Shown: one piece after another, positions 1 to 50,052 of the stretch | Layout: every line of letters begins with the position of its first letter | Position numbering within the stretch: the first letter of the stretch is position 1 | Source of the DNA: Lentisphaeria bacterium | GTDB taxonomy: Bacteria; Verrucomicrobiota; Lentisphaeria; Victivallales; Victivallaceae | Assembly (NCBI GenBank): GCA_017505415.1 | Contig: JAFVPG010000384.1 | Span: forward strand, 1-50,052 | DNA length: 50,052 bases | Direction of reading: 5' to 3' | The notes under the pieces: model-generated | The model's database searches: none | What the model saw: only the letters and a program-made list of their open reading frames with translations | Told to the model about the DNA's origin: nothing | Translations under genes and position numbers: made by a program

Positions 1-210
1 CGGAATGTTTGATTGCTCCTTCCATTTTTTTATGGAATGAGCAATCAAATCTTCCGCCGGATTAGCCACATTGGGGTATTGTCGCTCATTGCTATCGCAA
101 TTCACTATACCCCAAACCCCTCAATTTTTTCAAATTATCAATCAATGTTTAGTACAGAGCCTTTGAAAAAAAGTGAAGGAAACAGCTTTCTTTGAGCACT
201 TTCTTTCACT

Positions 211-255
211 TGGAAAGAAAAATATTATGAGAGGACAAGAGGTCTCTCATAATAT
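211..255 (-). terminator. Rho-independent terminator closing the minus-strand phage-like operon (possibly bidirectional)
   Basis: Perfect 12-bp inverted repeat atattatgagag (222-233) / ctctcataatat (244-255) with a 10-nt loop. On the minus strand the stem is followed by TTTTCTTT (RC of 211-221). It lies about 20 nt past the stop of the 276-539 gene. Confidence 0.6.
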
Positions 256-275
256 CTTTTTGGGAGGCTTATTTT

Positions 276-539
276 TTATTTCTCTGCTTTTTTGAATTCG
301 ACATCGTAGCCGGTAGTCTGTTTACCGACTTTGAATTTGTGCTTTGTTTCAGCTTTGCCGTCAAGTCCGATCTTTTCGCTGCTTTCGACTTCGACATTGT
401 CCTTGACGCAGTTGAAATCGCCGTAGCCGAATGCACCGTACGGTGTGGCAAGTCCGACACCTCTGACGTGGATGTTGTGTCCGCAGCCAGTCATTATAAA
501 TGCGGCAACTGCCGCCGTCAGAATGATTGATTTTTTCAT
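276..539 (-). CDS. Small lipoprotein, last gene of the phage-like cassette (o-spanin-like position)
   Basis: 87-aa ORF. The N-terminus MKKSIILTAAVAAFIMTGC is a signal peptide plus lipobox Cys. GGAG lies about 8 nt upstream of the ATG. ATGA start/stop overlap with the upstream gene at 536-539. Confidence 0.6.
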   Translation of the reverse strand: MKKSIILTAAVAAFIMTGCGHNIHVRGVGLATPYGAFGYGDFNCVKDNVEVESSEKIGLDGKAETKHKFKVGKQTTGYDVEFKKAEK

Positions 540-745
540 GCTGATTTCTCCATTTTGTTTTCAAGTTTTTTTATACGTTTTTCGTGTTCGGACATCATGA
601 TTTTGCAGAAGCGGTCTGGTACGTATTCCTTCAAATCTTTCCGCAAGGCCCGCAATTCGTAAATAATGATACCCAACAGAATTGACAATAAAATGCCAAT
701 CACACCTGCCATGACCGAGATTTCATTTGTCAATACTTCAGTCAT
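536..745 (-). CDS. Small single-pass membrane protein (holin-like or i-spanin-like)
   Basis: 69 aa read from the internal ATG at 745 of the 536-985 ORF. The longer form would overlap the 738-1160 gene. GGAGG lies 5 nt upstream. One N-terminal TM helix (VMAGVIGILLSILLGIIIY) is followed by a charged helical tail. Confidence 0.55.
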   Translation of the reverse strand: MTEVLTNEISVMAGVIGILLSILLGIIIYELRALRKDLKEYVPDRFCKIMMSEHEKRIKKLENKMEKSA

Positions 746-1160
746 TTTTACCTCCTTTTTTGTTATTGTTTTTATTTCCTGCCTCATTATAGGCTCGTAC
801 ACCGAAAGTTTCCAATATCCAGTAGAACTGTCGGACACGGCGGAAACCGATGTAGCGGCGCAAGTCGTACCATTTGAATCTTGCTCTGACTTCGATATTG
901 CCGTTGGTGAAAAAATGTCCGTTAGCTTTGTGAAAACCGATTTGCGCCTCAAACTCCGCATCGTGCAGAAATGCCGTTGCCTCAAGATATTTATAAATCC
1001 AGCTCAAGATTTTACGGTATTTTGTGGGCAGCCATTCCGGACCGATGCCGTTGCAAATGATACGGAGTTCATTATCGGTGAACTTTTCGAGAACTTCCAC
1101 GCCCTCAAACTTGAGAGCGTGGCACTTTTCACGCAGTTTTTTAACTTGCATTAAATTCAT
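738..1160 (-). CDS. Phage-associated hypothetical protein with NGIGPEW...LHDAEF motif pair
   Basis: 140-aa ORF with AAGGAG 5 nt upstream of the ATG. 8-nt overlap with the downstream membrane-protein gene. It sits where an endolysin would be expected, but I recognise no lysozyme or amidase motif. Confidence 0.55.
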   Translation of the reverse strand: MNLMQVKKLREKCHALKFEGVEVLEKFTDNELRIICNGIGPEWLPTKYRKILSWIYKYLEATAFLHDAEFEAQIGFHKANGHFFTNGNIEVRARFKWYDLRRYIGFRRVRQFYWILETFGVRAYNEAGNKNNNKKGGKND

Positions 1161-1180
1161 CTTGCTCCTTTCGGGAAATT

Positions 1181-1257
1181 AAGAATTAAAAATTAAGAAT
1201 GAAGAATTTAGGCGGCATTTTTCATTTTTAATTCTTCATTTTTCATTCTTCATTTTT
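1181..1257. repeat. AT-rich AAGAAT/ATTCTT repeat block forming a hairpin between the tail-fibre gene and the lysis-like genes
   Basis: aatgaagaatt (1198-1208) pairs with aattcttcatt (1230-1240). Tandem direct repeat attcttcattttt at 1231-1243 and 1245-1257. The second copy overlaps the stop codon of the tail-fibre gene. Confidence 0.5.
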
Positions 1258-3109
1258 ATACCTCATTCTTGTCACTGACTTTCGGCGCAGTTTCCGGAAC
1301 GGTTCTTTCAAGCTGCGGTCGAGCAATAACATGACGTACCCATGGAGAGGTGTTAGCCGCGGCATGACCGAAACGGTGATAATAAAATGCCGTCCCGTTG
1401 TTTGGCAATTTCACAACAACCTTGCAAAATCCATCTTCACTGACATTATCTCCCGTAACCAGTCCGGCAAAAACTCCACGCCTTAAATCAGTCCAGTTTT
1501 CCCCGTCATCACTGCCCTGCAAAAAGCAGTTGGTATTCCACTGCATATAATCATCACAATAAATACAAAGTTCTTTTATCAGAACTTTACGCTTTTTGTT
1601 CTGCCACTGCAGCCAGTCCCCATCTGCTCCTGTCGTACCGGCATTCCAAATTTTATGCATATCATCATCAAACGCTTGCCACGGATAACGATCGTCATAA
1701 TAAGCATGCGCCGAAACTTTCCACTCATCGTTTTCATCGGAAGTCATATTTCTCGGACATGACCACAGAGCATCTTCAGAAAAATCAATATTACCGATTT
1801 CCATTGTCGGCATTGCATCATAAATCCGACCTTGTACCGGCATATAATCACCATAAGTCAGTCTGGTTGTTTCAGATTCATAGTTCCATTTGCCGTTTTC
1901 GTCCTGATAAAGTTTGCAGCCTTCCCAGTATTTTTCAACCGGGTCAGGAACCGGCGGAGCGACTTTTGCACCTTCAAGCGTAACAGTGCTGCTGCCGTTG
2001 TAATGCTCCCATACAAGAGATTCATAACCATCAGAAGGTCCGTCGGTAGGATTCTCCCAATCGTAGTACGATTGAATATAACCCTTGGATATACGTCTGT
2101 AATCCTGACCGGGTACAACAACAAAGCCTGCACTGTCCGGATTTCCCATTATCGCACAGCCATCCTCTTTCAGCCAAATCATGGAACTTGTATACTGCGC
2201 ATCCGGATTGGTCAAAATGTATTCGCCATTGGGATTACGGGCTGCAACATCTTCGGGCAAATCCTGCGTGTTCCAGTCACTGTCAATATAAGTACCGCCG
2301 ACCCACGGAGTTTCAGGCATACCGGAAACAATGATTTTATCAAGGCTGAAATAGTTGCGATTGACATAAGAACAGATAAATTTGCCCTGCGGTTCAAGAT
2401 TTTTGTAAAGCCATGCCGCCTCAATCGTTGCGTCGCTGTTGTAAATATGACCGACCTGAACAATGCGGCTTTTATTAAACTGCATCATCGTTTCAACAGA
2501 AGTTTCATCAACGGCGTAACCGTCATCGGTCAGCACAATCTTCGCTCCGGTCCATGTGCGGATGCCTTCATATGCAGGGTAAACTGTACTTTTTTTGACT
2601 TCAATACTTGAATTGCCGTCCATGGCCGCCCAGCCTTCCAACAGCTCACAGGATTCAGCGACAATGCCTTCACTATTTTTCAATACCCATAACTGACGGG
2701 AAAAATCATAACTGATTTGATATGATACACTGGAATCTTTGCTTGACCACATTCTGTAAAACTCTGTCAAATACGGACTTACCTGAAATAAATCAAGCTG
2801 TAATTCCGTTCCTGCACCGCTGCCATCATTCAACGGTGTGTATATCCCTAATTCCAAATCAAAATATTCAGGGTAACTCTGTTCGTATTGAAACGATTTG
2901 CAGAGGAAGAAATCCGTATTAACACCGGTCGGAACATCGGGATCATCCGGAGTATCGGGAGTGTCAGGATCATCCGGCTCAGTGGAAGTACCAGCATTGA
3001 TGTTGTCGGCATATTGACTGAAAGGCAAATCGTCCGGCAGATTGAATTTAGTTTTTATAGCATTTTTGCTGTTCAAAATATTTTGCAGTTTATCAGCAGT
3101 AGTACCCAT
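1256..3109 (-). CDS. Phage tail fibre / receptor-binding protein with C-terminal discoidin (F5/8 type C, CBM32-like) domain
   Basis: Start placed at MGTTADKLQNILNSKNAIKTKF (ATG 3109, GGAGG upstream, 1 nt after the upstream stop). This is a typical tail-fibre N-terminal helix. A Pro/Asp-rich linker (PDDPDTPDTPDDPDVP) follows. The C-terminus WLQWQ...LQGSDDGENWTDL matches the discoidin-domain signature. Confidence 0.75.
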   Translation of the reverse strand: MGTTADKLQNILNSKNAIKTKFNLPDDLPFSQYADNINAGTSTEPDDPDTPDTPDDPDVPTGVNTDFFLCKSFQYEQSYPEYFDLELGIYTPLNDGSGAGTELQLDLFQVSPYLTEFYRMWSSKDSSVSYQISYDFSRQLWVLKNSEGIVAESCELLEGWAAMDGNSSIEVKKSTVYPAYEGIRTWTGAKIVLTDDGYAVDETSVETMMQFNKSRIVQVGHIYNSDATIEAAWLYKNLEPQGKFICSYVNRNYFSLDKIIVSGMPETPWVGGTYIDSDWNTQDLPEDVAARNPNGEYILTNPDAQYTSSMIWLKEDGCAIMGNPDSAGFVVVPGQDYRRISKGYIQSYYDWENPTDGPSDGYESLVWEHYNGSSTVTLEGAKVAPPVPDPVEKYWEGCKLYQDENGKWNYESETTRLTYGDYMPVQGRIYDAMPTMEIGNIDFSEDALWSCPRNMTSDENDEWKVSAHAYYDDRYPWQAFDDDMHKIWNAGTTGADGDWLQWQNKKRKVLIKELCIYCDDYMQWNTNCFLQGSDDGENWTDLRRGVFAGLVTGDNVSEDGFCKVVVKLPNNGTAFYYHRFGHAAANTSPWVRHVIARPQLERTVPETAPKVSDKNEV

Positions 3110-3110
3110 A

Positions 3111-3359
3111 TCAAACCTCCTCCCCGTTGATTTCATCCAGAATCGAATTGATGTCACCGATTGCTGTATCAAATTCATCCTGTGTGACAAAATCGCCGTC
3201 AGGTGCAGTTTCTCCGGTGTTTATTGTAATATCGCCGGAAAGCTCCACACCGTTTATAGTCGGTTTATCTGTCAAATCATTGTATGACCCGCTGAATGAA
3301 TTTTCAACAGGTTTCAAATTATCGACATACTCTCTGGTAGCAATTACCTCTGTATCCAC
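3111..3359 (-). CDS. Tail-fibre segment (SGSYNDLTDKPT motif), either a separate GTG-start gene or the frameshifted C-terminus of the upstream gene
   Basis: 82-aa ORF containing SGSYNDLTDKPTINGVEL, a motif common in phage tail fibres. GTG start with no Shine-Dalgarno. Its frame stays open 22 codons upstream into the preceding gene. Confidence 0.5.
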   Translation of the reverse strand: MDTEVIATREYVDNLKPVENSFSGSYNDLTDKPTINGVELSGDITINTGETAPDGDFVTQDEFDTAIGDINSILDEINGEEV

Positions 3360-4009
3360 AGAGACAATATTATCGCTGATATTATTCCGCTGCCGCCGGA
3401 GTAAACTACAGAGGGGACAATTTCCAAATCAGTGATTTCTGCCATTTTATGAGTATGCTGCAGCGGCGCTTTAGCTCCGAGCAGAACCTGCAATTCTTCT
3501 TTTGTCATTATCTCCGCTTCAGGAATGTCTTCAAATTCAATCTCTTCACACGGACGGTTTTCTGCAATAAAATTATCTTTGGCAAGTACAACTGTTGAAA
3601 GAGTATCAACAGATTTTGCCAGAATGACGAAAACTCCCTTAAGAGACTTTGCACGTTTCATGGCTTCAGAGAAACGGACAGTATTACTTTTAATACGGAA
3701 AGCAAGAATACCATTCTCCAGGTCGCTTTCTTCAGGGATATATGCTGAAGCAAACATTATTTCTGTATCACCGTCATAATCTGAATCTCCAATGATCCGG
3801 TAAGCAAGATTTGCTGATAATTTTTTCGGCTTCAAAGTGATAACATTATTTTCTTCATGAACTTCATTAAACGATGCAAAAAACATCACTTCATCCGCCA
3901 ATATAAGTTTCGGCAGATAATCATCACGGGAAATCCTCACACCGTCAGCTGTTATCAATGTACCTTCGGCGCAATCAATATATGTTGAAATTTCACGAAA
4001 CTGCATCAT
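3344..4009 (-). CDS. Phage tail / baseplate-associated fibre protein
   Basis: 221-aa ORF with GGAG 5 nt upstream of the ATG. The C-terminal APLQHTHKMAEITDL resembles the HxH...ITDL motifs of tail-fibre shafts. First gene of the minus-strand cassette. Confidence 0.6.
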   Translation of the reverse strand: MMQFREISTYIDCAEGTLITADGVRISRDDYLPKLILADEVMFFASFNEVHEENNVITLKPKKLSANLAYRIIGDSDYDGDTEIMFASAYIPEESDLENGILAFRIKSNTVRFSEAMKRAKSLKGVFVILAKSVDTLSTVVLAKDNFIAENRPCEEIEFEDIPEAEIMTKEELQVLLGAKAPLQHTHKMAEITDLEIVPSVVYSGGSGIISAIILSLWIQR

Positions 4010-4033
4010 TAAAACTCCTTTCTTTTTGAAAAT

Positions 4034-4068
4034 GATTCAGTTGCAAACCCCGAAAAAAGATTCAGTTG
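4034..4068. promoter_or_regulatory. Direct repeat GATTCAGTTG x2 in the divergent promoter region (candidate operator)
   Basis: Identical 10-mers at 4034-4043 and 4059-4068, 25 bp centre to centre. They lie between the start of the phage-like operon (4009, minus) and nif3 (4147, plus). Confidence 0.3.
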
Positions 4069-4146
4069 TCAACTTTTTGCATCTTGCGGCTTGCTTTTTT
4101 CAAGAAAAGAGTTACATTTGTAATACGTAATATGGAGAGAAAAAAT

Positions 4147-4908
4147 ATGAAACTTGAAAAAATAGTAAAATATCTTGATACAGAATTGAAACTTGCGGAT
4201 TTTCCCAGTGATGTTTCAAATAATGGATTGCAGATCGAAGCCTGTACTGAAGTCAATAAAATCCTGTTCGGAGTTGACGGCTGTCTGGAACTTTTTGAAA
4301 TCGCAGCTGAACAGAAAGCCGACCTTGTCATTGTTCACCACGGCATCAGCTGGGGCGGCAATCCGAAACGTTTCAGCGGATATGTCGGCAAACGGCTGAA
4401 TCTGATGTTTCAGAACAATATCTCGCTGTATGCGGCACATCTGCCGCTCGATGCACATGCTGAACTCGGCAATAATGCTCAACTCTGCAAAATACTCGGC
4501 CTTGAACATCTGAATAAATTTTTTGAATATGCAGGTGTAAAAATCGGTTATATTGGTGATTTACCGCATAAAATGTTGTTAAAAGACATCGCCGCCATTT
4601 TTGAAGACCGGCTTGACACCAAAGGCAAACTTCACGGTGATAATGATTCGCTGATCAAAAAAATCGCTGTCGTTTCCGGCGGCGGCGGCATGGAAAGTCT
4701 GGAACAGGCAGCAGCAGCAGACGCAGATTTGCTGATAACCGGTGAATTCTGCCATGAAATGTATCACTTGCAGCAGGAACTCAATATTCCAGTACTTTCA
4801 CTCGGACATTACGCCAGTGAAACTGTCGGAGTAAAAGCCGTGATGAATGATTTGAATGAAAAATTCGGTATTTCCGTTGATTTTGCCGATATTCCAACCG
4901 GATTGTGA
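4147..4908 (+). CDS. Nif3-like dinuclear metal-centre protein (GTP cyclohydrolase 1 type 2 homolog, YbgI family)
   Basis: Start moved to MKLEKIVKYLD (GGAGAG upstream). Motifs NGLQIE, VIVHHGISWGG, LYAAHLPLDAH.ELGNNA and LGHYASETVG. Confidence 0.85.
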   Translation: MKLEKIVKYLDTELKLADFPSDVSNNGLQIEACTEVNKILFGVDGCLELFEIAAEQKADLVIVHHGISWGGNPKRFSGYVGKRLNLMFQNNISLYAAHLPLDAHAELGNNAQLCKILGLEHLNKFFEYAGVKIGYIGDLPHKMLLKDIAAIFEDRLDTKGKLHGDNDSLIKKIAVVSGGGGMESLEQAAAADADLLITGEFCHEMYHLQQELNIPVLSLGHYASETVGVKAVMNDLNEKFGISVDFADIPTGL

Positions 4909-4911
4909 AAA

Positions 4912-6033
4912 ATGAAAATAGTTGCAGACGACAAAATCCCTTTTTTGCGTGGAGTATTTGAACCATACAATATCCATGTTGTATACAAAAAGGGTGCAGA
5001 CATAAATAATTCCGACCTGACAGATGCCGATGCTCTGATCGTCAGAACACGTACAAAATGCAATTATGAACTGCTGAAAAATACTGCCGTCAAAGTAGTT
5101 GCCAGTGCAACTATAGGTACTGATCATGTCAATATTGCCGAACTTGAAAAAATGAATATCGCTTTTTTCAGTGCGCCCGGCTGCAATGCAATGTCAGTAC
5201 AGCAATATATTGTTTGCGCACTGCTCCGTCTGGCAGAAAAATACAACATTCCGTTACAGCAGAAAACTATCGGAATCATAGGCGCAGGTCATGTCGGGTC
5301 AGCAGTGGAAACTGCATGCAGAAATATGAATATGCAAGTTCTGCTCAATGATCCTCCCCGCGCTGCCGCTGAAGGTGAAGACAAATTTACAACGCTTGAA
5401 GAGTTGTTGAAAAAATCTGATTTCGTCACCATGCATGTACCGCTCGATGAATCAACAAAATATCTGGCAAATCAAAAATTCTTTGACCTGATGAAAAAAG
5501 ATGCTTTTTTCATAAACAGTTCAAGAGGAAAAGTTTGCAATAACAGCGTTCTTAAAAATGTTCTGCTCAAAAAGCAAATTGCAGGAGCTGTCCTTGATGT
5601 ATGGGAAAATGAACCCGATATTGATACTGAACTGCAAAAACTGCTTGAACTCGGCACCATGCATATTGCCGGATATTCCGCCGACGGCAAAGCAAACGGA
5701 ACTTCCATCAGCGTAAGAAATATAGCAAAAATATTAAATATAAAAGAGTTACAGAATTTTGAAGTTAAATCTCTGCCTGCACTGTGCGATGAAACTTTAC
5801 AAATCAATTCCTCATCCCCGCAGGATGCTTTGATTACTGCGGCAAAAAAAGCATACGATATTCAAGCCGACAGTGATAATTTATCAGCCCGACCTGAAAA
5901 TTTTGAAAAACTCAGAGGTGATTATCCCTGCCGCCGTGAATTTCATGCATGGACAGCAGACGGTTCAAATCTGACAGATGAAGCAATCAGTTTATTAAAA
6001 AAAATGAACTTCAATATAAAAGGAAATAAATGA
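4912..6033 (+). CDS. pdxB: 4-phosphoerythronate dehydrogenase
   Basis: 373 aa, collinear with E. coli PdxB as I recall it. Matches include MKIVADDKIPF, DADALIVRTRTK, GTDHV, GIIGAGHVG, HIAGYS and the PdxB-specific C-terminal FEKLRGDYPCRREF. Confidence 0.85.
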   Translation: MKIVADDKIPFLRGVFEPYNIHVVYKKGADINNSDLTDADALIVRTRTKCNYELLKNTAVKVVASATIGTDHVNIAELEKMNIAFFSAPGCNAMSVQQYIVCALLRLAEKYNIPLQQKTIGIIGAGHVGSAVETACRNMNMQVLLNDPPRAAAEGEDKFTTLEELLKKSDFVTMHVPLDESTKYLANQKFFDLMKKDAFFINSSRGKVCNNSVLKNVLLKKQIAGAVLDVWENEPDIDTELQKLLELGTMHIAGYSADGKANGTSISVRNIAKILNIKELQNFEVKSLPALCDETLQINSSSPQDALITAAKKAYDIQADSDNLSARPENFEKLRGDYPCRREFHAWTADGSNLTDEAISLLKKMNFNIKGNK

Positions 6034-6464
6034 TGAAAAAAATAATTCTTCTGATTTTTTTTGCGCTTGCCAATCTTTTTTTATGCGGATGCGGTGAATA
6101 CATCATAATCAATGGGGTCTCTTATCGTGTGCTGAGTGAGGACGAAGAAAGAGCAATGCTCTCTTTTGCCCGTATGACACTGCTCAATTCAGGAGAAAAG
6201 ATGACTGCTCAACAGAAAAATTTTATCCGCACCCAAACCCCGAAAATACGAATTTCATATACCGGAGACAAAAGCGGCAGGGCATCATACGAATGGATTT
6301 TCAATGATGAAATACTTTTCCGTTTGAACTGCGATGGTGAATTTTTGACTGATTCAATGGCAGTTAATGCCCGCAAAGTCAATCTGGTCGAAAATTTGAA
6401 AAAAGGTGAAAAATCAAATCTGGAAAAACTTACTCTCAAGGAGATGGATTTTGATAAAAAATAA
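6030..6464 (+). CDS. Hypothetical lipoprotein
   Basis: 144 aa with signal peptide and lipobox (LANLFLCGCG). ATGA-type overlap with the pdxB stop. Confidence 0.6.
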   Translation: MMKKIILLIFFALANLFLCGCGEYIIINGVSYRVLSEDEERAMLSFARMTLLNSGEKMTAQQKNFIRTQTPKIRISYTGDKSGRASYEWIFNDEILFRLNCDGEFLTDSMAVNARKVNLVENLKKGEKSNLEKLTLKEMDFDKK

Positions 6465-7140
6465 AATTACTCAAAAAGAAGTTCATGCTTTATCGGCAGT
6501 TCTTCTATGTCTGATTTTTTTCATCATCATACCGTTCATACTGGTACATTTTCTGCCTGCGTCAGCAGATTGGCTGAGAAAACAGAATCTGTTACTGATG
6601 TCTCCGGCAATAATAATAGGATTGCTTCTTAATTTCATCACCGGAGAAACATTACTGAAAAAAAGCGACTTCATAAATATTCCATTCGGCAGAATATCAC
6701 TTTGGAGTATCGGTATGATTTTTCTCTGCGGTGCGGCATCACTGGTCTGGATCAAACTGCTTGAAATTCTGCAGATAGATTACAGCAAAGAAGTTCCGAT
6801 CAATGACATGATACGTTCATGTGCAGATACGGAACTTATTTTTGCAGGAATATTTATATGTATTCTGATACCGGTCTTTGAGGAGATAATATTCCGCAGA
6901 ATAATATTTGAAGGTATCAATGACCGCTGTCCTCCGGCATTCAGCACAGCAGTCACTTCACTGCTTTTTGCGGCATTGCACGGAATATTATTCCAGTTGT
7001 TTCCGCTTTTGCTGCTCGGAGTATATTTTCAACTTCTGTACAACAAAGAACGGAAACTTGGCTTATCAATATATGCTCATGTATTCAACAACACCATAGC
7101 CTTCTCTGCATTGCTGCTGTTGAGATATATGCCGGTATAA
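6451..7140 (+). CDS. CPBP family intramembrane glutamic endopeptidase (CAAX protease-like)
   Basis: Multi-pass membrane protein with EEIIFRRIIFEG, FAALH and HVFNN motifs. Start uncertain. TTG 6451 has AAGGAG (6438-6443) 7 nt upstream. The ATG at 6406 would overlap the upstream gene by 59 nt. Confidence 0.75.
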   Translation: MIKNKITQKEVHALSAVLLCLIFFIIIPFILVHFLPASADWLRKQNLLLMSPAIIIGLLLNFITGETLLKKSDFINIPFGRISLWSIGMIFLCGAASLVWIKLLEILQIDYSKEVPINDMIRSCADTELIFAGIFICILIPVFEEIIFRRIIFEGINDRCPPAFSTAVTSLLFAALHGILFQLFPLLLLGVYFQLLYNKERKLGLSIYAHVFNNTIAFSALLLLRYMPV

Positions 7141-7153
7141 AAATCATACCGGC
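7131..7153. terminator. Hairpin between convergent CPBP and pyrF genes
   Basis: Perfect 8-bp stem gccggtat (7131-7138) / ataccggc (7146-7153) with a 7-nt loop. There is no clear U-tract on either strand, so function is uncertain. Confidence 0.35.
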
Positions 7154-7161
7154 AGTACAAT

Positions 7162-7974
7162 TCAACGGTAGCTGTTGATAAGATCTTTGAGTTCTTTTGC
7201 CGCAGCGGCAGCTTTTTCGGCGAAGTCTTCGCCTTTTGAAGCATAAATAATACCGCGTGATGAGTTGATTATGAGACCTGTTTTATCAGCAGTTGCGCCA
7301 TTGGCAATAACTTTCTGGACGTCACCGCCCTGTGCGCCGACACCGGGAACAAGGAACGGCAATTCAGGACAGAGAGTACGGATTTTCTTCAATTCTTCCG
7401 GATAAGTAGCTCCGATGACGAGAGCTGCATTTTTGTTGTAGTTCCAGCGGTCACGGACAAGCATTGCCACATGCTCATAAAGCATATAACCGTCAGAAAC
7501 AAGATTCTGCAAGTCTCCGGAATTCGGATTTGAGGTGCGGCAGAGAATAATAACACCTTTGTCAGCGTGATCAAGGAAAGGCTTGAGTGTATCAAAACCC
7601 ATATAAGGATTAACTGTGACAGCATCAGCATGATAACGTTCAAAAGCTTCTTTGGCATACATTTCTGCAGTTGAACCGATGTCGCCGCGTTTGACGTCGA
7701 GGATAACAGGCACTTCAGGAGCAGTTTCAGCCAGATAATCCATAGTCATCTGCAAATCTGCATCACGATCCTGACCGGCATAGTATGCCGCCTGCGGTTT
7801 ATAAGCACAAACCTGATCTTTGGTAGCATCAATAATAGCTTTATTGAAAGCGAAAAGCGGATATTTCTCACCTTTTACACATTCCGGCAATTTGTTGAAG
7901 TCAGGATCAAGACCGACACAAACGAGAGAATTATTTTTTGCCCATGCCTTAGCAATTTTTTCATAAAATGTCAT
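7162..7974 (-). CDS. pyrF: Orotidine 5'-phosphate decarboxylase, type 2
   Basis: 270 aa. Motifs VCVGLDPD, ILDVKRGDIGSTA, VNPYMGFD, LCRTSNP and VPGVGAQGG. AAGGAG lies 6 nt upstream. Confidence 0.9.
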   Translation of the reverse strand: MTFYEKIAKAWAKNNSLVCVGLDPDFNKLPECVKGEKYPLFAFNKAIIDATKDQVCAYKPQAAYYAGQDRDADLQMTMDYLAETAPEVPVILDVKRGDIGSTAEMYAKEAFERYHADAVTVNPYMGFDTLKPFLDHADKGVIILCRTSNPNSGDLQNLVSDGYMLYEHVAMLVRDRWNYNKNAALVIGATYPEELKKIRTLCPELPFLVPGVGAQGGDVQKVIANGATADKTGLIINSSRGIIYASKGEDFAEKAAAAAKELKDLINSYR

Positions 7975-8119
7975 AATGAACTCCTTGTTTTACATATTTT
8001 TCCAAACAATAATAAAATACATTCTTTTTTATATTTTTCAATAGCAAAAGCAAAAAAATGAATTATATTATATAAGAATAAAAAATTTAACAGAATTTTC
8101 AAAAAAATAAGGTTATAAT

Positions 8120-10651
8120 ATGATGAATTTCAAATTTTTCAATGTTGCCCCGCAGCTTCCCGCAGAACTTTCATTTCTGGAAAAACTTTCTGACAACATC
8201 TGGTGGTGCTGGCATCCAGCAGCAATCGAACTTTTCACCAAAATTTCACCGAATCTGTGGAAGGCTGTTGAATTCAATGCCAAAGCCTTTTTAAGCAAAA
8301 TTCCGCAAAGCCGTTTCAATGAACTTGCCAAAGACAAAGATTTTCTGCGTTTGCTGAACAATGTCCGCAGTGAATTTGAAGCTGATGTTCCTGCCAAAGA
8401 AGATCCGTCTCAACGCAAAATCGCCTATTTTTCCATGGAATACGGTATTCATGAAAGTATCCGGCTTTATTCCGGCGGTTTGGGAATCCTTTCCGGAGAT
8501 CATTTGAAAGCCGCTTCCGACCACAAACTTCCGATGGTCGCAGTCGGACTGCTTTACCGTCAGGGATACTTCCGCCAGTTCCTCGACCGCAACGGCTGGC
8601 AGATGGAACGCTATCCGGAAAACGAACTCCATAATATGCCAATGTCACGCGCAAAAGATGCAAACGGTAACGAAATCCTCATCAGCATCAAACTTATTGA
8701 CCGTGAGCTTTTCGCCGCCGTATGGATTCTGAATGTCGGCAACGTCCCGCTCGTCCTGCTGGACACAGGAGTTCCCGAAAATCCGCCTGAATTCCGTGAA
8801 ATAACATGGCGCCTCTACGGCGGAGATAAAGTAATGCGTCTGCATCAGGAACTGCTCCTCGGCATAGGCGGTTACAAAGCCCTTACCGCCCTCGGTTATG
8901 ATCCGGCAGTATGTCACATGAATGAAGGACATGCCGCATTCCTCTCTGTTGCCCGTATCGAACATCTTGTTTCAAAAGGTTACAGCCCGGATGAAGCACT
9001 TGAAATCGTGTGGCGTACAAACATTTTCACCACACACACACCGGTTCCCGCCGGAAACGAAGTCTTTGACATCAATCTTGTACGCCCGTATCTGCAAGTG
9101 CTTGCGGCACCGACCGGACTTGACGTTGACCGCATAATCCGCTGGGGCATTCCTATCGGGGAACGTGACCATGCCTCTGTCATGTCCATGACAGTTCTCG
9201 GTCTGCGCCTCGCCAATTTCAGCAACGGTGTCAGTAAACTCCATGGTGAAGTTGCCCGCGAAATGTGGAAACACCTCTGGCCCGGACGCTCCATTGACGA
9301 AATTCCGATCACCAGCATCACCAATGGTGTCCATATCCCGTCATGGATCTCTTCACGTCTCCGCAATCTGCTCGACCATTATCTCAGCGGCACATGGCTG
9401 CGCAATCCCAACATGAATGAATTGATGGCTGAAATAAATACCATTCCGGATGAAGATTTATGGATGACTCATGAAGTCGCCCGTCAGTCCATGATCCGCA
9501 AAACACGCGCCATGCTGCAGAATAAATTCCAGTTTGAGACCAACAATGCGGACATCAATATAAAAAATATTCTCGATCCCGGCGTTCTTACCATCGGTTT
9601 TGCCCGCCGTTTCGCAACTTACAAACGCGGAACTCTGCTGCTCAAAAATAAAGAACGTCTGCTCAAAATACTGCGTAATACCAAATGTCCAGTTCAATTT
9701 GTTTTCGCCGGCAAAGCCCATCCTGCTGACGACGGCGGCAAACATCTGATTCAGGATCTTATCAATTTTGCCAAAAGTGAAAACGTCAGAGACCGTTTCA
9801 TTTTCGTTGAAGATTATGACATTACCCTTGCCCGCCATCTCGTACAGGGAGTTGACATCTGGCTGAACACCCCCCGCCGCCCCATGGAGGCATCAGGGAC
9901 CAGCGGCATGAAAGCCGCCGTCAACGGCGCATTGAATTGCAGTATTCTTGACGGCTGGTGGGACGAAGCATACGAACCCAATACCGGTTGGGCAATTCCC
10001 GGCAACAGCAATTTTTCAAGTGAAGATGACATTGACAATTTTGAATCACAATCACTCTTCCACGTCCTTGAAAGCGAAATCATTCCCTGCTACTATGAAC
10101 GTGTCGGCGGCGATATTCCATCCCGCTGGGTGAAAAAAATGAAAGCCTCGATCGCTATGGCTATCAGCAAATTTTCAAGCTGGCGCATGGTCAAAGATTA
10201 TAATGAAATGTTCTATGAAAATGCAAAAAATCTCTATGAAAAACTTATTGCTGATAACGGCAAACGTGCCAAAGATATAGTCAATCAGAAACGCCGTCTT
10301 GCTGCACATTTCAATAATATTTATGTTCACGAACCCGCAATCAACTGCGATTTGAATAAACTTCATGTCGGGGAAAAATTCAAAGTCTCTCTCAAAGTCT
10401 ACCTCGGAGAAATGTCACCCGATGAAGTAAAAGTCGAAGCATATTACGGCAACGTTGACAACCATAATGAAATCACTCATTCATACAGTGAGCCGATGAA
10501 AAATGTCTCTGCAGCCGGAGACGGCAATTATATGTATGAATGTAACATCACCTGCCCAGTCAGCGGACGTTTCGGAATTACCGCCCGTGTCACACCGGCA
10601 GGAGATGACTGGCAGAACAGCGTTCCCGGTTTCATTGCCTGGCCGAAATAA
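8120..10651 (+). CDS. glgP: Alpha-glucan (glycogen/maltodextrin) phosphorylase, GT35 alpha-glucan family
   Basis: 843 aa. Motifs YFSMEYG, GGLGILSGDHLKAASD and the PLP-lysine motif EASGTSGMKAAVNG. Its length is typical of the DUF3417-type alpha-glucan phosphorylases. Confidence 0.85.
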   Translation: MMNFKFFNVAPQLPAELSFLEKLSDNIWWCWHPAAIELFTKISPNLWKAVEFNAKAFLSKIPQSRFNELAKDKDFLRLLNNVRSEFEADVPAKEDPSQRKIAYFSMEYGIHESIRLYSGGLGILSGDHLKAASDHKLPMVAVGLLYRQGYFRQFLDRNGWQMERYPENELHNMPMSRAKDANGNEILISIKLIDRELFAAVWILNVGNVPLVLLDTGVPENPPEFREITWRLYGGDKVMRLHQELLLGIGGYKALTALGYDPAVCHMNEGHAAFLSVARIEHLVSKGYSPDEALEIVWRTNIFTTHTPVPAGNEVFDINLVRPYLQVLAAPTGLDVDRIIRWGIPIGERDHASVMSMTVLGLRLANFSNGVSKLHGEVAREMWKHLWPGRSIDEIPITSITNGVHIPSWISSRLRNLLDHYLSGTWLRNPNMNELMAEINTIPDEDLWMTHEVARQSMIRKTRAMLQNKFQFETNNADINIKNILDPGVLTIGFARRFATYKRGTLLLKNKERLLKILRNTKCPVQFVFAGKAHPADDGGKHLIQDLINFAKSENVRDRFIFVEDYDITLARHLVQGVDIWLNTPRRPMEASGTSGMKAAVNGALNCSILDGWWDEAYEPNTGWAIPGNSNFSSEDDIDNFESQSLFHVLESEIIPCYYERVGGDIPSRWVKKMKASIAMAISKFSSWRMVKDYNEMFYENAKNLYEKLIADNGKRAKDIVNQKRRLAAHFNNIYVHEPAINCDLNKLHVGEKFKVSLKVYLGEMSPDEVKVEAYYGNVDNHNEITHSYSEPMKNVSAAGDGNYMYECNITCPVSGRFGITARVTPAGDDWQNSVPGFIAWPK

Positions 10652-10682
10652 AAAGATTGCATAAATCTTGAAGGTCAATAAA

Positions 10683-11675
10683 ATGAAAACATTATTATTA
10701 CTGATTGCCATTGCTGTTGCCGCATATTTCCTCTATTTCAACAAATCCAATGAACCGGAGGAAAAAACTGCATCAGCCAAAGCAAAAACTGCTGCCGTTT
10801 CCAAAAAATCTCCGGCAAAAAAAGAGTTTGCCCGCCCCAAAGCAAGTGATTTTCCGGAAAATACCCTTTGCAGAAAATTGATGGAATTAAATGAAAAAAA
10901 ATTCTCTTATCCGCTTGCTGAAAATGATTATTACAAATATCCTGAAAGCTTCAATGTCAGGCATGGACAACTTTTGATAAATCGAAATAAAAATATTTTG
11001 CAAGAAATCAGAAAGTTGACAAAGTATACAGAATCCGGTATTAATTATACTGGAGATTGGGATCAGGAATTGCCATGGCTTGATCCAATGCGTAAGGTTG
11101 CACACTGGCTTTTAATTTCTGCGGAAGTAAATCTTTTTGCCAACAGGAAAGATGCAGCTCTGAAAGATTTTGAAGATCTGTCAAAAATTTTTGATATATT
11201 TCTTTCCGGCAATAATTCATGTATAATGCATTTTGTCCATGCTGCATACATTGATAAAACTATCAGAACGGTTTTGCAAAGATGCAATTTTTCTGAAAAT
11301 GAGAAAAACAATATTCTGACAATGCTGCCTACCCGTCAGAAATATGCTGATAATTTAAGAAAAGCACATGCTATTGAAAAAAAAATTATAATATATACGC
11401 AAAATGCATGCAAAGACAATAATAAAGAGGTTATAGAATCTCTTTTTAATTTTGGGGGCATGACTGTTCAGGACGTGAATAAATTCAAAAAAATACCAAG
11501 CAAACGTCTTAATGAATTATTTGATAAGCATTATAATAAAATTTGTGATGAATTTGAAGCCGGGACATTGACCTCAAACACAAAATTAAACTTCGGTTCT
11601 CCTGAAGAAAATACAATTATGATGAAATTTTTTTCACCAAACGGTATTATAAAACTGTCTCAACGATTGAAATAA
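10683..11675 (+). CDS. Membrane-anchored hypothetical protein
   Basis: Start at ATG 10683 (GAAGG upstream). N-terminal TM helix LLLLIAIAVAAYFLYF, then a Lys/Ala-rich stretch. No recognisable domain. Confidence 0.6.
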   Translation: MKTLLLLIAIAVAAYFLYFNKSNEPEEKTASAKAKTAAVSKKSPAKKEFARPKASDFPENTLCRKLMELNEKKFSYPLAENDYYKYPESFNVRHGQLLINRNKNILQEIRKLTKYTESGINYTGDWDQELPWLDPMRKVAHWLLISAEVNLFANRKDAALKDFEDLSKIFDIFLSGNNSCIMHFVHAAYIDKTIRTVLQRCNFSENEKNNILTMLPTRQKYADNLRKAHAIEKKIIIYTQNACKDNNKEVIESLFNFGGMTVQDVNKFKKIPSKRLNELFDKHYNKICDEFEAGTLTSNTKLNFGSPEENTIMMKFFSPNGIIKLSQRLK

Positions 11676-11691
11676 TTTACAAGTAAATCAT

Positions 11692-13200
11692 TCAATTACC
11701 GAGAAATGTATAGGTGACTCTGATCTTTTTGGATTCAGAAGCATTGAGGTCAAAAGATGTTTTGAATTTTCCGGCAGGATTTATTATTGAGGCATCATTC
11801 GGGCTGTGAACAGTTTGTCCCTCTGCGCCGTCACATTTGACAAATTCTCCGTTAAAGTTGAAATCAATCTGTACAGCAGCTTTTTCTCTGCGGAAATTGG
11901 CAATTTCAATATCCGCTTCAACGGTACATTTCACATAACTACGATTATTGAAAACAACATGCTGAATACGTTTTTTAACAAGTTCATTTTCCTCAATTTT
12001 ACATTCGATACCGTCAGCGGCAGACAAACGTATTGACCGTTCTGCATTCACAGGAGTATTACTGTCCAGCATCGTCTGCATCATCAGTTTGCCGTCTGCA
12101 TAAATCGCCACCGGTGCAGCATCAAGCATTGACGAACAGTGATTTTTGAAAATCAAAGTATTATAAGCATTCTGCCTGACGGCTTGTTTGGCAACTCTGC
12201 CGTAAGGATTGCGCCCGGCAGGAATCTCCCATTTTACAACAGTGCGGTAAAGAACATTATCAGCAGATTGAAGTTTTATCAAACGGCTCTCATTTTCTTC
12301 AAATGCAATTTTTCCAAGCGGACGGTACAGCACATCACTTGTACCGGAAATAAAAGACATCGCCGTTGTCCTCTCTGCTGCTGCCATATCATTCATTACC
12401 ATAAATTTAGCTTTTGCAGCCATTGGAGCATAACTTCTTCTCAATATCTGTGCAGTTCCGCAAAGGAGGCTGACAGTATTTTTCATGGCGATTTCAGGCG
12501 AACCTGAAACGAGATAAAAATCAGGACATTCAAATTTTTTACCATTATTACGGATGACCGCATTGTGTATAATATTCATTCTGTCCTGAGAAACAAGATC
12601 AAATCTTACCGCACTCTGCCATGCAATACCGTCAGTAAGATATGAAAATTCAAAAGGCAGGGCATTTTTGTTATCTTTGCGGCTGAAAATCCAGCAGCTT
12701 GCAGGCTCAATACTGTTCATAAAATCAGCTTTTGCCGCTCTAATCGTTTCAATATCACGAGTACGGATATAAGTTATACTTTTTGAAGAATTATCCTCAA
12801 TGGCAATGACAGAAGGAATTTCATAAGGATTTTCGGGATTTTCTGTTTTTATGAGCTTGCCACTTATTATATGTTCACTGCCGTTTGTTTTTTTCAATGT
12901 TACAACGACATTCTGATTGGCGAAAGCGGTATTCGGATTTGCATAAACATCAGAATTGAATTTTTTCTGCGGCATATTTCTGATACCGAATTGAACATCT
13001 TGATTCCACAGAGCAAACGAACCTTTGAAAAACTGTTTATCCTCAAAAAAACTCAAAGATTTTTCTCCGTCCGGAATAACCCCTTTGCGGACAGTAAAAA
13101 CTGTATTATCCGGAAATACCGCCATTTTTACAACCGGCGCATTTTCAGCAGTCAGAACAACAGATAATCCGTATATAATAAAAAACAGACTTTTTTTCAT
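11692..13200 (-). CDS. Secreted hypothetical protein (possibly DUF4139-like)
   Basis: 502 aa with a signal peptide (MKKSLFFIIYGLSVVLTAE) and GGGAGG upstream. The beta-rich composition and overall pattern are reminiscent of DUF4139/MuiA-type proteins. That family call is weak. Confidence 0.5.
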   Translation of the reverse strand: MKKSLFFIIYGLSVVLTAENAPVVKMAVFPDNTVFTVRKGVIPDGEKSLSFFEDKQFFKGSFALWNQDVQFGIRNMPQKKFNSDVYANPNTAFANQNVVVTLKKTNGSEHIISGKLIKTENPENPYEIPSVIAIEDNSSKSITYIRTRDIETIRAAKADFMNSIEPASCWIFSRKDNKNALPFEFSYLTDGIAWQSAVRFDLVSQDRMNIIHNAVIRNNGKKFECPDFYLVSGSPEIAMKNTVSLLCGTAQILRRSYAPMAAKAKFMVMNDMAAAERTTAMSFISGTSDVLYRPLGKIAFEENESRLIKLQSADNVLYRTVVKWEIPAGRNPYGRVAKQAVRQNAYNTLIFKNHCSSMLDAAPVAIYADGKLMMQTMLDSNTPVNAERSIRLSAADGIECKIEENELVKKRIQHVVFNNRSYVKCTVEADIEIANFRREKAAVQIDFNFNGEFVKCDGAEGQTVHSPNDASIINPAGKFKTSFDLNASESKKIRVTYTFLGN

Positions 13201-13260
13201 AATACCTCCCTATTTTATGAGCTGAATATTTTATATTTTTCTGAGGTGAAATCCTGTAAT

Positions 13261-14637
13261 TTATATGAAATACAATTTTCTTTCCAAACCCTCAAATACA
13301 CTTCTTTTGACCGGAACAGACAGAGCAGTTACCGGTGTAAATTTAGAAGTTTTGATTTCAATGCTCTTCAAAGTTCCGCCGAGCGGCCAATATGTGGCAC
13401 CGATACGATCGCCGAAAGCAACTTTGCCTTCAGGAACTGCGATTTTACCGGCAGGCACATCTTCAATGCTGATAATTTTGCCATTGACAGCAAAAGTGAC
13501 TTTGCCGGTTGAGTTGAAGAGCATGGTCAGATTATATGCAGTTCCCGGTTTCATTTCAAAATTTTTGCTTAAGACCTGGGCAGATTTTGTACCGTACCCG
13601 AATGCGCCGCCGAGTTTATAAGTGTTATCTTTCACATGAACGAAAAAGAACATAAATCCTTTATGATATTTTTTTTCGGATTCTTTTGGCATGGCAATAT
13701 ATTTTGCGTCATAAATCATTGACCATTTATTTGTGCGCTTGAATTTGGCATCAAGAATGACATTTGCACTTATTTCAAAAGCATTGGGAGGAGTAAGTTC
13801 AGGAAATTTCCCGCTCATGAATGCGCCACTTGGCTTTTTGACATTGTTATTGAGTACGGCAAGACCTGTTTTGGTTATTTTTGAACCGCGAAGCTTCGGA
13901 GCATATTTTCCTTTGAGAACAGCAGCGGAAATAAAATTCCATTTGCGGGGAAAAGGAGTTGCCGCTTTGGCCTTCTGCGCAACAAGAGTATTGATTTTTA
14001 CATTGACAACAGTTCCGCCGAGCGGCCAGTAGACTTTTCCTGCACGGTTGCCGATATGGAGAGGACGTGTACCGGGAACGAGGACGGCGGCAGGAACTTT
14101 GGCTGAACCGGCAGATTTTCCGTCAAAAATAAAATCAACTCTGTTTTTTGCATAATAATTCATTACCAGAGTATGCTTCTTATCCGGAGTGATCTTTATC
14201 TCTCTGCCAGTCACGACAGCACTGCTTTTTCCGTATCCGAAAGCAGCCATCGGAACGAAAATACCCGGCTTCTTTTTTTGCAAATACAGCATGAACCCAC
14301 AATGATTTTTCGGATTTTTATCTGTCGGAACATATTTATTATCAAGCAGTACCAGATATGCCTGAGCGTGCTTTGCTTTGCCATCGATAATAAACTCAAC
14401 AGAAGCGTAAAAATTACCTTTCGGAGTAAACTCAGGATATTTCAAAATCGTTGCCGCACCGGATCGGTCATCACCTTTGGTTACAGGCGCAGCCAACCCG
14501 TTTTTGCTCAATGCCTGTTTCCCGAAAGTAGTAAGAGCATACTTACCTTTCAATGCATCAGACTTAGTAAAATCCCACTCTATAGCACCAAGTATAAATG
14601 CTGATACTATACAGATTGAAGTTAAAATCTTTTTCAT
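13261..14637 (-). CDS. Secreted protein with two tandem LamG / concanavalin-like lectin domains
   Basis: Start at MKKILTS (ATG 14637, GGGAGAG upstream). A signal peptide is present. The two halves share LKGKYA, PEFTP/PELTP, AFGYGKSSA/AFGYGTKSA and YWPLGGT blocks. Confidence 0.65.
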   Translation of the reverse strand: MKKILTSICIVSAFILGAIEWDFTKSDALKGKYALTTFGKQALSKNGLAAPVTKGDDRSGAATILKYPEFTPKGNFYASVEFIIDGKAKHAQAYLVLLDNKYVPTDKNPKNHCGFMLYLQKKKPGIFVPMAAFGYGKSSAVVTGREIKITPDKKHTLVMNYYAKNRVDFIFDGKSAGSAKVPAAVLVPGTRPLHIGNRAGKVYWPLGGTVVNVKINTLVAQKAKAATPFPRKWNFISAAVLKGKYAPKLRGSKITKTGLAVLNNNVKKPSGAFMSGKFPELTPPNAFEISANVILDAKFKRTNKWSMIYDAKYIAMPKESEKKYHKGFMFFFVHVKDNTYKLGGAFGYGTKSAQVLSKNFEMKPGTAYNLTMLFNSTGKVTFAVNGKIISIEDVPAGKIAVPEGKVAFGDRIGATYWPLGGTLKSIEIKTSKFTPVTALSVPVKRSVFEGLERKLYFI

Positions 14638-14657
14638 ATACATACTCTCCCTGTTAT

Positions 14658-15800
14658 TTAAAGCATCTCCTGAAATCCACCATTGAGGATATTCAGAATT
14701 TCATATACGGCATCGTGCGTATGTGCAGTACGGGATTTTTCACCCATTTCTGCAAATTTTTGAGGTTCATTCAGCAAAGCCCCAATAATTTCTGCAAACT
14801 TTTCCTTTGAACACTCTCTATTATCGGCAATAATTGCACCACCGTGTTTTTCAAGGATGCGGGCATTGTCATACTGATGATTTTCAGCGGCAAAAGGATA
14901 TGGGACAAGCAATGCCGCCTTGCCGAAAAATGCAAGTTCTGCAACCGTACTGCCGCCAGACCGGCTGACTGTAAAATCAGCAGCTCCATACATCAACTGC
15001 ATATCAGAGGAGGCTTCAAGAATAAAATGTTTTATTTTGCAACCGGCATAAGCCTTTTCTGTCTCCTCAAGTTTGCCGGGGCCTGTCAGATGGATCACCT
15101 GACATGAATTTTCAGGTAATTCTGTAAGATACTGCGGCAGGATGAGATTTATTGTCTGTGCGCCCTGACTGCCGCCGAAAACAAGAATTGTTATCATTTT
15201 TTCATCAAGAGCGGCATTAAAACGGGAATTCAATTCTGCAATTGCTTCAGCTTTTGAATAAAACTTTCCCGTAGCAAGTTCAGGACGGATCGGCATCCCG
15301 ATAACTGAACACGGACATTTTACTTTGTCCGCATTTACTGCTTCAAAAGCTGTCCAAATATGTTCCGCATAGCGTGAAAGAAAACGGTTTGCCATCCCGA
15401 TTCTGGCATTACCATCATGCAAATAAATACTTTTTTTCAATTTTTTTGCGGCAAATACAGGGGGCAGAGAAGTGAATGACCCCATTCCGAGAACAATATC
15501 AATATCATGTTCTTTCAATGCACGTTTTGCCAGGAGATAACCGGTAAATAATCCGTCAAAAAATTTCAAAACATTTTTTAATCTGCGCGGACTCGGCATT
15601 TCCGGCAAAGCCACAGCATCAATGCCGCATTCTTCAGCAATTTTTTTCTGTTTTTGAGCATGGATTCCGGAAAGCAGCAGCAATGCACTGCCTCCCTCTT
15701 TTTTAAGAATTTTGGCAATGCTGAGTCCGGGATAAAAATGACCTCCCGTTCCGCCGCAGCTGATAGCCAGACGCAAATCTCTGAAATTTTTTCCGTTCAT
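14658..15800 (-). CDS. murG: UDP-N-acetylglucosamine--N-acetylmuramyl-(pentapeptide) pyrophosphoryl-undecaprenol GlcNAc transferase
   Basis: Start at MNGKNF (ATG 15800), which forms an ATGA overlap with the rnfE stop. Motif GGTGGHFYPGLSIA and GT28 architecture. Confidence 0.85.
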   Translation of the reverse strand: MNGKNFRDLRLAISCGGTGGHFYPGLSIAKILKKEGGSALLLLSGIHAQKQKKIAEECGIDAVALPEMPSPRRLKNVLKFFDGLFTGYLLAKRALKEHDIDIVLGMGSFTSLPPVFAAKKLKKSIYLHDGNARIGMANRFLSRYAEHIWTAFEAVNADKVKCPCSVIGMPIRPELATGKFYSKAEAIAELNSRFNAALDEKMITILVFGGSQGAQTINLILPQYLTELPENSCQVIHLTGPGKLEETEKAYAGCKIKHFILEASSDMQLMYGAADFTVSRSGGSTVAELAFFGKAALLVPYPFAAENHQYDNARILEKHGGAIIADNRECSKEKFAEIIGALLNEPQKFAEMGEKSRTAHTHDAVYEILNILNGGFQEML

Positions 15801-16486
15801 TTTTCCTGCTTTTTTTCTTTGATTGAACAAATACTGCAATGACGGCAGTCAAGTCCTGCAGGGGGAATATAAGCCTTGCCTGATTTTTCTGCCTTTTTCA
15901 TATTGAAATAATTCATAAGTGCCATAAGTAAACCAAGTATGATAAAAGCGCCCGGGGCACTTGAAGGAAGCAGAAAATCTGTAGTCCATGCCGTAATGAT
16001 TTTTACATCAAACAAAGAACCTGAACTCAAAAATTCACGGAGCGCACCGATGACAGTCAATGACAAAGTAAATCCAAGTCCCATTCCTGCACCGTCAAAA
16101 AATGAACGCACAGGTCCGTTTTGCGAAGCAAATGCTTCCGCACGTCCGAGAACAATACAGTTGACAACGATCAACGGAATGAAAATACCGAGAGATTCAC
16201 ACAAAGCCGGAGGCGCATACGCTTTCATAAGCATCTCAATGATCGTAACAAATGCGGCAATGACCACAATATAAACAGGTATCCGGATTTTATTCGGAAC
16301 AAGTTTACGGATAGCTGAAATAACTGTATTGCTGCAAGCCAGAACAAACAAAGTTGCAATCCCCATGCTCGCTCCGTTCAACGCATTTGAAGTTACTGCC
16401 AGAGTCGGACACATGCCGAGAGTCAGAACGAAAGTCGGATTCTCCTTCCATATACCTTTTGCAAAATCTTTAAGAAGCTGACGCAT
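15797..16486 (-). CDS. rnfE: Rnf electron-transport complex subunit E
   Basis: 229 aa. GIWKENPTFVLTLGMCPTLAVTS matches the RsxE/RnfE N-terminus. Confidence 0.9.
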   Translation of the reverse strand: MRQLLKDFAKGIWKENPTFVLTLGMCPTLAVTSNALNGASMGIATLFVLACSNTVISAIRKLVPNKIRIPVYIVVIAAFVTIIEMLMKAYAPPALCESLGIFIPLIVVNCIVLGRAEAFASQNGPVRSFFDGAGMGLGFTLSLTVIGALREFLSSGSLFDVKIITAWTTDFLLPSSAPGAFIILGLLMALMNYFNMKKAEKSGKAYIPPAGLDCRHCSICSIKEKKQEK

Positions 16487-17142
16487 TATCTGACCTCCTT
16501 TTTGAATAATTCAGCCTTGACCGCATCACGGTTTGCACTGTAAACTGAAACGATATGATAAACAGCTTTGCAGACTGCCCGGCTGCTGACCGTCGCACCT
16601 GTTATATAAGGACAATCGCCGCCGTCTTTAGCAACCTTCCACTCTGCAGAGGAAGTAACGCTTTTGCCGCTGTAATAATCAAGGATTCTGTTCGGCGCAA
16701 GCCCGTCACTCTTTTTTTCTCCGGCAAAAAGTGTTTTCAAAGTCTTCTGTTCCTTGCGGACACAGACATTGCTGCCAAGCCCCGGAGTTTCATTATTTTC
16801 AAGGATCAGAACAGTACGTATCGACCCGTCAACATTCATGCCGACAAGAGTTTTTACATCTCCGCCGTAACCTTTTGCTGAAAATTCTCCGGCAATACCG
16901 GTGAGTTTATTTTCTTCATTGAAAACTCCGGTGAATTTAATATTGTTAAAATCAATACTTCTTTTGCTTTTGAAAGGAGGCATGACCGCAACAAGCGAAC
17001 GGTTGGCAGATGCATACACCGCTTCTGCAATAGGTCCGGCAGTTATTTTGGCAAAATACGCCATCAGCAATGCCGCCAGCAAGCCGGTAATTGCCAGAAT
17101 AACACCAAGTACAAAAATATTTTCAGATTTATTGATATTCAT
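16486..17142 (-). CDS. rnfG: Rnf complex subunit G (FMN-binding)
   Basis: 218 aa with an N-terminal TM helix. ITGATVSSRAV is the covalent-FMN S/TGAT motif. Confidence 0.85.
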   Translation of the reverse strand: MNINKSENIFVLGVILAITGLLAALLMAYFAKITAGPIAEAVYASANRSLVAVMPPFKSKRSIDFNNIKFTGVFNEENKLTGIAGEFSAKGYGGDVKTLVGMNVDGSIRTVLILENNETPGLGSNVCVRKEQKTLKTLFAGEKKSDGLAPNRILDYYSGKSVTSSAEWKVAKDGGDCPYITGATVSSRAVCKAVYHIVSVYSANRDAVKAELFKKEVR

Positions 17143-18302
17143 TTCCCGGCTCCTTGTTTTTTGGGGGTACCGAACGGCAGACGGATAAACATTTTGTCAA
17201 TAAAAGGCACCAGCGCATTCATGAAGAGAATAGCAAAACTTACACCTTCCGGATAATTGCCCCAGATACGGATGACAGAAGTAATAAGCCCGCACCCTAC
17301 TCCGAAAAGCGCACTGCCGCGATTCGTAACCGGACTTGTCACCATATCAGTCGCCATAAAAACCGCCCCCAGCATCAAACCGCCCGTCAGAACATGAAAC
17401 ACCGGCGACGGAGTAATTCCGGGATAGAAAAAGTTTATCATCCCGGTGAATACAAAAACTGTACCGACAAAAAATACCGGAACACGCCAATTTATAAGTT
17501 TCCAGATTATCAGCAGGAAACATCCGACAATGATTGCCAATGTACTTGTTTCACCAAGAGAACCGCTGACATTGCCGAGAAAATAATTTTTCCATGCCGT
17601 ACGGTTATCAATATGCGAAAAAACATTTTTTGCTCCGATGTCAGTATTTTTCGGAATTTCACTGACCATACTGAGCGGAGTTGCACAAGTAACAACATCG
17701 ACTGACGCATTTTTTCCAACTGAATCCTGAAGTTTTCTCCAATCAGCAGCGCTGAAAAAAGTTCTGCTGTACGCTTCATTCTGTGAAATTCCATGCTGTG
17801 CGGTTTCAACCATTTTGGTCGTCGGGACCCATATAGTCATCAGACCGGGCAGAGCAATAAGCAATGCGACACGGGCAACGATTGCAGGATTGAAAGGATT
17901 GTAACCGATCCCCCCGAAAACCTGTTTCCCCAACCAAATGGCAAGAAATGCGCCGATCAAACACACATACCACGGAGTTGCAGGACTGAAATTCATTGCC
18001 AATATCAATCCGGAAACAACCGCGCTGCCGTCAAAGATTGCAGTTTTTACTGATTTCCCTGCGATCATGCACCACAATGCTTCTGCTGCTACACAGAAAA
18101 ATGCAGTCAATACCAACAATTTCAATGCTGCAAAACCGAAAAAGTAAACACTCGCCGCCATAGCCGGCACCAGAGCAATAATAACTTTAAACATAATGCC
18201 TGCCACACTGCTGCGTGACTGAATATGAGGGGATGAACTCACGATCAATTTGTCACATGACGGCATTCTGATCCCGGATTTTTCCTTAATTTCTTCACTC
18301 AT
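17139..18302 (-). CDS. rnfD: Rnf complex subunit D
   Basis: Polytopic membrane protein with SSSPHIQS near the N-terminus, of RnfD/NqrB type. Start placed at MSEEIKEK. Overlaps rnfG by 4 nt. Confidence 0.85.
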   Translation of the reverse strand: MSEEIKEKSGIRMPSCDKLIVSSSPHIQSRSSVAGIMFKVIIALVPAMAASVYFFGFAALKLLVLTAFFCVAAEALWCMIAGKSVKTAIFDGSAVVSGLILAMNFSPATPWYVCLIGAFLAIWLGKQVFGGIGYNPFNPAIVARVALLIALPGLMTIWVPTTKMVETAQHGISQNEAYSRTFFSAADWRKLQDSVGKNASVDVVTCATPLSMVSEIPKNTDIGAKNVFSHIDNRTAWKNYFLGNVSGSLGETSTLAIIVGCFLLIIWKLINWRVPVFFVGTVFVFTGMINFFYPGITPSPVFHVLTGGLMLGAVFMATDMVTSPVTNRGSALFGVGCGLITSVIRIWGNYPEGVSFAILFMNALVPFIDKMFIRLPFGTPKKQGAGK

Positions 18303-18314
18303 AATATACAAACC

Positions 18315-19670
18315 TTATTTTTTATTTACAGATTGTTTCTGGGATGCCATACGGCTGCGGATTTCTGCTTTTGCACGCCGTATATGCTGAACCAGCGGAC
18401 GGTGTGCGGGACAAATATATGCACAAGCACCGCATTCAATGCAATCCATAACATTATTATTCATTGCGAGGTCAAACTTTTCATTTTCAATTACCGTTCC
18501 GAGATAAGACGGATTTATATTCATCGGACATGCGTTCAAACATCTGCCGCAGCGGATACAGGGAGAAGAACTGTACTGCGTGACCTTTGAGGGAGGAAGC
18601 AGCACCAATCCGCCCGAATTTTTCTGAATAGATCCATTCAAAGACTTCTGGGCAAACCCCATCATCGGACCGCCGAGAATGATTTTGGCAGGTTCTTCAA
18701 CAATACCTTCGGCAAGTTCAAGAACTTTTACCAGTGGAGTTCCGATACGCAGTCTCCAGTTCCCCGGTGTTTTAACTGCCTCTCCGGTAACAGTTGTAAT
18801 GCGTTCAAAAAGAGGTTTCCCTTCAATTACAGCTTCTGCAATAGCAACGGCTGTGGCAACATTCTGAACAACAGCTCCTGCATCCATAGGCAGACCGCCT
18901 GCCGGAACTTTGCGTTTGGTAACGGCATAAATTATCTGTTTTTCCGCGCCCTGCGGATAACGCACATCAAGACCGATAATATCAATATTATACGGTTTAT
19001 TGTGTTCTATCAAAGTTTCGATGGCATCTACCTTATTCATTTCAACGCCGATATGTACATTTTCAATACCGAGAATACGCCCCATGATAGAAGCTCCGAT
19101 CAGAACTTTTTCGGGACATTCAAGCATCAAACGATGATCGGCAGTCAGATAAGGTTCACACTCTGCACCGTTAATGATAAGATCGGTTATCTTTTTGTCA
19201 GGAGGCACACTCAATTTGACCGAAGTCGGAAAAGCCGCACCGCCCATGCCGACAATACCGCAATCTGCAATACGCTGTTTCAAATCTTCAACAGCACACT
19301 CTTTCCAGTCTATACGGGGATAAAATTCACATGCTTCATCAAGCATATCACTTTTTAAAACCAGAGTTTCGACACAAATTCCCATGCCGCCCGGACATTT
19401 TTCAATTTTCTCAACAACACCGCTTGTCGGAGCATGAAGCGGCGCAGAGACAAAACCATCCGCTTCGGCGATTTTCTGACCTTTTTTGACAGTATCACCG
19501 ACATTGACCACCCATTTGGGAGCGGCACCGATATTCTGCTGGAGAGCTATATTGTAATATTCAAAAAGCGGAGCTGTTCTTATCGAAACATCTTTGCTCA
19601 ATTTTTTACCGTCATTTTCGGGATGTATACCGCCTCTGAAAGTGCTTATATTAAAAGGATACCTTGACAT
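18315..19670 (-). CDS. rnfC: Rnf complex subunit C
   Basis: 451 aa. GMGGAAFPTSVKL plus two ferredoxin motifs, CIRCGRCLNACP and CIECGACAYICP. Confidence 0.9.
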   Translation of the reverse strand: MSRYPFNISTFRGGIHPENDGKKLSKDVSIRTAPLFEYYNIALQQNIGAAPKWVVNVGDTVKKGQKIAEADGFVSAPLHAPTSGVVEKIEKCPGGMGICVETLVLKSDMLDEACEFYPRIDWKECAVEDLKQRIADCGIVGMGGAAFPTSVKLSVPPDKKITDLIINGAECEPYLTADHRLMLECPEKVLIGASIMGRILGIENVHIGVEMNKVDAIETLIEHNKPYNIDIIGLDVRYPQGAEKQIIYAVTKRKVPAGGLPMDAGAVVQNVATAVAIAEAVIEGKPLFERITTVTGEAVKTPGNWRLRIGTPLVKVLELAEGIVEEPAKIILGGPMMGFAQKSLNGSIQKNSGGLVLLPPSKVTQYSSSPCIRCGRCLNACPMNINPSYLGTVIENEKFDLAMNNNVMDCIECGACAYICPAHRPLVQHIRRAKAEIRSRMASQKQSVNKK

Positions 19671-20545
19671 TATTGAATCTCCTTTGTATTTTCATGATCG
19701 GGGTCATTGTGTTCAACTGCCAGATGCTCCGCCGCAGTCAAAAGACAATGAGCCGGACATTTGACACTTGCCGCCTCTTCAGCCGTCGGAAGTTGAGGCG
19801 CATCATAATCAACAGTACCTCTGAATCCTTCAACTTTGAACTTATCAGGAAATGCCTTTTCACATTTGCGGCATCCGATACAGGGAACATTGCAATATTG
19901 CCGTTTAAGCGGCGCTTTTTCAGGATTACTGCAATAAATATGCACTTGAGCATCAGCATTGACGAGTTTAATGAGTTTGCGGGGGCAAGCCATAACACAT
20001 TTGCCGCAGCCTACACAAAGTTCACCGTGAACCACAGCGAGACCATTGACTATTTCTATAGCACCGAAAGGACAGGTTCTGGCACAGCTGCCAAGTCCGA
20101 GACATCCATAAGCGCAACCTTTCGGACCGCCGGAAATCAAACTTGCTGAACGGCAATCATTTACACCATTATATAAAATTGGATTCCGTGTCTGATTTTT
20201 ATCTCCACCGCACAAAACAACGGCACATTTGCGGAAAGAAACATTATTTTCAATTCCCAGAGCCTGTGCGATAGCATTGACAGTTTCGCGGCTTGAAACC
20301 GGACATTGCCCGGGAGATAATTCTCCTGAAGCAACCGCTTTTGCAAAATCAGCACAACCGGCTTTGCCGCAACCGCCGCAATTCGCTCCGGGAAGAAGCT
20401 CAAGCACAAGTTCTGCACGGGAATCACTTTCAACTTTGAAAATTTTTGCCGCCACTGCTATGAGGATACCCAATACCAAACCGATACTGCCCATGGCAAG
20501 CGCCGCAAACACAACAGATGAATATTCTACCATAAAACCATTCAT
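19670..20545 (-). CDS. rnfB: Rnf complex subunit B (polyferredoxin)
   Basis: 291 aa. N-terminal TM helix, CGGCGKAGC motif, and several CxxCxxCxxxC(P) clusters. Confidence 0.85.
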   Translation of the reverse strand: MNGFMVEYSSVVFAALAMGSIGLVLGILIAVAAKIFKVESDSRAELVLELLPGANCGGCGKAGCADFAKAVASGELSPGQCPVSSRETVNAIAQALGIENNVSFRKCAVVLCGGDKNQTRNPILYNGVNDCRSASLISGGPKGCAYGCLGLGSCARTCPFGAIEIVNGLAVVHGELCVGCGKCVMACPRKLIKLVNADAQVHIYCSNPEKAPLKRQYCNVPCIGCRKCEKAFPDKFKVEGFRGTVDYDAPQLPTAEEAASVKCPAHCLLTAAEHLAVEHNDPDHENTKEIQ

Positions 20546-20557
20546 AAAAACACCTCA

Positions 20558-21157
20558 TCAGCAAAGACCGGCAAAGCCCATAAACGCCATTGCCAGAATA
20601 CCGGCAGTTATCAGCGCAATAGACATTCCCTGAAAAATTTTCGGAATCTGTGCCAGTTCAAGACGCTCTCTGATAGAAGCAAAAAGCACCAGTGCCAGAG
20701 CAAAACCGACACCGGAAAAAAATCCGAATACCGTCGACGGCAATACCTCTCTGGCACTCTGAGCATTGATAGCAGCCACTCCGAGAACGGCACAATTTGT
20801 AGTGATCAACGGCAGATAAATGCCCAATGCGCCATACAAGACAGGACTCAATTTCTGCAAAATGATTTCAACCAGCTGAACCAATCCTGCAATAATAACA
20901 ATAAAAAGCAGAATCTGCAAAAAACTCAAATCAACCTTGAATCCGGCGATCTCTTTTATTTGCAGCAAGTAATGATAAACCAAAGATGTGCAGAAAGATG
21001 CCAGTGTCATAACAAAAATAACTGCACCTCCCATCCCGAGGGCAGTCGATATTTTTTTCGATACCCCCAGAAAAGGACATATACCTAAAAAGCGGGACAA
21101 CACAAAGTTGTATACAAATACCGCTCCAACAGTCAATTCCAAATAATTTTCATTCAT
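20558..21157 (-). CDS. rnfA: Rnf complex subunit A
   Basis: 199 aa. NFVLSRFLGICPFLGVSKK...GMGGAVIFVMTLAS matches the RsxA/RnfA N-terminus. Confidence 0.9.
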   Translation of the reverse strand: MNENYLELTVGAVFVYNFVLSRFLGICPFLGVSKKISTALGMGGAVIFVMTLASFCTSLVYHYLLQIKEIAGFKVDLSFLQILLFIVIIAGLVQLVEIILQKLSPVLYGALGIYLPLITTNCAVLGVAAINAQSAREVLPSTVFGFFSGVGFALALVLFASIRERLELAQIPKIFQGMSIALITAGILAMAFMGFAGLC

Positions 21158-21602
21158 AAAAACACCCTGTTTTTTTCAAATTAAATAAATCTATATAAGA
21201 GACTGAATGTAATATACACTTAAAAATTGATTTGTCAAATAAAAATACCATGGTAAAATTTGCTTAAAAAATGTAAAAAATTATTCTTTGAAGCTGAAAT
21301 AGTAATTTTACAAAATTATCTTTTGCTGAAAAATAATTTACCAGAAAACAACTTTTTTTGAATTACTTTTCCGTACCCGCCTGTAAAATCATTAAAAACG
21401 ACTATGCAAAAAAATATGTATCCTGTTCTATATAAGGCAAAAAGAATATTTTCTGAAACAAGCTGCAAAAAAAAACGTTTTTTTTGTCAAAAAAAATTGC
21501 TTTTTGCGTATATCAGGTATATTTTATATATAAGGAAAGTATCTGTATTTATTTTCCAGATTCCGACTTTTATTATAAACACTTGAATATAAAGGACAAA
21601 AA

Positions 21603-22169
21603 ATGCTTAAAATTGCAAAAAATTTGTTGTGGGCAATCATGATTGCTTCTGTCGTGACCGGCTGCGGTTTATTTGATCAGGGCGGAGACGAAGAAACACC
21701 CGCTCCGATGGATGATCTTGAATCAACCGAAGTCGCCGCTGCTCCCGGAGACTGGTCAAGCAACGCCACCGACAAATCACTCGGCGACAGCCCCCTCAGC
21801 GATTATGAAGTCATTCCCAATCTGAACTTCCCGACCATCTATTTTGCTTATGACTCAAATGCACTCGCTCCATCTGAGACTGCAAAACTTGATAAAGTAG
21901 CAGAATATATCAACCGCTATGACAACCTTTACCTTATCATCGAAGGTCACTGTGACCAGCGCGGTACCGAAGAGTACAACCGTTCCCTCGGAGACCGCCG
22001 TGCCAACATGATTCGTGAATACCTTGTCAATGCAAATGTCAAAGCAGACAAACTCCGTGCCATTTCATACGGCAAAGACAAGCCCGCCGTCGAAGGCAAC
22101 ACAGAAGAAGCATGGGGCAAAAACCGCCGCGGCATGCTGCTCCCTGCCCGCAAAAAAGCAAATAAATAA
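21603..22169 (+). CDS. pal: Peptidoglycan-associated lipoprotein (OmpA family)
   Basis: 188 aa with lipobox VVTGCG. OmpA-like C-terminal domain: IYFAYDSNAL, IEGHCDQRGTEEYNRSLGDRRA and NRRG. Confidence 0.85.
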   Translation: MLKIAKNLLWAIMIASVVTGCGLFDQGGDEETPAPMDDLESTEVAAAPGDWSSNATDKSLGDSPLSDYEVIPNLNFPTIYFAYDSNALAPSETAKLDKVAEYINRYDNLYLIIEGHCDQRGTEEYNRSLGDRRANMIREYLVNANVKADKLRAISYGKDKPAVEGNTEEAWGKNRRGMLLPARKKANK

Positions 22170-22208
22170 TCAATAAACATCAAACTCAAATTTTTAGACT
22201 TTTATGTT

Positions 22209-22240
22209 GGATAGGGCTTGTTGCAGGTCCTATCTTTCAT
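22209..22240 (+). terminator. Weak terminator hairpin after pal
   Basis: Stem gatagg(gc) / (gt)cctatc at 22210-22217 / 22227-22234, followed by TTTCAT. Short stem and short U-tract. Confidence 0.35.
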
Positions 22241-22276
22241 ATTATGTAAAAAGTATCAAACCAAGAGGATTTTTAT

Positions 22277-23476
22277 ATGAGTAAGATTACTGCAAATCAC
22301 GTTTTCACCTCGGAATCAGTCTCCGAAGGTCACCCCGACAAAGTCGCTGATCAGATTTCAGATGCAATTCTGGATGCCTGTTTGAAACAGGACCCCGAAA
22401 GCCGTGTGGCATGCGAAACACTCTGCACCACTGATCTCATCGTCATCTCCGGCGAAATCACAACCAATGCAAAAGTAAACTGGCAGGAGATCGCCCTCAA
22501 CGTCGTCCGTGACATCGGTTACACCGATGAAAACGTCGGCTTCTCCGCAGACAATGCAAAAGTCATGGTCGCCATCCACAAACAGTCAGCAGACATTTCC
22601 CAGGGGGTTACAGAAGCCACCAATGCCACTCAGGAACAGGGGGCAGGAGATCAGGGAATGATGTTCGGTTATGCCTCCAATGAAACTGCTGAATTTATGC
22701 CCGCTCCCATCATCTATGCACACCGCATTGTAGAGAGACTGGCAGAACTCCGTCACACTCAACCGGAGAAATACAATTTCCTGCGTCCGGACTCAAAAAG
22801 TCAGGTCTCTGTTCACTACCAGAACGGCATTCCTCAACACATCGAATCTGTTGTTGTATCTCATCAGCACACACCTGATATGAAAATCGAAGATTTGACC
22901 GCTCTCGTCAAACAGGTGGTAAAAGAGGTCATCCCTGCAGAACTCATCAATGATGATATTGTTTATTATATCAATCCCACCGGACGTTTTGAAATCGGCG
23001 GTCCGCATGGCGATACCGGTTTGACCGGACGAAAAATCATCGTCGATACTTACGGCGGTGTCGGCTCTCACGGCGGCGGTGCATTTTCCGGTAAAGATCC
23101 ATCAAAAGTCGACCGTTCAGCCGCTTACATGTGCCGCTATATTGCAAAAAATATCGTTGGAGCCGGACTCGCTGCAAAATGCGAAATTCAAGTTGCTTAC
23201 GCAATCGGTGTTGCCGAACCTCTGAGCATCAATGTCGATACTTACGGGACCGGTAAACTCAAAAATGATGCCGATCTTGAGAAAGTCATACGCAAATGTT
23301 TCAACCTCAAGCCCAAAGCAATTATTGATACTCTCAAACTCAAATATCCCGGTAACGGCTGGTGCTATCGCGACAGTGCCGCTTACGGTCATTTCGGCAG
23401 AGATATTTTCCCGTGGGAAAAACTTGACAGAATCTCTGATTTGCAGAAAGCCGCAGAAGGTTTTGAATGTAGATAA
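22277..23476 (+). CDS. metK: S-adenosylmethionine synthase
   Basis: 399 aa. Motifs [54 protein letters not shown] and [19 protein letters not shown]. Confidence 0.95.
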
Positions 23477-23499
23477 GTCCTTGCAGCAAAGGAGATATT

Positions 23500-24480
23500 A
23501 TGCGTGAAATTTTTCTGCTCGGCTTCGGTGCGCCGCTGGTCGATATTCTCGTAAATGTCAATGACGACTTTATTGCCGCAAATGTCGGCGGCAAAGGCGG
23601 TATGGATCACTGGAGCATTGAACAGCAGCAAAAAATTCTGGAACTTGCCGGAAATGATATTCACATTGCCAATGGCGGTTCAGCCGGAAATACAGTAAAC
23701 TGCCTTGCCAACCTCGGCGCACCATGTGCCATGCTCGGCATGGTCGGCAGCGATGAGCTTGGCAGACGTTACAGCAGAGAATTATCAGAATGCGGCGGCA
23801 ATGCGGAATATATTTTTATTCACAGTGAACAGCCGACCGGACGCTGTATCTCTTTTGTTACTCCCGATTCGGAACGTACCATGCGTTCAAATCTCGGAGC
23901 ATCAAGTTTCGTCAGCAAAGAAGATATTGACAAAGTCGATTTCAGCCGGATCAAGATCGTTTATTTTGAAGGGTACAGACTTTTTGAGATGGAAAGTTTT
24001 GAATATGCGCTTGAAAAGGCACACCGGAACGGCTGTATGACCGCCATTGATTTTGCCTCTTTCAATGTAGTGGAACTTTTCCATGACAAACTGACTTCAT
24101 TGTATCAGAAAGGTGCATTTGATATGATTTTTGCCAATGAAGAAGAGGCAAAAGCATTTTTCGGTAACGATGAGCATGAAAAAAATATTGCTGAAGCAAT
24201 GAATTTTTGCAAAATAGCCGTTATCAAACTCGGCAAAGACGGCTCTCTTATCGGCAGAAACGGAAAAATCGACAGAATTGCCGTAACTCCGTGCAAAGCT
24301 GTCGATACCACAGGAGCGGGAGACTCATGGGCAGGCGGATTCTTTTACGGGCTGTACCGCAATTTTGATATGGGCAAATGCGGTGAAATCGCTTCAGCAG
24401 TCAGTGCAGAAATCGTTCAGGTCATTGGTGCGAAACTTCCTGATGAAACATGGAATAAATTGAAAACAGCATATAAATGA
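23500..24480 (+). CDS. PfkB-family kinase, probably adenosine kinase
   Basis: 326 aa. NGGSAGNT and DTTGAGDSWAGGFFYG are PfkB signatures. The position between metK and ahcY supports an adenosine-salvage role (inference). Confidence 0.7.
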   Translation: MREIFLLGFGAPLVDILVNVNDDFIAANVGGKGGMDHWSIEQQQKILELAGNDIHIANGGSAGNTVNCLANLGAPCAMLGMVGSDELGRRYSRELSECGGNAEYIFIHSEQPTGRCISFVTPDSERTMRSNLGASSFVSKEDIDKVDFSRIKIVYFEGYRLFEMESFEYALEKAHRNGCMTAIDFASFNVVELFHDKLTSLYQKGAFDMIFANEEEAKAFFGNDEHEKNIAEAMNFCKIAVIKLGKDGSLIGRNGKIDRIAVTPCKAVDTTGAGDSWAGGFFYGLYRNFDMGKCGEIASAVSAEIVQVIGAKLPDETWNKLKTAYK

Positions 24481-24492
24481 AGGAATAAAAAA

Positions 24493-25899
24493 ATGGATTA
24501 CAAAGTAAAAGATATTACCCTTGCCGACTTCGGCCGCAAGGAATTGGATATTGCAGAAGCAGAAATGCCCGGCTTGATGGCTCTGCGTGAAAAATACGGC
24601 AAAAGCAAACCTCTCGCAGGTATCAAAATTTCAGGCTCATTGCACATGACCGTTCAAACTGCCGTTCTGATTGAAACTCTGGCTGAACTCGGAGCAAATA
24701 TCCGTTGGGCAAGCTGTAATATTTTCTCAACTCAGGATCATGCCGCCGCCGCTATTGCCGCACGTGGCATTCCGGTTTTTGCCTGGAAAGGTGAAACACT
24801 GGAAGAGTACTGGGACTGTACTTACCGCATGCTGACTTATCCTGACGGCAGCGGTCCGGATCAGATAGTCGATGACGGCGGTGATGCGACTTTGCTCATC
24901 CACATGGGCGTTGAAGCAGAAGACAATCCCGCCATGCTCGATGAACCATCGGACAACAAAGAATTGCAGGTCATCAGAGATCTGCTGAAAAAAATCCAGA
25001 AAGAACGTCCCGGCCACTGGCACAAAGTCGCCGCAAAAGTCCGCGGAGTTTCTGAAGAGACCACTACCGGAGTCCATCGCCTTGAACAGATGGAAAAAAA
25101 TAATAAACTTCTCTTTCAGGCAGTCAATGTCAATGATGCCGTTACCAAAAGTAAATTCGACAACATCTACGGCTGCCGTCACTCTCTCCCCGATGGTATC
25201 AAACGTGCGCTGGACGTTATGATCGCAGGAAAAACTGTCATGATTTGCGGTTACGGTGACGTCGGCAAAGGCTGTGCTGAATCCATGCACAATGAACGTG
25301 CCAGAGTCCTTGTCAGTGAAGTCGATCCCATTTGCGCACTTCAGGCATGTATGGCAGGTTACAAAGTCTGCACCATTGAAGATGCCTTGAGTGAAGCTGA
25401 TATTTTCGTCACCTGCACTGGCAACTGCGACATAATCACTGCTGAACACATGGCAAAAATGAAAGATCAGGCAATCGTCTGCAATATCGGTCACTTTGAC
25501 AATGAAATCATGGTCGCCGACCTTGAAAAATATCCCGGTGTGACAAAAACAGAAATAAAAGGTTCTTTCTGCCCGGTTCACCGTTATACTTTTGCTGACG
25601 GACATTCCATTTATCTGCTTGCAGAGGGCAGACTGGTAAATCTCGGCTGTGCGACAGGACATCCGTCATTTGTCATGTCAACAAGTTTCTGCAATCAGAC
25701 ATTGGCGCATTTGGACATTGCAGCCAATCCCGACCGCAAAGTAGGCGTTTACCGCATCAGCAAAAAACTCGATGAAGAAGTCGCCCGTCTGCACCTTGCA
25801 AAACTGGGCGCAAAACTCAGCAAACTTACAGAAAAACAGGCGGCATATATCGGAGTGTCCGTTGACGGACCTTTCAAAAACGATTTGTACCGCTATTAA
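24493..25899 (+). CDS. ahcY: Adenosylhomocysteinase
   Basis: 468 aa. Motifs [52 protein letters not shown] and IGHFDNEI. Confidence 0.95.
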
Positions 25900-25920
25900 T
25901 AATCAGAAAAGAGGCGTATT

Positions 25921-27066
25921 TTGGAAAAAAGTACGGAAAAATGGATCGTTGAAGAAAAAGATTTTCTGCTGCCGGAGCCGTTGCTGCTTGATTGCGGCAA
26001 AACTCTGAACGGAGTCTCTCTTCGCTATGAGACATACGGCAAACTCAATGCAGACAAAAGCAATGCGATCATGGTATTTCATGCGCTCTCAGGAGATGCC
26101 CATATTTGCGGGTATCACAGTCCGGAAGATGCAAAACCCGGCTGGTGGAGCGACATGGTCGGTCCCGGCAAATACATTGATACGGACAAATATTTCGTTA
26201 TCTGTTCAAACGTTCTCGGCGGCTGTTCCGGTTCAACCGGTCCGCGTTCAATAAATCCCGATACCGGCAGAATGTACAACAGTGATTTCCCGGTTATCAC
26301 CATCCGGGATATGGTCCGGGCGCAGCATGCTCTCGTCAAATCTTTCGGGATTGAAAAACTGCTGGCTGTCGTCGGCGGTTCAATGGGCGGCATGCAGGCT
26401 CTCGAATGGGTGGTAAATTATCCGGAAATGGTCAGAAGTGCATTGCCGATCGCCACAACTACACAACTTTCAGCTCAGGGTATTGCATTCAACTGGGTCA
26501 GTCGTGAAGCAATCAAATATGATCCCAATTTCAAAAACGGGGAATATACTGCAGAAAACGTTCCTGATAAAGGACTTGCAACTGCACGCATGTTGGCACA
26601 TATCACTTATTTGAGTGATGAATCCATGGGCAGAAAATTCGGCAGAGGTCTGCAAAAAAGTGAAAATTATTCTTTCAATTTTGATTATGATTTTCAGGTT
26701 GAAAGTTATCTGGAACATCAGGGCCGCCGTTTTGTAGAGCGTTTTGATGCCAACAGTTATTTCTATATAACCAGAGCCATCGACTATTTTGATTTGGCAA
26801 GCCGTTACAAAGGCGATCTTGCCAAAGCATTTGCAAAAGTCAAAAGTTCATTTCTTGTCGTCTCCTTTACCAGTGACTGGCTTTTCCCCTCCTCACAATC
26901 AATAACATTGGTGCGGGCGCTTCTGAAAAATAAACTTGAAGTAACATACGTTGATATTGATTCAAGTTACGGTCATGATGCATTTTTGCTGGAATTTGAA
27001 ACTTTAGGGGCAATGGTGCGGGACTTCCTCGACAATGAATTCAAAAAAATATCGGAGAACAGCTAA
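25921..27066 (+). CDS. metX: Homoserine O-acetyltransferase
   Basis: 381 aa with a TTG start (AAGAGG upstream). Motifs HALSGDAH, the nucleophile elbow GGSMGGMQALEW, and C-terminal SYGHDAFL. Confidence 0.9.
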   Translation: MEKSTEKWIVEEKDFLLPEPLLLDCGKTLNGVSLRYETYGKLNADKSNAIMVFHALSGDAHICGYHSPEDAKPGWWSDMVGPGKYIDTDKYFVICSNVLGGCSGSTGPRSINPDTGRMYNSDFPVITIRDMVRAQHALVKSFGIEKLLAVVGGSMGGMQALEWVVNYPEMVRSALPIATTTQLSAQGIAFNWVSREAIKYDPNFKNGEYTAENVPDKGLATARMLAHITYLSDESMGRKFGRGLQKSENYSFNFDYDFQVESYLEHQGRRFVERFDANSYFYITRAIDYFDLASRYKGDLAKAFAKVKSSFLVVSFTSDWLFPSSQSITLVRALLKNKLEVTYVDIDSSYGHDAFLLEFETLGAMVRDFLDNEFKKISENS

Positions 27067-27067
27067 T

Positions 27068-27673
27068 ATGGATAACAGTTTTCTCAACACCCGCCGTGAC
27101 TTGCAGATCGTCAGCCGTCTGATAGAACCGGATTCAAGGATTCTCGACCTCGGCTGCGGAGACGGTTTGTTTCTTGCATATCTTAAAAAGAACAAAAATG
27201 CTTCTGTTCTCGGTCTGGAACTCGAACAGCAGCAGATCTGCAAATGCATTGCCAACGGAGTTCCTGTCATCCAGAGCAATCTCAACCGCAAACTGGATTT
27301 TGCAGATGACAAAAGTTTTGACTATGTTATCTTAAGTCATACTCTTCAGGAGCTTGAAAATCCGGCTCTGCTGTTGGAGGAAATCGTCCGTGTCGGCAAA
27401 AAAGCTGTTGTAAGTTTCATCAATTTCGGATATTTTCCGAATCGTTTGCAGCTGCTTTTTACCGGACGCATGCCGAGAAACAAATCTCTGCCGCATGAAT
27501 GGTATAATACTCCCAATATCCATCTCGGTACAATCGCCGATTTTCAACGTCTGTGTGCCGAAAAAAATATATGCATTGAAGAATCAATCGCACTCGGCAG
27601 CAACTGGGATGCACCATTCGGATTCGGTCACAATCTTTTTGCCCCCGGTTGTGTTTTCGTTTTAAGTTCATGA
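27068..27673 (+). CDS. metW: Methionine biosynthesis protein MetW
   Basis: Start at MDNSFLN (ATG 27068, 2 nt after the metX stop). ILDLGCGDG methyltransferase-fold motif. The metX-metW pairing is canonical. Confidence 0.85.
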   Translation: MDNSFLNTRRDLQIVSRLIEPDSRILDLGCGDGLFLAYLKKNKNASVLGLELEQQQICKCIANGVPVIQSNLNRKLDFADDKSFDYVILSHTLQELENPALLLEEIVRVGKKAVVSFINFGYFPNRLQLLFTGRMPRNKSLPHEWYNTPNIHLGTIADFQRLCAEKNICIEESIALGSNWDAPFGFGHNLFAPGCVFVLSS

Positions 27674-27684
27674 GGAAATAAACA

Positions 27685-28053
27685 ATGAAAATAAAAGCTG
27701 CAGAAATTTCATATCATCCTGATGCCTGTGAATTTGTGCGCGAAGCAGTAAATTATGCCATACGCAATGCAGGCGAAATGCGGCATGTTTCCGCCTTGGA
27801 ACTGCTGGAAAACTGCAAGCGTTTTGCTCAGGAAGAATACGGTTTTCTTGCCCGTAATGTGCTTGAAAGCTGGCAGATAAAATGTGCCGATGACATCGGA
27901 GATATTGTTTATTATCTTATTGAAAAAGGAAAATTGAGCGCATCGCCGGGAGATGCCAGAGAGGATTTTTCAGTTGATTTTGACCTGTTTGATGAAAATT
28001 CATTCCGTATAAAACCGGACATTGATTTGTCAAAACCGGTTATTGTCGATTGA
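27685..28053 (+). CDS. Small conserved hypothetical protein
   Basis: 122 aa with GAGGAA upstream. Acidic and soluble. It may belong to the small PVC-restricted Minf_1886-type family. That is from my recollection only and was not verified. Confidence 0.55.
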   Translation: MKIKAAEISYHPDACEFVREAVNYAIRNAGEMRHVSALELLENCKRFAQEEYGFLARNVLESWQIKCADDIGDIVYYLIEKGKLSASPGDAREDFSVDFDLFDENSFRIKPDIDLSKPVIVD

Positions 28054-28084
28054 TAAAAATTTCCGACCAATTATTGCAATGTCA

Positions 28085-28915
28085 TCATTGACAGACGACC
28101 CTGCCTTCAAAACTCAAATTGTAAATGTTTACGGAATCATTAAGAACATGTGAACGTATCAAAGCAGTCCGCAAAGCTTTCAAACGTAAATCCGCCCCCT
28201 CCAGGCTGTTCGGCATGATCGCCTGACGCATGCGCCCTTTGGCGTAACGGACATAAAATTTCAGAAATTCACGATCACTGACATCAACTGCAACTACTTC
28301 AATATCAGAATAATAGCGCAAAACCATAAGCAGCATCTGCATGGCATTTGTAAATTCTGGCATCTGCTTGTTTACAGAAAATTTGCTCCTCCGGCTTATC
28401 CCGGTAATTATCGGCAGATTCTGAGAGGCGGTCATACAATATTTTTTCAACAGTATAATTCCTTCTTCATCAACGAGATAAGCGTTGTGATATGCAATCC
28501 TGGCACGGGGAACACGTTCAACAAAATCAAGCTGCAGAGTATCCGGCAGAATTCGTCTGACTTCACAATATTTGACTCCCGGCAAAAGGAGAGCCTTGTT
28601 TTTCAGCATATTCAAATCAAGCTTAAAAATATTATCCCCGCTCAATTTCAGCTTGAGAAATTTACTTACCTCCCTGTCACGCTTATTCCAGAAACCATTG
28701 CTTACGACTTCAACATTGCGCAGGACATAATTGCTGTTTTCAGTGCAAATTGCTTTATATAAATAAATTGCACCAAAGATCAGCCCGCAAAGAACCGCTC
28801 CGAAAACAACAAAAATGAGAGCGATTTTCAAAATCAGCTTTTTTTCCGGAGACATCGGCTCACGTTTTTTCGGATTTTCAACTTTTTTTACGTTTTTTTT
28901 ATCAGTTTTTTTCAT
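28085..28915 (-). CDS. ftsQ: Cell division protein FtsQ (POTRA domain)
   Basis: 276 aa. Basic N-terminal tail, one TM helix (IALIFVVFGAVLCGLIFGAIYLY), then a POTRA-like block VEVVSNG...LPGVKYCEVRRILPDTLQLDFVERVPRARI. No SD at the annotated ATG, so the start is uncertain. Confidence 0.75.
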   Translation of the reverse strand: MKKTDKKNVKKVENPKKREPMSPEKKLILKIALIFVVFGAVLCGLIFGAIYLYKAICTENSNYVLRNVEVVSNGFWNKRDREVSKFLKLKLSGDNIFKLDLNMLKNKALLLPGVKYCEVRRILPDTLQLDFVERVPRARIAYHNAYLVDEEGIILLKKYCMTASQNLPIITGISRRSKFSVNKQMPEFTNAMQMLLMVLRYYSDIEVVAVDVSDREFLKFYVRYAKGRMRQAIMPNSLEGADLRLKALRTALIRSHVLNDSVNIYNLSFEGRVVCQ

Positions 28916-29010
28916 AATAACAATAAATATAACATTAAAACATGATTTTCACCAGTCAAAATGAAAAAAAATTTTGAAAAAAATGAAAAACATGGTAAAT
29001 TATATGCCAA

Positions 29011-29173
29011 AGGTAATTTCAAAAGTAATTCAAAAAAAGATTGAAAAATCAGCGTTGATGAGATTAAAGCGGTAGTTCGAGCGTGGCTATTGAATAAATA
29101 ACCTCCGAAAACACTCCGTTTTAAGATCGCGACGATGAATTTCAAGATTTTTTGAGGACTTTTGAAATTACCT
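29011..29173. repeat. Long imperfect inverted repeat (rod-like hairpin), a candidate structured ncRNA or 5'-UTR element
   Basis: Perfect 16-bp arms aggtaatttcaaaagt (29011-29026) / acttttgaaattacct (29158-29173). Pairing continues inward: tcaaaaaa/ttttttga, ttgaaa/tttcaa, aaagcgg(t)agt/acactccgtttt, and an apical ggctatt-gaata-aataacc. Confidence 0.45.
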
Positions 29174-29224
29174 CGTCAATCAATATTTATCATAACATTT
29201 TAATAACATACAAAGGAACGAAAA

Positions 29225-31162
29225 ATGAGTATATGGCAACAGCCGATTCAGCAAGTTCTCATACTTTCGCTGATTTTGGCGGCGGGCGGTATCATCAGTG
29301 CATTTTTCAACAGCCGTGTAAGAGGCCGCATTTTCGCAGTAATTGCGGGAGCGGTCGGAGCTTATTCGACGCTGTTGATGGTACTTGGTATCCGCGGTCA
29401 GGAATTTTTTGAGTATTCACTTGGCAGTATGAATTTTTCACTTGATCTGGTGGGAAGATTTTTTATTGCTACAGTGGGACTCGGAATATTTTTCTCGGCG
29501 CTTTATAATGCATCATTATCAGGCAATTCGAGAGCGTTCGAGCAGAAAAACCGTTTTTATTACGGGTCTCTCGGCATTTTCGGAGCATCAATGCTTCAAG
29601 TACTGCTGGTCAAAATTGACGGCACTCTCAATTCGGCACTGCTTTTCATGTCTGCCTGGGAAATCATGTCGCTTTTCTCTTTTCTGCTGATAATATGCAG
29701 TGATGAAGTCAAAGGGGTTTCCGGCAAAGGGTTGACTTATCTGCTGGTAATGCACATTTCTGCGGCATTTCTGATGACCGGTTTTATCGCCATCAGCGGC
29801 AATCCATTCGGCGGCGATCTGTATGGATTCTGGGCATTGCTCATCGGCTTCGGCATCAAACTCGGACTTTTCCCGTCCCATTTTTATATGGCAGACAGTT
29901 ACGAAACAGCTCCCGGAGCATCAGCAGGACTCATTTCAGGTGTCATGATAAATATGGCAATTTACGGAATATTGAGAACCTTTCTTGTCTGTGTCAAATA
30001 TGCCGGAATTTTCGGTTATATCCTGCTGATTATCGGCATTGTCAGCGCACTGTGGGGAGTATTAAGCGCACTTGCGGAAAACCGGGCAAAACGGGTCCTT
30101 GCCGGCAGCAGTATGGAAAATATGGGACTTATCATCATCGGAGTCGGAGTCTTCACTATTGCAGAATATGTTTATAATGTTCATACTGCGGCACTTATGG
30201 CATTGGCAGGAGTTTTGATCCACTCTCTCAATCATTCACTTTTCAAAGCACAGCTTTTTTATTCCGTCGACCTGATACGCAACCATACCGGCAGCACAGA
30301 TCTGGACAAACTCGGCGGTCTGGGCAAAACATTTAACAACCTGAAAAGAAGCATGCTGCTCGGCACCCTCGGTATATCATCTCTGCCGCCGCTGAATGGA
30401 TTTATCGGCAAATTTCTGCTGTATGCAAGTTTCTTTGAACTGCTGTTCAATGTTGAATCGTTCAAAGTTGCATTGATCTGCGTTTTCTGTCTGGTCATAC
30501 TCGGTACAGTCGGTGCATTGAGTCTGTTTGTTTTCGTCAAACTCTACTCAATGATATTCCTCGGTGCTGAACGTGAAAAATTCCCCCAAATGCGCAAAGC
30601 TGTTGAAAACCGTCTCAACAGCATAACTTTGAGTGCAATGTCTCTGCTCTCGCTCACCATAGGTGTTGCTCCGATACTTTTCGCATACAACCGCGGAAAA
30701 CTTACAAACGTTCTTTATGAGCTTACACTCAATGCATTCCTTATCATAGGATTTTCTCTGCTGGTCTGGGGCTTCAGACATTTGCTGGTCAAACTCAACG
30801 GTTCCCGCAAATCTCCAACCTGGGGATGCGGTTACAGCAATATCACCTCCAGAATGGAATATACCGCAGATTCATTCAGTTTGCCGCTGATGCGTCTGCT
30901 TGACAAAATCTTTCCCCGCAAAGAAAATAATGAACCCGTAACAGAGCTTTATCCTGCAGACATCACCCGCACTTATGAAGTCAGAAATCCCATAAAAGAA
31001 TCTATCGACTTCATCTGTTCAAAATTCAATGATCTGCTCGGAAAACTTCAGTTCCTGCAATCAGGACTGATGCAGAATTACCTCTGGATAAGCATCATAT
31101 TCCTTGTACTGGCGATCCTTTATGCGATTTTCAGCAGTTCTACGGCAGGAGGTGTCAAATGA
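29225..31162 (+). CDS. HyfB/HycC-like (NuoL-type) antiporter-like membrane subunit
   Basis: 645 aa, polytopic. Motifs AWEIMSLFSF, GFGIKLGLFPSHFYMADSYETAP and HSLFKAQLF. A C-terminal extension carries TWGCGY, typical of HycC/HyfB. Confidence 0.8.
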   Translation: MSIWQQPIQQVLILSLILAAGGIISAFFNSRVRGRIFAVIAGAVGAYSTLLMVLGIRGQEFFEYSLGSMNFSLDLVGRFFIATVGLGIFFSALYNASLSGNSRAFEQKNRFYYGSLGIFGASMLQVLLVKIDGTLNSALLFMSAWEIMSLFSFLLIICSDEVKGVSGKGLTYLLVMHISAAFLMTGFIAISGNPFGGDLYGFWALLIGFGIKLGLFPSHFYMADSYETAPGASAGLISGVMINMAIYGILRTFLVCVKYAGIFGYILLIIGIVSALWGVLSALAENRAKRVLAGSSMENMGLIIIGVGVFTIAEYVYNVHTAALMALAGVLIHSLNHSLFKAQLFYSVDLIRNHTGSTDLDKLGGLGKTFNNLKRSMLLGTLGISSLPPLNGFIGKFLLYASFFELLFNVESFKVALICVFCLVILGTVGALSLFVFVKLYSMIFLGAEREKFPQMRKAVENRLNSITLSAMSLLSLTIGVAPILFAYNRGKLTNVLYELTLNAFLIIGFSLLVWGFRHLLVKLNGSRKSPTWGCGYSNITSRMEYTADSFSLPLMRLLDKIFPRKENNEPVTELYPADITRTYEVRNPIKESIDFICSKFNDLLGKLQFLQSGLMQNYLWISIIFLVLAILYAIFSSSTAGGVK

Positions 31163-32067
31163 AATCAATCATTTTCAATATCGTATTCCTTTTTGTACTT
31201 CCCTATCTGATGTACGGCATAGCTAAAAAAGTCAAAGCATTTTTTGCCCGCCGCAAAGGACCTTCCATCTGGCAGTACGGCTATGATTTGGCAAAACTGC
31301 TCCGCAAAGAAGAAGTTCTGAGTGATTTCTCCTGTCTGCGCAACGGTGGAGTTCTGACTCTGAGCGGAGTACTTGCCGCCGCAATGTTCATTCCGCAAAT
31401 CAGCGGCAGCAGCATTCTCAACCTCGGTTATTATGATTACATCCTGTTTATCTACATGCTGAGTTTCTCCCGCTTTTTTACCATTATTACGGCAATGGAA
31501 TCCGGATGCAGTTTTGAAGGGATGGGCAGTTCCCGTGAACTGATATTCTCTGTCACCGGTGAAATTGCCCTGATGATGACAGTCGCCTCATTGGCATTCT
31601 ACGGCAAAGCAGAAAATTTCAACGGAATTTTCAATGCCATCTCCAACGGCGGAACAGAAGGACTTATCATTGCCATAATCGCCTCATTCATACTGTTTGT
31701 TCTGATGCTTCTGGAAGGCAGCCGCATGCCGATAGATGATCCGGAAACTCACCTCGAACTGACAATGATCCATGAAGCCATGGTGCTTGACCAATCCGGT
31801 CCGCAGCTGGCGTTCATGAGTTTCAGCGGTATGGTAAAAGTTTATCTTTTTGCCTCTTTTATAATCTCTCTGATACTTGCAACATGCAAAACGAGCAGTT
31901 ACTACTGGCTGTTTTTTATACTCGGAATAATAATCATTTCAGTCATTATCGGTCTGATTGAATCTCTTCAGGCAAGATTGAGAATGGTACATGTTCAACA
32001 ATACATACTTTTTTCAGCAGCTATCTCGCTGATACTGCTGCTGAGCGTTATAATCTTCAAGGTGTGA
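31159..32067 (+). CDS. HyfC/HycD-like (NuoH-type) membrane subunit
   Basis: 302 aa. The N-terminal KVKAFFARRKGPSIWQYGYDLAKLLRKE matches the HycD/NuoH signature. 4-nt overlap with the upstream gene. Confidence 0.8.
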   Translation: MKSIIFNIVFLFVLPYLMYGIAKKVKAFFARRKGPSIWQYGYDLAKLLRKEEVLSDFSCLRNGGVLTLSGVLAAAMFIPQISGSSILNLGYYDYILFIYMLSFSRFFTIITAMESGCSFEGMGSSRELIFSVTGEIALMMTVASLAFYGKAENFNGIFNAISNGGTEGLIIAIIASFILFVLMLLEGSRMPIDDPETHLELTMIHEAMVLDQSGPQLAFMSFSGMVKVYLFASFIISLILATCKTSSYYWLFFILGIIIISVIIGLIESLQARLRMVHVQQYILFSAAISLILLLSVIIFKV

Positions 32068-32070
32068 CAA

Positions 32071-32715
32071 ATGGAAATATTTGAATTTATTGTAACATTA
32101 TTGCTTGTGGTGACGCTTCTGCGCATATCCATAAGCGGACGTTTGGAAGTCTATATAAAAATGCTTTCATTGCAGGGGCTTCTGCTTTTTTCTCTGGTAT
32201 TTTTCACTGTATCACATGAAAGCTATGTAACTCTGGCAGTGGCAATTATCGAAACATTGCTGCTGAAAGCGATATTTGTTCCATTTTATCTTAACAAGGT
32301 AATAAAAGAAAACAATATCAAACGTGAAACAGAGCCTTATGTGCCGCATATTTTCTCTCTGCTGATGGTCAGTCTCGGAATCGGACTCAGTCTGGCGGCG
32401 GCATTTTATATGAAGCAGGAAATACCGGAAGTAAAAATCGTACTGCTCGGCAGCGGTATCGCCATGATCCTCTGCGGCATGTTTGTGATTCTGAGCCGCA
32501 AAAAAATCATTACCCACGTTATGGGATACTGTGTGCTTGAAAACGGTATTTTTCTGCTCAGCTTGTCGGCGGCAAAAGAATTGCCGGTAATCGTCAGTCT
32601 CGGAGTCGCACTCGATGCTTTCATTTGGGTATTGCTGGCAGGCTTGCTGGTCAGAGTGATCCGTACCGAACTTAAGAGCCAATCTATTGATGAATTGAAA
32701 GGATTGAAGAATTAA
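32071..32715 (+). CDS. HyfE-like small membrane subunit
   Basis: 214 aa, about 6 TM helices. Size and position match HyfE. Confidence 0.65.
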   Translation: MEIFEFIVTLLLVVTLLRISISGRLEVYIKMLSLQGLLLFSLVFFTVSHESYVTLAVAIIETLLLKAIFVPFYLNKVIKENNIKRETEPYVPHIFSLLMVSLGIGLSLAAAFYMKQEIPEVKIVLLGSGIAMILCGMFVILSRKKIITHVMGYCVLENGIFLLSLSAAKELPVIVSLGVALDAFIWVLLAGLLVRVIRTELKSQSIDELKGLKN

Positions 32716-32716
32716 T

Positions 32717-34114
32717 ATGATTACATTTGGAGGTATGAGTCTTATTTTTGCTGCGTTGGCATGGTTTTTCAAAAAAGCAGAAAGCGGCAGCAGAATATTT
32801 TTTGTTTTTGCATTACTGCATTTACTGTCATCGATCATGCTGATGGTAAATTCTCTGTTTCCGTCATCATGCTGCGCAGCATGGCTGCCGCTGATGCCGC
32901 ACACAAATCCGCTGTGCAGTTATGTTTTGCTGATAGAATCTGTGGTGGTGATGGCAGTTGCATGGTACAATACCGACTTCTTTATGCGTCATGAAGAGAT
33001 CCCCTACCGGCACAAAAGTCCGATATATCATGCTTCGATCATCGGTTTCATCGGAGCAATGGATTTTGCGATATTATCAGACAATCTCGGAATGGTCTGG
33101 GTTTTCATTGAACTTTCAACTCTGCTGAGTGCGCTGCTTATCGCACACCACAACTCGGCACATTCTCTGGAGGCGACATGGAAATATGTATTCATCTGCT
33201 CTGTCGGTATCGCCTTTGCATTTGCAGGTATAGTATTTCTGCTGATAGCCACTGACGGCAATCTTGACCTCACAACAATGCAGCTTGACCGCAATAAACT
33301 TTTCGCTGTCAAAATTGCGCTGCCGTTTCTCATTATCGGATTCGGAACCAAAGCCGGTCTCGCTCCGGTTCACAACTGGCTGCCTGATGCCCACAGCGAA
33401 GCTCCGACACCGGTTTCAGCATTACTCTCTGCCTCACTGCTCAACAGTGCATTACTTCCTATCGTAAGGATTCTGCAGCTGACCGGAGGCACAGGATTGG
33501 AAAATTTTGCTTCTGCAATATTACTGACTATGGGTTTTCTCTCATTGATCGTTGCTGCGATTTTCATTCCGCATGCGTATAACTACAAACGCATGCTGGC
33601 ATATTCATCTGTTGAAAACATGGGGATTCTTGCCATTGCTCTGGGCTTGAACTGCCAAAGCGGCTTCCTTATCCACATGGCGGGACATTCATTTATCAAA
33701 TGCGCCCTGTTTCTGATCGCCGGCAATATTCTGAGCATGTACGGCTCAAAACTCATAAAAGAGGTCAGCGGCATGGTAAGAATCCACAAAGGTCTTGCCT
33801 ATCTTTATCTGGTCGGAATTCTGGCAATCATGGGATTTGTACCATTCATGCTGTTTGTCAGTGAATTTGTAATAATTGCGGCACTTTTCAACAGCAATAA
33901 ATTTTTGTGTGTTCTTTTCATCATATTACTGACATTTGTGATGTACGGGCTCGGCAGAAACATGCTGAAGATGGTACGTGGAAAGTCTTCTCTCTACAAA
34001 TCAGACTACCGTTTCAAAACTGCCGCTATTGCACCGATAGTCATTCTGCTGCTGATTGCGGCGGCATCATTCGGGGCAATGATGTACCGTGGCGTATTTG
34101 AAAATATTTTATAA
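32717..34114 (+). CDS. HyfF-like (NuoN/M-type) antiporter-like membrane subunit
   Basis: 465 aa. VWVFIELSTLLSALLI and the canonical GFGTKAGLAPVHNWLPDAHSEAPTPVSALLSA. Confidence 0.8.
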   Translation: MITFGGMSLIFAALAWFFKKAESGSRIFFVFALLHLLSSIMLMVNSLFPSSCCAAWLPLMPHTNPLCSYVLLIESVVVMAVAWYNTDFFMRHEEIPYRHKSPIYHASIIGFIGAMDFAILSDNLGMVWVFIELSTLLSALLIAHHNSAHSLEATWKYVFICSVGIAFAFAGIVFLLIATDGNLDLTTMQLDRNKLFAVKIALPFLIIGFGTKAGLAPVHNWLPDAHSEAPTPVSALLSASLLNSALLPIVRILQLTGGTGLENFASAILLTMGFLSLIVAAIFIPHAYNYKRMLAYSSVENMGILAIALGLNCQSGFLIHMAGHSFIKCALFLIAGNILSMYGSKLIKEVSGMVRIHKGLAYLYLVGILAIMGFVPFMLFVSEFVIIAALFNSNKFLCVLFIILLTFVMYGLGRNMLKMVRGKSSLYKSDYRFKTAAIAPIVILLLIAAASFGAMMYRGVFENIL

Positions 34115-34132
34115 ACGGATGGAGAGTATATT

Positions 34133-35611
34133 ATGATAGAAGTAAAAAATAATCAATGTATAGATTTAACGGATCTCCACAGTGTGCCGTATGATTATTT
34201 CATGGACACTGCAGTTGCACAGAAATTCCGTTGTATGAATATTGCCGCCCGCAGAAACAAAGAAAATATTGATGCGTTCATCCTGATGACTTCCGCCAGT
34301 TCAACTCTGTATCTGGAATACGTGGAATTCAAACCCGGAAAAGTTTACCCGTCAATCGGAAAAACCGTTCCGTCATGGATCAATTTTGAGCGTGAACTTG
34401 CCGAAAATTTCGGAGTGAAATATGCCGACAATCCGTGGCTCAAGCCAATCCGTTTTCCCAAAGATGCCTGCCATAAACTCTCAATGGCTGAATATCCTTT
34501 CTTCAAGGAAAACGGCAGCGGAGTTCATGAAGTAGCCGTTGGCCCGGTCCATGCAGGTGTGATTGAACCCGGACACTTCCGCTTCATGTGCAGGGGAGAG
34601 AAAATAGATCATCTTGAAATCCAGCTCGGCTATCAGCACCGCGGTATTGAAAATCTCATGTGTCAGGGCAAAATAGCCTCAAAACGTGTGCTTGCTGAAA
34701 GTATTTGCAGTGACAGTGCAGTTATAAATTCATATTTGTATTTCAATATTCTGGAAAACGCTCTCAAAATAACTGTCCCTGAACGTGCGCTTGCAATCAG
34801 AACAATTGCTGTTGAACTTGAAAAAGCCGCATTGCATCTTTCAACATTAAGCGGCATTGCAAATGACATCGGCTATGTGATGGGGGCGGCATTTGCCGGA
34901 GCGACAAGAACTTATATCATCAATTCACTGCAAAGCATCTGCGGCAACCGCTTCGGCAGAGGTCTCATGACTCTCGGCGGAGTCGCTTTTGACATTGATG
35001 ATGAATTAAACAGCAAATTGACTGACACTCTCAATATGGTTTATGATCGTGTATCTCATCTCCGCAACACCATGATGGAATCCCCCGGAGTGCGTTCACG
35101 ATTGGAGCTTACCGGAACTGTAAGCAAAGAAACAGCTGCGGCAACCGGTTTTACCGGAGTTGCCGGACGTGCTTCAGGAGTTGATATTGACGGACGCATT
35201 TTCATGGATAATCCGTTCTATAAACAACAGCCGGAAACAAAATATTCTTTCATCCGCAAAGGGGATGTTTTCTCACGCACATGCCTGCGTATTGATGAAG
35301 CACTGGCTTCATTGAAACTGGTGCTTGACATTCTGAAAAAACTTCCGTCAGGAGCAATCTTGAGTGCAGAATGCGGCAAATTTGCATCAAACATGCTTAT
35401 TCTCTCTATCGGAGAAGGTCCGAGAGGAGAATACATTCACATGGCAGTCACCGGACCCGATGAAAATGTACCGTTTGAATCATACAAGGTGAAAGATCCA
35501 TCTTTCATCAACTGGTTCGCACTTGCATTGAGTGTCCGCAATAATCAGATCAGCGATTTTCCGCTGTGCAACAAAAGTTTTGATCTTTCATATTCGGGGA
35601 ATGACTTATGA
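34133..35611 (+). CDS. HycE/HyfG-like NuoC-NuoD fusion (large-subunit homolog) lacking most [NiFe] ligands
   Basis: 492 aa. NuoC-like N-terminus (FERELAENFG). The NuoD/HycE core is GPVHAGVIEPGHFRF...LGYQHRGIE. The metal-site motifs are degenerate (see finding). Confidence 0.8.
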   Translation: MIEVKNNQCIDLTDLHSVPYDYFMDTAVAQKFRCMNIAARRNKENIDAFILMTSASSTLYLEYVEFKPGKVYPSIGKTVPSWINFERELAENFGVKYADNPWLKPIRFPKDACHKLSMAEYPFFKENGSGVHEVAVGPVHAGVIEPGHFRFMCRGEKIDHLEIQLGYQHRGIENLMCQGKIASKRVLAESICSDSAVINSYLYFNILENALKITVPERALAIRTIAVELEKAALHLSTLSGIANDIGYVMGAAFAGATRTYIINSLQSICGNRFGRGLMTLGGVAFDIDDELNSKLTDTLNMVYDRVSHLRNTMMESPGVRSRLELTGTVSKETAAATGFTGVAGRASGVDIDGRIFMDNPFYKQQPETKYSFIRKGDVFSRTCLRIDEALASLKLVLDILKKLPSGAILSAECGKFASNMLILSIGEGPRGEYIHMAVTGPDENVPFESYKVKDPSFINWFALALSVRNNQISDFPLCNKSFDLSYSGNDL

Positions 35612-36366
35612 TTCAGTCTTTACGTCTTTTTTTCAAGCAGGGCCGTCAGTATATCGGCAATCTTTTTACCGCACAGGTTGACAAGAAATACCGCGGATTT
35701 CCGCAATTCAAACCCAATCTCTGCACCCATTGCAATAAATGTATTTCCAACTGTCCCGTTCAGGCAATTTCTGAAGATTTGACCGTTGACATCGGCAAAT
35801 GCCAATTTTGCGGAGAGTGTATCAAACTCTGTCCTTCCGGAGCGGCAACTTTCACCAACTTCCACCACACAGGAGCAACCGATCGTGAAACCTTGAAAAT
35901 CACTCCCGGCACAACTCCTGAAGAGTATGAGAAAAACGCCATACAAATCCGCAAAGAAATCGTTGCCATGTTCGGACGTTCACTCAAACTTCGCAGTGTT
36001 TCAGCCGGCGGATGCAACGGCTGTGAACTTGAACTCAATGCCACCGGCAATGTAAACTTCGACCTCGGCAGATACGGAATTGATATTGCAGCCAGCCCGC
36101 GCCATGCCGACGGTATAATCATTTCCGGTCCGATAAGTTGCAATATGGCATACGCATTGCAGGCGACATACGATGCAGTTCCCGAACCGAAAATCGTCAT
36201 CCTGCTCGGATCATGTGCGATTTCAGGAGGAGTCTTTGCCAATTCTCCGGAACTTGACCGTGACTTCCTGGAAAAAAATAAAATAGATCTCTATATCCCC
36301 GGTTGTCCTCCGCATCCTCTGACGATTGCTAATGCCATCCTTGCATTTCTCAACCGCAAAAAATAA
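35608..36366 (+). CDS. Fusion of a 2x[4Fe-4S] ferredoxin (HycF-like) with a NuoB/HycG-like small subunit
   Basis: 252 aa. CTHCNKCISNCP and CQFCGECIKLCP are followed by GGCNGCE, GSCAISGG and PGCPPHP (NuoB-type cluster ligands). 4-nt overlap with the upstream gene. Confidence 0.8.
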   Translation: MIQSLRLFFKQGRQYIGNLFTAQVDKKYRGFPQFKPNLCTHCNKCISNCPVQAISEDLTVDIGKCQFCGECIKLCPSGAATFTNFHHTGATDRETLKITPGTTPEEYEKNAIQIRKEIVAMFGRSLKLRSVSAGGCNGCELELNATGNVNFDLGRYGIDIAASPRHADGIIISGPISCNMAYALQATYDAVPEPKIVILLGSCAISGGVFANSPELDRDFLEKNKIDLYIPGCPPHPLTIANAILAFLNRKK

Positions 36367-36416
36367 TATCATACTGCACTTATTCAGCAATATTCAGACT
36401 ATTTTTGTCTTTTTCC

Positions 36417-36445
36417 TTGAAATTTATGCAAACCGGATGTAAATT
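36417..36445 (+). promoter_or_regulatory. Candidate sigma70-type promoter of purA
   Basis: TTGAAA (36417-36422), 17-nt spacer, TAAATT (36440-36445), about 50 nt upstream of the purA ATG. Such matches are easy to find in AT-rich DNA. Confidence 0.3.
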
Positions 36446-36495
36446 ACCTTAAGTGTGCAAAAATTAAAACTTAATTCAACATAAGGAAAAAGAAA

Positions 36496-37764
36496 ATGTC
36501 AGTAGATATTCTGGTCGGTACACTGTGGGGCGATGAAGGCAAAGGCAAACTCATCGACGTTTTAACCCGTGATGTGGATATGGTCGTCCGTTTTCAGGGC
36601 GGCAACAATGCAGGTCACACCGTTGAAATCGGTGATGAAAAATATGTTCTTCACCTCGTTCCGTCCGGCATTTTCCGTCCCGGTGTCAAATGCGTCATCG
36701 GCAACGGTCTTGTAGTCGACCCCATCGGACTTATGGAAGAAATGACCGCACTCAAAGAACGCGGTATTGATATTTCAACTATCGAACTCAGCGACAAAGC
36801 ACATCTCATTTTCGCTTACCACAAAGCATGCGACAAAATGAAAGAACTCGCCGCAGGAAAAGCCAAAATCGGTACTACCGGACGCGGCATCGGTCCTGCT
36901 TATGAAGACAAAGCCGGACGCTGCGGCATCAGAGGCGGTGCGCTCCGTGACCTCGCTCTCCTTGAAAAACTTTTCCGTACACAGTGCGAAAAATATAATA
37001 CACGCTTCGCCGCCGCCGGTGTTGATACTCTTGATGTCGATGCTGAATGGGCAAAAGTCAAAGAAGCCGCAGTCTATCTTGCACCTTATGTCACAGATAC
37101 CGTCCTTTCTGTCAACAAAGCTGCCAAAGCCGGCAAAAACGTCCTCTTTGAAGGCGCACAGGGTGCATTGCTTGACATCGACCACGGAACATATCCCTTT
37201 GTCACCAGCAGCAACACCATCTCCGGCGGTGCATGTACCGGCAGCGGTATTGCTCCCCGTTATGTTGATACTGTCTGGGGGGTAATGAAGGCTTACACCA
37301 CCCGCGTTGGAGAAGGTCCTTTCCCGACTGAACTTTTTGATGCTGACGGTGAAGAACTCCGCAAAATCGGCCGTGAATTCGGAGCAACTACCGGACGTCC
37401 CCGCCGCTGCGGCTGGTTTGATGCAGTCATCTCTGCTTACTCCTGCATGATCAACGGCGTTAATAAACTTGCCATCACCAAACTTGACGTTCTTGATACT
37501 CTTGAAACCGTCTGCATCTGTACAGCTTATGAACTTGACGGCAAAGTAATTACAGAAATGCCAACCTCTGCCGCCGATCTTGCACGGGTCAAACCGGTTT
37601 ATGAAAAACATCCCGGCTGGTGCTGCAGCACTGCAGAAGCACGCACTTTCGCTGAACTTCCTGAAAATGCACAGAAATATCTCAACCGCATTGCAGAACT
37701 TGTTGATGCTGAAGTTGCCATCGTCTCCGTCGGTCCCCGCCGCGATCAGACCTTTCTTGTCTGA
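36496..37764 (+). CDS. purA: Adenylosuccinate synthetase
   Basis: 422 aa. Motifs GTLWGDEGKGKLIDVL, GGNNAGHTV, GTTGRGIGPAYEDK and GATTGRPRRCGWFD. Confidence 0.95.
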   Translation: MSVDILVGTLWGDEGKGKLIDVLTRDVDMVVRFQGGNNAGHTVEIGDEKYVLHLVPSGIFRPGVKCVIGNGLVVDPIGLMEEMTALKERGIDISTIELSDKAHLIFAYHKACDKMKELAAGKAKIGTTGRGIGPAYEDKAGRCGIRGGALRDLALLEKLFRTQCEKYNTRFAAAGVDTLDVDAEWAKVKEAAVYLAPYVTDTVLSVNKAAKAGKNVLFEGAQGALLDIDHGTYPFVTSSNTISGGACTGSGIAPRYVDTVWGVMKAYTTRVGEGPFPTELFDADGEELRKIGREFGATTGRPRRCGWFDAVISAYSCMINGVNKLAITKLDVLDTLETVCICTAYELDGKVITEMPTSAADLARVKPVYEKHPGWCCSTAEARTFAELPENAQKYLNRIAELVDAEVAIVSVGPRRDQTFLV

Positions 37765-37772
37765 GTAATGCC

Positions 37773-37815
37773 GCATTCATAAGCGGAGCGGCACATTTCC
37801 GTTCCGCATGAATGC
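37773..37815 (+). terminator. Strong hairpin between purA and the SEDS gene (terminator or attenuator)
   Basis: gcattcat (37773-37780) / atgaatgc (37808-37815) enclose gcggagcgg (37783-37791) / ccgttccgc (37799-37807), with a 7-nt loop. About 17 bp in total, followed only by TT. Confidence 0.45.
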
Positions 37816-37836
37816 TTGAAGTGCAGAGGAACGCTC

Positions 37837-39003
37837 ATGGCAGCAAAATTACAGGCAAGTTGGAAATCTTACCGCCATAAAGAATCGAAAAGCATGCAAT
37901 ATCTCAGCTCTTTCGATTACTGGCAGATTTTCAGTTTGCTTGTTCTGCTTGGGACGGGATTACTTTTTATTTACAGTACAGGAGTTCAGTCCGGTAATGA
38001 AATATTTTTCAAACGTCAGCTTTTCTGGGTCGCATTTTCCATTCCTGTCTATGTAATATTTTCACATGTAAATGTCCGGATATGGGAAGTCATAGCAGAA
38101 CCTTTTTTCATTATATCCTTGATTCTGCTGGTCATAGTCCTGATATTCGGAGTGAAAATATCAGGAGCAAGGCGATGGCTTGATTTATATTTTTTCAATT
38201 TTCAACCGTCTGAACTTGCAAAATTGTCATTGGTGATAGCACTTGCCAAACTTTTGAGTTTACAGAAATTCAATGTAAATAATTTCTCTGCACTCTGCAT
38301 GATAGCAGGATTGGTACTGCTGCCGTTTGTATTGATCTTCATTGAACCTGACCTCGGCAGTGCATTACTTCTGCTGCCGTGCAGTGGTGCAATGCTTCTG
38401 GCAGCAGGCTTGAGCCGCAAATGGATATTCTCTCTGCTTGGTGCATTTATTCTGCTTGGAGGAATATTGACTGCAAATGAATATTTCAAAATAAAACCGC
38501 TCCTGCGCTCTTATCATAAAGCAAGGATCATGGCATTTCTCGATCCGGAAGATGCTCCGAGAGACATGACATACCAGCAGAGACAGAGCGAACTTGCCGT
38601 CGGATCCGGCGGTTTGTACGGCAAAGGAGTCGGCAAAGGCACTCAACATGCACTTGGTTATCTGCCGCAATCAGCAGCAAATAATGATTTTATTTTTTCA
38701 GTAATTGCCGAAGAATGGGGATTTTTCCGCAGTTTCGGATTATTATGCATTTTTCTGTTGTTATGCTTGAGAATATTATACACGGCATATTGTACAGAAG
38801 ACAAATTCAGCTGCTATACCGCACTTGGAATAGGAACGCTTTTTTTCACGCAGATATTTGTCAATATCGGCGTAAATGTCGGAATTGCCCCGGTTACGGG
38901 ATTAGTTCTGCCGTTTGTCAGTTACGGCGGCTCATTTCTGATTGTCGGCATGATTTCAGCAGGAATCGTGCAGGCCGTCTGGCGCAGCCGCAGTCAGGAT
39001 TAA
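37837..39003 (+). CDS. SEDS-family peptidoglycan glycosyltransferase (RodA/FtsW)
   Basis: Start chosen at ATG 37837 (AGAGGAA 5 nt upstream). Polytopic. Motifs FQPSELAKL, GSGGLYGKGVGKG, DFIFSVIAEEWGF and LPFVSYGGS. Confidence 0.85.
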   Translation: MAAKLQASWKSYRHKESKSMQYLSSFDYWQIFSLLVLLGTGLLFIYSTGVQSGNEIFFKRQLFWVAFSIPVYVIFSHVNVRIWEVIAEPFFIISLILLVIVLIFGVKISGARRWLDLYFFNFQPSELAKLSLVIALAKLLSLQKFNVNNFSALCMIAGLVLLPFVLIFIEPDLGSALLLLPCSGAMLLAAGLSRKWIFSLLGAFILLGGILTANEYFKIKPLLRSYHKARIMAFLDPEDAPRDMTYQQRQSELAVGSGGLYGKGVGKGTQHALGYLPQSAANNDFIFSVIAEEWGFFRSFGLLCIFLLLCLRILYTAYCTEDKFSCYTALGIGTLFFTQIFVNIGVNVGIAPVTGLVLPFVSYGGSFLIVGMISAGIVQAVWRSRSQD

Positions 39004-39027
39004 AATAAATCTAAGGAGTAATACACT

Positions 39028-40116
39028 ATGAAAAAAATAATATTGATGTTTCTTCTGGTCTGTACATTCACTCAACTCAGTGCTTTAAGTACCGGAGATG
39101 AAGCGATTGAACTTAAAACAAAGTTTTACAATGGAAAAATCTTTAAAACCAAATTTTATATAGTCGATGCAAAAAATCAGAAAAAATTGAAAATTCTGGT
39201 CTTTGCCCGTCTGCTTGCAGATGATTTTCTGCACAGTGACTCTCTGATAAAAAATATCGGCAGCCGGAAAAACGTATCACTCGCATTTGCGGCGACCTCC
39301 GAAAATGAAATAGGAACATTTCTGAAAGAACGTCCCGCCTTCCAATATCCTCTGCTGTTCGACAGAAATGCTGTCAAAACATACATGGAACAAAATATGA
39401 TTTATCCCCGTGCATTCGTAATAAATTACGAAAATAAAATCATCTGGGACGGTGAAATGATCGACCTGCCCGACATGCTGGATAAATTTGAAAACGGCAA
39501 ATACGATTTAGAAGTCAACCGTAAAATCAACCGTCATCTCGCAGAAATGCAGAATGCCTTGAGAGCAGGCAGTGAATATCAGCTTGACCGTGCCGCCCGT
39601 GCCATACTTGCACTTGAGCCCGGCAATCTGGCATGTCTGCGCATGCGCATGTTCTCATTTGAAAACACCAACCGCTTCGCCGAAGCGTGGGCATTTCTTG
39701 ATGAATTCCGCCGTAAATACCCTAATGAAAAACACTTATACATGCTTCAGATGGATATGGCGGCACGCTACCGTCAATTCAGCGAAGCCGGAGCGCAAGT
39801 TGCCAGAGCATTTATCAACAGCAAACTCGGTACTGCCAATGATTGGCTGCTGCTCTCTTTTCTGCTGCTGAATCACTATGAAAACAATACAGAAGCTCTG
39901 AATTGTGCCGGAGACTTGCTTAAACGGCTGAACAGCAACTCATTCGGGAATGATATTATGCAAAAATCCCTCTTTTTCCGCACTTGTGCATTATTGCATT
40001 ACAAACGGTGCGATTTGATTGAAGCTGTCAAAAATCAATCACTGGCATGTGACGTTTCAAATGATGCTGAAAACCGGAAAATCTTAAAATATTATCAAAA
40101 TTTACAAAAAAAATAG
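39028..40116 (+). CDS. Secreted thioredoxin-fold (TlpA-like) protein without CxxC, with a helical-repeat C-terminal half
   Basis: 362 aa with a signal peptide. KILVFARLLADDF sits where TlpA-type proteins carry FWASWCxPC. YPLLFD...YPRAFVINYENKIIWDG matches the rest of the fold. Confidence 0.55.
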   Translation: MKKIILMFLLVCTFTQLSALSTGDEAIELKTKFYNGKIFKTKFYIVDAKNQKKLKILVFARLLADDFLHSDSLIKNIGSRKNVSLAFAATSENEIGTFLKERPAFQYPLLFDRNAVKTYMEQNMIYPRAFVINYENKIIWDGEMIDLPDMLDKFENGKYDLEVNRKINRHLAEMQNALRAGSEYQLDRAARAILALEPGNLACLRMRMFSFENTNRFAEAWAFLDEFRRKYPNEKHLYMLQMDMAARYRQFSEAGAQVARAFINSKLGTANDWLLLSFLLLNHYENNTEALNCAGDLLKRLNSNSFGNDIMQKSLFFRTCALLHYKRCDLIEAVKNQSLACDVSNDAENRKILKYYQNLQKK

Positions 40117-40156
40117 CTTTTTTTCTATAAAAAATGAAAAAAAAGTAAAAAAAGGG

Positions 40157-40185
40157 TTGACTTTTATATAAATATGGGTTAATTT
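40157..40185 (+). promoter_or_regulatory. Candidate sigma70-type promoter of secG
   Basis: TTGACT (40157-40162), 17-nt spacer, TAATTT (40180-40185), about 75 nt upstream of secG. Confidence 0.35.
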
Positions 40186-40261
40186 TATTATGTGGCTTTT
40201 TGTGTGCCAATGAAAAAATGTTAAAAAAATAAATAAATTAAGATATTGAAAGGTAAGATAT

Positions 40262-40591
40262 ATGACATTTTGGGCAGTAATTTTGTACGCGGCAGTTATT
40301 CTGGTCGCAATTCTTTTGATTGCATTGATTTTGGTACAGCAGTCCAAAGGCGGCGGTTTCGGCGGAGCCTTCGGAGGATTGGGAGAATCAATTCTCGGAG
40401 CGCAGGCTGGCAGTCATCTGACCAAACTGACTGTTATTTTGAGTACGATTTTCTTCGTTCTCGTACTGGCAATCGCAGTTCTCATCTCTCACGGCGGAGC
40501 AACAAAAAGTTCCGATGCTGCTATTGATTCACTGCTCTCTCAAGAAGCTGCAAAAACTGTTGAAACAACAGCTCCAGCGGCAAAAAAATAA
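40262..40591 (+). CDS. secG: Preprotein translocase subunit SecG
   Basis: 109 aa with two TM helices flanking LVQQSKGGGFGGAFGG, the SecG signature. Confidence 0.85.
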   Translation: MTFWAVILYAAVILVAILLIALILVQQSKGGGFGGAFGGLGESILGAQAGSHLTKLTVILSTIFFVLVLAIAVLISHGGATKSSDAAIDSLLSQEAAKTVETTAPAAKK

Positions 40592-40615
40592 TATATTCCT
40601 AAGGAGATCACAACT

Positions 40616-41416
40616 ATGAAATACCCCTCCCGGACATTGAGTTTGCTGTTATGCTGTATGCTCACAGGGGGATTCTGCGCATACGGTAATGAAAAAACAA
40701 AGAAAAATGTCAGCAAAAATATTGATATTATCAAAAATTCAATGAAAATTACCGTCAATACCGTCATGCCTCCGATGGCAAAAACCACCGGAACTGTCGG
40801 CGCCAATGCTGCAAATTCAAAAAATGTCTGGGGGCAGGTTGATCTCAAATTCCGTACTGATAATGTAAAAGAAGCAAAAAAACGCTTTATTGACAATCCT
40901 GAACTTGACGTTGTCATTGCAACTTATCAGGATATTGAAAAAGATAAAAAGTCAAAAGACAAGAAAACTGTTAACAAAAATAAGTGTGTTGTTTTCAGCG
41001 GAAAACTGAAATATATCACTATCGAACAGGACGGGAATGACCACTACATGAAAGCATTGCTGCCGGGAATCATCTTCCGCAGATTTGCTTATGACCGCAC
41101 TCTCGACCGGAGCATACTTGCCGTAAAAATGACTTTGAAAGGAAACGGTAAAATTATCGGAACAGCCTACGGCAGCAATAAGTCTTTGACCAGAGATGTT
41201 CTGGAAAAATTTTTCAAATCTCTGCCGAAAAACTATGTTGATGCAAAAAATACCATCTACGGACGCTATGGTACTTCGTGGAATGTTATTGATGTAAATA
41301 AATATGAACTTGAGAAGATTCCCGGTCATGACAGTGATAATATGGTTCCCCGTACGGAATTTTTCGTGGATGACGGCAATTCTCCCCCAAAAAATGTAAA
41401 AAAACAAAAAAAATAA
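40616..41416 (+). CDS. Secreted hypothetical protein, first gene of the pilus-like cluster
   Basis: 266 aa with AAGGAG upstream. It has a Sec-type signal peptide and no class III prepilin motif. Lys-rich. Confidence 0.55.
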   Translation: MKYPSRTLSLLLCCMLTGGFCAYGNEKTKKNVSKNIDIIKNSMKITVNTVMPPMAKTTGTVGANAANSKNVWGQVDLKFRTDNVKEAKKRFIDNPELDVVIATYQDIEKDKKSKDKKTVNKNKCVVFSGKLKYITIEQDGNDHYMKALLPGIIFRRFAYDRTLDRSILAVKMTLKGNGKIIGTAYGSNKSLTRDVLEKFFKSLPKNYVDAKNTIYGRYGTSWNVIDVNKYELEKIPGHDSDNMVPRTEFFVDDGNSPPKNVKKQKK

Positions 41417-41440
41417 TAAATAAACGGAAGACAGCATTTT

Positions 41441-43303
41441 ATGGCAGTACAGTCAACAATTTTAACTATTGATGTCGGTAGCGATACCGTCAAAATGGCG
41501 GAGTTTTCTTTTGCTCCCGAAGGCGGCGGTCTTATACTGGAAAAATTTGCATTTGAACCGCTTGCGCAAGGTGATGATGAAGCGGTTGTTGCGTTTGCCC
41601 GTGTCTATCAATTTATGCTGCAGACAAACAATTTCCGGTCAAAACAGGTTCGTATTACCATTTCCGGTCAGGCAGCATTTTCCCGTTTGAGCAAACTGCC
41701 GGAATTAAGCGGTGATGATGACATGATCAGCAAGATCATTGAATTTGAAGCCAAACAAACAGTTCCGTACACCATGGATGAAATCATCTGGGACTATCAG
41801 CTTATCAAACATACCATTCCGCCGGTCACAGAATTTGATGATCCGCACGATGAATATGAAGCATTGTTTGTCGCTGCCAAACGTGATATTATTACTGCAT
41901 ATACCGACGTTGTTCTGGAGAGCGGCCTTGATGTTATCTCCGTAAATATTGCTCCTGTATCAATGGCCAATGCATATTATGCATGTGTCAAACGTGATCC
42001 CGGCGCATGTGAAATGCTGCTCAATATCGGAGGACAGTCAAGCTCTCTGGTCATTTGTGAAGGCGACAGAATTTTTGTCCGCAGTATTCCTATTGCCGGA
42101 GATGCCATCACTCAGCAGATAAGCAAAGAATTTGCTATTCCGTTTGCAGAAGCAGAAGATTTGAAGGGCAAACATGGCTTTGTCGCACTCGGCGGTGCTT
42201 ATGAGGACCCCGAATCTGAAGTTGCCGCAACTATTTCAAAAATCGCCCGTAACGTAATGACCCGTCTGCACGGCGAAATCAGCCGCTCCATAAATGTTTG
42301 GCGTTCACAGCACAACGGAAGCAAACCGACTGCACTTTATCTTGCAGGCGGAGGTTCGCTGATACAGTATGTAACTGAATTTTTCACTGAAAAACTTCAT
42401 ATCAAAGTCGATTACCTCAACGTTTTCAGTGCCATGGGCATCGGCAGCGGTGTTGACCGTGAAGCATTGCTTGACGTTGCTCCCATGTTTGCTGAACTTG
42501 CAGGAATGGGTGTCCGCAGTGCGGCAGAAGTTCCGGTCGACATCAACCTCGTTCCTGAAACTATCAAAATTCAGGCGGATATTCAATCCAAGAAAATGTA
42601 TTTCTTTGCCAGTTGTGCAACTCTGGTGGTTTCACTGCTTATTTTCTATGCAGGTGTCAGCAAAATGCTTGAATTCGACCGTTCCCGTGTGGAACGTGTC
42701 CGCGGCAAAGTCGAAGAAGCTCAGGCACTTTTTGAAAAAATCAAAGAACAGAACAGATATGTTACATCGGAGAAAGATAAGTATAACCGTTATATCAAGC
42801 TGATCAAGGACCGTACTGCATGGATCGAAATCATGAATGATTTGCAGAATATCATTCCCGATACAACCTGGTTCGTAAAACTTGAAGGCATTGCGGATAT
42901 TGAAGCTGACCGCAAAGCTGAACAGGAAGCCGCACAGAAAGCCCGTCAGGAAGGTGCTCCTGCAACTGAAAATAATAACGGCGGCGGTTTTGCCGGTATT
43001 TTCGGCGGAAATCAGCCGGCTCCACCACCAGATCCCGGCATGAATCCTGAAATGGGTGACGGAATGGCAGCTCCTCAGAATCCTCAAAAAGAAATCAATG
43101 CCCTGAAACTCAAGGGCTATTCATTGCTGCTCAAACAGGAAATTCTTACTGACTACCTGAAAGCAAACATCAAAAAGTCAAAAATGTTCAAAAACAGTGA
43201 CCCGAATGATGTTGAGATCGTTGTTGTTCTGGATGAAGTTGCTCCCAACAACATTGCCGCATTCACACTCTACCTTAAACTCAATAACCCGATGAGATAT
43301 TAA
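41441..43303 (+). CDS. PilM-like actin-fold protein fused to a PilN-like TM/coiled-coil region
   Basis: 620 aa. The N-terminal LTIDVGSDTVKMAEF...FEAKQTVPYTMDEIIWDY is PilM-like. A TM helix (FFASCATLVVSLLIFYAGV) lies near residue 400, followed by a coiled coil and a Pro/Gly/Asn low-complexity linker. Confidence 0.75.
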   Translation: MAVQSTILTIDVGSDTVKMAEFSFAPEGGGLILEKFAFEPLAQGDDEAVVAFARVYQFMLQTNNFRSKQVRITISGQAAFSRLSKLPELSGDDDMISKIIEFEAKQTVPYTMDEIIWDYQLIKHTIPPVTEFDDPHDEYEALFVAAKRDIITAYTDVVLESGLDVISVNIAPVSMANAYYACVKRDPGACEMLLNIGGQSSSLVICEGDRIFVRSIPIAGDAITQQISKEFAIPFAEAEDLKGKHGFVALGGAYEDPESEVAATISKIARNVMTRLHGEISRSINVWRSQHNGSKPTALYLAGGGSLIQYVTEFFTEKLHIKVDYLNVFSAMGIGSGVDREALLDVAPMFAELAGMGVRSAAEVPVDINLVPETIKIQADIQSKKMYFFASCATLVVSLLIFYAGVSKMLEFDRSRVERVRGKVEEAQALFEKIKEQNRYVTSEKDKYNRYIKLIKDRTAWIEIMNDLQNIIPDTTWFVKLEGIADIEADRKAEQEAAQKARQEGAPATENNNGGGFAGIFGGNQPAPPPDPGMNPEMGDGMAAPQNPQKEINALKLKGYSLLLKQEILTDYLKANIKKSKMFKNSDPNDVEIVVVLDEVAPNNIAAFTLYLKLNNPMRY

Positions 43304-43305
43304 TT

Positions 43306-44562
43306 ATGAATCCTGTATTTATAAAAAGATTTTTGAAATATAATAAACCTCTGGTTGCTGTAATCGGAGTGTCATTGCTGGTTGTACTTTTCCTGCTCGT
43401 CATTGCTGTTTTGAAATATCTCGAAATGGTTGCGGCAAATAGTGAAGTCAACAGAATGCGTGACATTATAGCTGAGCTTCAGGATCCACGCAAAAATAAA
43501 GTCGCTGTTATTGAAGGCAACCTCGATCTGCTGAAAAAAGATTATGTAATATATCAGAAAAAGAATGAAGAACTGCGCCCCCATATCGGTCATCCGTATG
43601 AAAAAGCTCTCGATGCCATGGCTAAAGAACTCGGAATGAAAAACGGTGAAGATTTAACTGTAAAATTCTATGAATTTGTCAATAAACGTAACGAACATGG
43701 CAATAATGAACAGATTTCTATTATTTTCAGACGTTTTGAACAGCAGTTCAAGCCTCATATCTGGCGCAAGGCTGTTGAAGCATTTATGAATGAAGCCAAT
43801 TCAAAAACTGCGGATAAAAAGGAAACAAAACGTAAAATATCATTTGAAGAAGTCACTTCCGCTAACGTCAATGATATTTTCCTCCAGTCACTCGGTATCC
43901 CCCGAGAAATGTCAGGACGCGGTATCCAACATTGCAAAGACATTATAGAAAAAATAAAATTCGAACTGAATAAACACGTTATCAGTAAAAATATTGAAGT
44001 GAATAAAGATGCTGTTGATTTTTCTCTGACCACTCCCGGTTTGACATCTCCTGCTCAAATCGCAGAGTCCATGCAGAATATGGAAATTGTCAGCGATATG
44101 ATTTCAAGAATAGTAAATGATATTCCGTCTGCAAGCAAGGGCTCCTCTCTGAAATCATTTGAAAGCATCCGCTATAACGGCAAATCTCCTCTTCCTGATG
44201 ACAACAAGGCCGAAGTTTACAAATATAATCTGAAAATGATCGGCACCATGACTGCATTACGTCAGTTGTTCAAGTCTCTGAATGATGCAATTTACGATGG
44301 CAGATTGTATATCGTACGCAATGTGAAACTCAATGTTCCGCTGGAATCAGACGGCGCAGCTGTTGTCGTTGGATTCGCAGAAGAACCTGCCGAATACGTT
44401 GACGGTAAAAAAGTCGAAATCAAATATAAAGATGACTCAGATCTTGCAGTGCATTTGCGCCGTAACTACGGTAAAGTACTTATCGGTGCAAATCCATTCT
44501 TCAATATCGAATTGGATGTTGAATACGTTATTTTGAAACAACATGAATTTCAGAGCAGATAA
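43306..44562 (+). CDS. TM-anchored pilus-assembly-like protein (PilO / Amuc_1100-like by position and architecture)
   Basis: 418 aa. N-terminal TM helix (VAVIGVSLLVVLFLLVIAVL), a coiled-coil region, and a C-terminal beta-rich domain. Starts 2 nt after the PilM-like gene stop. Confidence 0.55.
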   Translation: MNPVFIKRFLKYNKPLVAVIGVSLLVVLFLLVIAVLKYLEMVAANSEVNRMRDIIAELQDPRKNKVAVIEGNLDLLKKDYVIYQKKNEELRPHIGHPYEKALDAMAKELGMKNGEDLTVKFYEFVNKRNEHGNNEQISIIFRRFEQQFKPHIWRKAVEAFMNEANSKTADKKETKRKISFEEVTSANVNDIFLQSLGIPREMSGRGIQHCKDIIEKIKFELNKHVISKNIEVNKDAVDFSLTTPGLTSPAQIAESMQNMEIVSDMISRIVNDIPSASKGSSLKSFESIRYNGKSPLPDDNKAEVYKYNLKMIGTMTALRQLFKSLNDAIYDGRLYIVRNVKLNVPLESDGAAVVVGFAEEPAEYVDGKKVEIKYKDDSDLAVHLRRNYGKVLIGANPFFNIELDVEYVILKQHEFQSR

Positions 44563-44576
44563 TCAGGAGGAATGAA

Positions 44577-45926
44577 GTGAACTTTTTGAAAAAACATTAT
44601 GAAAAAGTTGCATTGCTTGCACTTTTCATTATCTTTGCATTGCTTTTGGTCCACTTGTATACCATTATTCAGGCAACGGGTGAGGTTAAAGATTCCGACC
44701 TGCAAATCCCGACCAGAGACCCTGATTATCAGCTTGCAGATTTGAAAAAGATTGAATTCAATCTGCCTGAGCTTTTCAAATATAACACTGTTTGGAATGC
44801 CTCAACAGCCCGCAAAAGCGAAAACAGCAAACATTTCAGCGACGTAATGGCCGTTTTTAAAATCACCCGTTGCGGTTATTGCAACCATCTGATTCCACGA
44901 ACCTATATGGAAAACGCTGAAAAATGTCCGTATTTCAATTGCAGTTCAAAAGAAAATCTTAAAAAGCCCAGAGAAGAAAAAAAGGGAGAAAACGGTACTG
45001 TACAACTTGACTCTGACGAAGATGGTATTCCCAACCTTGTTGAATTGGTTTATAATTTGAACCCATACGATGCTTCTGACGCTGAACTTGACCTCGATGA
45101 TGACGGCTTTATCAATTACTACGAATATCAGCAGATGAAAGATGCTGATGAATTCAAAAAAATATTTTCCGAAGAACAGAAAAACTTCTCTTCTGAAGAA
45201 CAGAAAAATCTTATTCTGAAAGATCCCAAAAAACATCCCGGACTGTACCTCGGTCTGAAAATTGACCGCCTCGAACGCCAGCCTCTCAACATGGACCTGC
45301 TCGGCATTACTGTCGATAAGAAAAATAAAAACAGAGCCGCATGGCCGATTCAAATAAAAATCAAAGAACAGTATATCGGTACCGGCAGAAAAAGAAAATT
45401 GCATAAAGAAAGAACAAATGTTACCTACATCGGTGAAAAAATCAAACTTGAAACCGGTGAATATACTATTGAAGATATTAAAGATGAACCCATCCCTGTC
45501 GCCAAACAGACCAAAGACTCCGGCGATACAAATTATTACATAGTACTCAAAAAAATACAAAACAAAAACAAAGATAAAAACAAATCCATCATATTCGATG
45601 TCAAAAAAGGTATAGAGGCATTCGATCCTGAATACAGAGCATATTTGTCCGATATCTGGAATTACAAAAAATATGACGGCAGAGTTGGTAATACCATACG
45701 AATGGGAGTGGCAAATATCGGTTTTACAAGATATACCATCAGAGAAATCAACAAGCGCGATAATTCTGTCACTCTGGAAACTCCAGACAAAAAGAATGTG
45801 GTTATCAAAACTGTACCTCTCATGCCCCAAGATGTTATCAATGCTATGAATAAAAATAAAGATAAAGAAAAAAGTAAAGATAATGACGACGGTAATTCAA
45901 ATAATCCGTCCGGCATACAGAGATAA
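44577..45926 (+). CDS. TM-anchored hypothetical protein with Cys4 zinc-ribbon and DxDxDG calcium-binding-like motifs
   Basis: 449 aa with a GTG start and AGGAGG 6 nt upstream. TM helix VALLALFIIFALLLVHLY. Zinc-ribbon CGYCNHLIPRTYMENAEKCPYFNC. Motifs DSDEDGIPNLVE and DLDDDGFINYYE. Lys/Asn-rich tracts. Confidence 0.6.
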   Translation: MNFLKKHYEKVALLALFIIFALLLVHLYTIIQATGEVKDSDLQIPTRDPDYQLADLKKIEFNLPELFKYNTVWNASTARKSENSKHFSDVMAVFKITRCGYCNHLIPRTYMENAEKCPYFNCSSKENLKKPREEKKGENGTVQLDSDEDGIPNLVELVYNLNPYDASDAELDLDDDGFINYYEYQQMKDADEFKKIFSEEQKNFSSEEQKNLILKDPKKHPGLYLGLKIDRLERQPLNMDLLGITVDKKNKNRAAWPIQIKIKEQYIGTGRKRKLHKERTNVTYIGEKIKLETGEYTIEDIKDEPIPVAKQTKDSGDTNYYIVLKKIQNKNKDKNKSIIFDVKKGIEAFDPEYRAYLSDIWNYKKYDGRVGNTIRMGVANIGFTRYTIREINKRDNSVTLETPDKKNVVIKTVPLMPQDVINAMNKNKDKEKSKDNDDGNSNNPSGIQR

Positions 45927-45961
45927 AAAGGAATTATTAATTTTACATAAAGGATAAGTAT

Positions 45962-48394
45962 ATGATGACAAAAAAATGCAAACATTTAGGAGCAGTATCA
46001 CGCTATGCGCTGCTGTTGATGATGGTCGCAGGGTATGGAGCATTCGCTGAAGCTCCGGCAAATGCTTCCGCTAAAGACATGAAGATCAAGGAAATTATTG
46101 ATACCGAAGCTCAAGTACGAAACGAAATATTGAAAGATATTGATCTTCAGTGGAAAAATCTTGAAACACAGCTCAATGATAAGAAAAATTTGACTGAAAC
46201 AAAATTCAAAGAACTTTCAGACAACTGCGATGAATTGCTCAAACAGCTGAAAAGAATTCCGGGATTTGCTGCAAAAGATAAATACGAAAAACTCAGTGAC
46301 TTCCGTGAAAAAATCCGTAGCAAATATATAAAACATGTCATGAAAATAGCTGACAAACTTTTCAGTGAAGGTGCTTATGACCTTGCAAAAGGCAAATGCT
46401 CTGAAATCCTTGCTATTGATAAAGTTAACGGTCCGGAAATTATTGCACCCTTTATCGAAAAGTGCCAAAAGGCAGAAGAAAGTGCAAAATATCGTGACAG
46501 CATCAATATGAAAAAATTTAATCCTTCTTATGAAAAAGATCTCCAATCCATAGATGAATTGATGCGCAAAGCTCAAACCTATTATAAGAACGGCAAATAC
46601 AATGAAGCATTGAATATCCTTGAAAATATTTATCTCATTGATCCTTTCAATGTCCGCGCCACCACATTGCTTGACAAAACTTACGGCAAAATCTACAGTA
46701 TGGCAAGAGCCCGTCACCGTGTAACTTCCCAGGAAATGCTCGCGCAAGATGAATGGATCTGGATCATGCCGGTCAAAAACAGCGGCAGTACAAAAAGTTC
46801 CGTCAGCCGCGATCCGGAAGTGAAATTCGCAAAAAATGCGATCGAAGCAAAAATGGAAAAAATCGTTTTCAATAAATTTGAAGCTCCCGGACTTGACATC
46901 AAAAGTATTTTGAACGACCTTGCAAAACGCAGTAAAACTAACGATACAGTCGACGGAACCGGTATTTCCATCATTCCGCAATTCGATGCAAAAGATCTGA
47001 ATGAAAAAAAATTCAAAAAAATCCACATGCGTTTTTCAAATATCCCGCTCAGCGATATTCTGCGTTATCTCTGTTTGAACCTCGGAATTAAATACAAAGT
47101 AAATCCGCAGGGTGAAGTTGTCGTCGGTACTTCTATTGACGATGTGGTTTCCGAACCGCGTTATTTCTCTATCCGTGACGAACTGGCACAGGATATTCTG
47201 AGTGGTGACGGCGGCGACGACAGTGCTGCTGTTTCAACCGAAGATGCAGAAGATTCAACGGGAGACGGAGAAGAATCCAATGCTGCACAGTCAGCAAACA
47301 GAACAAACTCTGCTGATGAACAGAAGATGAAAAAATATTTTGAGGCACGCGGTGTCGAATTTCCAGCCAAAAGCTCCATCACCTACAATCGTAAAACACA
47401 TAAATTAAGCGTAAAAAATACTGAAGAAAACCTGCGCAAATTCGATGATCTGCTCCGTCAGATACAGTCCATTGAAGTTCCAATGATCATGACAGAAGTC
47501 AAATTCATTGAAATTGCAGAAGAGGATTTCAACCAGCTCGGTTTTGACTGGAACTTCTCTATTTCCGATGCCGGACGCAAAAACGGTTTGTGGAACTTCT
47601 CTGTGTCAAGTAACTTCATCTCTCAGGAAGAAGCCAATGACAGACCTTCCGCATTTATCCAAAACCTCAATCTGCTGCCGAACTTTGATTCTGAATGGGG
47701 CGGTTTGAAACCCTCTCTCAATGTTACTGTTCACGCTCTCAGCCAGAACGACAGAGTGGAAGTCCTTACAGCTCCCAGACTCATCTCCAAAAACGGTAGC
47801 GAAGCCTCTATCAAGATGATAACTGAAACACGTTATCCCGATTCATGGGAAGCTCCCGAACTGGAAACTGAAAGTGACAATATTTCATCTGTATCTTTCC
47901 CTGTTCCTGAACTCGGCGATCCCGAACCTGTCGGTATCACCCTCAAAGTAACTCCAAACGTCAGCGGTAATATTATCACCCTCGACCTGCATCCTGAAAT
48001 CATTACCTTCCTCGGAAGCGGTAATTCTTCTTACCCAGTCTCCGTTCAACAGGGTATCAGGGACAGTTCCGGCGCATTGGTCCCCACAATGATGAATGAA
48101 GTATTCAATGTCTGGATGCCGGAAATGGGCGTCCGCCGCATTGATGCAAAAGTAAAAGTTGAAGACGGCGAAACTATTGTTCTCGGCGGTATTATCAATA
48201 ACTCCATTGAACGCAGAGAAGAAAAAATGCCGTTACTCGGCAGTATTCCTCTTTTCGGTCGTCTTTTCCAGAACCGTACCGAAGAATCATCCAAAACAAA
48301 TCTGTTGATTTTCGTTACTGCACGTTTGATAAACAGCGACGGTCGTCTTGTTAATCAGGCAACTGATAACGGAACACCGCATTTTAATTTCTAA
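45962..48394 (+). CDS. Secretin (type IV pilus / T2SS outer-membrane channel), paralog 1
   Basis: 810 aa. Signal peptide, helical N-terminal region, and an acidic insert (SGDGGDDSAAVSTEDAEDSTGDGEES). Secretin core from VPMIMTEVKFIEIAEEDFNQLGFDW to IVLGGII...MPLLGSIPLFGRLFQ...SKTNLLIFVTARLI. Confidence 0.85.
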   Translation: MMTKKCKHLGAVSRYALLLMMVAGYGAFAEAPANASAKDMKIKEIIDTEAQVRNEILKDIDLQWKNLETQLNDKKNLTETKFKELSDNCDELLKQLKRIPGFAAKDKYEKLSDFREKIRSKYIKHVMKIADKLFSEGAYDLAKGKCSEILAIDKVNGPEIIAPFIEKCQKAEESAKYRDSINMKKFNPSYEKDLQSIDELMRKAQTYYKNGKYNEALNILENIYLIDPFNVRATTLLDKTYGKIYSMARARHRVTSQEMLAQDEWIWIMPVKNSGSTKSSVSRDPEVKFAKNAIEAKMEKIVFNKFEAPGLDIKSILNDLAKRSKTNDTVDGTGISIIPQFDAKDLNEKKFKKIHMRFSNIPLSDILRYLCLNLGIKYKVNPQGEVVVGTSIDDVVSEPRYFSIRDELAQDILSGDGGDDSAAVSTEDAEDSTGDGEESNAAQSANRTNSADEQKMKKYFEARGVEFPAKSSITYNRKTHKLSVKNTEENLRKFDDLLRQIQSIEVPMIMTEVKFIEIAEEDFNQLGFDWNFSISDAGRKNGLWNFSVSSNFISQEEANDRPSAFIQNLNLLPNFDSEWGGLKPSLNVTVHALSQNDRVEVLTAPRLISKNGSEASIKMITETRYPDSWEAPELETESDNISSVSFPVPELGDPEPVGITLKVTPNVSGNIITLDLHPEIITFLGSGNSSYPVSVQQGIRDSSGALVPTMMNEVFNVWMPEMGVRRIDAKVKVEDGETIVLGGIINNSIERREEKMPLLGSIPLFGRLFQNRTEESSKTNLLIFVTARLINSDGRLVNQATDNGTPHFNF

Positions 48395-48411
48395 TGAAGG
48401 AGCAATGAACT

Positions 48412-50052
48412 ATGTTTAATAAAGATAAAGTTATCGGTGGTGCATTTCTCCTCGGCATTTGTTCAGCTGCGCTCATGGCAGTCGAAACTCCTTCTGAAGC
48501 CGTTATGGCAAAAGATAAGTTTTCTCCTGATATGCGTTACAGTGTCAGCCGTCATACCGTGGGGTTTTTGAAAAAAGAAAATGATGCAAAAAAGAGAGTT
48601 GCAGAGGCAAATCAATTATTTTTGCAGGAACGTTACAAAGAAGCCTGCGCAATCTATATTGATGCCAAAAAACTTCTGAATGAACTCAATAAATCATCTA
48701 TCGAAAAATCATTTCAAGACAAAATAGCCGAATGTGACCGCCAGATAGAATTGTGCTACTACGAAATGGCCAATCAGGCTCTCGCAAAAGCTGATGCAAG
48801 TATTGCCGTCAACGATTATGATGAAGCTATTCGCTTGTGCCGTGAAGCCGCAGAAAAATATCCCGCATGCAAACCCGTGATGGATAAAAAAATTGCCCGC
48901 TATACAGAAATCCGCAAAACTGTGGCAATCCAGAACGATACCTCTGAAAACGCACTGCTGCCGGAAAAAGGACTTGAAGATTACGAAATTTCCGTAATGC
49001 TGCGCCGCGCACGCGCCCTCGTCAACGCAGGCTTGTATGACAAGGCAAAAAAAGTTTATAATGATATTTTGCTCAAAAATCCTTACCGTTCCGATGTATT
49101 ACAGGATTTGCGCGCAGTAAATGCTTATATACGCAAGAGCGGTCAGAGACGTGTTTTGAGTTCACAACGTGCAGCTATCACTGCCAATGAACTTGAATGG
49201 GCTCTGCCGATTTACAGAGAAACTGAAAAAACTGTCGAAACCGTTGAAAAACCGGTTGAAAAAGTTGTTGTGGAATCAAATTCTCTTACAAAAAAACTCA
49301 AAGCAATCACCATCAAATCAATTGAATTTGAAGATGTTAAGCTGCGTACACTTTTGACCACTTTGATGGTTCTGGCAGAACGCAATGACCCCGAAGGTAT
49401 CGGTGTCAATATCTTCCTGCGCCAAAATCTTGATGCTCAGAGCGAAGGCGGAGAAGCTGCTGCTGCTGAAAATACAGCCAATCAAAATGAGCAAAAAACT
49501 GAAAACAATGATGCCGAAAACGAAAATGAAGAAAATGAAGATGAGGAAGAAAACGAAGATGAATCTTCTGAAGAAGAAGATGAGTCAAGCTGGACTGAAC
49601 TTGAAAAAACAGTTCTCCCTCTGACCACAATGAATAATAAATCTCTCGAAGATATTATCCGTGCAATCTGTACAAGTGCCAAACTGCGTTACCGTGTTGA
49701 AAAATACGCAGTCGTCATCGAACCGCTTGACATGCCGCAGTCAGATATGATCACCAGAATATTCCCGGTCGACGCCAGTAATATCGGTGATGCCACCGGC
49801 AAAGAAGATTTGCAGCGTCTTTTTGACGGTGTAACCTTCCCCGTCGGTTCCAATATCGTTTATGATGCAAAACTCGGCCGCATTTTCGTAACCAATACCC
49901 CTGACAATCTCAAACGTATTGAAGAAATTTGCGAAGAAACCCTGAATATTCAGGAACCAATGGTCCAAGTTCAGCTCCGTATTATTGAAATAAGCCAGAA
50001 AGATTTGCACGCTCTCGGCTTCAATTATACTCTCAGAGACAACTCGACCACC
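48412..50052 (+). CDS. Secretin paralog 2 (3'-truncated by the window end)
   Basis: Not in the supplied track. I read an open frame from ATG 48412 (GGAG 9 nt upstream) to the window end, 547 codons. It has a signal peptide and a helical N-terminal region. An acidic insert (ENENEENEDEEENEDESSEEEDESS) is present, and the secretin core starts at MVQVQLRIIEISQKDLHALGFNY. Confidence 0.75.
   Translation, partial: MFNKDKVIGGAFLLGICSAALMAVETPSEAVMAKDKFSPDMRYSVSRHTVGFLKKENDAKKRVAEANQLFLQERYKEACAIYIDAKKLLNELNKSSIEKSFQDKIAECDRQIELCYYEMANQALAKADASIAVNDYDEAIRLCREAAEKYPACKPVMDKKIARYTEIRKTVAIQNDTSENALLPEKGLEDYEISVMLRRARALVNAGLYDKAKKVYNDILLKNPYRSDVLQDLRAVNAYIRKSGQRRVLSSQRAAITANELEWALPIYRETEKTVETVEKPVEKVVVESNSLTKKLKAITIKSIEFEDVKLRTLLTTLMVLAERNDPEGIGVNIFLRQNLDAQSEGGEAAAAENTANQNEQKTENNDAENENEENEDEEENEDESSEEEDESSWTELEKTVLPLTTMNNKSLEDIIRAICTSAKLRYRVEKYAVVIEPLDMPQSDMITRIFPVDASNIGDATGKEDLQRLFDGVTFPVGSNIVYDAKLGRIFVTNTPDNLKRIEEICEETLNIQEPMVQVQLRIIEISQKDLHALGFNYTLRDNSTT

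What the first reader, a model, noticed from the sequence alone, without database searches (positions are those of the whole stretch)
29225..36366. Hyf/Hyc-type complex-I-like operon whose catalytic subunit has lost the [NiFe] site (Ehr-like complex of unknown function)
Six tightly packed genes, with 4-nt overlaps at 31159-31162 and 35608-35611. They encode HyfB/HycC-, HyfC/HycD-, HyfE- and HyfF-like membrane subunits, a NuoC-NuoD fused large-subunit homolog, and a ferredoxin-NuoB fusion. I compared the large subunit with the HycE motifs as I recall them. The N-terminal RxCGxCxxxH box reads ESICSDSAVINS, which is C-x-x-S with His replaced by Asn. The register is anchored by the conserved ENA...VPERA 13-20 residues downstream. 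The C-terminal DPCxxCxxR box reads FDLSYSGNDL (Cys to Ser, Cys to Gly, Arg to Leu). The protein ends exactly there, so there is no C-terminal peptide for endopeptidase maturation. Three of the four Ni-Fe cysteine ligands are therefore absent. The small subunit keeps its NuoB-type cluster cysteines and two intact CxxCxxCxxxCP motifs. The antiporter-like subunits keep their TM5 Glu and TM7 Lys signatures. This is the profile of the bioinformatically defined but biochemically uncharacterised energy-converting-hydrogenase-related (Ehr) complexes. The likely picture is an ion-translocating module with electron input via ferredoxin and an unknown acceptor. No hyp, hycI or fdhF genes are in the window, and a full Rnf complex lies 8 kb away.
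Basis: partly seen in the sequence, partly recalled or inferred. Interest (0 to 1): 0.72.

Follow-up and report, generated by a model that had tools for sequence, protein, structure and literature searches.

The report
Hydrogenase-like membrane complex without nickel-iron site
This gut bacterium (family Victivallaceae) carries a six-gene operon for a complex-I-like membrane machine that looks like a hydrogen-producing enzyme but has lost its metal catalytic site; it belongs to the already described "Ehr" class, whose function is still unknown.

Summary
Window 29225-36366 holds six co-directional genes with gaps of -4, 3, 1, 18 and -4 nt. They encode a HyfB/HycC-like subunit, a HycD/NuoH-like subunit, a HyfE-like subunit, a HyfF-like subunit, a NuoC-NuoD-type large subunit, and a small subunit fusing a 2x[4Fe-4S] domain to NuoB.

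Alignment to solved MbhL and HycE fixes the register. RxCGxCxxxH reads S-I-C-S-D-S-A-V-I-N, and DPCxxCxxR reads D-L-S-Y-S-G-N-D-L followed by the stop codon. The one surviving Cys is A, C, T or V in homologs.

All 120 closest homologs share the ...DFPLCNKSF[ND]LSY[CSA]GxDL end. They come from Victivallaceae, Melainabacteria, Margulisbacteria and Spirochaetes. In a neighbour-joining (NJ) tree the protein sits deep in a clade with 0-1 of the four ligand Cys. The nearest 4-Cys hydrogenases are a separate sister clade.

All 12 Fe-S cysteines of the small subunit are 94-100% conserved. So are the hydrogenase proton-relay Glu, the coupling loops and the antiporter Glu/Lys residues.

The same cassette was called "Ehr" by Matheus Carnevali et al. 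2019, in a clade that includes Lentisphaerae. This is a new member of a known, functionally unsolved class. Most likely it is a ferredoxin-fed, ion-translocating oxidoreductase with an unidentified acceptor, not a hydrogenase.

The parts
28916..29224 (.). 309-bp AT-rich intergenic region upstream of the operon, a presumed promoter region. It lies between the divergent FtsQ-like gene and ehrA.
   Evidence: Sequence read. The consensus promoter scan was at chance level (18 found against 15.9 +/- 4.7 expected), so no promoter is demonstrated.
29225..31162 (+). ehrA: HyfB/HycC-like antiporter-like subunit (645 aa). It has a C-terminal extension that aligns to HycC TM15-16 and its WxCGY region, which is the likely coupling Loop 1.
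   Evidence: Pfam Proton_antipo_M 3.7e-30. Best NCBIfam hit is hydrogenase-4 subunit B, 1.8e-85, below the curated cutoff. HycC 7z0s_C 2.8e-40 over residues 33-566, with WEIMSL (TM5 Glu), GIKLGLFPSH (TM7 Lys), HSLFKAQLF and NGFIGKF kept.
31159..32067 (+). ehrB: HyfC/HycD/NuoH-like membrane anchor (302 aa).
   Evidence: Pfam NADHdh 2.2e-28. HycD 7z0s_D 2.1e-13 and MbhM 6cfw_M 3.3e-11. The acidic TM5-6 loop reads E-G-S-R-M-P-I-D-D-P-E-T-H-L-E-L, against HycD E-M-G-K-L-P-F-D-L-A-E-A-E-Q-E-L.
32071..32715 (+). ehrC: HyfE-like membrane subunit (214 aa) with a NuoK-like C-terminal half.
   Evidence: NCBIfam hydrogenase-4 membrane subunit 1.3e-18. Pfam Oxidored_q2 8.2e-07 over residues 128-213. Orthologs are 84-93% identical in Victivallaceae and 37-62% in other phyla.
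32717..34114 (+). ehrD: HyfF-like antiporter-like subunit (465 aa).
   Evidence: Pfam Proton_antipo_M 7e-44. Best NCBIfam hit is hydrogenase-4 subunit F, 1.6e-77. MbsH 6u8y_H 5.6e-28 and MbhH 6cfw_H 3.8e-27. FIELST (TM5 Glu), GTKAGLAPVHNWLPDAH (TM7 Lys) and HSFIKCALF are kept. The TM12 Lys is replaced by Glu, as known from NuoM (my own knowledge).
34133..35611 (+). ehrL: NuoC-NuoD fused large subunit (492 aa) without the [NiFe] ligands.
   Evidence: Pfam Complex1_30kDa plus Complex1_49kDa. MbhL 2.5e-39 and HycE 3.5e-37. AlphaFold model pTM 0.87, with best structural match HycE 7z0s_E at TM 0.82. Nests in the Cys-less clade.
34541..34585 (+). ehrL residues 137-151, the beta1-beta2 loop GPVHAGVIEPGHFRF (coupling Loop 2). 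It includes Glu145, the equivalent of MbhL Glu21.
   Evidence: Gapless alignment to MbhL. Conserved 95-99% in 115 Ehr-type representatives and in the 4-Cys hydrogenases alike. MbhL E21 is named the key proton-reduction residue, absent in MBS, in PMC7684303.
34697..34729 (+). ehrL residues 189-199, ESICSDSAVIN, which replace the L1 box E-R-x-C-G-x-C-x-x-x-H.
   Evidence: Asp194 is invariant or 95% conserved in Ehr-type proteins, where hydrogenases have V/A/I. Position 192 is variable, and position 195 is Ser/Thr instead of Cys.
35576..35608 (+). ehrL residues 482-492, SFDLSYSGNDL-COOH, which replace the L2 box S-x-D-P-C-x-x-C-x-D-R. The protein ends here.
   Evidence: Ser486 (91%) and Gly489 (95%) replace the two Cys, and Leu492 replaces Arg. 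All 120 homologs end at the same residue.
35608..36366 (+). ehrS: small subunit (252 aa). A NuoI/HycF-like 2x[4Fe-4S] domain is fused to a NuoB/HycG/MbhJ-like domain.
   Evidence: Pfam Oxidored_q6 6.5e-28 plus Fer4 families. MbhJ 7.6e-28 and HycG 1.6e-23. It is the most conserved of the six proteins across phyla, at 51-62% identity for the full-length Fd-NuoB form.
35722..35832 (+). ehrS residues 39-75: two CxxCxxCxxxCP motifs, the ligands of the distal and medial [4Fe-4S] clusters.
   Evidence: The eight Cys are conserved in 113-120 of 120 homologs.
36013..36306 (+). ehrS residues 136-233: C136xxC139, C203 and C233, the ligands of the proximal [4Fe-4S] cluster, with hydrogenase-type spacing.
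   Evidence: Each is conserved in 120 of 120 homologs. The region aligns without gaps to MbhJ GSCNGCDIE and HycG GGCNGCEIE. Complex I Nqo6 has adjacent CC at this point.

Best explanation
Identity (about 0.95). This is an Ehr-type complex, meaning an energy-converting or Ech hydrogenase-related complex. It is a six-subunit relative of Hyf/Hyc/Mbh group-4 hydrogenases in which the [NiFe] site has been replaced by a conserved polar pocket made of Asp194, Ser195, Ser486 and Tyr487. It belongs to the subfamily already reported from Riflemargulisbacteria, Melainabacteria, Lentisphaerae and Spirochaetes.

Mechanism (about 0.5, inferred). Reduced ferredoxin, for example from pyruvate:ferredoxin oxidoreductase, docks on the NuoI-like domain of EhrS. 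Electrons pass along the distal, medial and proximal [4Fe-4S] clusters. At or next to the proximal cluster, in the remodelled pocket formed by EhrL, EhrS and EhrB, a small acceptor other than H+ is reduced. Protons are supplied through the retained relay Glu145.

The redox change is passed on through three coupling loops: the EhrA C-terminal extension, the EhrL beta1-beta2 loop, and the EhrB TM5-6 loop. This drives H+ or Na+ translocation by the two antiporter-like subunits EhrA and EhrD together with EhrC.

Shown here: the subunit identities, loss of the Ni-Fe ligands, retention of the whole Fe-S wire, the relay Glu, the loop acids and the antiporter Glu/Lys residues, and the self-contained cassette. 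Inferred: the electron donor, the direction of operation, the coupling ion, and the existence and nature of an acceptor.
For: - Register and loss of ligands.
- Clade placement outside the 4-Cys hydrogenases.
- Fold: best structural match is HycE at TM 0.82.
- All 12 Fe-S cysteines are 94-100% conserved in 120 homologs, with hydrogenase-type CxxC spacing.
- EhrS is the most conserved subunit across phyla, at 51-62% for the full-length form against 27-41% for EhrA. This points to a central redox role.
- Glu145 (MbhL E21) and the whole beta1-beta2 loop are 95-99% conserved. The E21 equivalent is absent in MBS and complex I according to PMC7684303.
- The acidic TM5-6 loop of the NuoH-like subunit and the Glu/Lys residues of both antiporter-like subunits are kept.
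- The same six-gene cassette, in the same order, occurs in all ten related loci that cover it whole, from five lineages. No conserved partner oxidoreductase gene lies next to it, which fits a diffusible donor such as ferredoxin.
- Composition is native, with GC3 of 0.42-0.50 like neighbouring genes, and the position next to the FtsQ-like gene is syntenic in Victivallaceae MAGs.
- Literature: the same composition is called Ehr. All Ehr subunits were detected in Geobacter proteomes.
Against: - No acceptor can be named. The pocket could not be modelled, because pLDDT falls below 50 exactly at residues 137-146 and 471-492 in the monomer model.
- Nothing here shows expression or activity in this organism.
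- One related cassette (L005, first copy) has a small subunit that lost the ferredoxin domain and three of the four proximal-cluster Cys. At least some members therefore work without this electron wire.
- The function of Ehr complexes is stated to remain unknown as late as 2025.
- The tree is a single NJ tree without bootstrap support.
Confidence: 0.6

Rival explanations
1. Redox-gated cation/proton antiporter. The Fe-S chain only senses the reduction state of the ferredoxin pool and switches an Mrp-like antiporter on or off. There is no net electron flow and no terminal acceptor.
For: No acceptor site or partner gene can be identified in any of the eight distant contexts examined. A related cassette has lost the proximal cluster but is otherwise intact. 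In three lineages a gene with HTH and PTS-EIIA domains overlaps the operon start, which hints at control by physiological state.
Against: A three-cluster wire with 12 of 12 conserved ligands, plus a retained proton-relay Glu next to the former active site, is more than a sensor would need. The Mrp-specific subunits (MrpA C-terminal part, B, C, E, F, G) are absent.
Confidence: 0.13
2. FDH-Ehr complex. A formate dehydrogenase encoded elsewhere docks on the ferredoxin-like domain, so formate rather than ferredoxin feeds the chain. This was proposed for Riflemargulisbacteria and Saganbacteria.
For: PMC6349859 proposes it. Geobacter Ehr subunits are most abundant on formate. In a Melainabacteria locus, molybdenum-cofactor biosynthesis genes start 44 bp downstream of ehrS.
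Against: No molybdopterin or NuoE/F-like gene was found in the scanned ORFs of the 50-kb window, nor next to the cassette in the other seven distant contexts. This idea changes the donor only and still leaves the acceptor unknown.
Confidence: 0.1
3. The same machine run backwards. An ion gradient, made for example by Rnf or the ATPase, drives uphill reduction of ferredoxin from a higher-potential donor.
For: Complex-I-type machines are reversible (established knowledge). Rnf lies 8 kb away. According to the literature, Ehr complexes also occur in aerobic nitrifiers. Those organisms need low-potential reductant (my own knowledge).
Against: A sugar-fermenting gut anaerobe is expected to have excess reduced ferredoxin (inference from the taxon only). 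The donor site is as unidentified as the acceptor.
Confidence: 0.08
4. Ferredoxin:quinone oxidoreductase, in the manner of cyanobacterial NDH-1 or Fpo.
For: The overall architecture is related. A NuoH-like subunit is present, and it forms the quinone cavity in complex I.
Against: The quinone-binding residues Nqo4 His38 and Tyr87 align to Ile144 and Ser193, the latter being Gly in the family. The small subunit has hydrogenase-type CxxC rather than the adjacent CC of Nqo6. EhrL is closer in sequence to MbhL and HycE (e-39, e-37) than to any NuoD (e-23 or weaker). Relatives in Riflemargulisbacteria lack quinone biosynthesis according to PMC6349859.
Confidence: 0.05
5. A cryptic hydrogenase, or a decaying relic or assembly artefact.
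For: One of the four Cys survives. The proton-relay Glu and the Fe-S wire are hydrogenase-like.
Against: Cys192 is A, T or V in most homologs. The Cys-less motifs are identical in independent assemblies and across five lineages. All six ORFs are intact, syntenic and 27-62% identical across phyla, which a relic would not show.
Confidence: 0.03

Closest known systems
Ehr complexes of Riflemargulisbacteria RA1A and Melainabacteria (Matheus Carnevali et al. 2019, PMC6349859)
   Same: Identical six-subunit composition: NuoC-NuoD fusion, NuoI-NuoB fusion, HyfB-like, HyfF-like, NuoH-like and HyfE-like. The gene order is the same in Margulisbacteria and Melainabacteria loci. EhrL is 45-46% identical and EhrS 55-58% identical. 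The C-terminal signature DFPLCNKSF[ND]LSYxGxDL is shared. The paper's tree already places Lentisphaerae sequences in this cluster.
   Different: The Victivallaceae subclade has Ser instead of Cys at position 488, Asn instead of His at 199, and Ser instead of Gly at 193. No fdhA or nuoEF-like genes and no HTH-EIIA gene lie nearby.
Geobacter sulfurreducens Ehr, GSU0739-45 (Ech-hydrogenase-related complex)
   Same: The class name and concept are the same. Subunits include a NuoL-like EhrA, a HyfE-like EhrC, EhrL and EhrS. The [NiFe] ligands are absent and the protein is expressed.
   Different: It probably belongs to the other Ehr subtype, which has V/A and I at positions 153 and 479 and S/A at 488. 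That assignment is an inference, not a test.
E. coli hydrogenase-4 (Hyf) and formate hydrogenlyase FHL-1 (PDB 7Z0S)
   Same: These are the best sequence and structure matches for EhrA (HycC 2.8e-40), EhrB (HycD 2.1e-13), EhrL (HycE 3.5e-37, TM 0.82) and EhrS (HycG 1.6e-23). The HyfB-C-E-F-G-(H+I) order resembles hyf (my own knowledge).
   Different: None of the four [NiFe] ligands is conserved in the family (one survives in this protein). There is no HycB/HyfA, no HyfD, no FdhF and no maturation genes in the window. HyfH and HyfI are fused. All NCBIfam equivalog scores are far below their cutoffs.
Pyrococcus furiosus MBH and MBS (PDB 6CFW, 6U8Y)
   Same: Ferredoxin input through three [4Fe-4S] clusters, the three-loop coupling system, and antiporter-like pumps. 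MbhL (2.5e-39) and MbhJ (7.6e-28) are the top hits. Like MBS, it is a Ni-free descendant of a hydrogenase.
   Different: Unlike MBS, it keeps the E21-equivalent Glu and full four-Cys coordination of the proximal cluster. Unlike both, it lacks the Mrp-type Na+ module (MbhA-G or MbsA-G).

Membership tests
Ehr (energy-converting / Ech hydrogenase-related complex) | The large subunit is homologous to group-4 [NiFe]-hydrogenase large subunits and to NuoD. | tested here: met
   Pfam Complex1_49kDa 1.8e-33. MbhL 2.5e-39 and HycE 3.5e-37. Foldseek match to HycE at TM 0.82.
Ehr (energy-converting / Ech hydrogenase-related complex) | The large subunit lacks the L1 and L2 cysteine ligands of the [NiFe] centre. 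| tested here: met
   Three of four are absent in this protein, and the fourth (Cys192) is A/C/T/V in homologs. Ser486 and Gly489 are 91% and 95% conserved in 115 Ehr-type representatives.
Ehr (energy-converting / Ech hydrogenase-related complex) | It lacks the quinone-headgroup ligands of NuoD (Nqo4 His38 and Tyr87). | tested here: met
   Gapless alignment to Nqo4 puts His38 opposite Ile144 and Tyr87 opposite Ser193.
Ehr (energy-converting / Ech hydrogenase-related complex) | It has a NuoB-type small subunit, a NuoH-like anchor and antiporter-like subunits, all encoded together. | tested here: met
   The same cassette is found in all ten related loci that cover it whole.
Ehr (energy-converting / Ech hydrogenase-related complex) | It groups phylogenetically with Cys-less sequences, outside the clades of active hydrogenases. 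| tested here: met
   NJ tree of 124 length-filtered representatives plus MbhL and HycE. The nine 4-Cys representatives form one clade, and the query lies deep in the 0-1 Cys clade. There was no bootstrap and no HydDB reference set.
Group 4 [NiFe]-hydrogenase (Hyf/Hyc/Ech/Mbh) | Four cysteine ligands in RxCGxCxxxH and DPCxxCxx(H/R). | tested here: not met
Group 4 [NiFe]-hydrogenase (Hyf/Hyc/Ech/Mbh) | Proton-relay Glu in the beta1-beta2 loop (MbhL E21). | tested here: met
   Glu145 is 96% conserved in Ehr-type representatives.
Group 4 [NiFe]-hydrogenase (Hyf/Hyc/Ech/Mbh) | Maturation machinery (hypA-F and an endopeptidase) present in the genome. | tested here: inconclusive
   None was found among the 44 ORFs scanned, which cover every plausible coding ORF of 150 aa or more in the 50-kb window. 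The rest of the genome is unavailable, and short ORFs that could hold HypA or HypC were not scanned.
Complex I / NDH-1 / Fpo (quinone or phenazine reductases) | His38 and Tyr87 quinone ligands in NuoD, and adjacent CC ligands of cluster N2 in NuoB. | tested here: not met
   Ile144 and Ser193 stand at the NuoD positions. The small subunit has C136-N-G-C139 spacing, like MbhJ and HycG.
MBS / Mbx (sulfane-sulfur reductase) | Shortened MbsJ motif that leaves the proximal cluster with three Cys ligands, loss of the E21 equivalent, and an Mrp-type Na+ module. | tested here: not met
   The four Cys align without gaps to MbhJ and are conserved 120/120. Glu145 is retained. No MrpB/C/E/F/G-like genes are present. 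The defining criteria are taken from PMC7684303.

The most novel reading that the evidence does not exclude
The Cys-less pocket is a new, non-[NiFe] catalytic site. It consists of invariant Asp194 and Ser/Thr195, Ser486, Tyr487, and the retained proton-relay Glu145 next to a fully ligated proximal [4Fe-4S] cluster. If so, this self-contained six-subunit complex would be a ferredoxin-driven ion pump that reduces a soluble acceptor not yet recognised. It would be a third energy-conserving ferredoxin sink, besides Rnf and Ech, in quinone-free fermenters of the gut and of sediments.
Probability: 0.3. Interest if true: 0.8.

Novelty: new member of a known kind. Interest (0 to 1): 0.35.

Why it matters
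Ehr complexes are widespread. This query found 428 cluster representatives at E <= 1e-30. According to the literature they occur from gut fermenters to nitrifiers and Geobacter. Papers as recent as 2025 still say their function is unknown.

If they are ferredoxin-linked ion pumps with a new acceptor, energy budgets of many anaerobes are incomplete. That would include human-gut Victivallaceae and Melainabacteria.

This window adds no new kind of system. The family-wide comparison made here does narrow the problem in five ways:
- The electron wire and the proton relay are under stronger constraint than the membrane arm.
- The pocket carries an Ehr-specific Asp/Ser/Tyr signature.
- The complex resembles neither MBS nor complex I at the diagnostic positions.
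- It needs no neighbouring partner gene.
- Some relatives have dispensed with the proximal cluster.

Tried and rejected
- A first literature search on 'Ehr' returned only electronic-health-record and Ehrlichia papers.
- The Marreiros et al. 2013 paper that defines the class is not held. What is said about it rests on citations in PMC6349859 and on my own knowledge.
- The promoter and terminator scan gave chance-level counts, so transcript boundaries are not established.
- The AlphaFold monomer model is good overall (pTM 0.87). It has pLDDT below 50 exactly at the beta1-beta2 loop and the C-terminal tail, so the former NiFe pocket could not be inspected.
- I looked for a conserved partner oxidoreductase beside the cassette in eight distant contexts and found none.
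- I considered whether conserved C153, C479 and C488 form a new metal or disulfide site. C153 and C479 sit at positions that are V/A/S and I in hydrogenases and in the other Ehr subtype. They lie 8 residues after Glu145 and 7 before Ser486 on two strands, so a packed core pair is more likely (inference). C488 is Ser in this clade.
- I considered recent horizontal transfer and rejected it. GC and GC3 match neighbouring genes, and the locus is syntenic in related MAGs.
- A paper on the related anaerobe Kiritimatiella gave no information on such complexes or on quinones.
- The single genome-contig scan found only four close Victivallaceae or Lentisphaeria MAGs, so no cultured carrier was identified.

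Full report
**What is there.** Window 29225-36366 carries six same-strand ORFs of 645, 302, 214, 465, 492 and 252 aa. The gaps between them are -4, 3, 1, 18 and -4 nt, and each start is preceded by a Shine-Dalgarno-like sequence.

Pfam and NCBIfam identify the six products as follows:
- a HyfB/HycC-like antiporter-like subunit;
- a NuoH/HycD-like anchor;
- a HyfE-like subunit;
- a HyfF-like antiporter-like subunit;
- a NuoC-NuoD-type large subunit;
- a small subunit that joins a 2x[4Fe-4S] domain to a NuoB domain.

All NCBIfam equivalog scores are far below their curated cutoffs. None of the proteins is therefore an ordinary Hyf, Hyc or Nuo ortholog.

GC and GC3 match the neighbouring housekeeping genes. 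The flanks are an FtsQ-like gene, metX/metW, SAM-cycle genes, purA and ftsW. rnfABCDGE lies at 21157-15797 on the minus strand. No Hyp, HycI or molybdopterin domain was found in the 44 ORFs scanned, which cover every plausible coding ORF of 150 aa or more in the window. The closest genomes are Victivallaceae or Lentisphaeria MAGs from human gut and sheep colon, and the locus is syntenic in them.

**The catalytic subunit.** A phmmer search against solved structures gives MbhL (6CFW, 2.5e-39) and HycE (7Z0S, 3.5e-37) as the best hits, well ahead of any NuoD. The printed alignments are gapless around both metal-binding boxes.
- MbhL E-R-M-C-G-I-C-S-F-S-H aligns to E189-S-I-C192-S-D194-S195-A-V-I-N199.
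- HycE S-L-D-P-C-Y-S-C-T-D(R) aligns to S482-F-D-L-S486-Y-S-G489-N-D-L492, followed by the stop codon.

An AlphaFold model built on 48 homologs has pTM 0.87, and its best structural match is HycE at TM 0.82. Confidence collapses exactly at the beta1-beta2 loop and the C-terminal tail. These are the parts that form the pocket only in the assembled complex.

**This is a family trait, not an accident.** All 120 best homologs end at the same residue with ...DFPLCNKSF[ND]LSY[CSA]GxDL. They include 12 orthologs at 73-100% identity from independent assemblies. The rest are 43-54% identical and come from Victivallales, Gastranaerophilales/Melainabacteria, Margulisbacteria and Spirochaetes.

Position 192, the one surviving ligand Cys, is A 67, C 31, T 13, V 7 and S 2 in these homologs. 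Effectively all four ligands are gone.

A whole-library HMMER search found 428 cluster representatives at E <= 1e-30. Among 124 length-filtered representatives, 115 have 0-1 of the four Cys and nine have three or all four. The nine carry E-R-x-C-G-x-C and E-L-C-Y-S-C-x-D-R. They also have no C-terminal extension, so the missing peptide is not diagnostic.

In an NJ tree rooted on MbhL, the nine form one clade beside HycE. All Cys-less sequences form the sister group, and the window protein sits deep inside it.

A contrast of the two groups shows few systematic changes:
- Cys to Ser486 and Cys to Gly489;
- V/A/I to Asp194;
- Arg to Leu492;
- a few others at positions 162, 166 and 455-456.

The beta1-beta2 loop GPxHAGxIEPGHFRF is equally conserved in both groups. 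It includes Glu145, the equivalent of MbhL Glu21.

**The rest of the machine is intact and constrained.**
- The eight Cys of the two CxxCxxCxxxCP motifs are conserved in 113-120 of 120 small-subunit homologs.
- The four Cys of the proximal cluster are conserved in 120 of 120. Their spacing is that of MbhJ and HycG (CxxC), not the adjacent CC of complex I.
- EhrS is the most conserved of the six proteins across phyla, at 51-62% identity for the full-length form. EhrL is 34-53% identical and EhrA 27-41%.
- EhrA aligns to HycC over residues 33-566, including the C-terminal extension.
- EhrD aligns to MbsH, MbhH and MrpD. Both antiporter-like subunits keep the TM5 Glu, TM7 Lys and TM11 Lys.
- EhrB aligns to HycD and MbhM and keeps the acidic TM5-6 loop.

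The three loops that couple redox chemistry to pumping in MBH, MBS and complex I, as described in PMC7684303, therefore all have counterparts here.

**Context elsewhere.** The six genes occur in the same order in all ten related loci that cover the cassette whole (an eleventh, L003, is cut at a contig end). Eight of these are distant contexts, from Lentisphaeria, Melainabacteria, Spirochaetes, Margulisbacteria and unnamed metagenome bins.

No oxidoreductase gene is conserved beside the cassette. Three loci have a gene with HTH_17 and PTS-EIIA domains that overlaps the first cassette gene. One locus has molybdenum-cofactor genes directly downstream. One Lentisphaeria contig has two cassettes in tandem, and the small subunit of the first has lost the ferredoxin domain and three of the four proximal-cluster Cys.

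**Comparison with what is known.** The name Ehr was coined for the Geobacter sulfurreducens cluster GSU0739-45. All its subunits are detected in proteomes and are most abundant on formate. It was generalised as 'energy-converting hydrogenase-related complexes' by Marreiros et al. 2013, which is cited in PMC6349859 but could not be read here.

Matheus Carnevali et al. 2019 describe exactly this composition for Riflemargulisbacteria: NuoC-NuoD fusion, NuoI-NuoB fusion, HyfB, HyfF, NuoH-like and HyfE. They report a clade of Riflemargulisbacteria, Melainabacteria, Lentisphaerae and Spirochaetes sequences and propose an FDH-Ehr complex. Reviews from 2023 and 2025 still call the function unknown.

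On the diagnostic positions the window complex differs from every characterised relative:
- It is not a hydrogenase, because the ligands are missing.
- It is not complex-I-like, because His38 and Tyr87 are replaced by Ile144 and Ser193 and the small subunit has CxxC rather than CC.
- It is not MBS-like, because it keeps four-Cys coordination of the proximal cluster and the E21-equivalent Glu, and it has no Mrp Na+ module.

**How it most likely works.** Shown here are an intact three-cluster wire with a ferredoxin-type entry domain, a retained proton relay, retained coupling loops and pump residues, and a self-contained cassette.

Inferred: reduced ferredoxin feeds electrons to the proximal cluster. 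A small acceptor other than H+ is reduced and protonated in the remodelled Asp/Ser/Tyr pocket. The energy drives H+ or Na+ export, which would complement Rnf. I give about 0.95 to membership in Ehr and about 0.5 to this mechanism.

The rivals are a redox-gated antiporter without net turnover, an FDH-fed variant, reverse operation, quinone reduction, and a cryptic hydrogenase or relic. The gated-antiporter idea is made more plausible by the cluster-less relative in L005.

**Verdict.** This is a new member of a known but functionally unsolved class, in a lineage (Lentisphaerae) already noted in the 2019 paper. It is of moderate interest, as one more instance of an open problem, and is not a surprise in itself.

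Noticed in passing
L005:4982-19519 (Lentisphaeria metagenome scaffold): Two Ehr-type cassettes lie in tandem. The first small subunit (11524-12060, 178 aa) lacks the ferredoxin domain and has lost three of the four proximal-cluster Cys (GSTNACE, VGDDAIDGG, PGDPP), yet its large subunit is a typical family member. The second cassette has a 519-aa large subunit of the other Ehr subtype and a complete Fd-NuoB.
   Followed up: partly
L007:4396-5070, L008:4343-5014, L009:4191-4883: A 223-230 aa gene with HTH_17 and PTS_EIIA_2 domains overlaps the start of the first cassette gene in Spirochaetes, Margulisbacteria and one further lineage. It is a candidate PTS-linked regulator of Ehr operons and is absent from the window.
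   Followed up: no
L006:12368-15639 (Melainabacteria): Molybdenum-cofactor biosynthesis genes (MoeA, a MoaA-like radical SAM enzyme, MoaC, MOSC, MogA-like) start 44 bp after the Ehr small-subunit gene. This is compatible with a link to a molybdoenzyme such as formate dehydrogenase, but it was seen in only one of the eight distant contexts.
   Followed up: no
window 15797-21157 (-): A complete rnfABCDGE operon lies about 8 kb upstream of the Ehr operon and on the opposite strand. A MurG-like glycosyltransferase gene follows it. Co-regulation with ehr was not tested.
   Followed up: partly
P0290, P0322, P0349, P0367, P0368, P0373, P0374, P0379 (library representatives): The nearest 4-Cys relatives (ERxCGxC ... 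ELCYSCxDR) share the DFPLINKSF context and also end at the D-R/L position without any C-terminal extension. They would be the natural outgroup for dating the loss of the [NiFe] site.
   Followed up: partly
window 34589-34591 and 35567-35569 (EhrL Cys153 and Cys479): These two Cys are 98-99% conserved in the query's subclade but are V/A and I in the other Ehr subtype and in hydrogenases. They lie 8 residues after Glu145 and 7 residues before Ser486, which suggests a contacting pair on neighbouring strands. Whether they have a role (disulfide, metal binding) or are only core packing is undecided.
   Followed up: partly
window 27685-28053 (+): A 122-aa ORF with no Pfam match is conserved at 56-60% identity in the same position, between metW and the FtsQ-like gene, in Victivallaceae MAG loci L001 and L004.
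   Followed up: no
window 41441-48394 (+): A PilM-like gene, two ORFs without Pfam hits and a secretin gene form a type IV pilus or type II secretion-like cluster downstream. Several large ORFs elsewhere have no Pfam hit at all (1256-3190 minus strand, 11692-13200 minus strand, 39028-40116).
   Followed up: no

Follow-up and report, generated by a model that had tools for sequence, protein, structure and literature searches.

What envelope apparatus is encoded by a pilus-scaffold-like gene cluster that has no pilin or ATPase gene beside it? The question is raised by positions 40616-50052 of the window (the whole 50,052-nt stretch of DNA analysed here, from a gut bacterium of the Victivallaceae, Lentisphaerota). 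A sequence-only reading had seen there five or six closely spaced, co-directional genes resembling the Akkermansia muciniphila locus Amuc_1102-1098. The layout is borne out: there are six co-directional genes, five of them complete plus-strand ORFs, while the sixth (start 48412) runs past the window end with 547 codons in view; the spacing is 2-35 nt (24, 2, 14, 35 and 17 nt in order). With the upstream neighbour the features are:

secG, 40262..40591, plus strand: Pfam SecG, matched on the identical gene in contig L001.
g1, 40616..41416, plus strand: 266 aa, Sec-exported, assigned to the Amuc_1102 (MUL2A) family.
g2, 41441..43303, plus strand: 620 aa, PilM-PilN fusion, assigned to the Amuc_1101 (MUL2B) family.
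g3, 43306..44562, plus strand: 418 aa, bitopic inner-membrane protein with a predicted Amuc_1100-like/PilO-like fold.
g4, 44577..45926, plus strand: 449 aa, bitopic inner-membrane protein assigned to the Amuc_1099 family, in the PilP/GspC position.
g5, 45962..48394, plus strand: 810 aa, secretin paralogue S1.
g6, 48412..50052 (cut by the window end), plus strand: 797 aa at full length, secretin paralogue S2.

The metagenome contig L001, 99.96% identical to the window, supplied the full-length g6 (L001 16971-19364; 547/547 residues identical over the part in the window). Beyond position 50052, contigs L001 and L002 carry the end of g6, a 417-nt gap, then prs, rplY (L25), pth and rpsF, with no pilin or ATPase gene just downstream of g6; in the 50-kb window, too, no gene was visible for a pilin, a PilB/PilT ATPase, a PilC platform protein or a prepilin peptidase. 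Thus a pilBCD plus pilin set was found neither directly downstream nor anywhere in the window. The absence that had drawn attention to the locus is real; however, it is normal for pilMNOPQ-type operons and not odd in itself. The cluster is not flanked by genes for glycan degradation. The end of secG is 24 nt from the start of g1. As an adjacent upstream gene secG is conserved: in 39 of ~76 related loci it immediately precedes g1, and this is the usual arrangement in Lentisphaerota and Kiritimatiellota. The two genes are possibly co-transcribed.

Sequence comparison shows that all six products are homologous to Akkermansia Amuc_1102, 1101, 1100, 1099 and 1098, with the order kept. Homology was seen directly for g2 and g5/g6, and via orthologue families (60-71 members) for g1, g3 and g4; the Akkermansia reference locus (L077) was checked and is a genuine Amuc_1102-1098 locus. 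NCBIfam Amuc scores of the window proteins were all under the curated equivalog cut-offs, so functional equivalence to the Amuc proteins is not guaranteed.

The description of g2 as a PilM-PilN fusion was confirmed. The protein matched Pfam PilM_2 (5e-33), Amuc_1101_fam (1.4e-123; 414 bits, cut-off 650) and TIGR01175 pilM (139 bits, over the curated cut-off of 133). It consists of a cytoplasmic actin-like PilM domain (~41441-42520), a TM helix at residues 388-406 (42602-42658) and a periplasmic coiled coil with a PilN-like tail. The top PDB sequence match of the C-terminal family profile was Myxococcus xanthus PilN (3jc8_Na, E 0.0029); Pfam PilN was matched by 16 of 50 C-terminal tails of the family (best 3.8e-5).

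Both g5 and g6 are secretins, as had been read from the sequence. Pfam Secretin was matched by g5 at 5.5e-32 and by full-length g6 at 3e-35; against Amuc_1098_fam, g5 gave 1.6e-80 (271 bits, cut-off 750) and the part of g6 in the window 2.7e-34. In g5 there are a signal peptide and a helical/TPR N-terminus, besides an acidic linker and N-domains, with the secretin barrel at the C-terminus; g6, which also has a TPR match, shares this architecture, and a match to an AMIN domain was not obtained. The two proteins share 29% identity (BLASTP 6e-51), and a neighbour-joining tree placed g5 in the position-1 clade and g6 in the position-2 clade. Identical six-gene order was observed in ~50 loci of Lentisphaerota and Kiritimatiellota; the cluster is conserved across both phyla, and the TPR-secretin pair is an ancient duplication co-inherited in them, Akkermansia having one secretin.

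The first gene product is indeed secreted, by a Sec-type signal peptide and not a class III signal. Its match to NCBIfam Amuc_1102_rel was weak (E 0.0017), and a precomputed match to Pfam PF28178 (Amuc_1102) was flagged weak; the NCBIfam model was matched by 42 of 71 orthologues from related loci (best 1.4e-21), and among PDB sequences the g1 family profile matched that of the Amuc_1102 structure 7DSZ along almost the whole length (3.8e-7). Each of g3 (residues 17-35) and g4 has the expected single TM helix, at the N-terminus. Similarity to the Amuc_1100 and Amuc_1099 families, on which the sequence-only reading had staked the resemblance, was weak for the single proteins (E 0.031 for g3, 7e-4 for g4) but clear in their orthologues: Amuc_1100_fam was matched by 53 of 63 (best 1.4e-16) and Amuc_1099_fam by 55 of 60 (best 3.2e-26). 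In addition, a g4 profile built from Lentisphaerota matched Akkermansia ORFs in the Amuc_1099 position (3e-39, 3e-38), and the top PDB sequence matches of the g3 family profile were 6lad and 6kny, both Amuc_1100 (E 0.006).

Judging from its AF2 (AlphaFold) model (pLDDT 74.6), g3 has the Amuc_1100/PilO fold. The ten best PDB matches found by Foldseek were all Amuc_1100 (E 3e-5 to 1.5e-4, TM 0.60-0.71 per target), followed by the PilO entries 2rjz, 5uvr and 3jc8_Oa. The model, the profiles and the gene order thus support the resemblance to the Akkermansia locus. The remark that g3 and g4 lack PilO/PilP motifs stands, as no PilO sequence motif was detectable in g3 and a Pfam scan of the cluster proteins gave no PilO or PilP match; in fold, g3 is nevertheless PilO-like. 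After its TM helix, g4 carries a four-cysteine zinc-ribbon-like motif (C99, C102, C117, C122) and two DxDxDG calcium-binding (TSP3-like) repeats, while its C-terminal region is all-beta; its AF2 model (pLDDT 73) had no significant match in PDB, and PilP/GspC were absent among the 50 matches listed.

We consider it rather probable that the cluster is, in Lentisphaerota, a very divergent orthologue of the MUL2/PilQ locus of Akkermansia and represents a PVC-type form derived from the type IVa pilus pilMNOPQ (or T2SS GspL/M/C/D) trans-envelope scaffold, with polymer capture or uptake as the working model. The membrane topologies of the products fit such a scaffold. The actin-like PilM domain of g2 would be tethered in the cytoplasm, through the protein's own TM helix, to the periplasmic PilN-like tail, which would pair with the PilO-like g3 to give an inner-membrane ring. 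In the PilP/GspC position, g4 could connect to the secretins' N-domains in the periplasm, a role proposed from position and topology only; the protein had no structural match to PilP/GspC. The outer-membrane channel would be built of g5 and g6, which might share one mixed ring or make two channels, and g1 might act as an accessory subunit in the periplasm or at the surface. Prepilin peptidase, (pseudo)pilins, platform protein and ATPase would come from other parts of the genome; since none of the pilin and motor genes was seen in the 50 kb or just downstream, motor coupling is an assumption.

The Akkermansia locus had been called undescribed in its mechanism; this no longer holds in full. According to secondary citations (bioRxiv 10.64898/2025.12.30.696933; PMC13174399), MUL2 matters for the acquisition of mucin, and Amuc_1100 resembles PilO/PilN; crystal structures of Amuc_1100 and Amuc_1102 exist. 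Amuc_1098 is the outer-membrane protein of highest abundance, its location established by immuno-EM (PMC4960237). By analogy with MUL2, the machine probably serves polymer (glycan) capture/uptake or attachment in the gut; classical twitching motility is less likely.

One could alternatively see here a type II secretion-like assembly platform, with g2 as GspL, g3 as GspM, g4 as GspC and g5/g6 as GspD, in which a pseudopilus piston exports proteins such as hydrolases and no surface pilus is made. The architecture of g2 (one polypeptide in which a single TM helix links an actin-like cytoplasmic domain to a periplasmic one) is GspL-like, and a planctomycete g2 relative in locus L080 weakly matched gspL (6e-5); g2 itself, however, had no gspL match, yet exceeded the curated pilM cut-off. 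Similarly, one g3 orthologue weakly matched GspM/XpsM (0.0053), but the nearest non-Amuc structures to the g3 model were PilO. Bitopic g4 is like GspC, PilP being a lipoprotein, and the secretins matched GspD (4.6e-34) about as well as PilQ (5.7e-35); the gene order M-N-O-x-Q is nevertheless that of pilMNOPQ. T2SS genes are usually clustered, but gspE, gspF and gspG-K were not found adjacent. The Akkermansia orthologue, moreover, is reported to be linked to substrate acquisition. On balance we regard the secretion platform as unlikely, though the best of the alternatives.

It is more doubtful still that the cluster encodes a self-contained machine free of pilin and ATPase, in which a PilM-N/PilO-like ring with two secretins forms a gated polymer-import conduit to the periplasm and g1 trimers form a periplasmic or surface element. 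Reportedly, MUL genes are required for mucin accumulation inside Akkermansia, fluorescent fucoidan accumulates in MUL2-carrying aquatic Akkermansiaceae, and Amuc_1102 is predicted to be a homotrimer (PMC13174399). The Sec signal of g1 and the lack of motor and pilin genes near the cluster also agree with such a conduit; of 75 related loci, only 3 had prepilin-like ORFs and just one had a Walker A of GspE type. On the other hand, pilMNOPQ genes are commonly separated from motor and pilin genes, PVC genomes carry many prepilin-like genes at other sites (as in L044 and L074), and PilM-type proteins are known only as adaptors of PilB/PilT/PilC-type motors. A competence (DNA-uptake) scaffold of the HofMNOPQ/ComMNOPQ type is very improbable: hofMNOPQ-type operons also sit apart from their pilins and ATPases, and the secretins matched HofQ DNA-uptake porin models (4.7e-26), but far under cut-off and with lower scores than for Amuc_1098, MshL, PilQ and GspD, comEA, comEC and dprA were not among the window ORFs scanned, and the reported Akkermansia phenotype concerns mucin and not DNA.

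Among known systems, the T2SS set GspC-GspL-GspM with GspD is approached in that g2 is GspL-like, g3 GspM/PilO-like, g4 TM-anchored as GspC and the outer-membrane secretins GspD-like; in contrast, the window proteins matched no gspL, gspM or gspC model, and the window secretin scored 118 bits against a gspD cut-off of 351.

With PilMNOPQ of Pseudomonas aeruginosa and M. xanthus the cluster shares a gene order in which an actin-like PilM comes first, bitopic proteins like PilN and PilO follow, and a secretin comes last; g2 passes the pilM model, its tail is nearest to M. xanthus PilN, and the g3 model resembles PilO. The P. aeruginosa pilMNOPQ operon, too, lies apart from pilin and motor genes. 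Differences are the fusion of PilM and PilN in g2, a TM-anchored zinc-ribbon/TSP3/beta protein (g4) in the PilP position, TPR N-termini of the secretins, an additional Amuc_1102-like first gene and the presence of two secretins.

Closest is the A. muciniphila locus Amuc_1102-1098, with the same five gene families in the same order, an Amuc_1099-like protein with TSP3 repeats, a secretin with TPR N-terminus and, again, no pilin or ATPase gene. The window comes from a host of another phylum (Lentisphaerota, Victivallaceae); it is not known to be a mucin specialist, which, like the lack of flanking genes for glycan degradation, is counted against a MUL2-like role. One-to-one similarity of g1, g3 and g4 is barely detectable, and g3 exceeds Amuc_1100 by ~100 aa, its additional helices lying between the core and the TM/coiled-coil segment. 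Directly upstream is secG, not seen in Akkermansia loci; the downstream neighbour is prs (L001/L002) versus an M42 aminopeptidase in Akkermansia. Finally, the Akkermansia locus has one secretin and the window cluster two paralogous ones; the cluster is an extension of a known system and not a new kind.

Six co-directional genes, g1-g6, close the window on its 3′ side, with secG directly before them:

40262-40591, + strand: secG, stopping 24 nt 5′ of g1
40616-41416, + strand: g1, ORF of 266 aa
41441-43303, + strand: g2, ORF of 620 aa
43306-44562, + strand: g3, ORF of 418 aa
44577-45926, + strand: g4, ORF of 449 aa
45962-48394, + strand: g5, ORF of 810 aa
48412 to past the window end (50052), + strand: g6, ORF incomplete in the window

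The ORF calls and the gaps between successive genes (24, 2, 14, 35 and 17 nt) bore out the six-gene cluster that a sequence-only reading had placed at 40616-50052. That reading had also seen no pilin or ATPase gene in the cluster, and this held beyond position 50052 as well. Looking up the exact g2 protein retrieved two metagenome contigs, L001 and L002; the former matches the window at 99.96% identity across 13.1 kb, and its g6 is complete (797 aa, with 547 of 547 residues identical over the window-visible part). In L001 a 417-nt gap 3′ of g6 is followed by prs, rplY, pth and rpsF; the cluster therefore ends at the second secretin, with no pilin/ATPase set after it. The L001 copy of g4 (13137-14516) has 459 aa versus 449 aa in the window (44577-45926); the difference, confined to the final residues in a low-complexity tail, is an indel or frameshift polymorphism. 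Scanning the operon for promoters and terminators was uninformative, the counts being no higher than the shuffled expectation.

A secG gene was found directly 5′ of g1 in 39 of ~76 related loci (among L006-L073), at distances of 12-195 nt, or ~1.2 kb with one intervening gene; none was seen in this position in two Akkermansiaceae loci. It is possible that secG, which encodes a Sec translocon subunit, is co-transcribed with the envelope-machine cluster.

All six proteins were scanned against NCBIfam, which has curated models for the Amuc_1098-1102 families of the Akkermansia locus. For each of g1-g6 an Amuc model ranked best or second best. Amuc_1101_fam matched residues 1-590 of the 620 in g2 (E 1.4e-123), and Amuc_1098_fam matched g5 (E 1.6e-80) and the window-visible part of g6 (E 2.7e-34); the matches of g1 to Amuc_1102_rel (E 0.0017), of g3 to Amuc_1100_fam (E 0.031) and of g4 to Amuc_1099_fam (E 7e-4, TSP3 segment only) were weak. 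None of these scores reached a curated cut-off; g2, with 414 bits against an equivalog cut-off of 650, is therefore an Amuc_1101 homologue, not a certified equivalog. Pfam detected PilM_2 in g2 (5e-33) and Secretin in g5 (5.5e-32) and in the full-length g6 of L001 (3e-35); its scan of g1, g3 and g4 gave no significant family match, the newer families PF28178 (Amuc_1102) and PF28028 being seen in precomputed annotations only. One database match of g3, protein P0020, has 403 aa, carries ABC-transporter Pfam domains and shares 64% identity with 35% of g3; misassembly or a chimeric gene call is the probable cause.

Orthologue families were built from 75 related loci fetched with g2, by iterated local HMM searches, and every member was scanned against NCBIfam. 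Amuc_1102_rel was matched by 42 of the 71 members of the g1 family (best 1.4e-21), Amuc_1100_fam by 53 of 63 in the g3 family (best 1.4e-16) and Amuc_1099_fam by 55 of 60 in the g4 family (best 3.2e-26). Judged by these scores, the window's own g1, g3 and g4 are among the most divergent members of their families. Akkermansia loci, one of which (L077) was verified as a genuine Amuc_1102-1098 locus, were also compared directly. The g4 family profile matched the ORFs at the Amuc_1099 position (3e-39 and 3e-38) in two collinear stretches; the g3 profile matched those at the Amuc_1100 position in two collinear stretches as well (2e-5 and 3.5e-4, in a small database), and its best matches among all PDB sequences were the Amuc_1100 entries 6lad and 6kny (E 0.006). 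Alignment of the g3 family with two Akkermansia sequences by hhalign was weak (E 8e-4, probability 25%). A direct search of the Amuc_1102-position ORFs of two Akkermansiaceae MAGs with the Lentisphaerota g1 profile gave no match (E above 0.4), so the link between g1 and Amuc_1102 rests on NCBIfam and on the sequence of the Amuc_1102 crystal structure, 7DSZ, matched over nearly its full length (3.8e-7). In one Victivallaceae MAG (L055) tandem Amuc_1102-like first genes, 8673-9323 and 9330-9998, precede the PilM-N fusion.

The g2 protein scored 139.3 bits with the pilM model TIGR01175 (cut-off 133), and its hydropathy indicates a cytoplasmic part extending up to a TM helix at residues 388-406. 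The profile of the g2-tail family found M. xanthus PilN (3jc8_Na, E 0.0029) as its best PDB sequence match, and the periplasmic tails of 16 out of 50 family members matched Pfam PilN (PF05137); the window proteins themselves matched neither PilN nor PilO of Pfam. The g2 tail and g3 were also considered as detectable PilN/PilO paralogues, a candidate relation that was dropped as hhalign aligned TM helices only.

By hydropathy g3 is bitopic with an N-terminal anchor. Structure models were based on shallow alignments, protein-database searches having given at least 19-28 proteins each. In the AlphaFold2 model of g3 (26 sequences, pLDDT 74.6) an N-terminal TM helix continues into a long helix, followed by a helical region and an alpha/beta core. 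The ten best Foldseek matches of this model in the PDB were all Amuc_1100 chains (E 2.8e-5 to 1.5e-4, probability 1.00, TM-score 0.60-0.71 per target); next came PilO of P. aeruginosa (2rjz and 5uvr, the latter with TM 0.66 per target and E 0.1) and PilO of the M. xanthus T4aP machine model 3jc8. The sequence-only reading had likened the cluster to Amuc_1102-1098 and held that, if homologous, it would be a divergent example of a PVC-specific envelope apparatus. The likeness was correct, gene order included; its pairing of g3 and g4 with Amuc_1100 and Amuc_1099, weak for the window copies alone, is upheld by their orthologues and, for g3, by the modelled fold.

Hydropathy characterized g4 as an N-terminally TM-anchored bitopic protein with no lipobox, and revealed signal peptides in g1, g5 and g6; the predicted topologies of g1-g6 fit an inner-membrane ring joined to outer-membrane channels. 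The AlphaFold2 model of g4 (pLDDT 73) shows a TM helix, a 4-Cys motif, two DxDxDG Ca-binding repeats, a C-terminal all-beta region and a C-terminal helix with a low-confidence tail; the short motif C99, C102, C117, C122 is invariant across the family. A Foldseek search of the PDB with the whole model, which may miss a small domain, gave nothing with E < 0.02, and the 50 matches listed included neither PilP nor GspC. Homology of g4 to PilP/GspC is thus unsupported, though not disproved; the matches were insignificant small barrels only, e.g. ribosomal uL2, eIF5A and HEX-1.

The two tandem secretins, g5 and g6, share their architecture at 29% identity. In an NJ tree the secretins of positions 1 and 2 formed two clean clades, each mirroring the species tree, with the single Akkermansia secretin outside both. 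Over 44 loci with both secretins, mean identity was 0.375 among position-1 and 0.404 among position-2 proteins, the pairwise identities of the two sets correlated with r = 0.95, and identity between the two secretins of one genome was 0.22-0.35. On these comparisons, g5 and g6 are products of an old duplication, both copies having been kept, co-inherited across Lentisphaerota and Kiritimatiellota and equally conserved. To our knowledge, this conserved two-secretin arrangement, brought to light by the cluster comparison, has no earlier description.

A second secretin was considered in the Akkermansiaceae locus L078 as well, and rejected: it is a detached C-terminal fragment only, and does not count as evidence for duplication there. 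The main secretin of this locus (13037-15472) lacks HMM positions 618-708, a part of the barrel, and a 274-aa secretin C-terminal ORF (18808-19632) lies 3.3 kb downstream of it, after Sel1/TPR-repeat ORFs; either the locus is rearranged or its assembly is at fault.

Neither the window nor 2.4 kb of flank contained a pilin, prepilin peptidase, PilB/PilT ATPase or PilC gene, and both the class III prepilin motif and the GspE-type Walker A are absent from every frame of the 50 kb window. Across the 75 related loci (up to 10 kb on each side of g2) a prepilin-like ORF was present in only 3 and a GspE-type ATPase in only 1; thus, separation of the cluster from motor and pilin genes is the rule. The pilMNOPQ genes, too, are as a rule separate from motor and pilin genes, e.g. 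in P. aeruginosa.

The order g1-g2-g3-g4-secretin-secretin occurs in ~50 Lentisphaerota and Kiritimatiellota loci, and Victivallaceae/Lentisphaeria MAGs of sheep colon and human gut hold the closest relatives of g2 (80-81% identity). Complete genomes with the cluster include CP071032.1, OY761536.1 and OY787460.1. Two Planctomycetota loci also have relatives: L080 has a PilM-N fusion along with a secretin and a weak match to g3, and L079 the PilM-N fusion only. The six-part module, which keeps one gene order across Lentisphaerota and Kiritimatiellota and is partially present in Planctomycetota, is therefore an ancient PVC envelope machine, not a speciality of Akkermansia or of host adaptation.

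The remaining window carries housekeeping genes: an Rnf operon, metK/ahcY, an Ech/Mbh-like complex, purA, rodA and secG. Its energy and methyl-cycle modules, at 15797-21157 (- strand), 22277-25899 (+ strand) and 29225-36366 (+ strand), comprise an Rnf-type complex (RnfC, RnfD, Fe-S subunit); metK, a pfkB-family kinase and ahcY; and a complex-I-like/Ech-Mbh-type membrane hydrogenase module. Such modules suit an anaerobic fermentative gut bacterium. Between rodA/ftsW and secG, 39028-40116 (+ strand) encodes a 362-aa signal-peptide protein with no Pfam match, for which phmmer (E<=1e-4) found matches in the closest relatives only (L006, L007, L008 and L011). ORFs of 644, 335 and 502 aa, at 1256-3190 (- strand), 10668-11675 (+ strand) and 11692-13200 (- strand), had no Pfam family at E<=1e-5; their neighbour at 13261-14643 (- strand) has a Laminin_G_3/ConA-like lectin domain.

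Our favoured reading of the cluster is a PVC-type trans-envelope scaffold of the pilMNOPQ (or GspL/M/C/D) kind. Its parts are the PilM-PilN fusion g2, the PilO-like Amuc_1100 homologue g3, a lineage-specific g4 in the PilP position, the TPR-secretins g5 and g6, and the exported Amuc_1102-like g1. Their homology and order, their topology and the fold of g3 are shown by the comparisons above; the subunits would also contact one another, and the scaffold would need pilins and a motor encoded elsewhere. By analogy with MUL2, the locus that Amuc_1102-1098 defines, we propose polymer capture or uptake, or attachment, as its physiological role.

A T2SS-like export platform would likewise offer a scaffold of the GspL/M/C/D kind; in the T2SS, however, gspC-M are clustered with the GspE ATPase and pseudopilins, whereas the window has no GspE-type Walker A or prepilin motif, and g2, g3 and g4 gave no match to the gspL, gspM and gspC models. 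We consider this reading unlikely, if worth keeping in mind. An import conduit independent of a motor would agree with the rarity of ATPase genes around the cluster, a rarity known for pilMNOPQ as well; we give it a slim chance. One could speculate that the cluster is a PVC-wide import or capture machine that derives from pilMNOPQ and no longer needs a pilus fibre or a dedicated ATPase, its two co-inherited secretins making a heteromeric or dual gated channel for polymers, e.g. glycans, into an enlarged periplasm, with g1 as a non-pilin structural element. This would be the first secretin-based macromolecular-nutrient uptake system and the first obligate two-secretin machine, if true, but is a long shot. 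A competence pilus is very unlikely.

The Amuc_1098-1102 locus, to which the cluster is kin, encodes the much-studied immunomodulatory protein Amuc_1100 and is reportedly required for mucin acquisition. The products of that locus are abundant in the outer-membrane fraction (PMC5332112); Amuc_1098 is the most abundant OM protein, with its OM location seen by immuno-EM (PMC4960237). A preprint describes MUL2 as important for acquiring mucin, and Amuc_1100 as PilO/PilN-like (bioRxiv 10.64898/2025.12.30.696933). A 2026 ISME J paper follows MUL2 through the orders of Verrucomicrobiota and cites the Amuc_1102 structure 7DSZ as ‘similar to an archaeal type IV pilin’; neither Lentisphaerota nor Kiritimatiellota came up in a term search of its text (PMC13174399). 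Lentisphaera araneosa had earlier been noted to have homologues of the Amuc_1098 TPR-secretin architecture (PMC4960237); the whole cluster is apparently undescribed before in Lentisphaerota. Our comparison identifies Amuc_1100 as the probable PilO-equivalent of an inner-membrane ring, which bears on the debate whether it is truly a surface-exposed ‘pilus’ protein. The 60-71 highly diverged orthologues per component are usable for covariation and structure modelling. Taken alone, the work amounts to comparative genomics on a system already known, so its importance is moderate.

With the type IVa PilMNOPQ system the cluster shares the actin-like cytoplasmic PilM (in g2); type IVa PilP, however, is a lipoprotein with a beta-sandwich domain binding the secretin N0, whereas g4 has a TM anchor and no PilP entry among its 50 listed structural matches. 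In comparison with Akkermansia Amuc_1102-1098, members of the Amuc_1101, 1100, 1099 and 1102 families are all present, the Amuc_1102-like gene coming first. Unlike in Akkermansia, secG is directly upstream in the window cluster and the 39 loci, g3 is ~100 aa longer than Akkermansia Amuc_1100, and two paralogous TPR-secretins, homologous to Amuc_1098, stand where Akkermansia has one of this family. The cluster is thus a divergent two-secretin form of the already known Akkermansia system.
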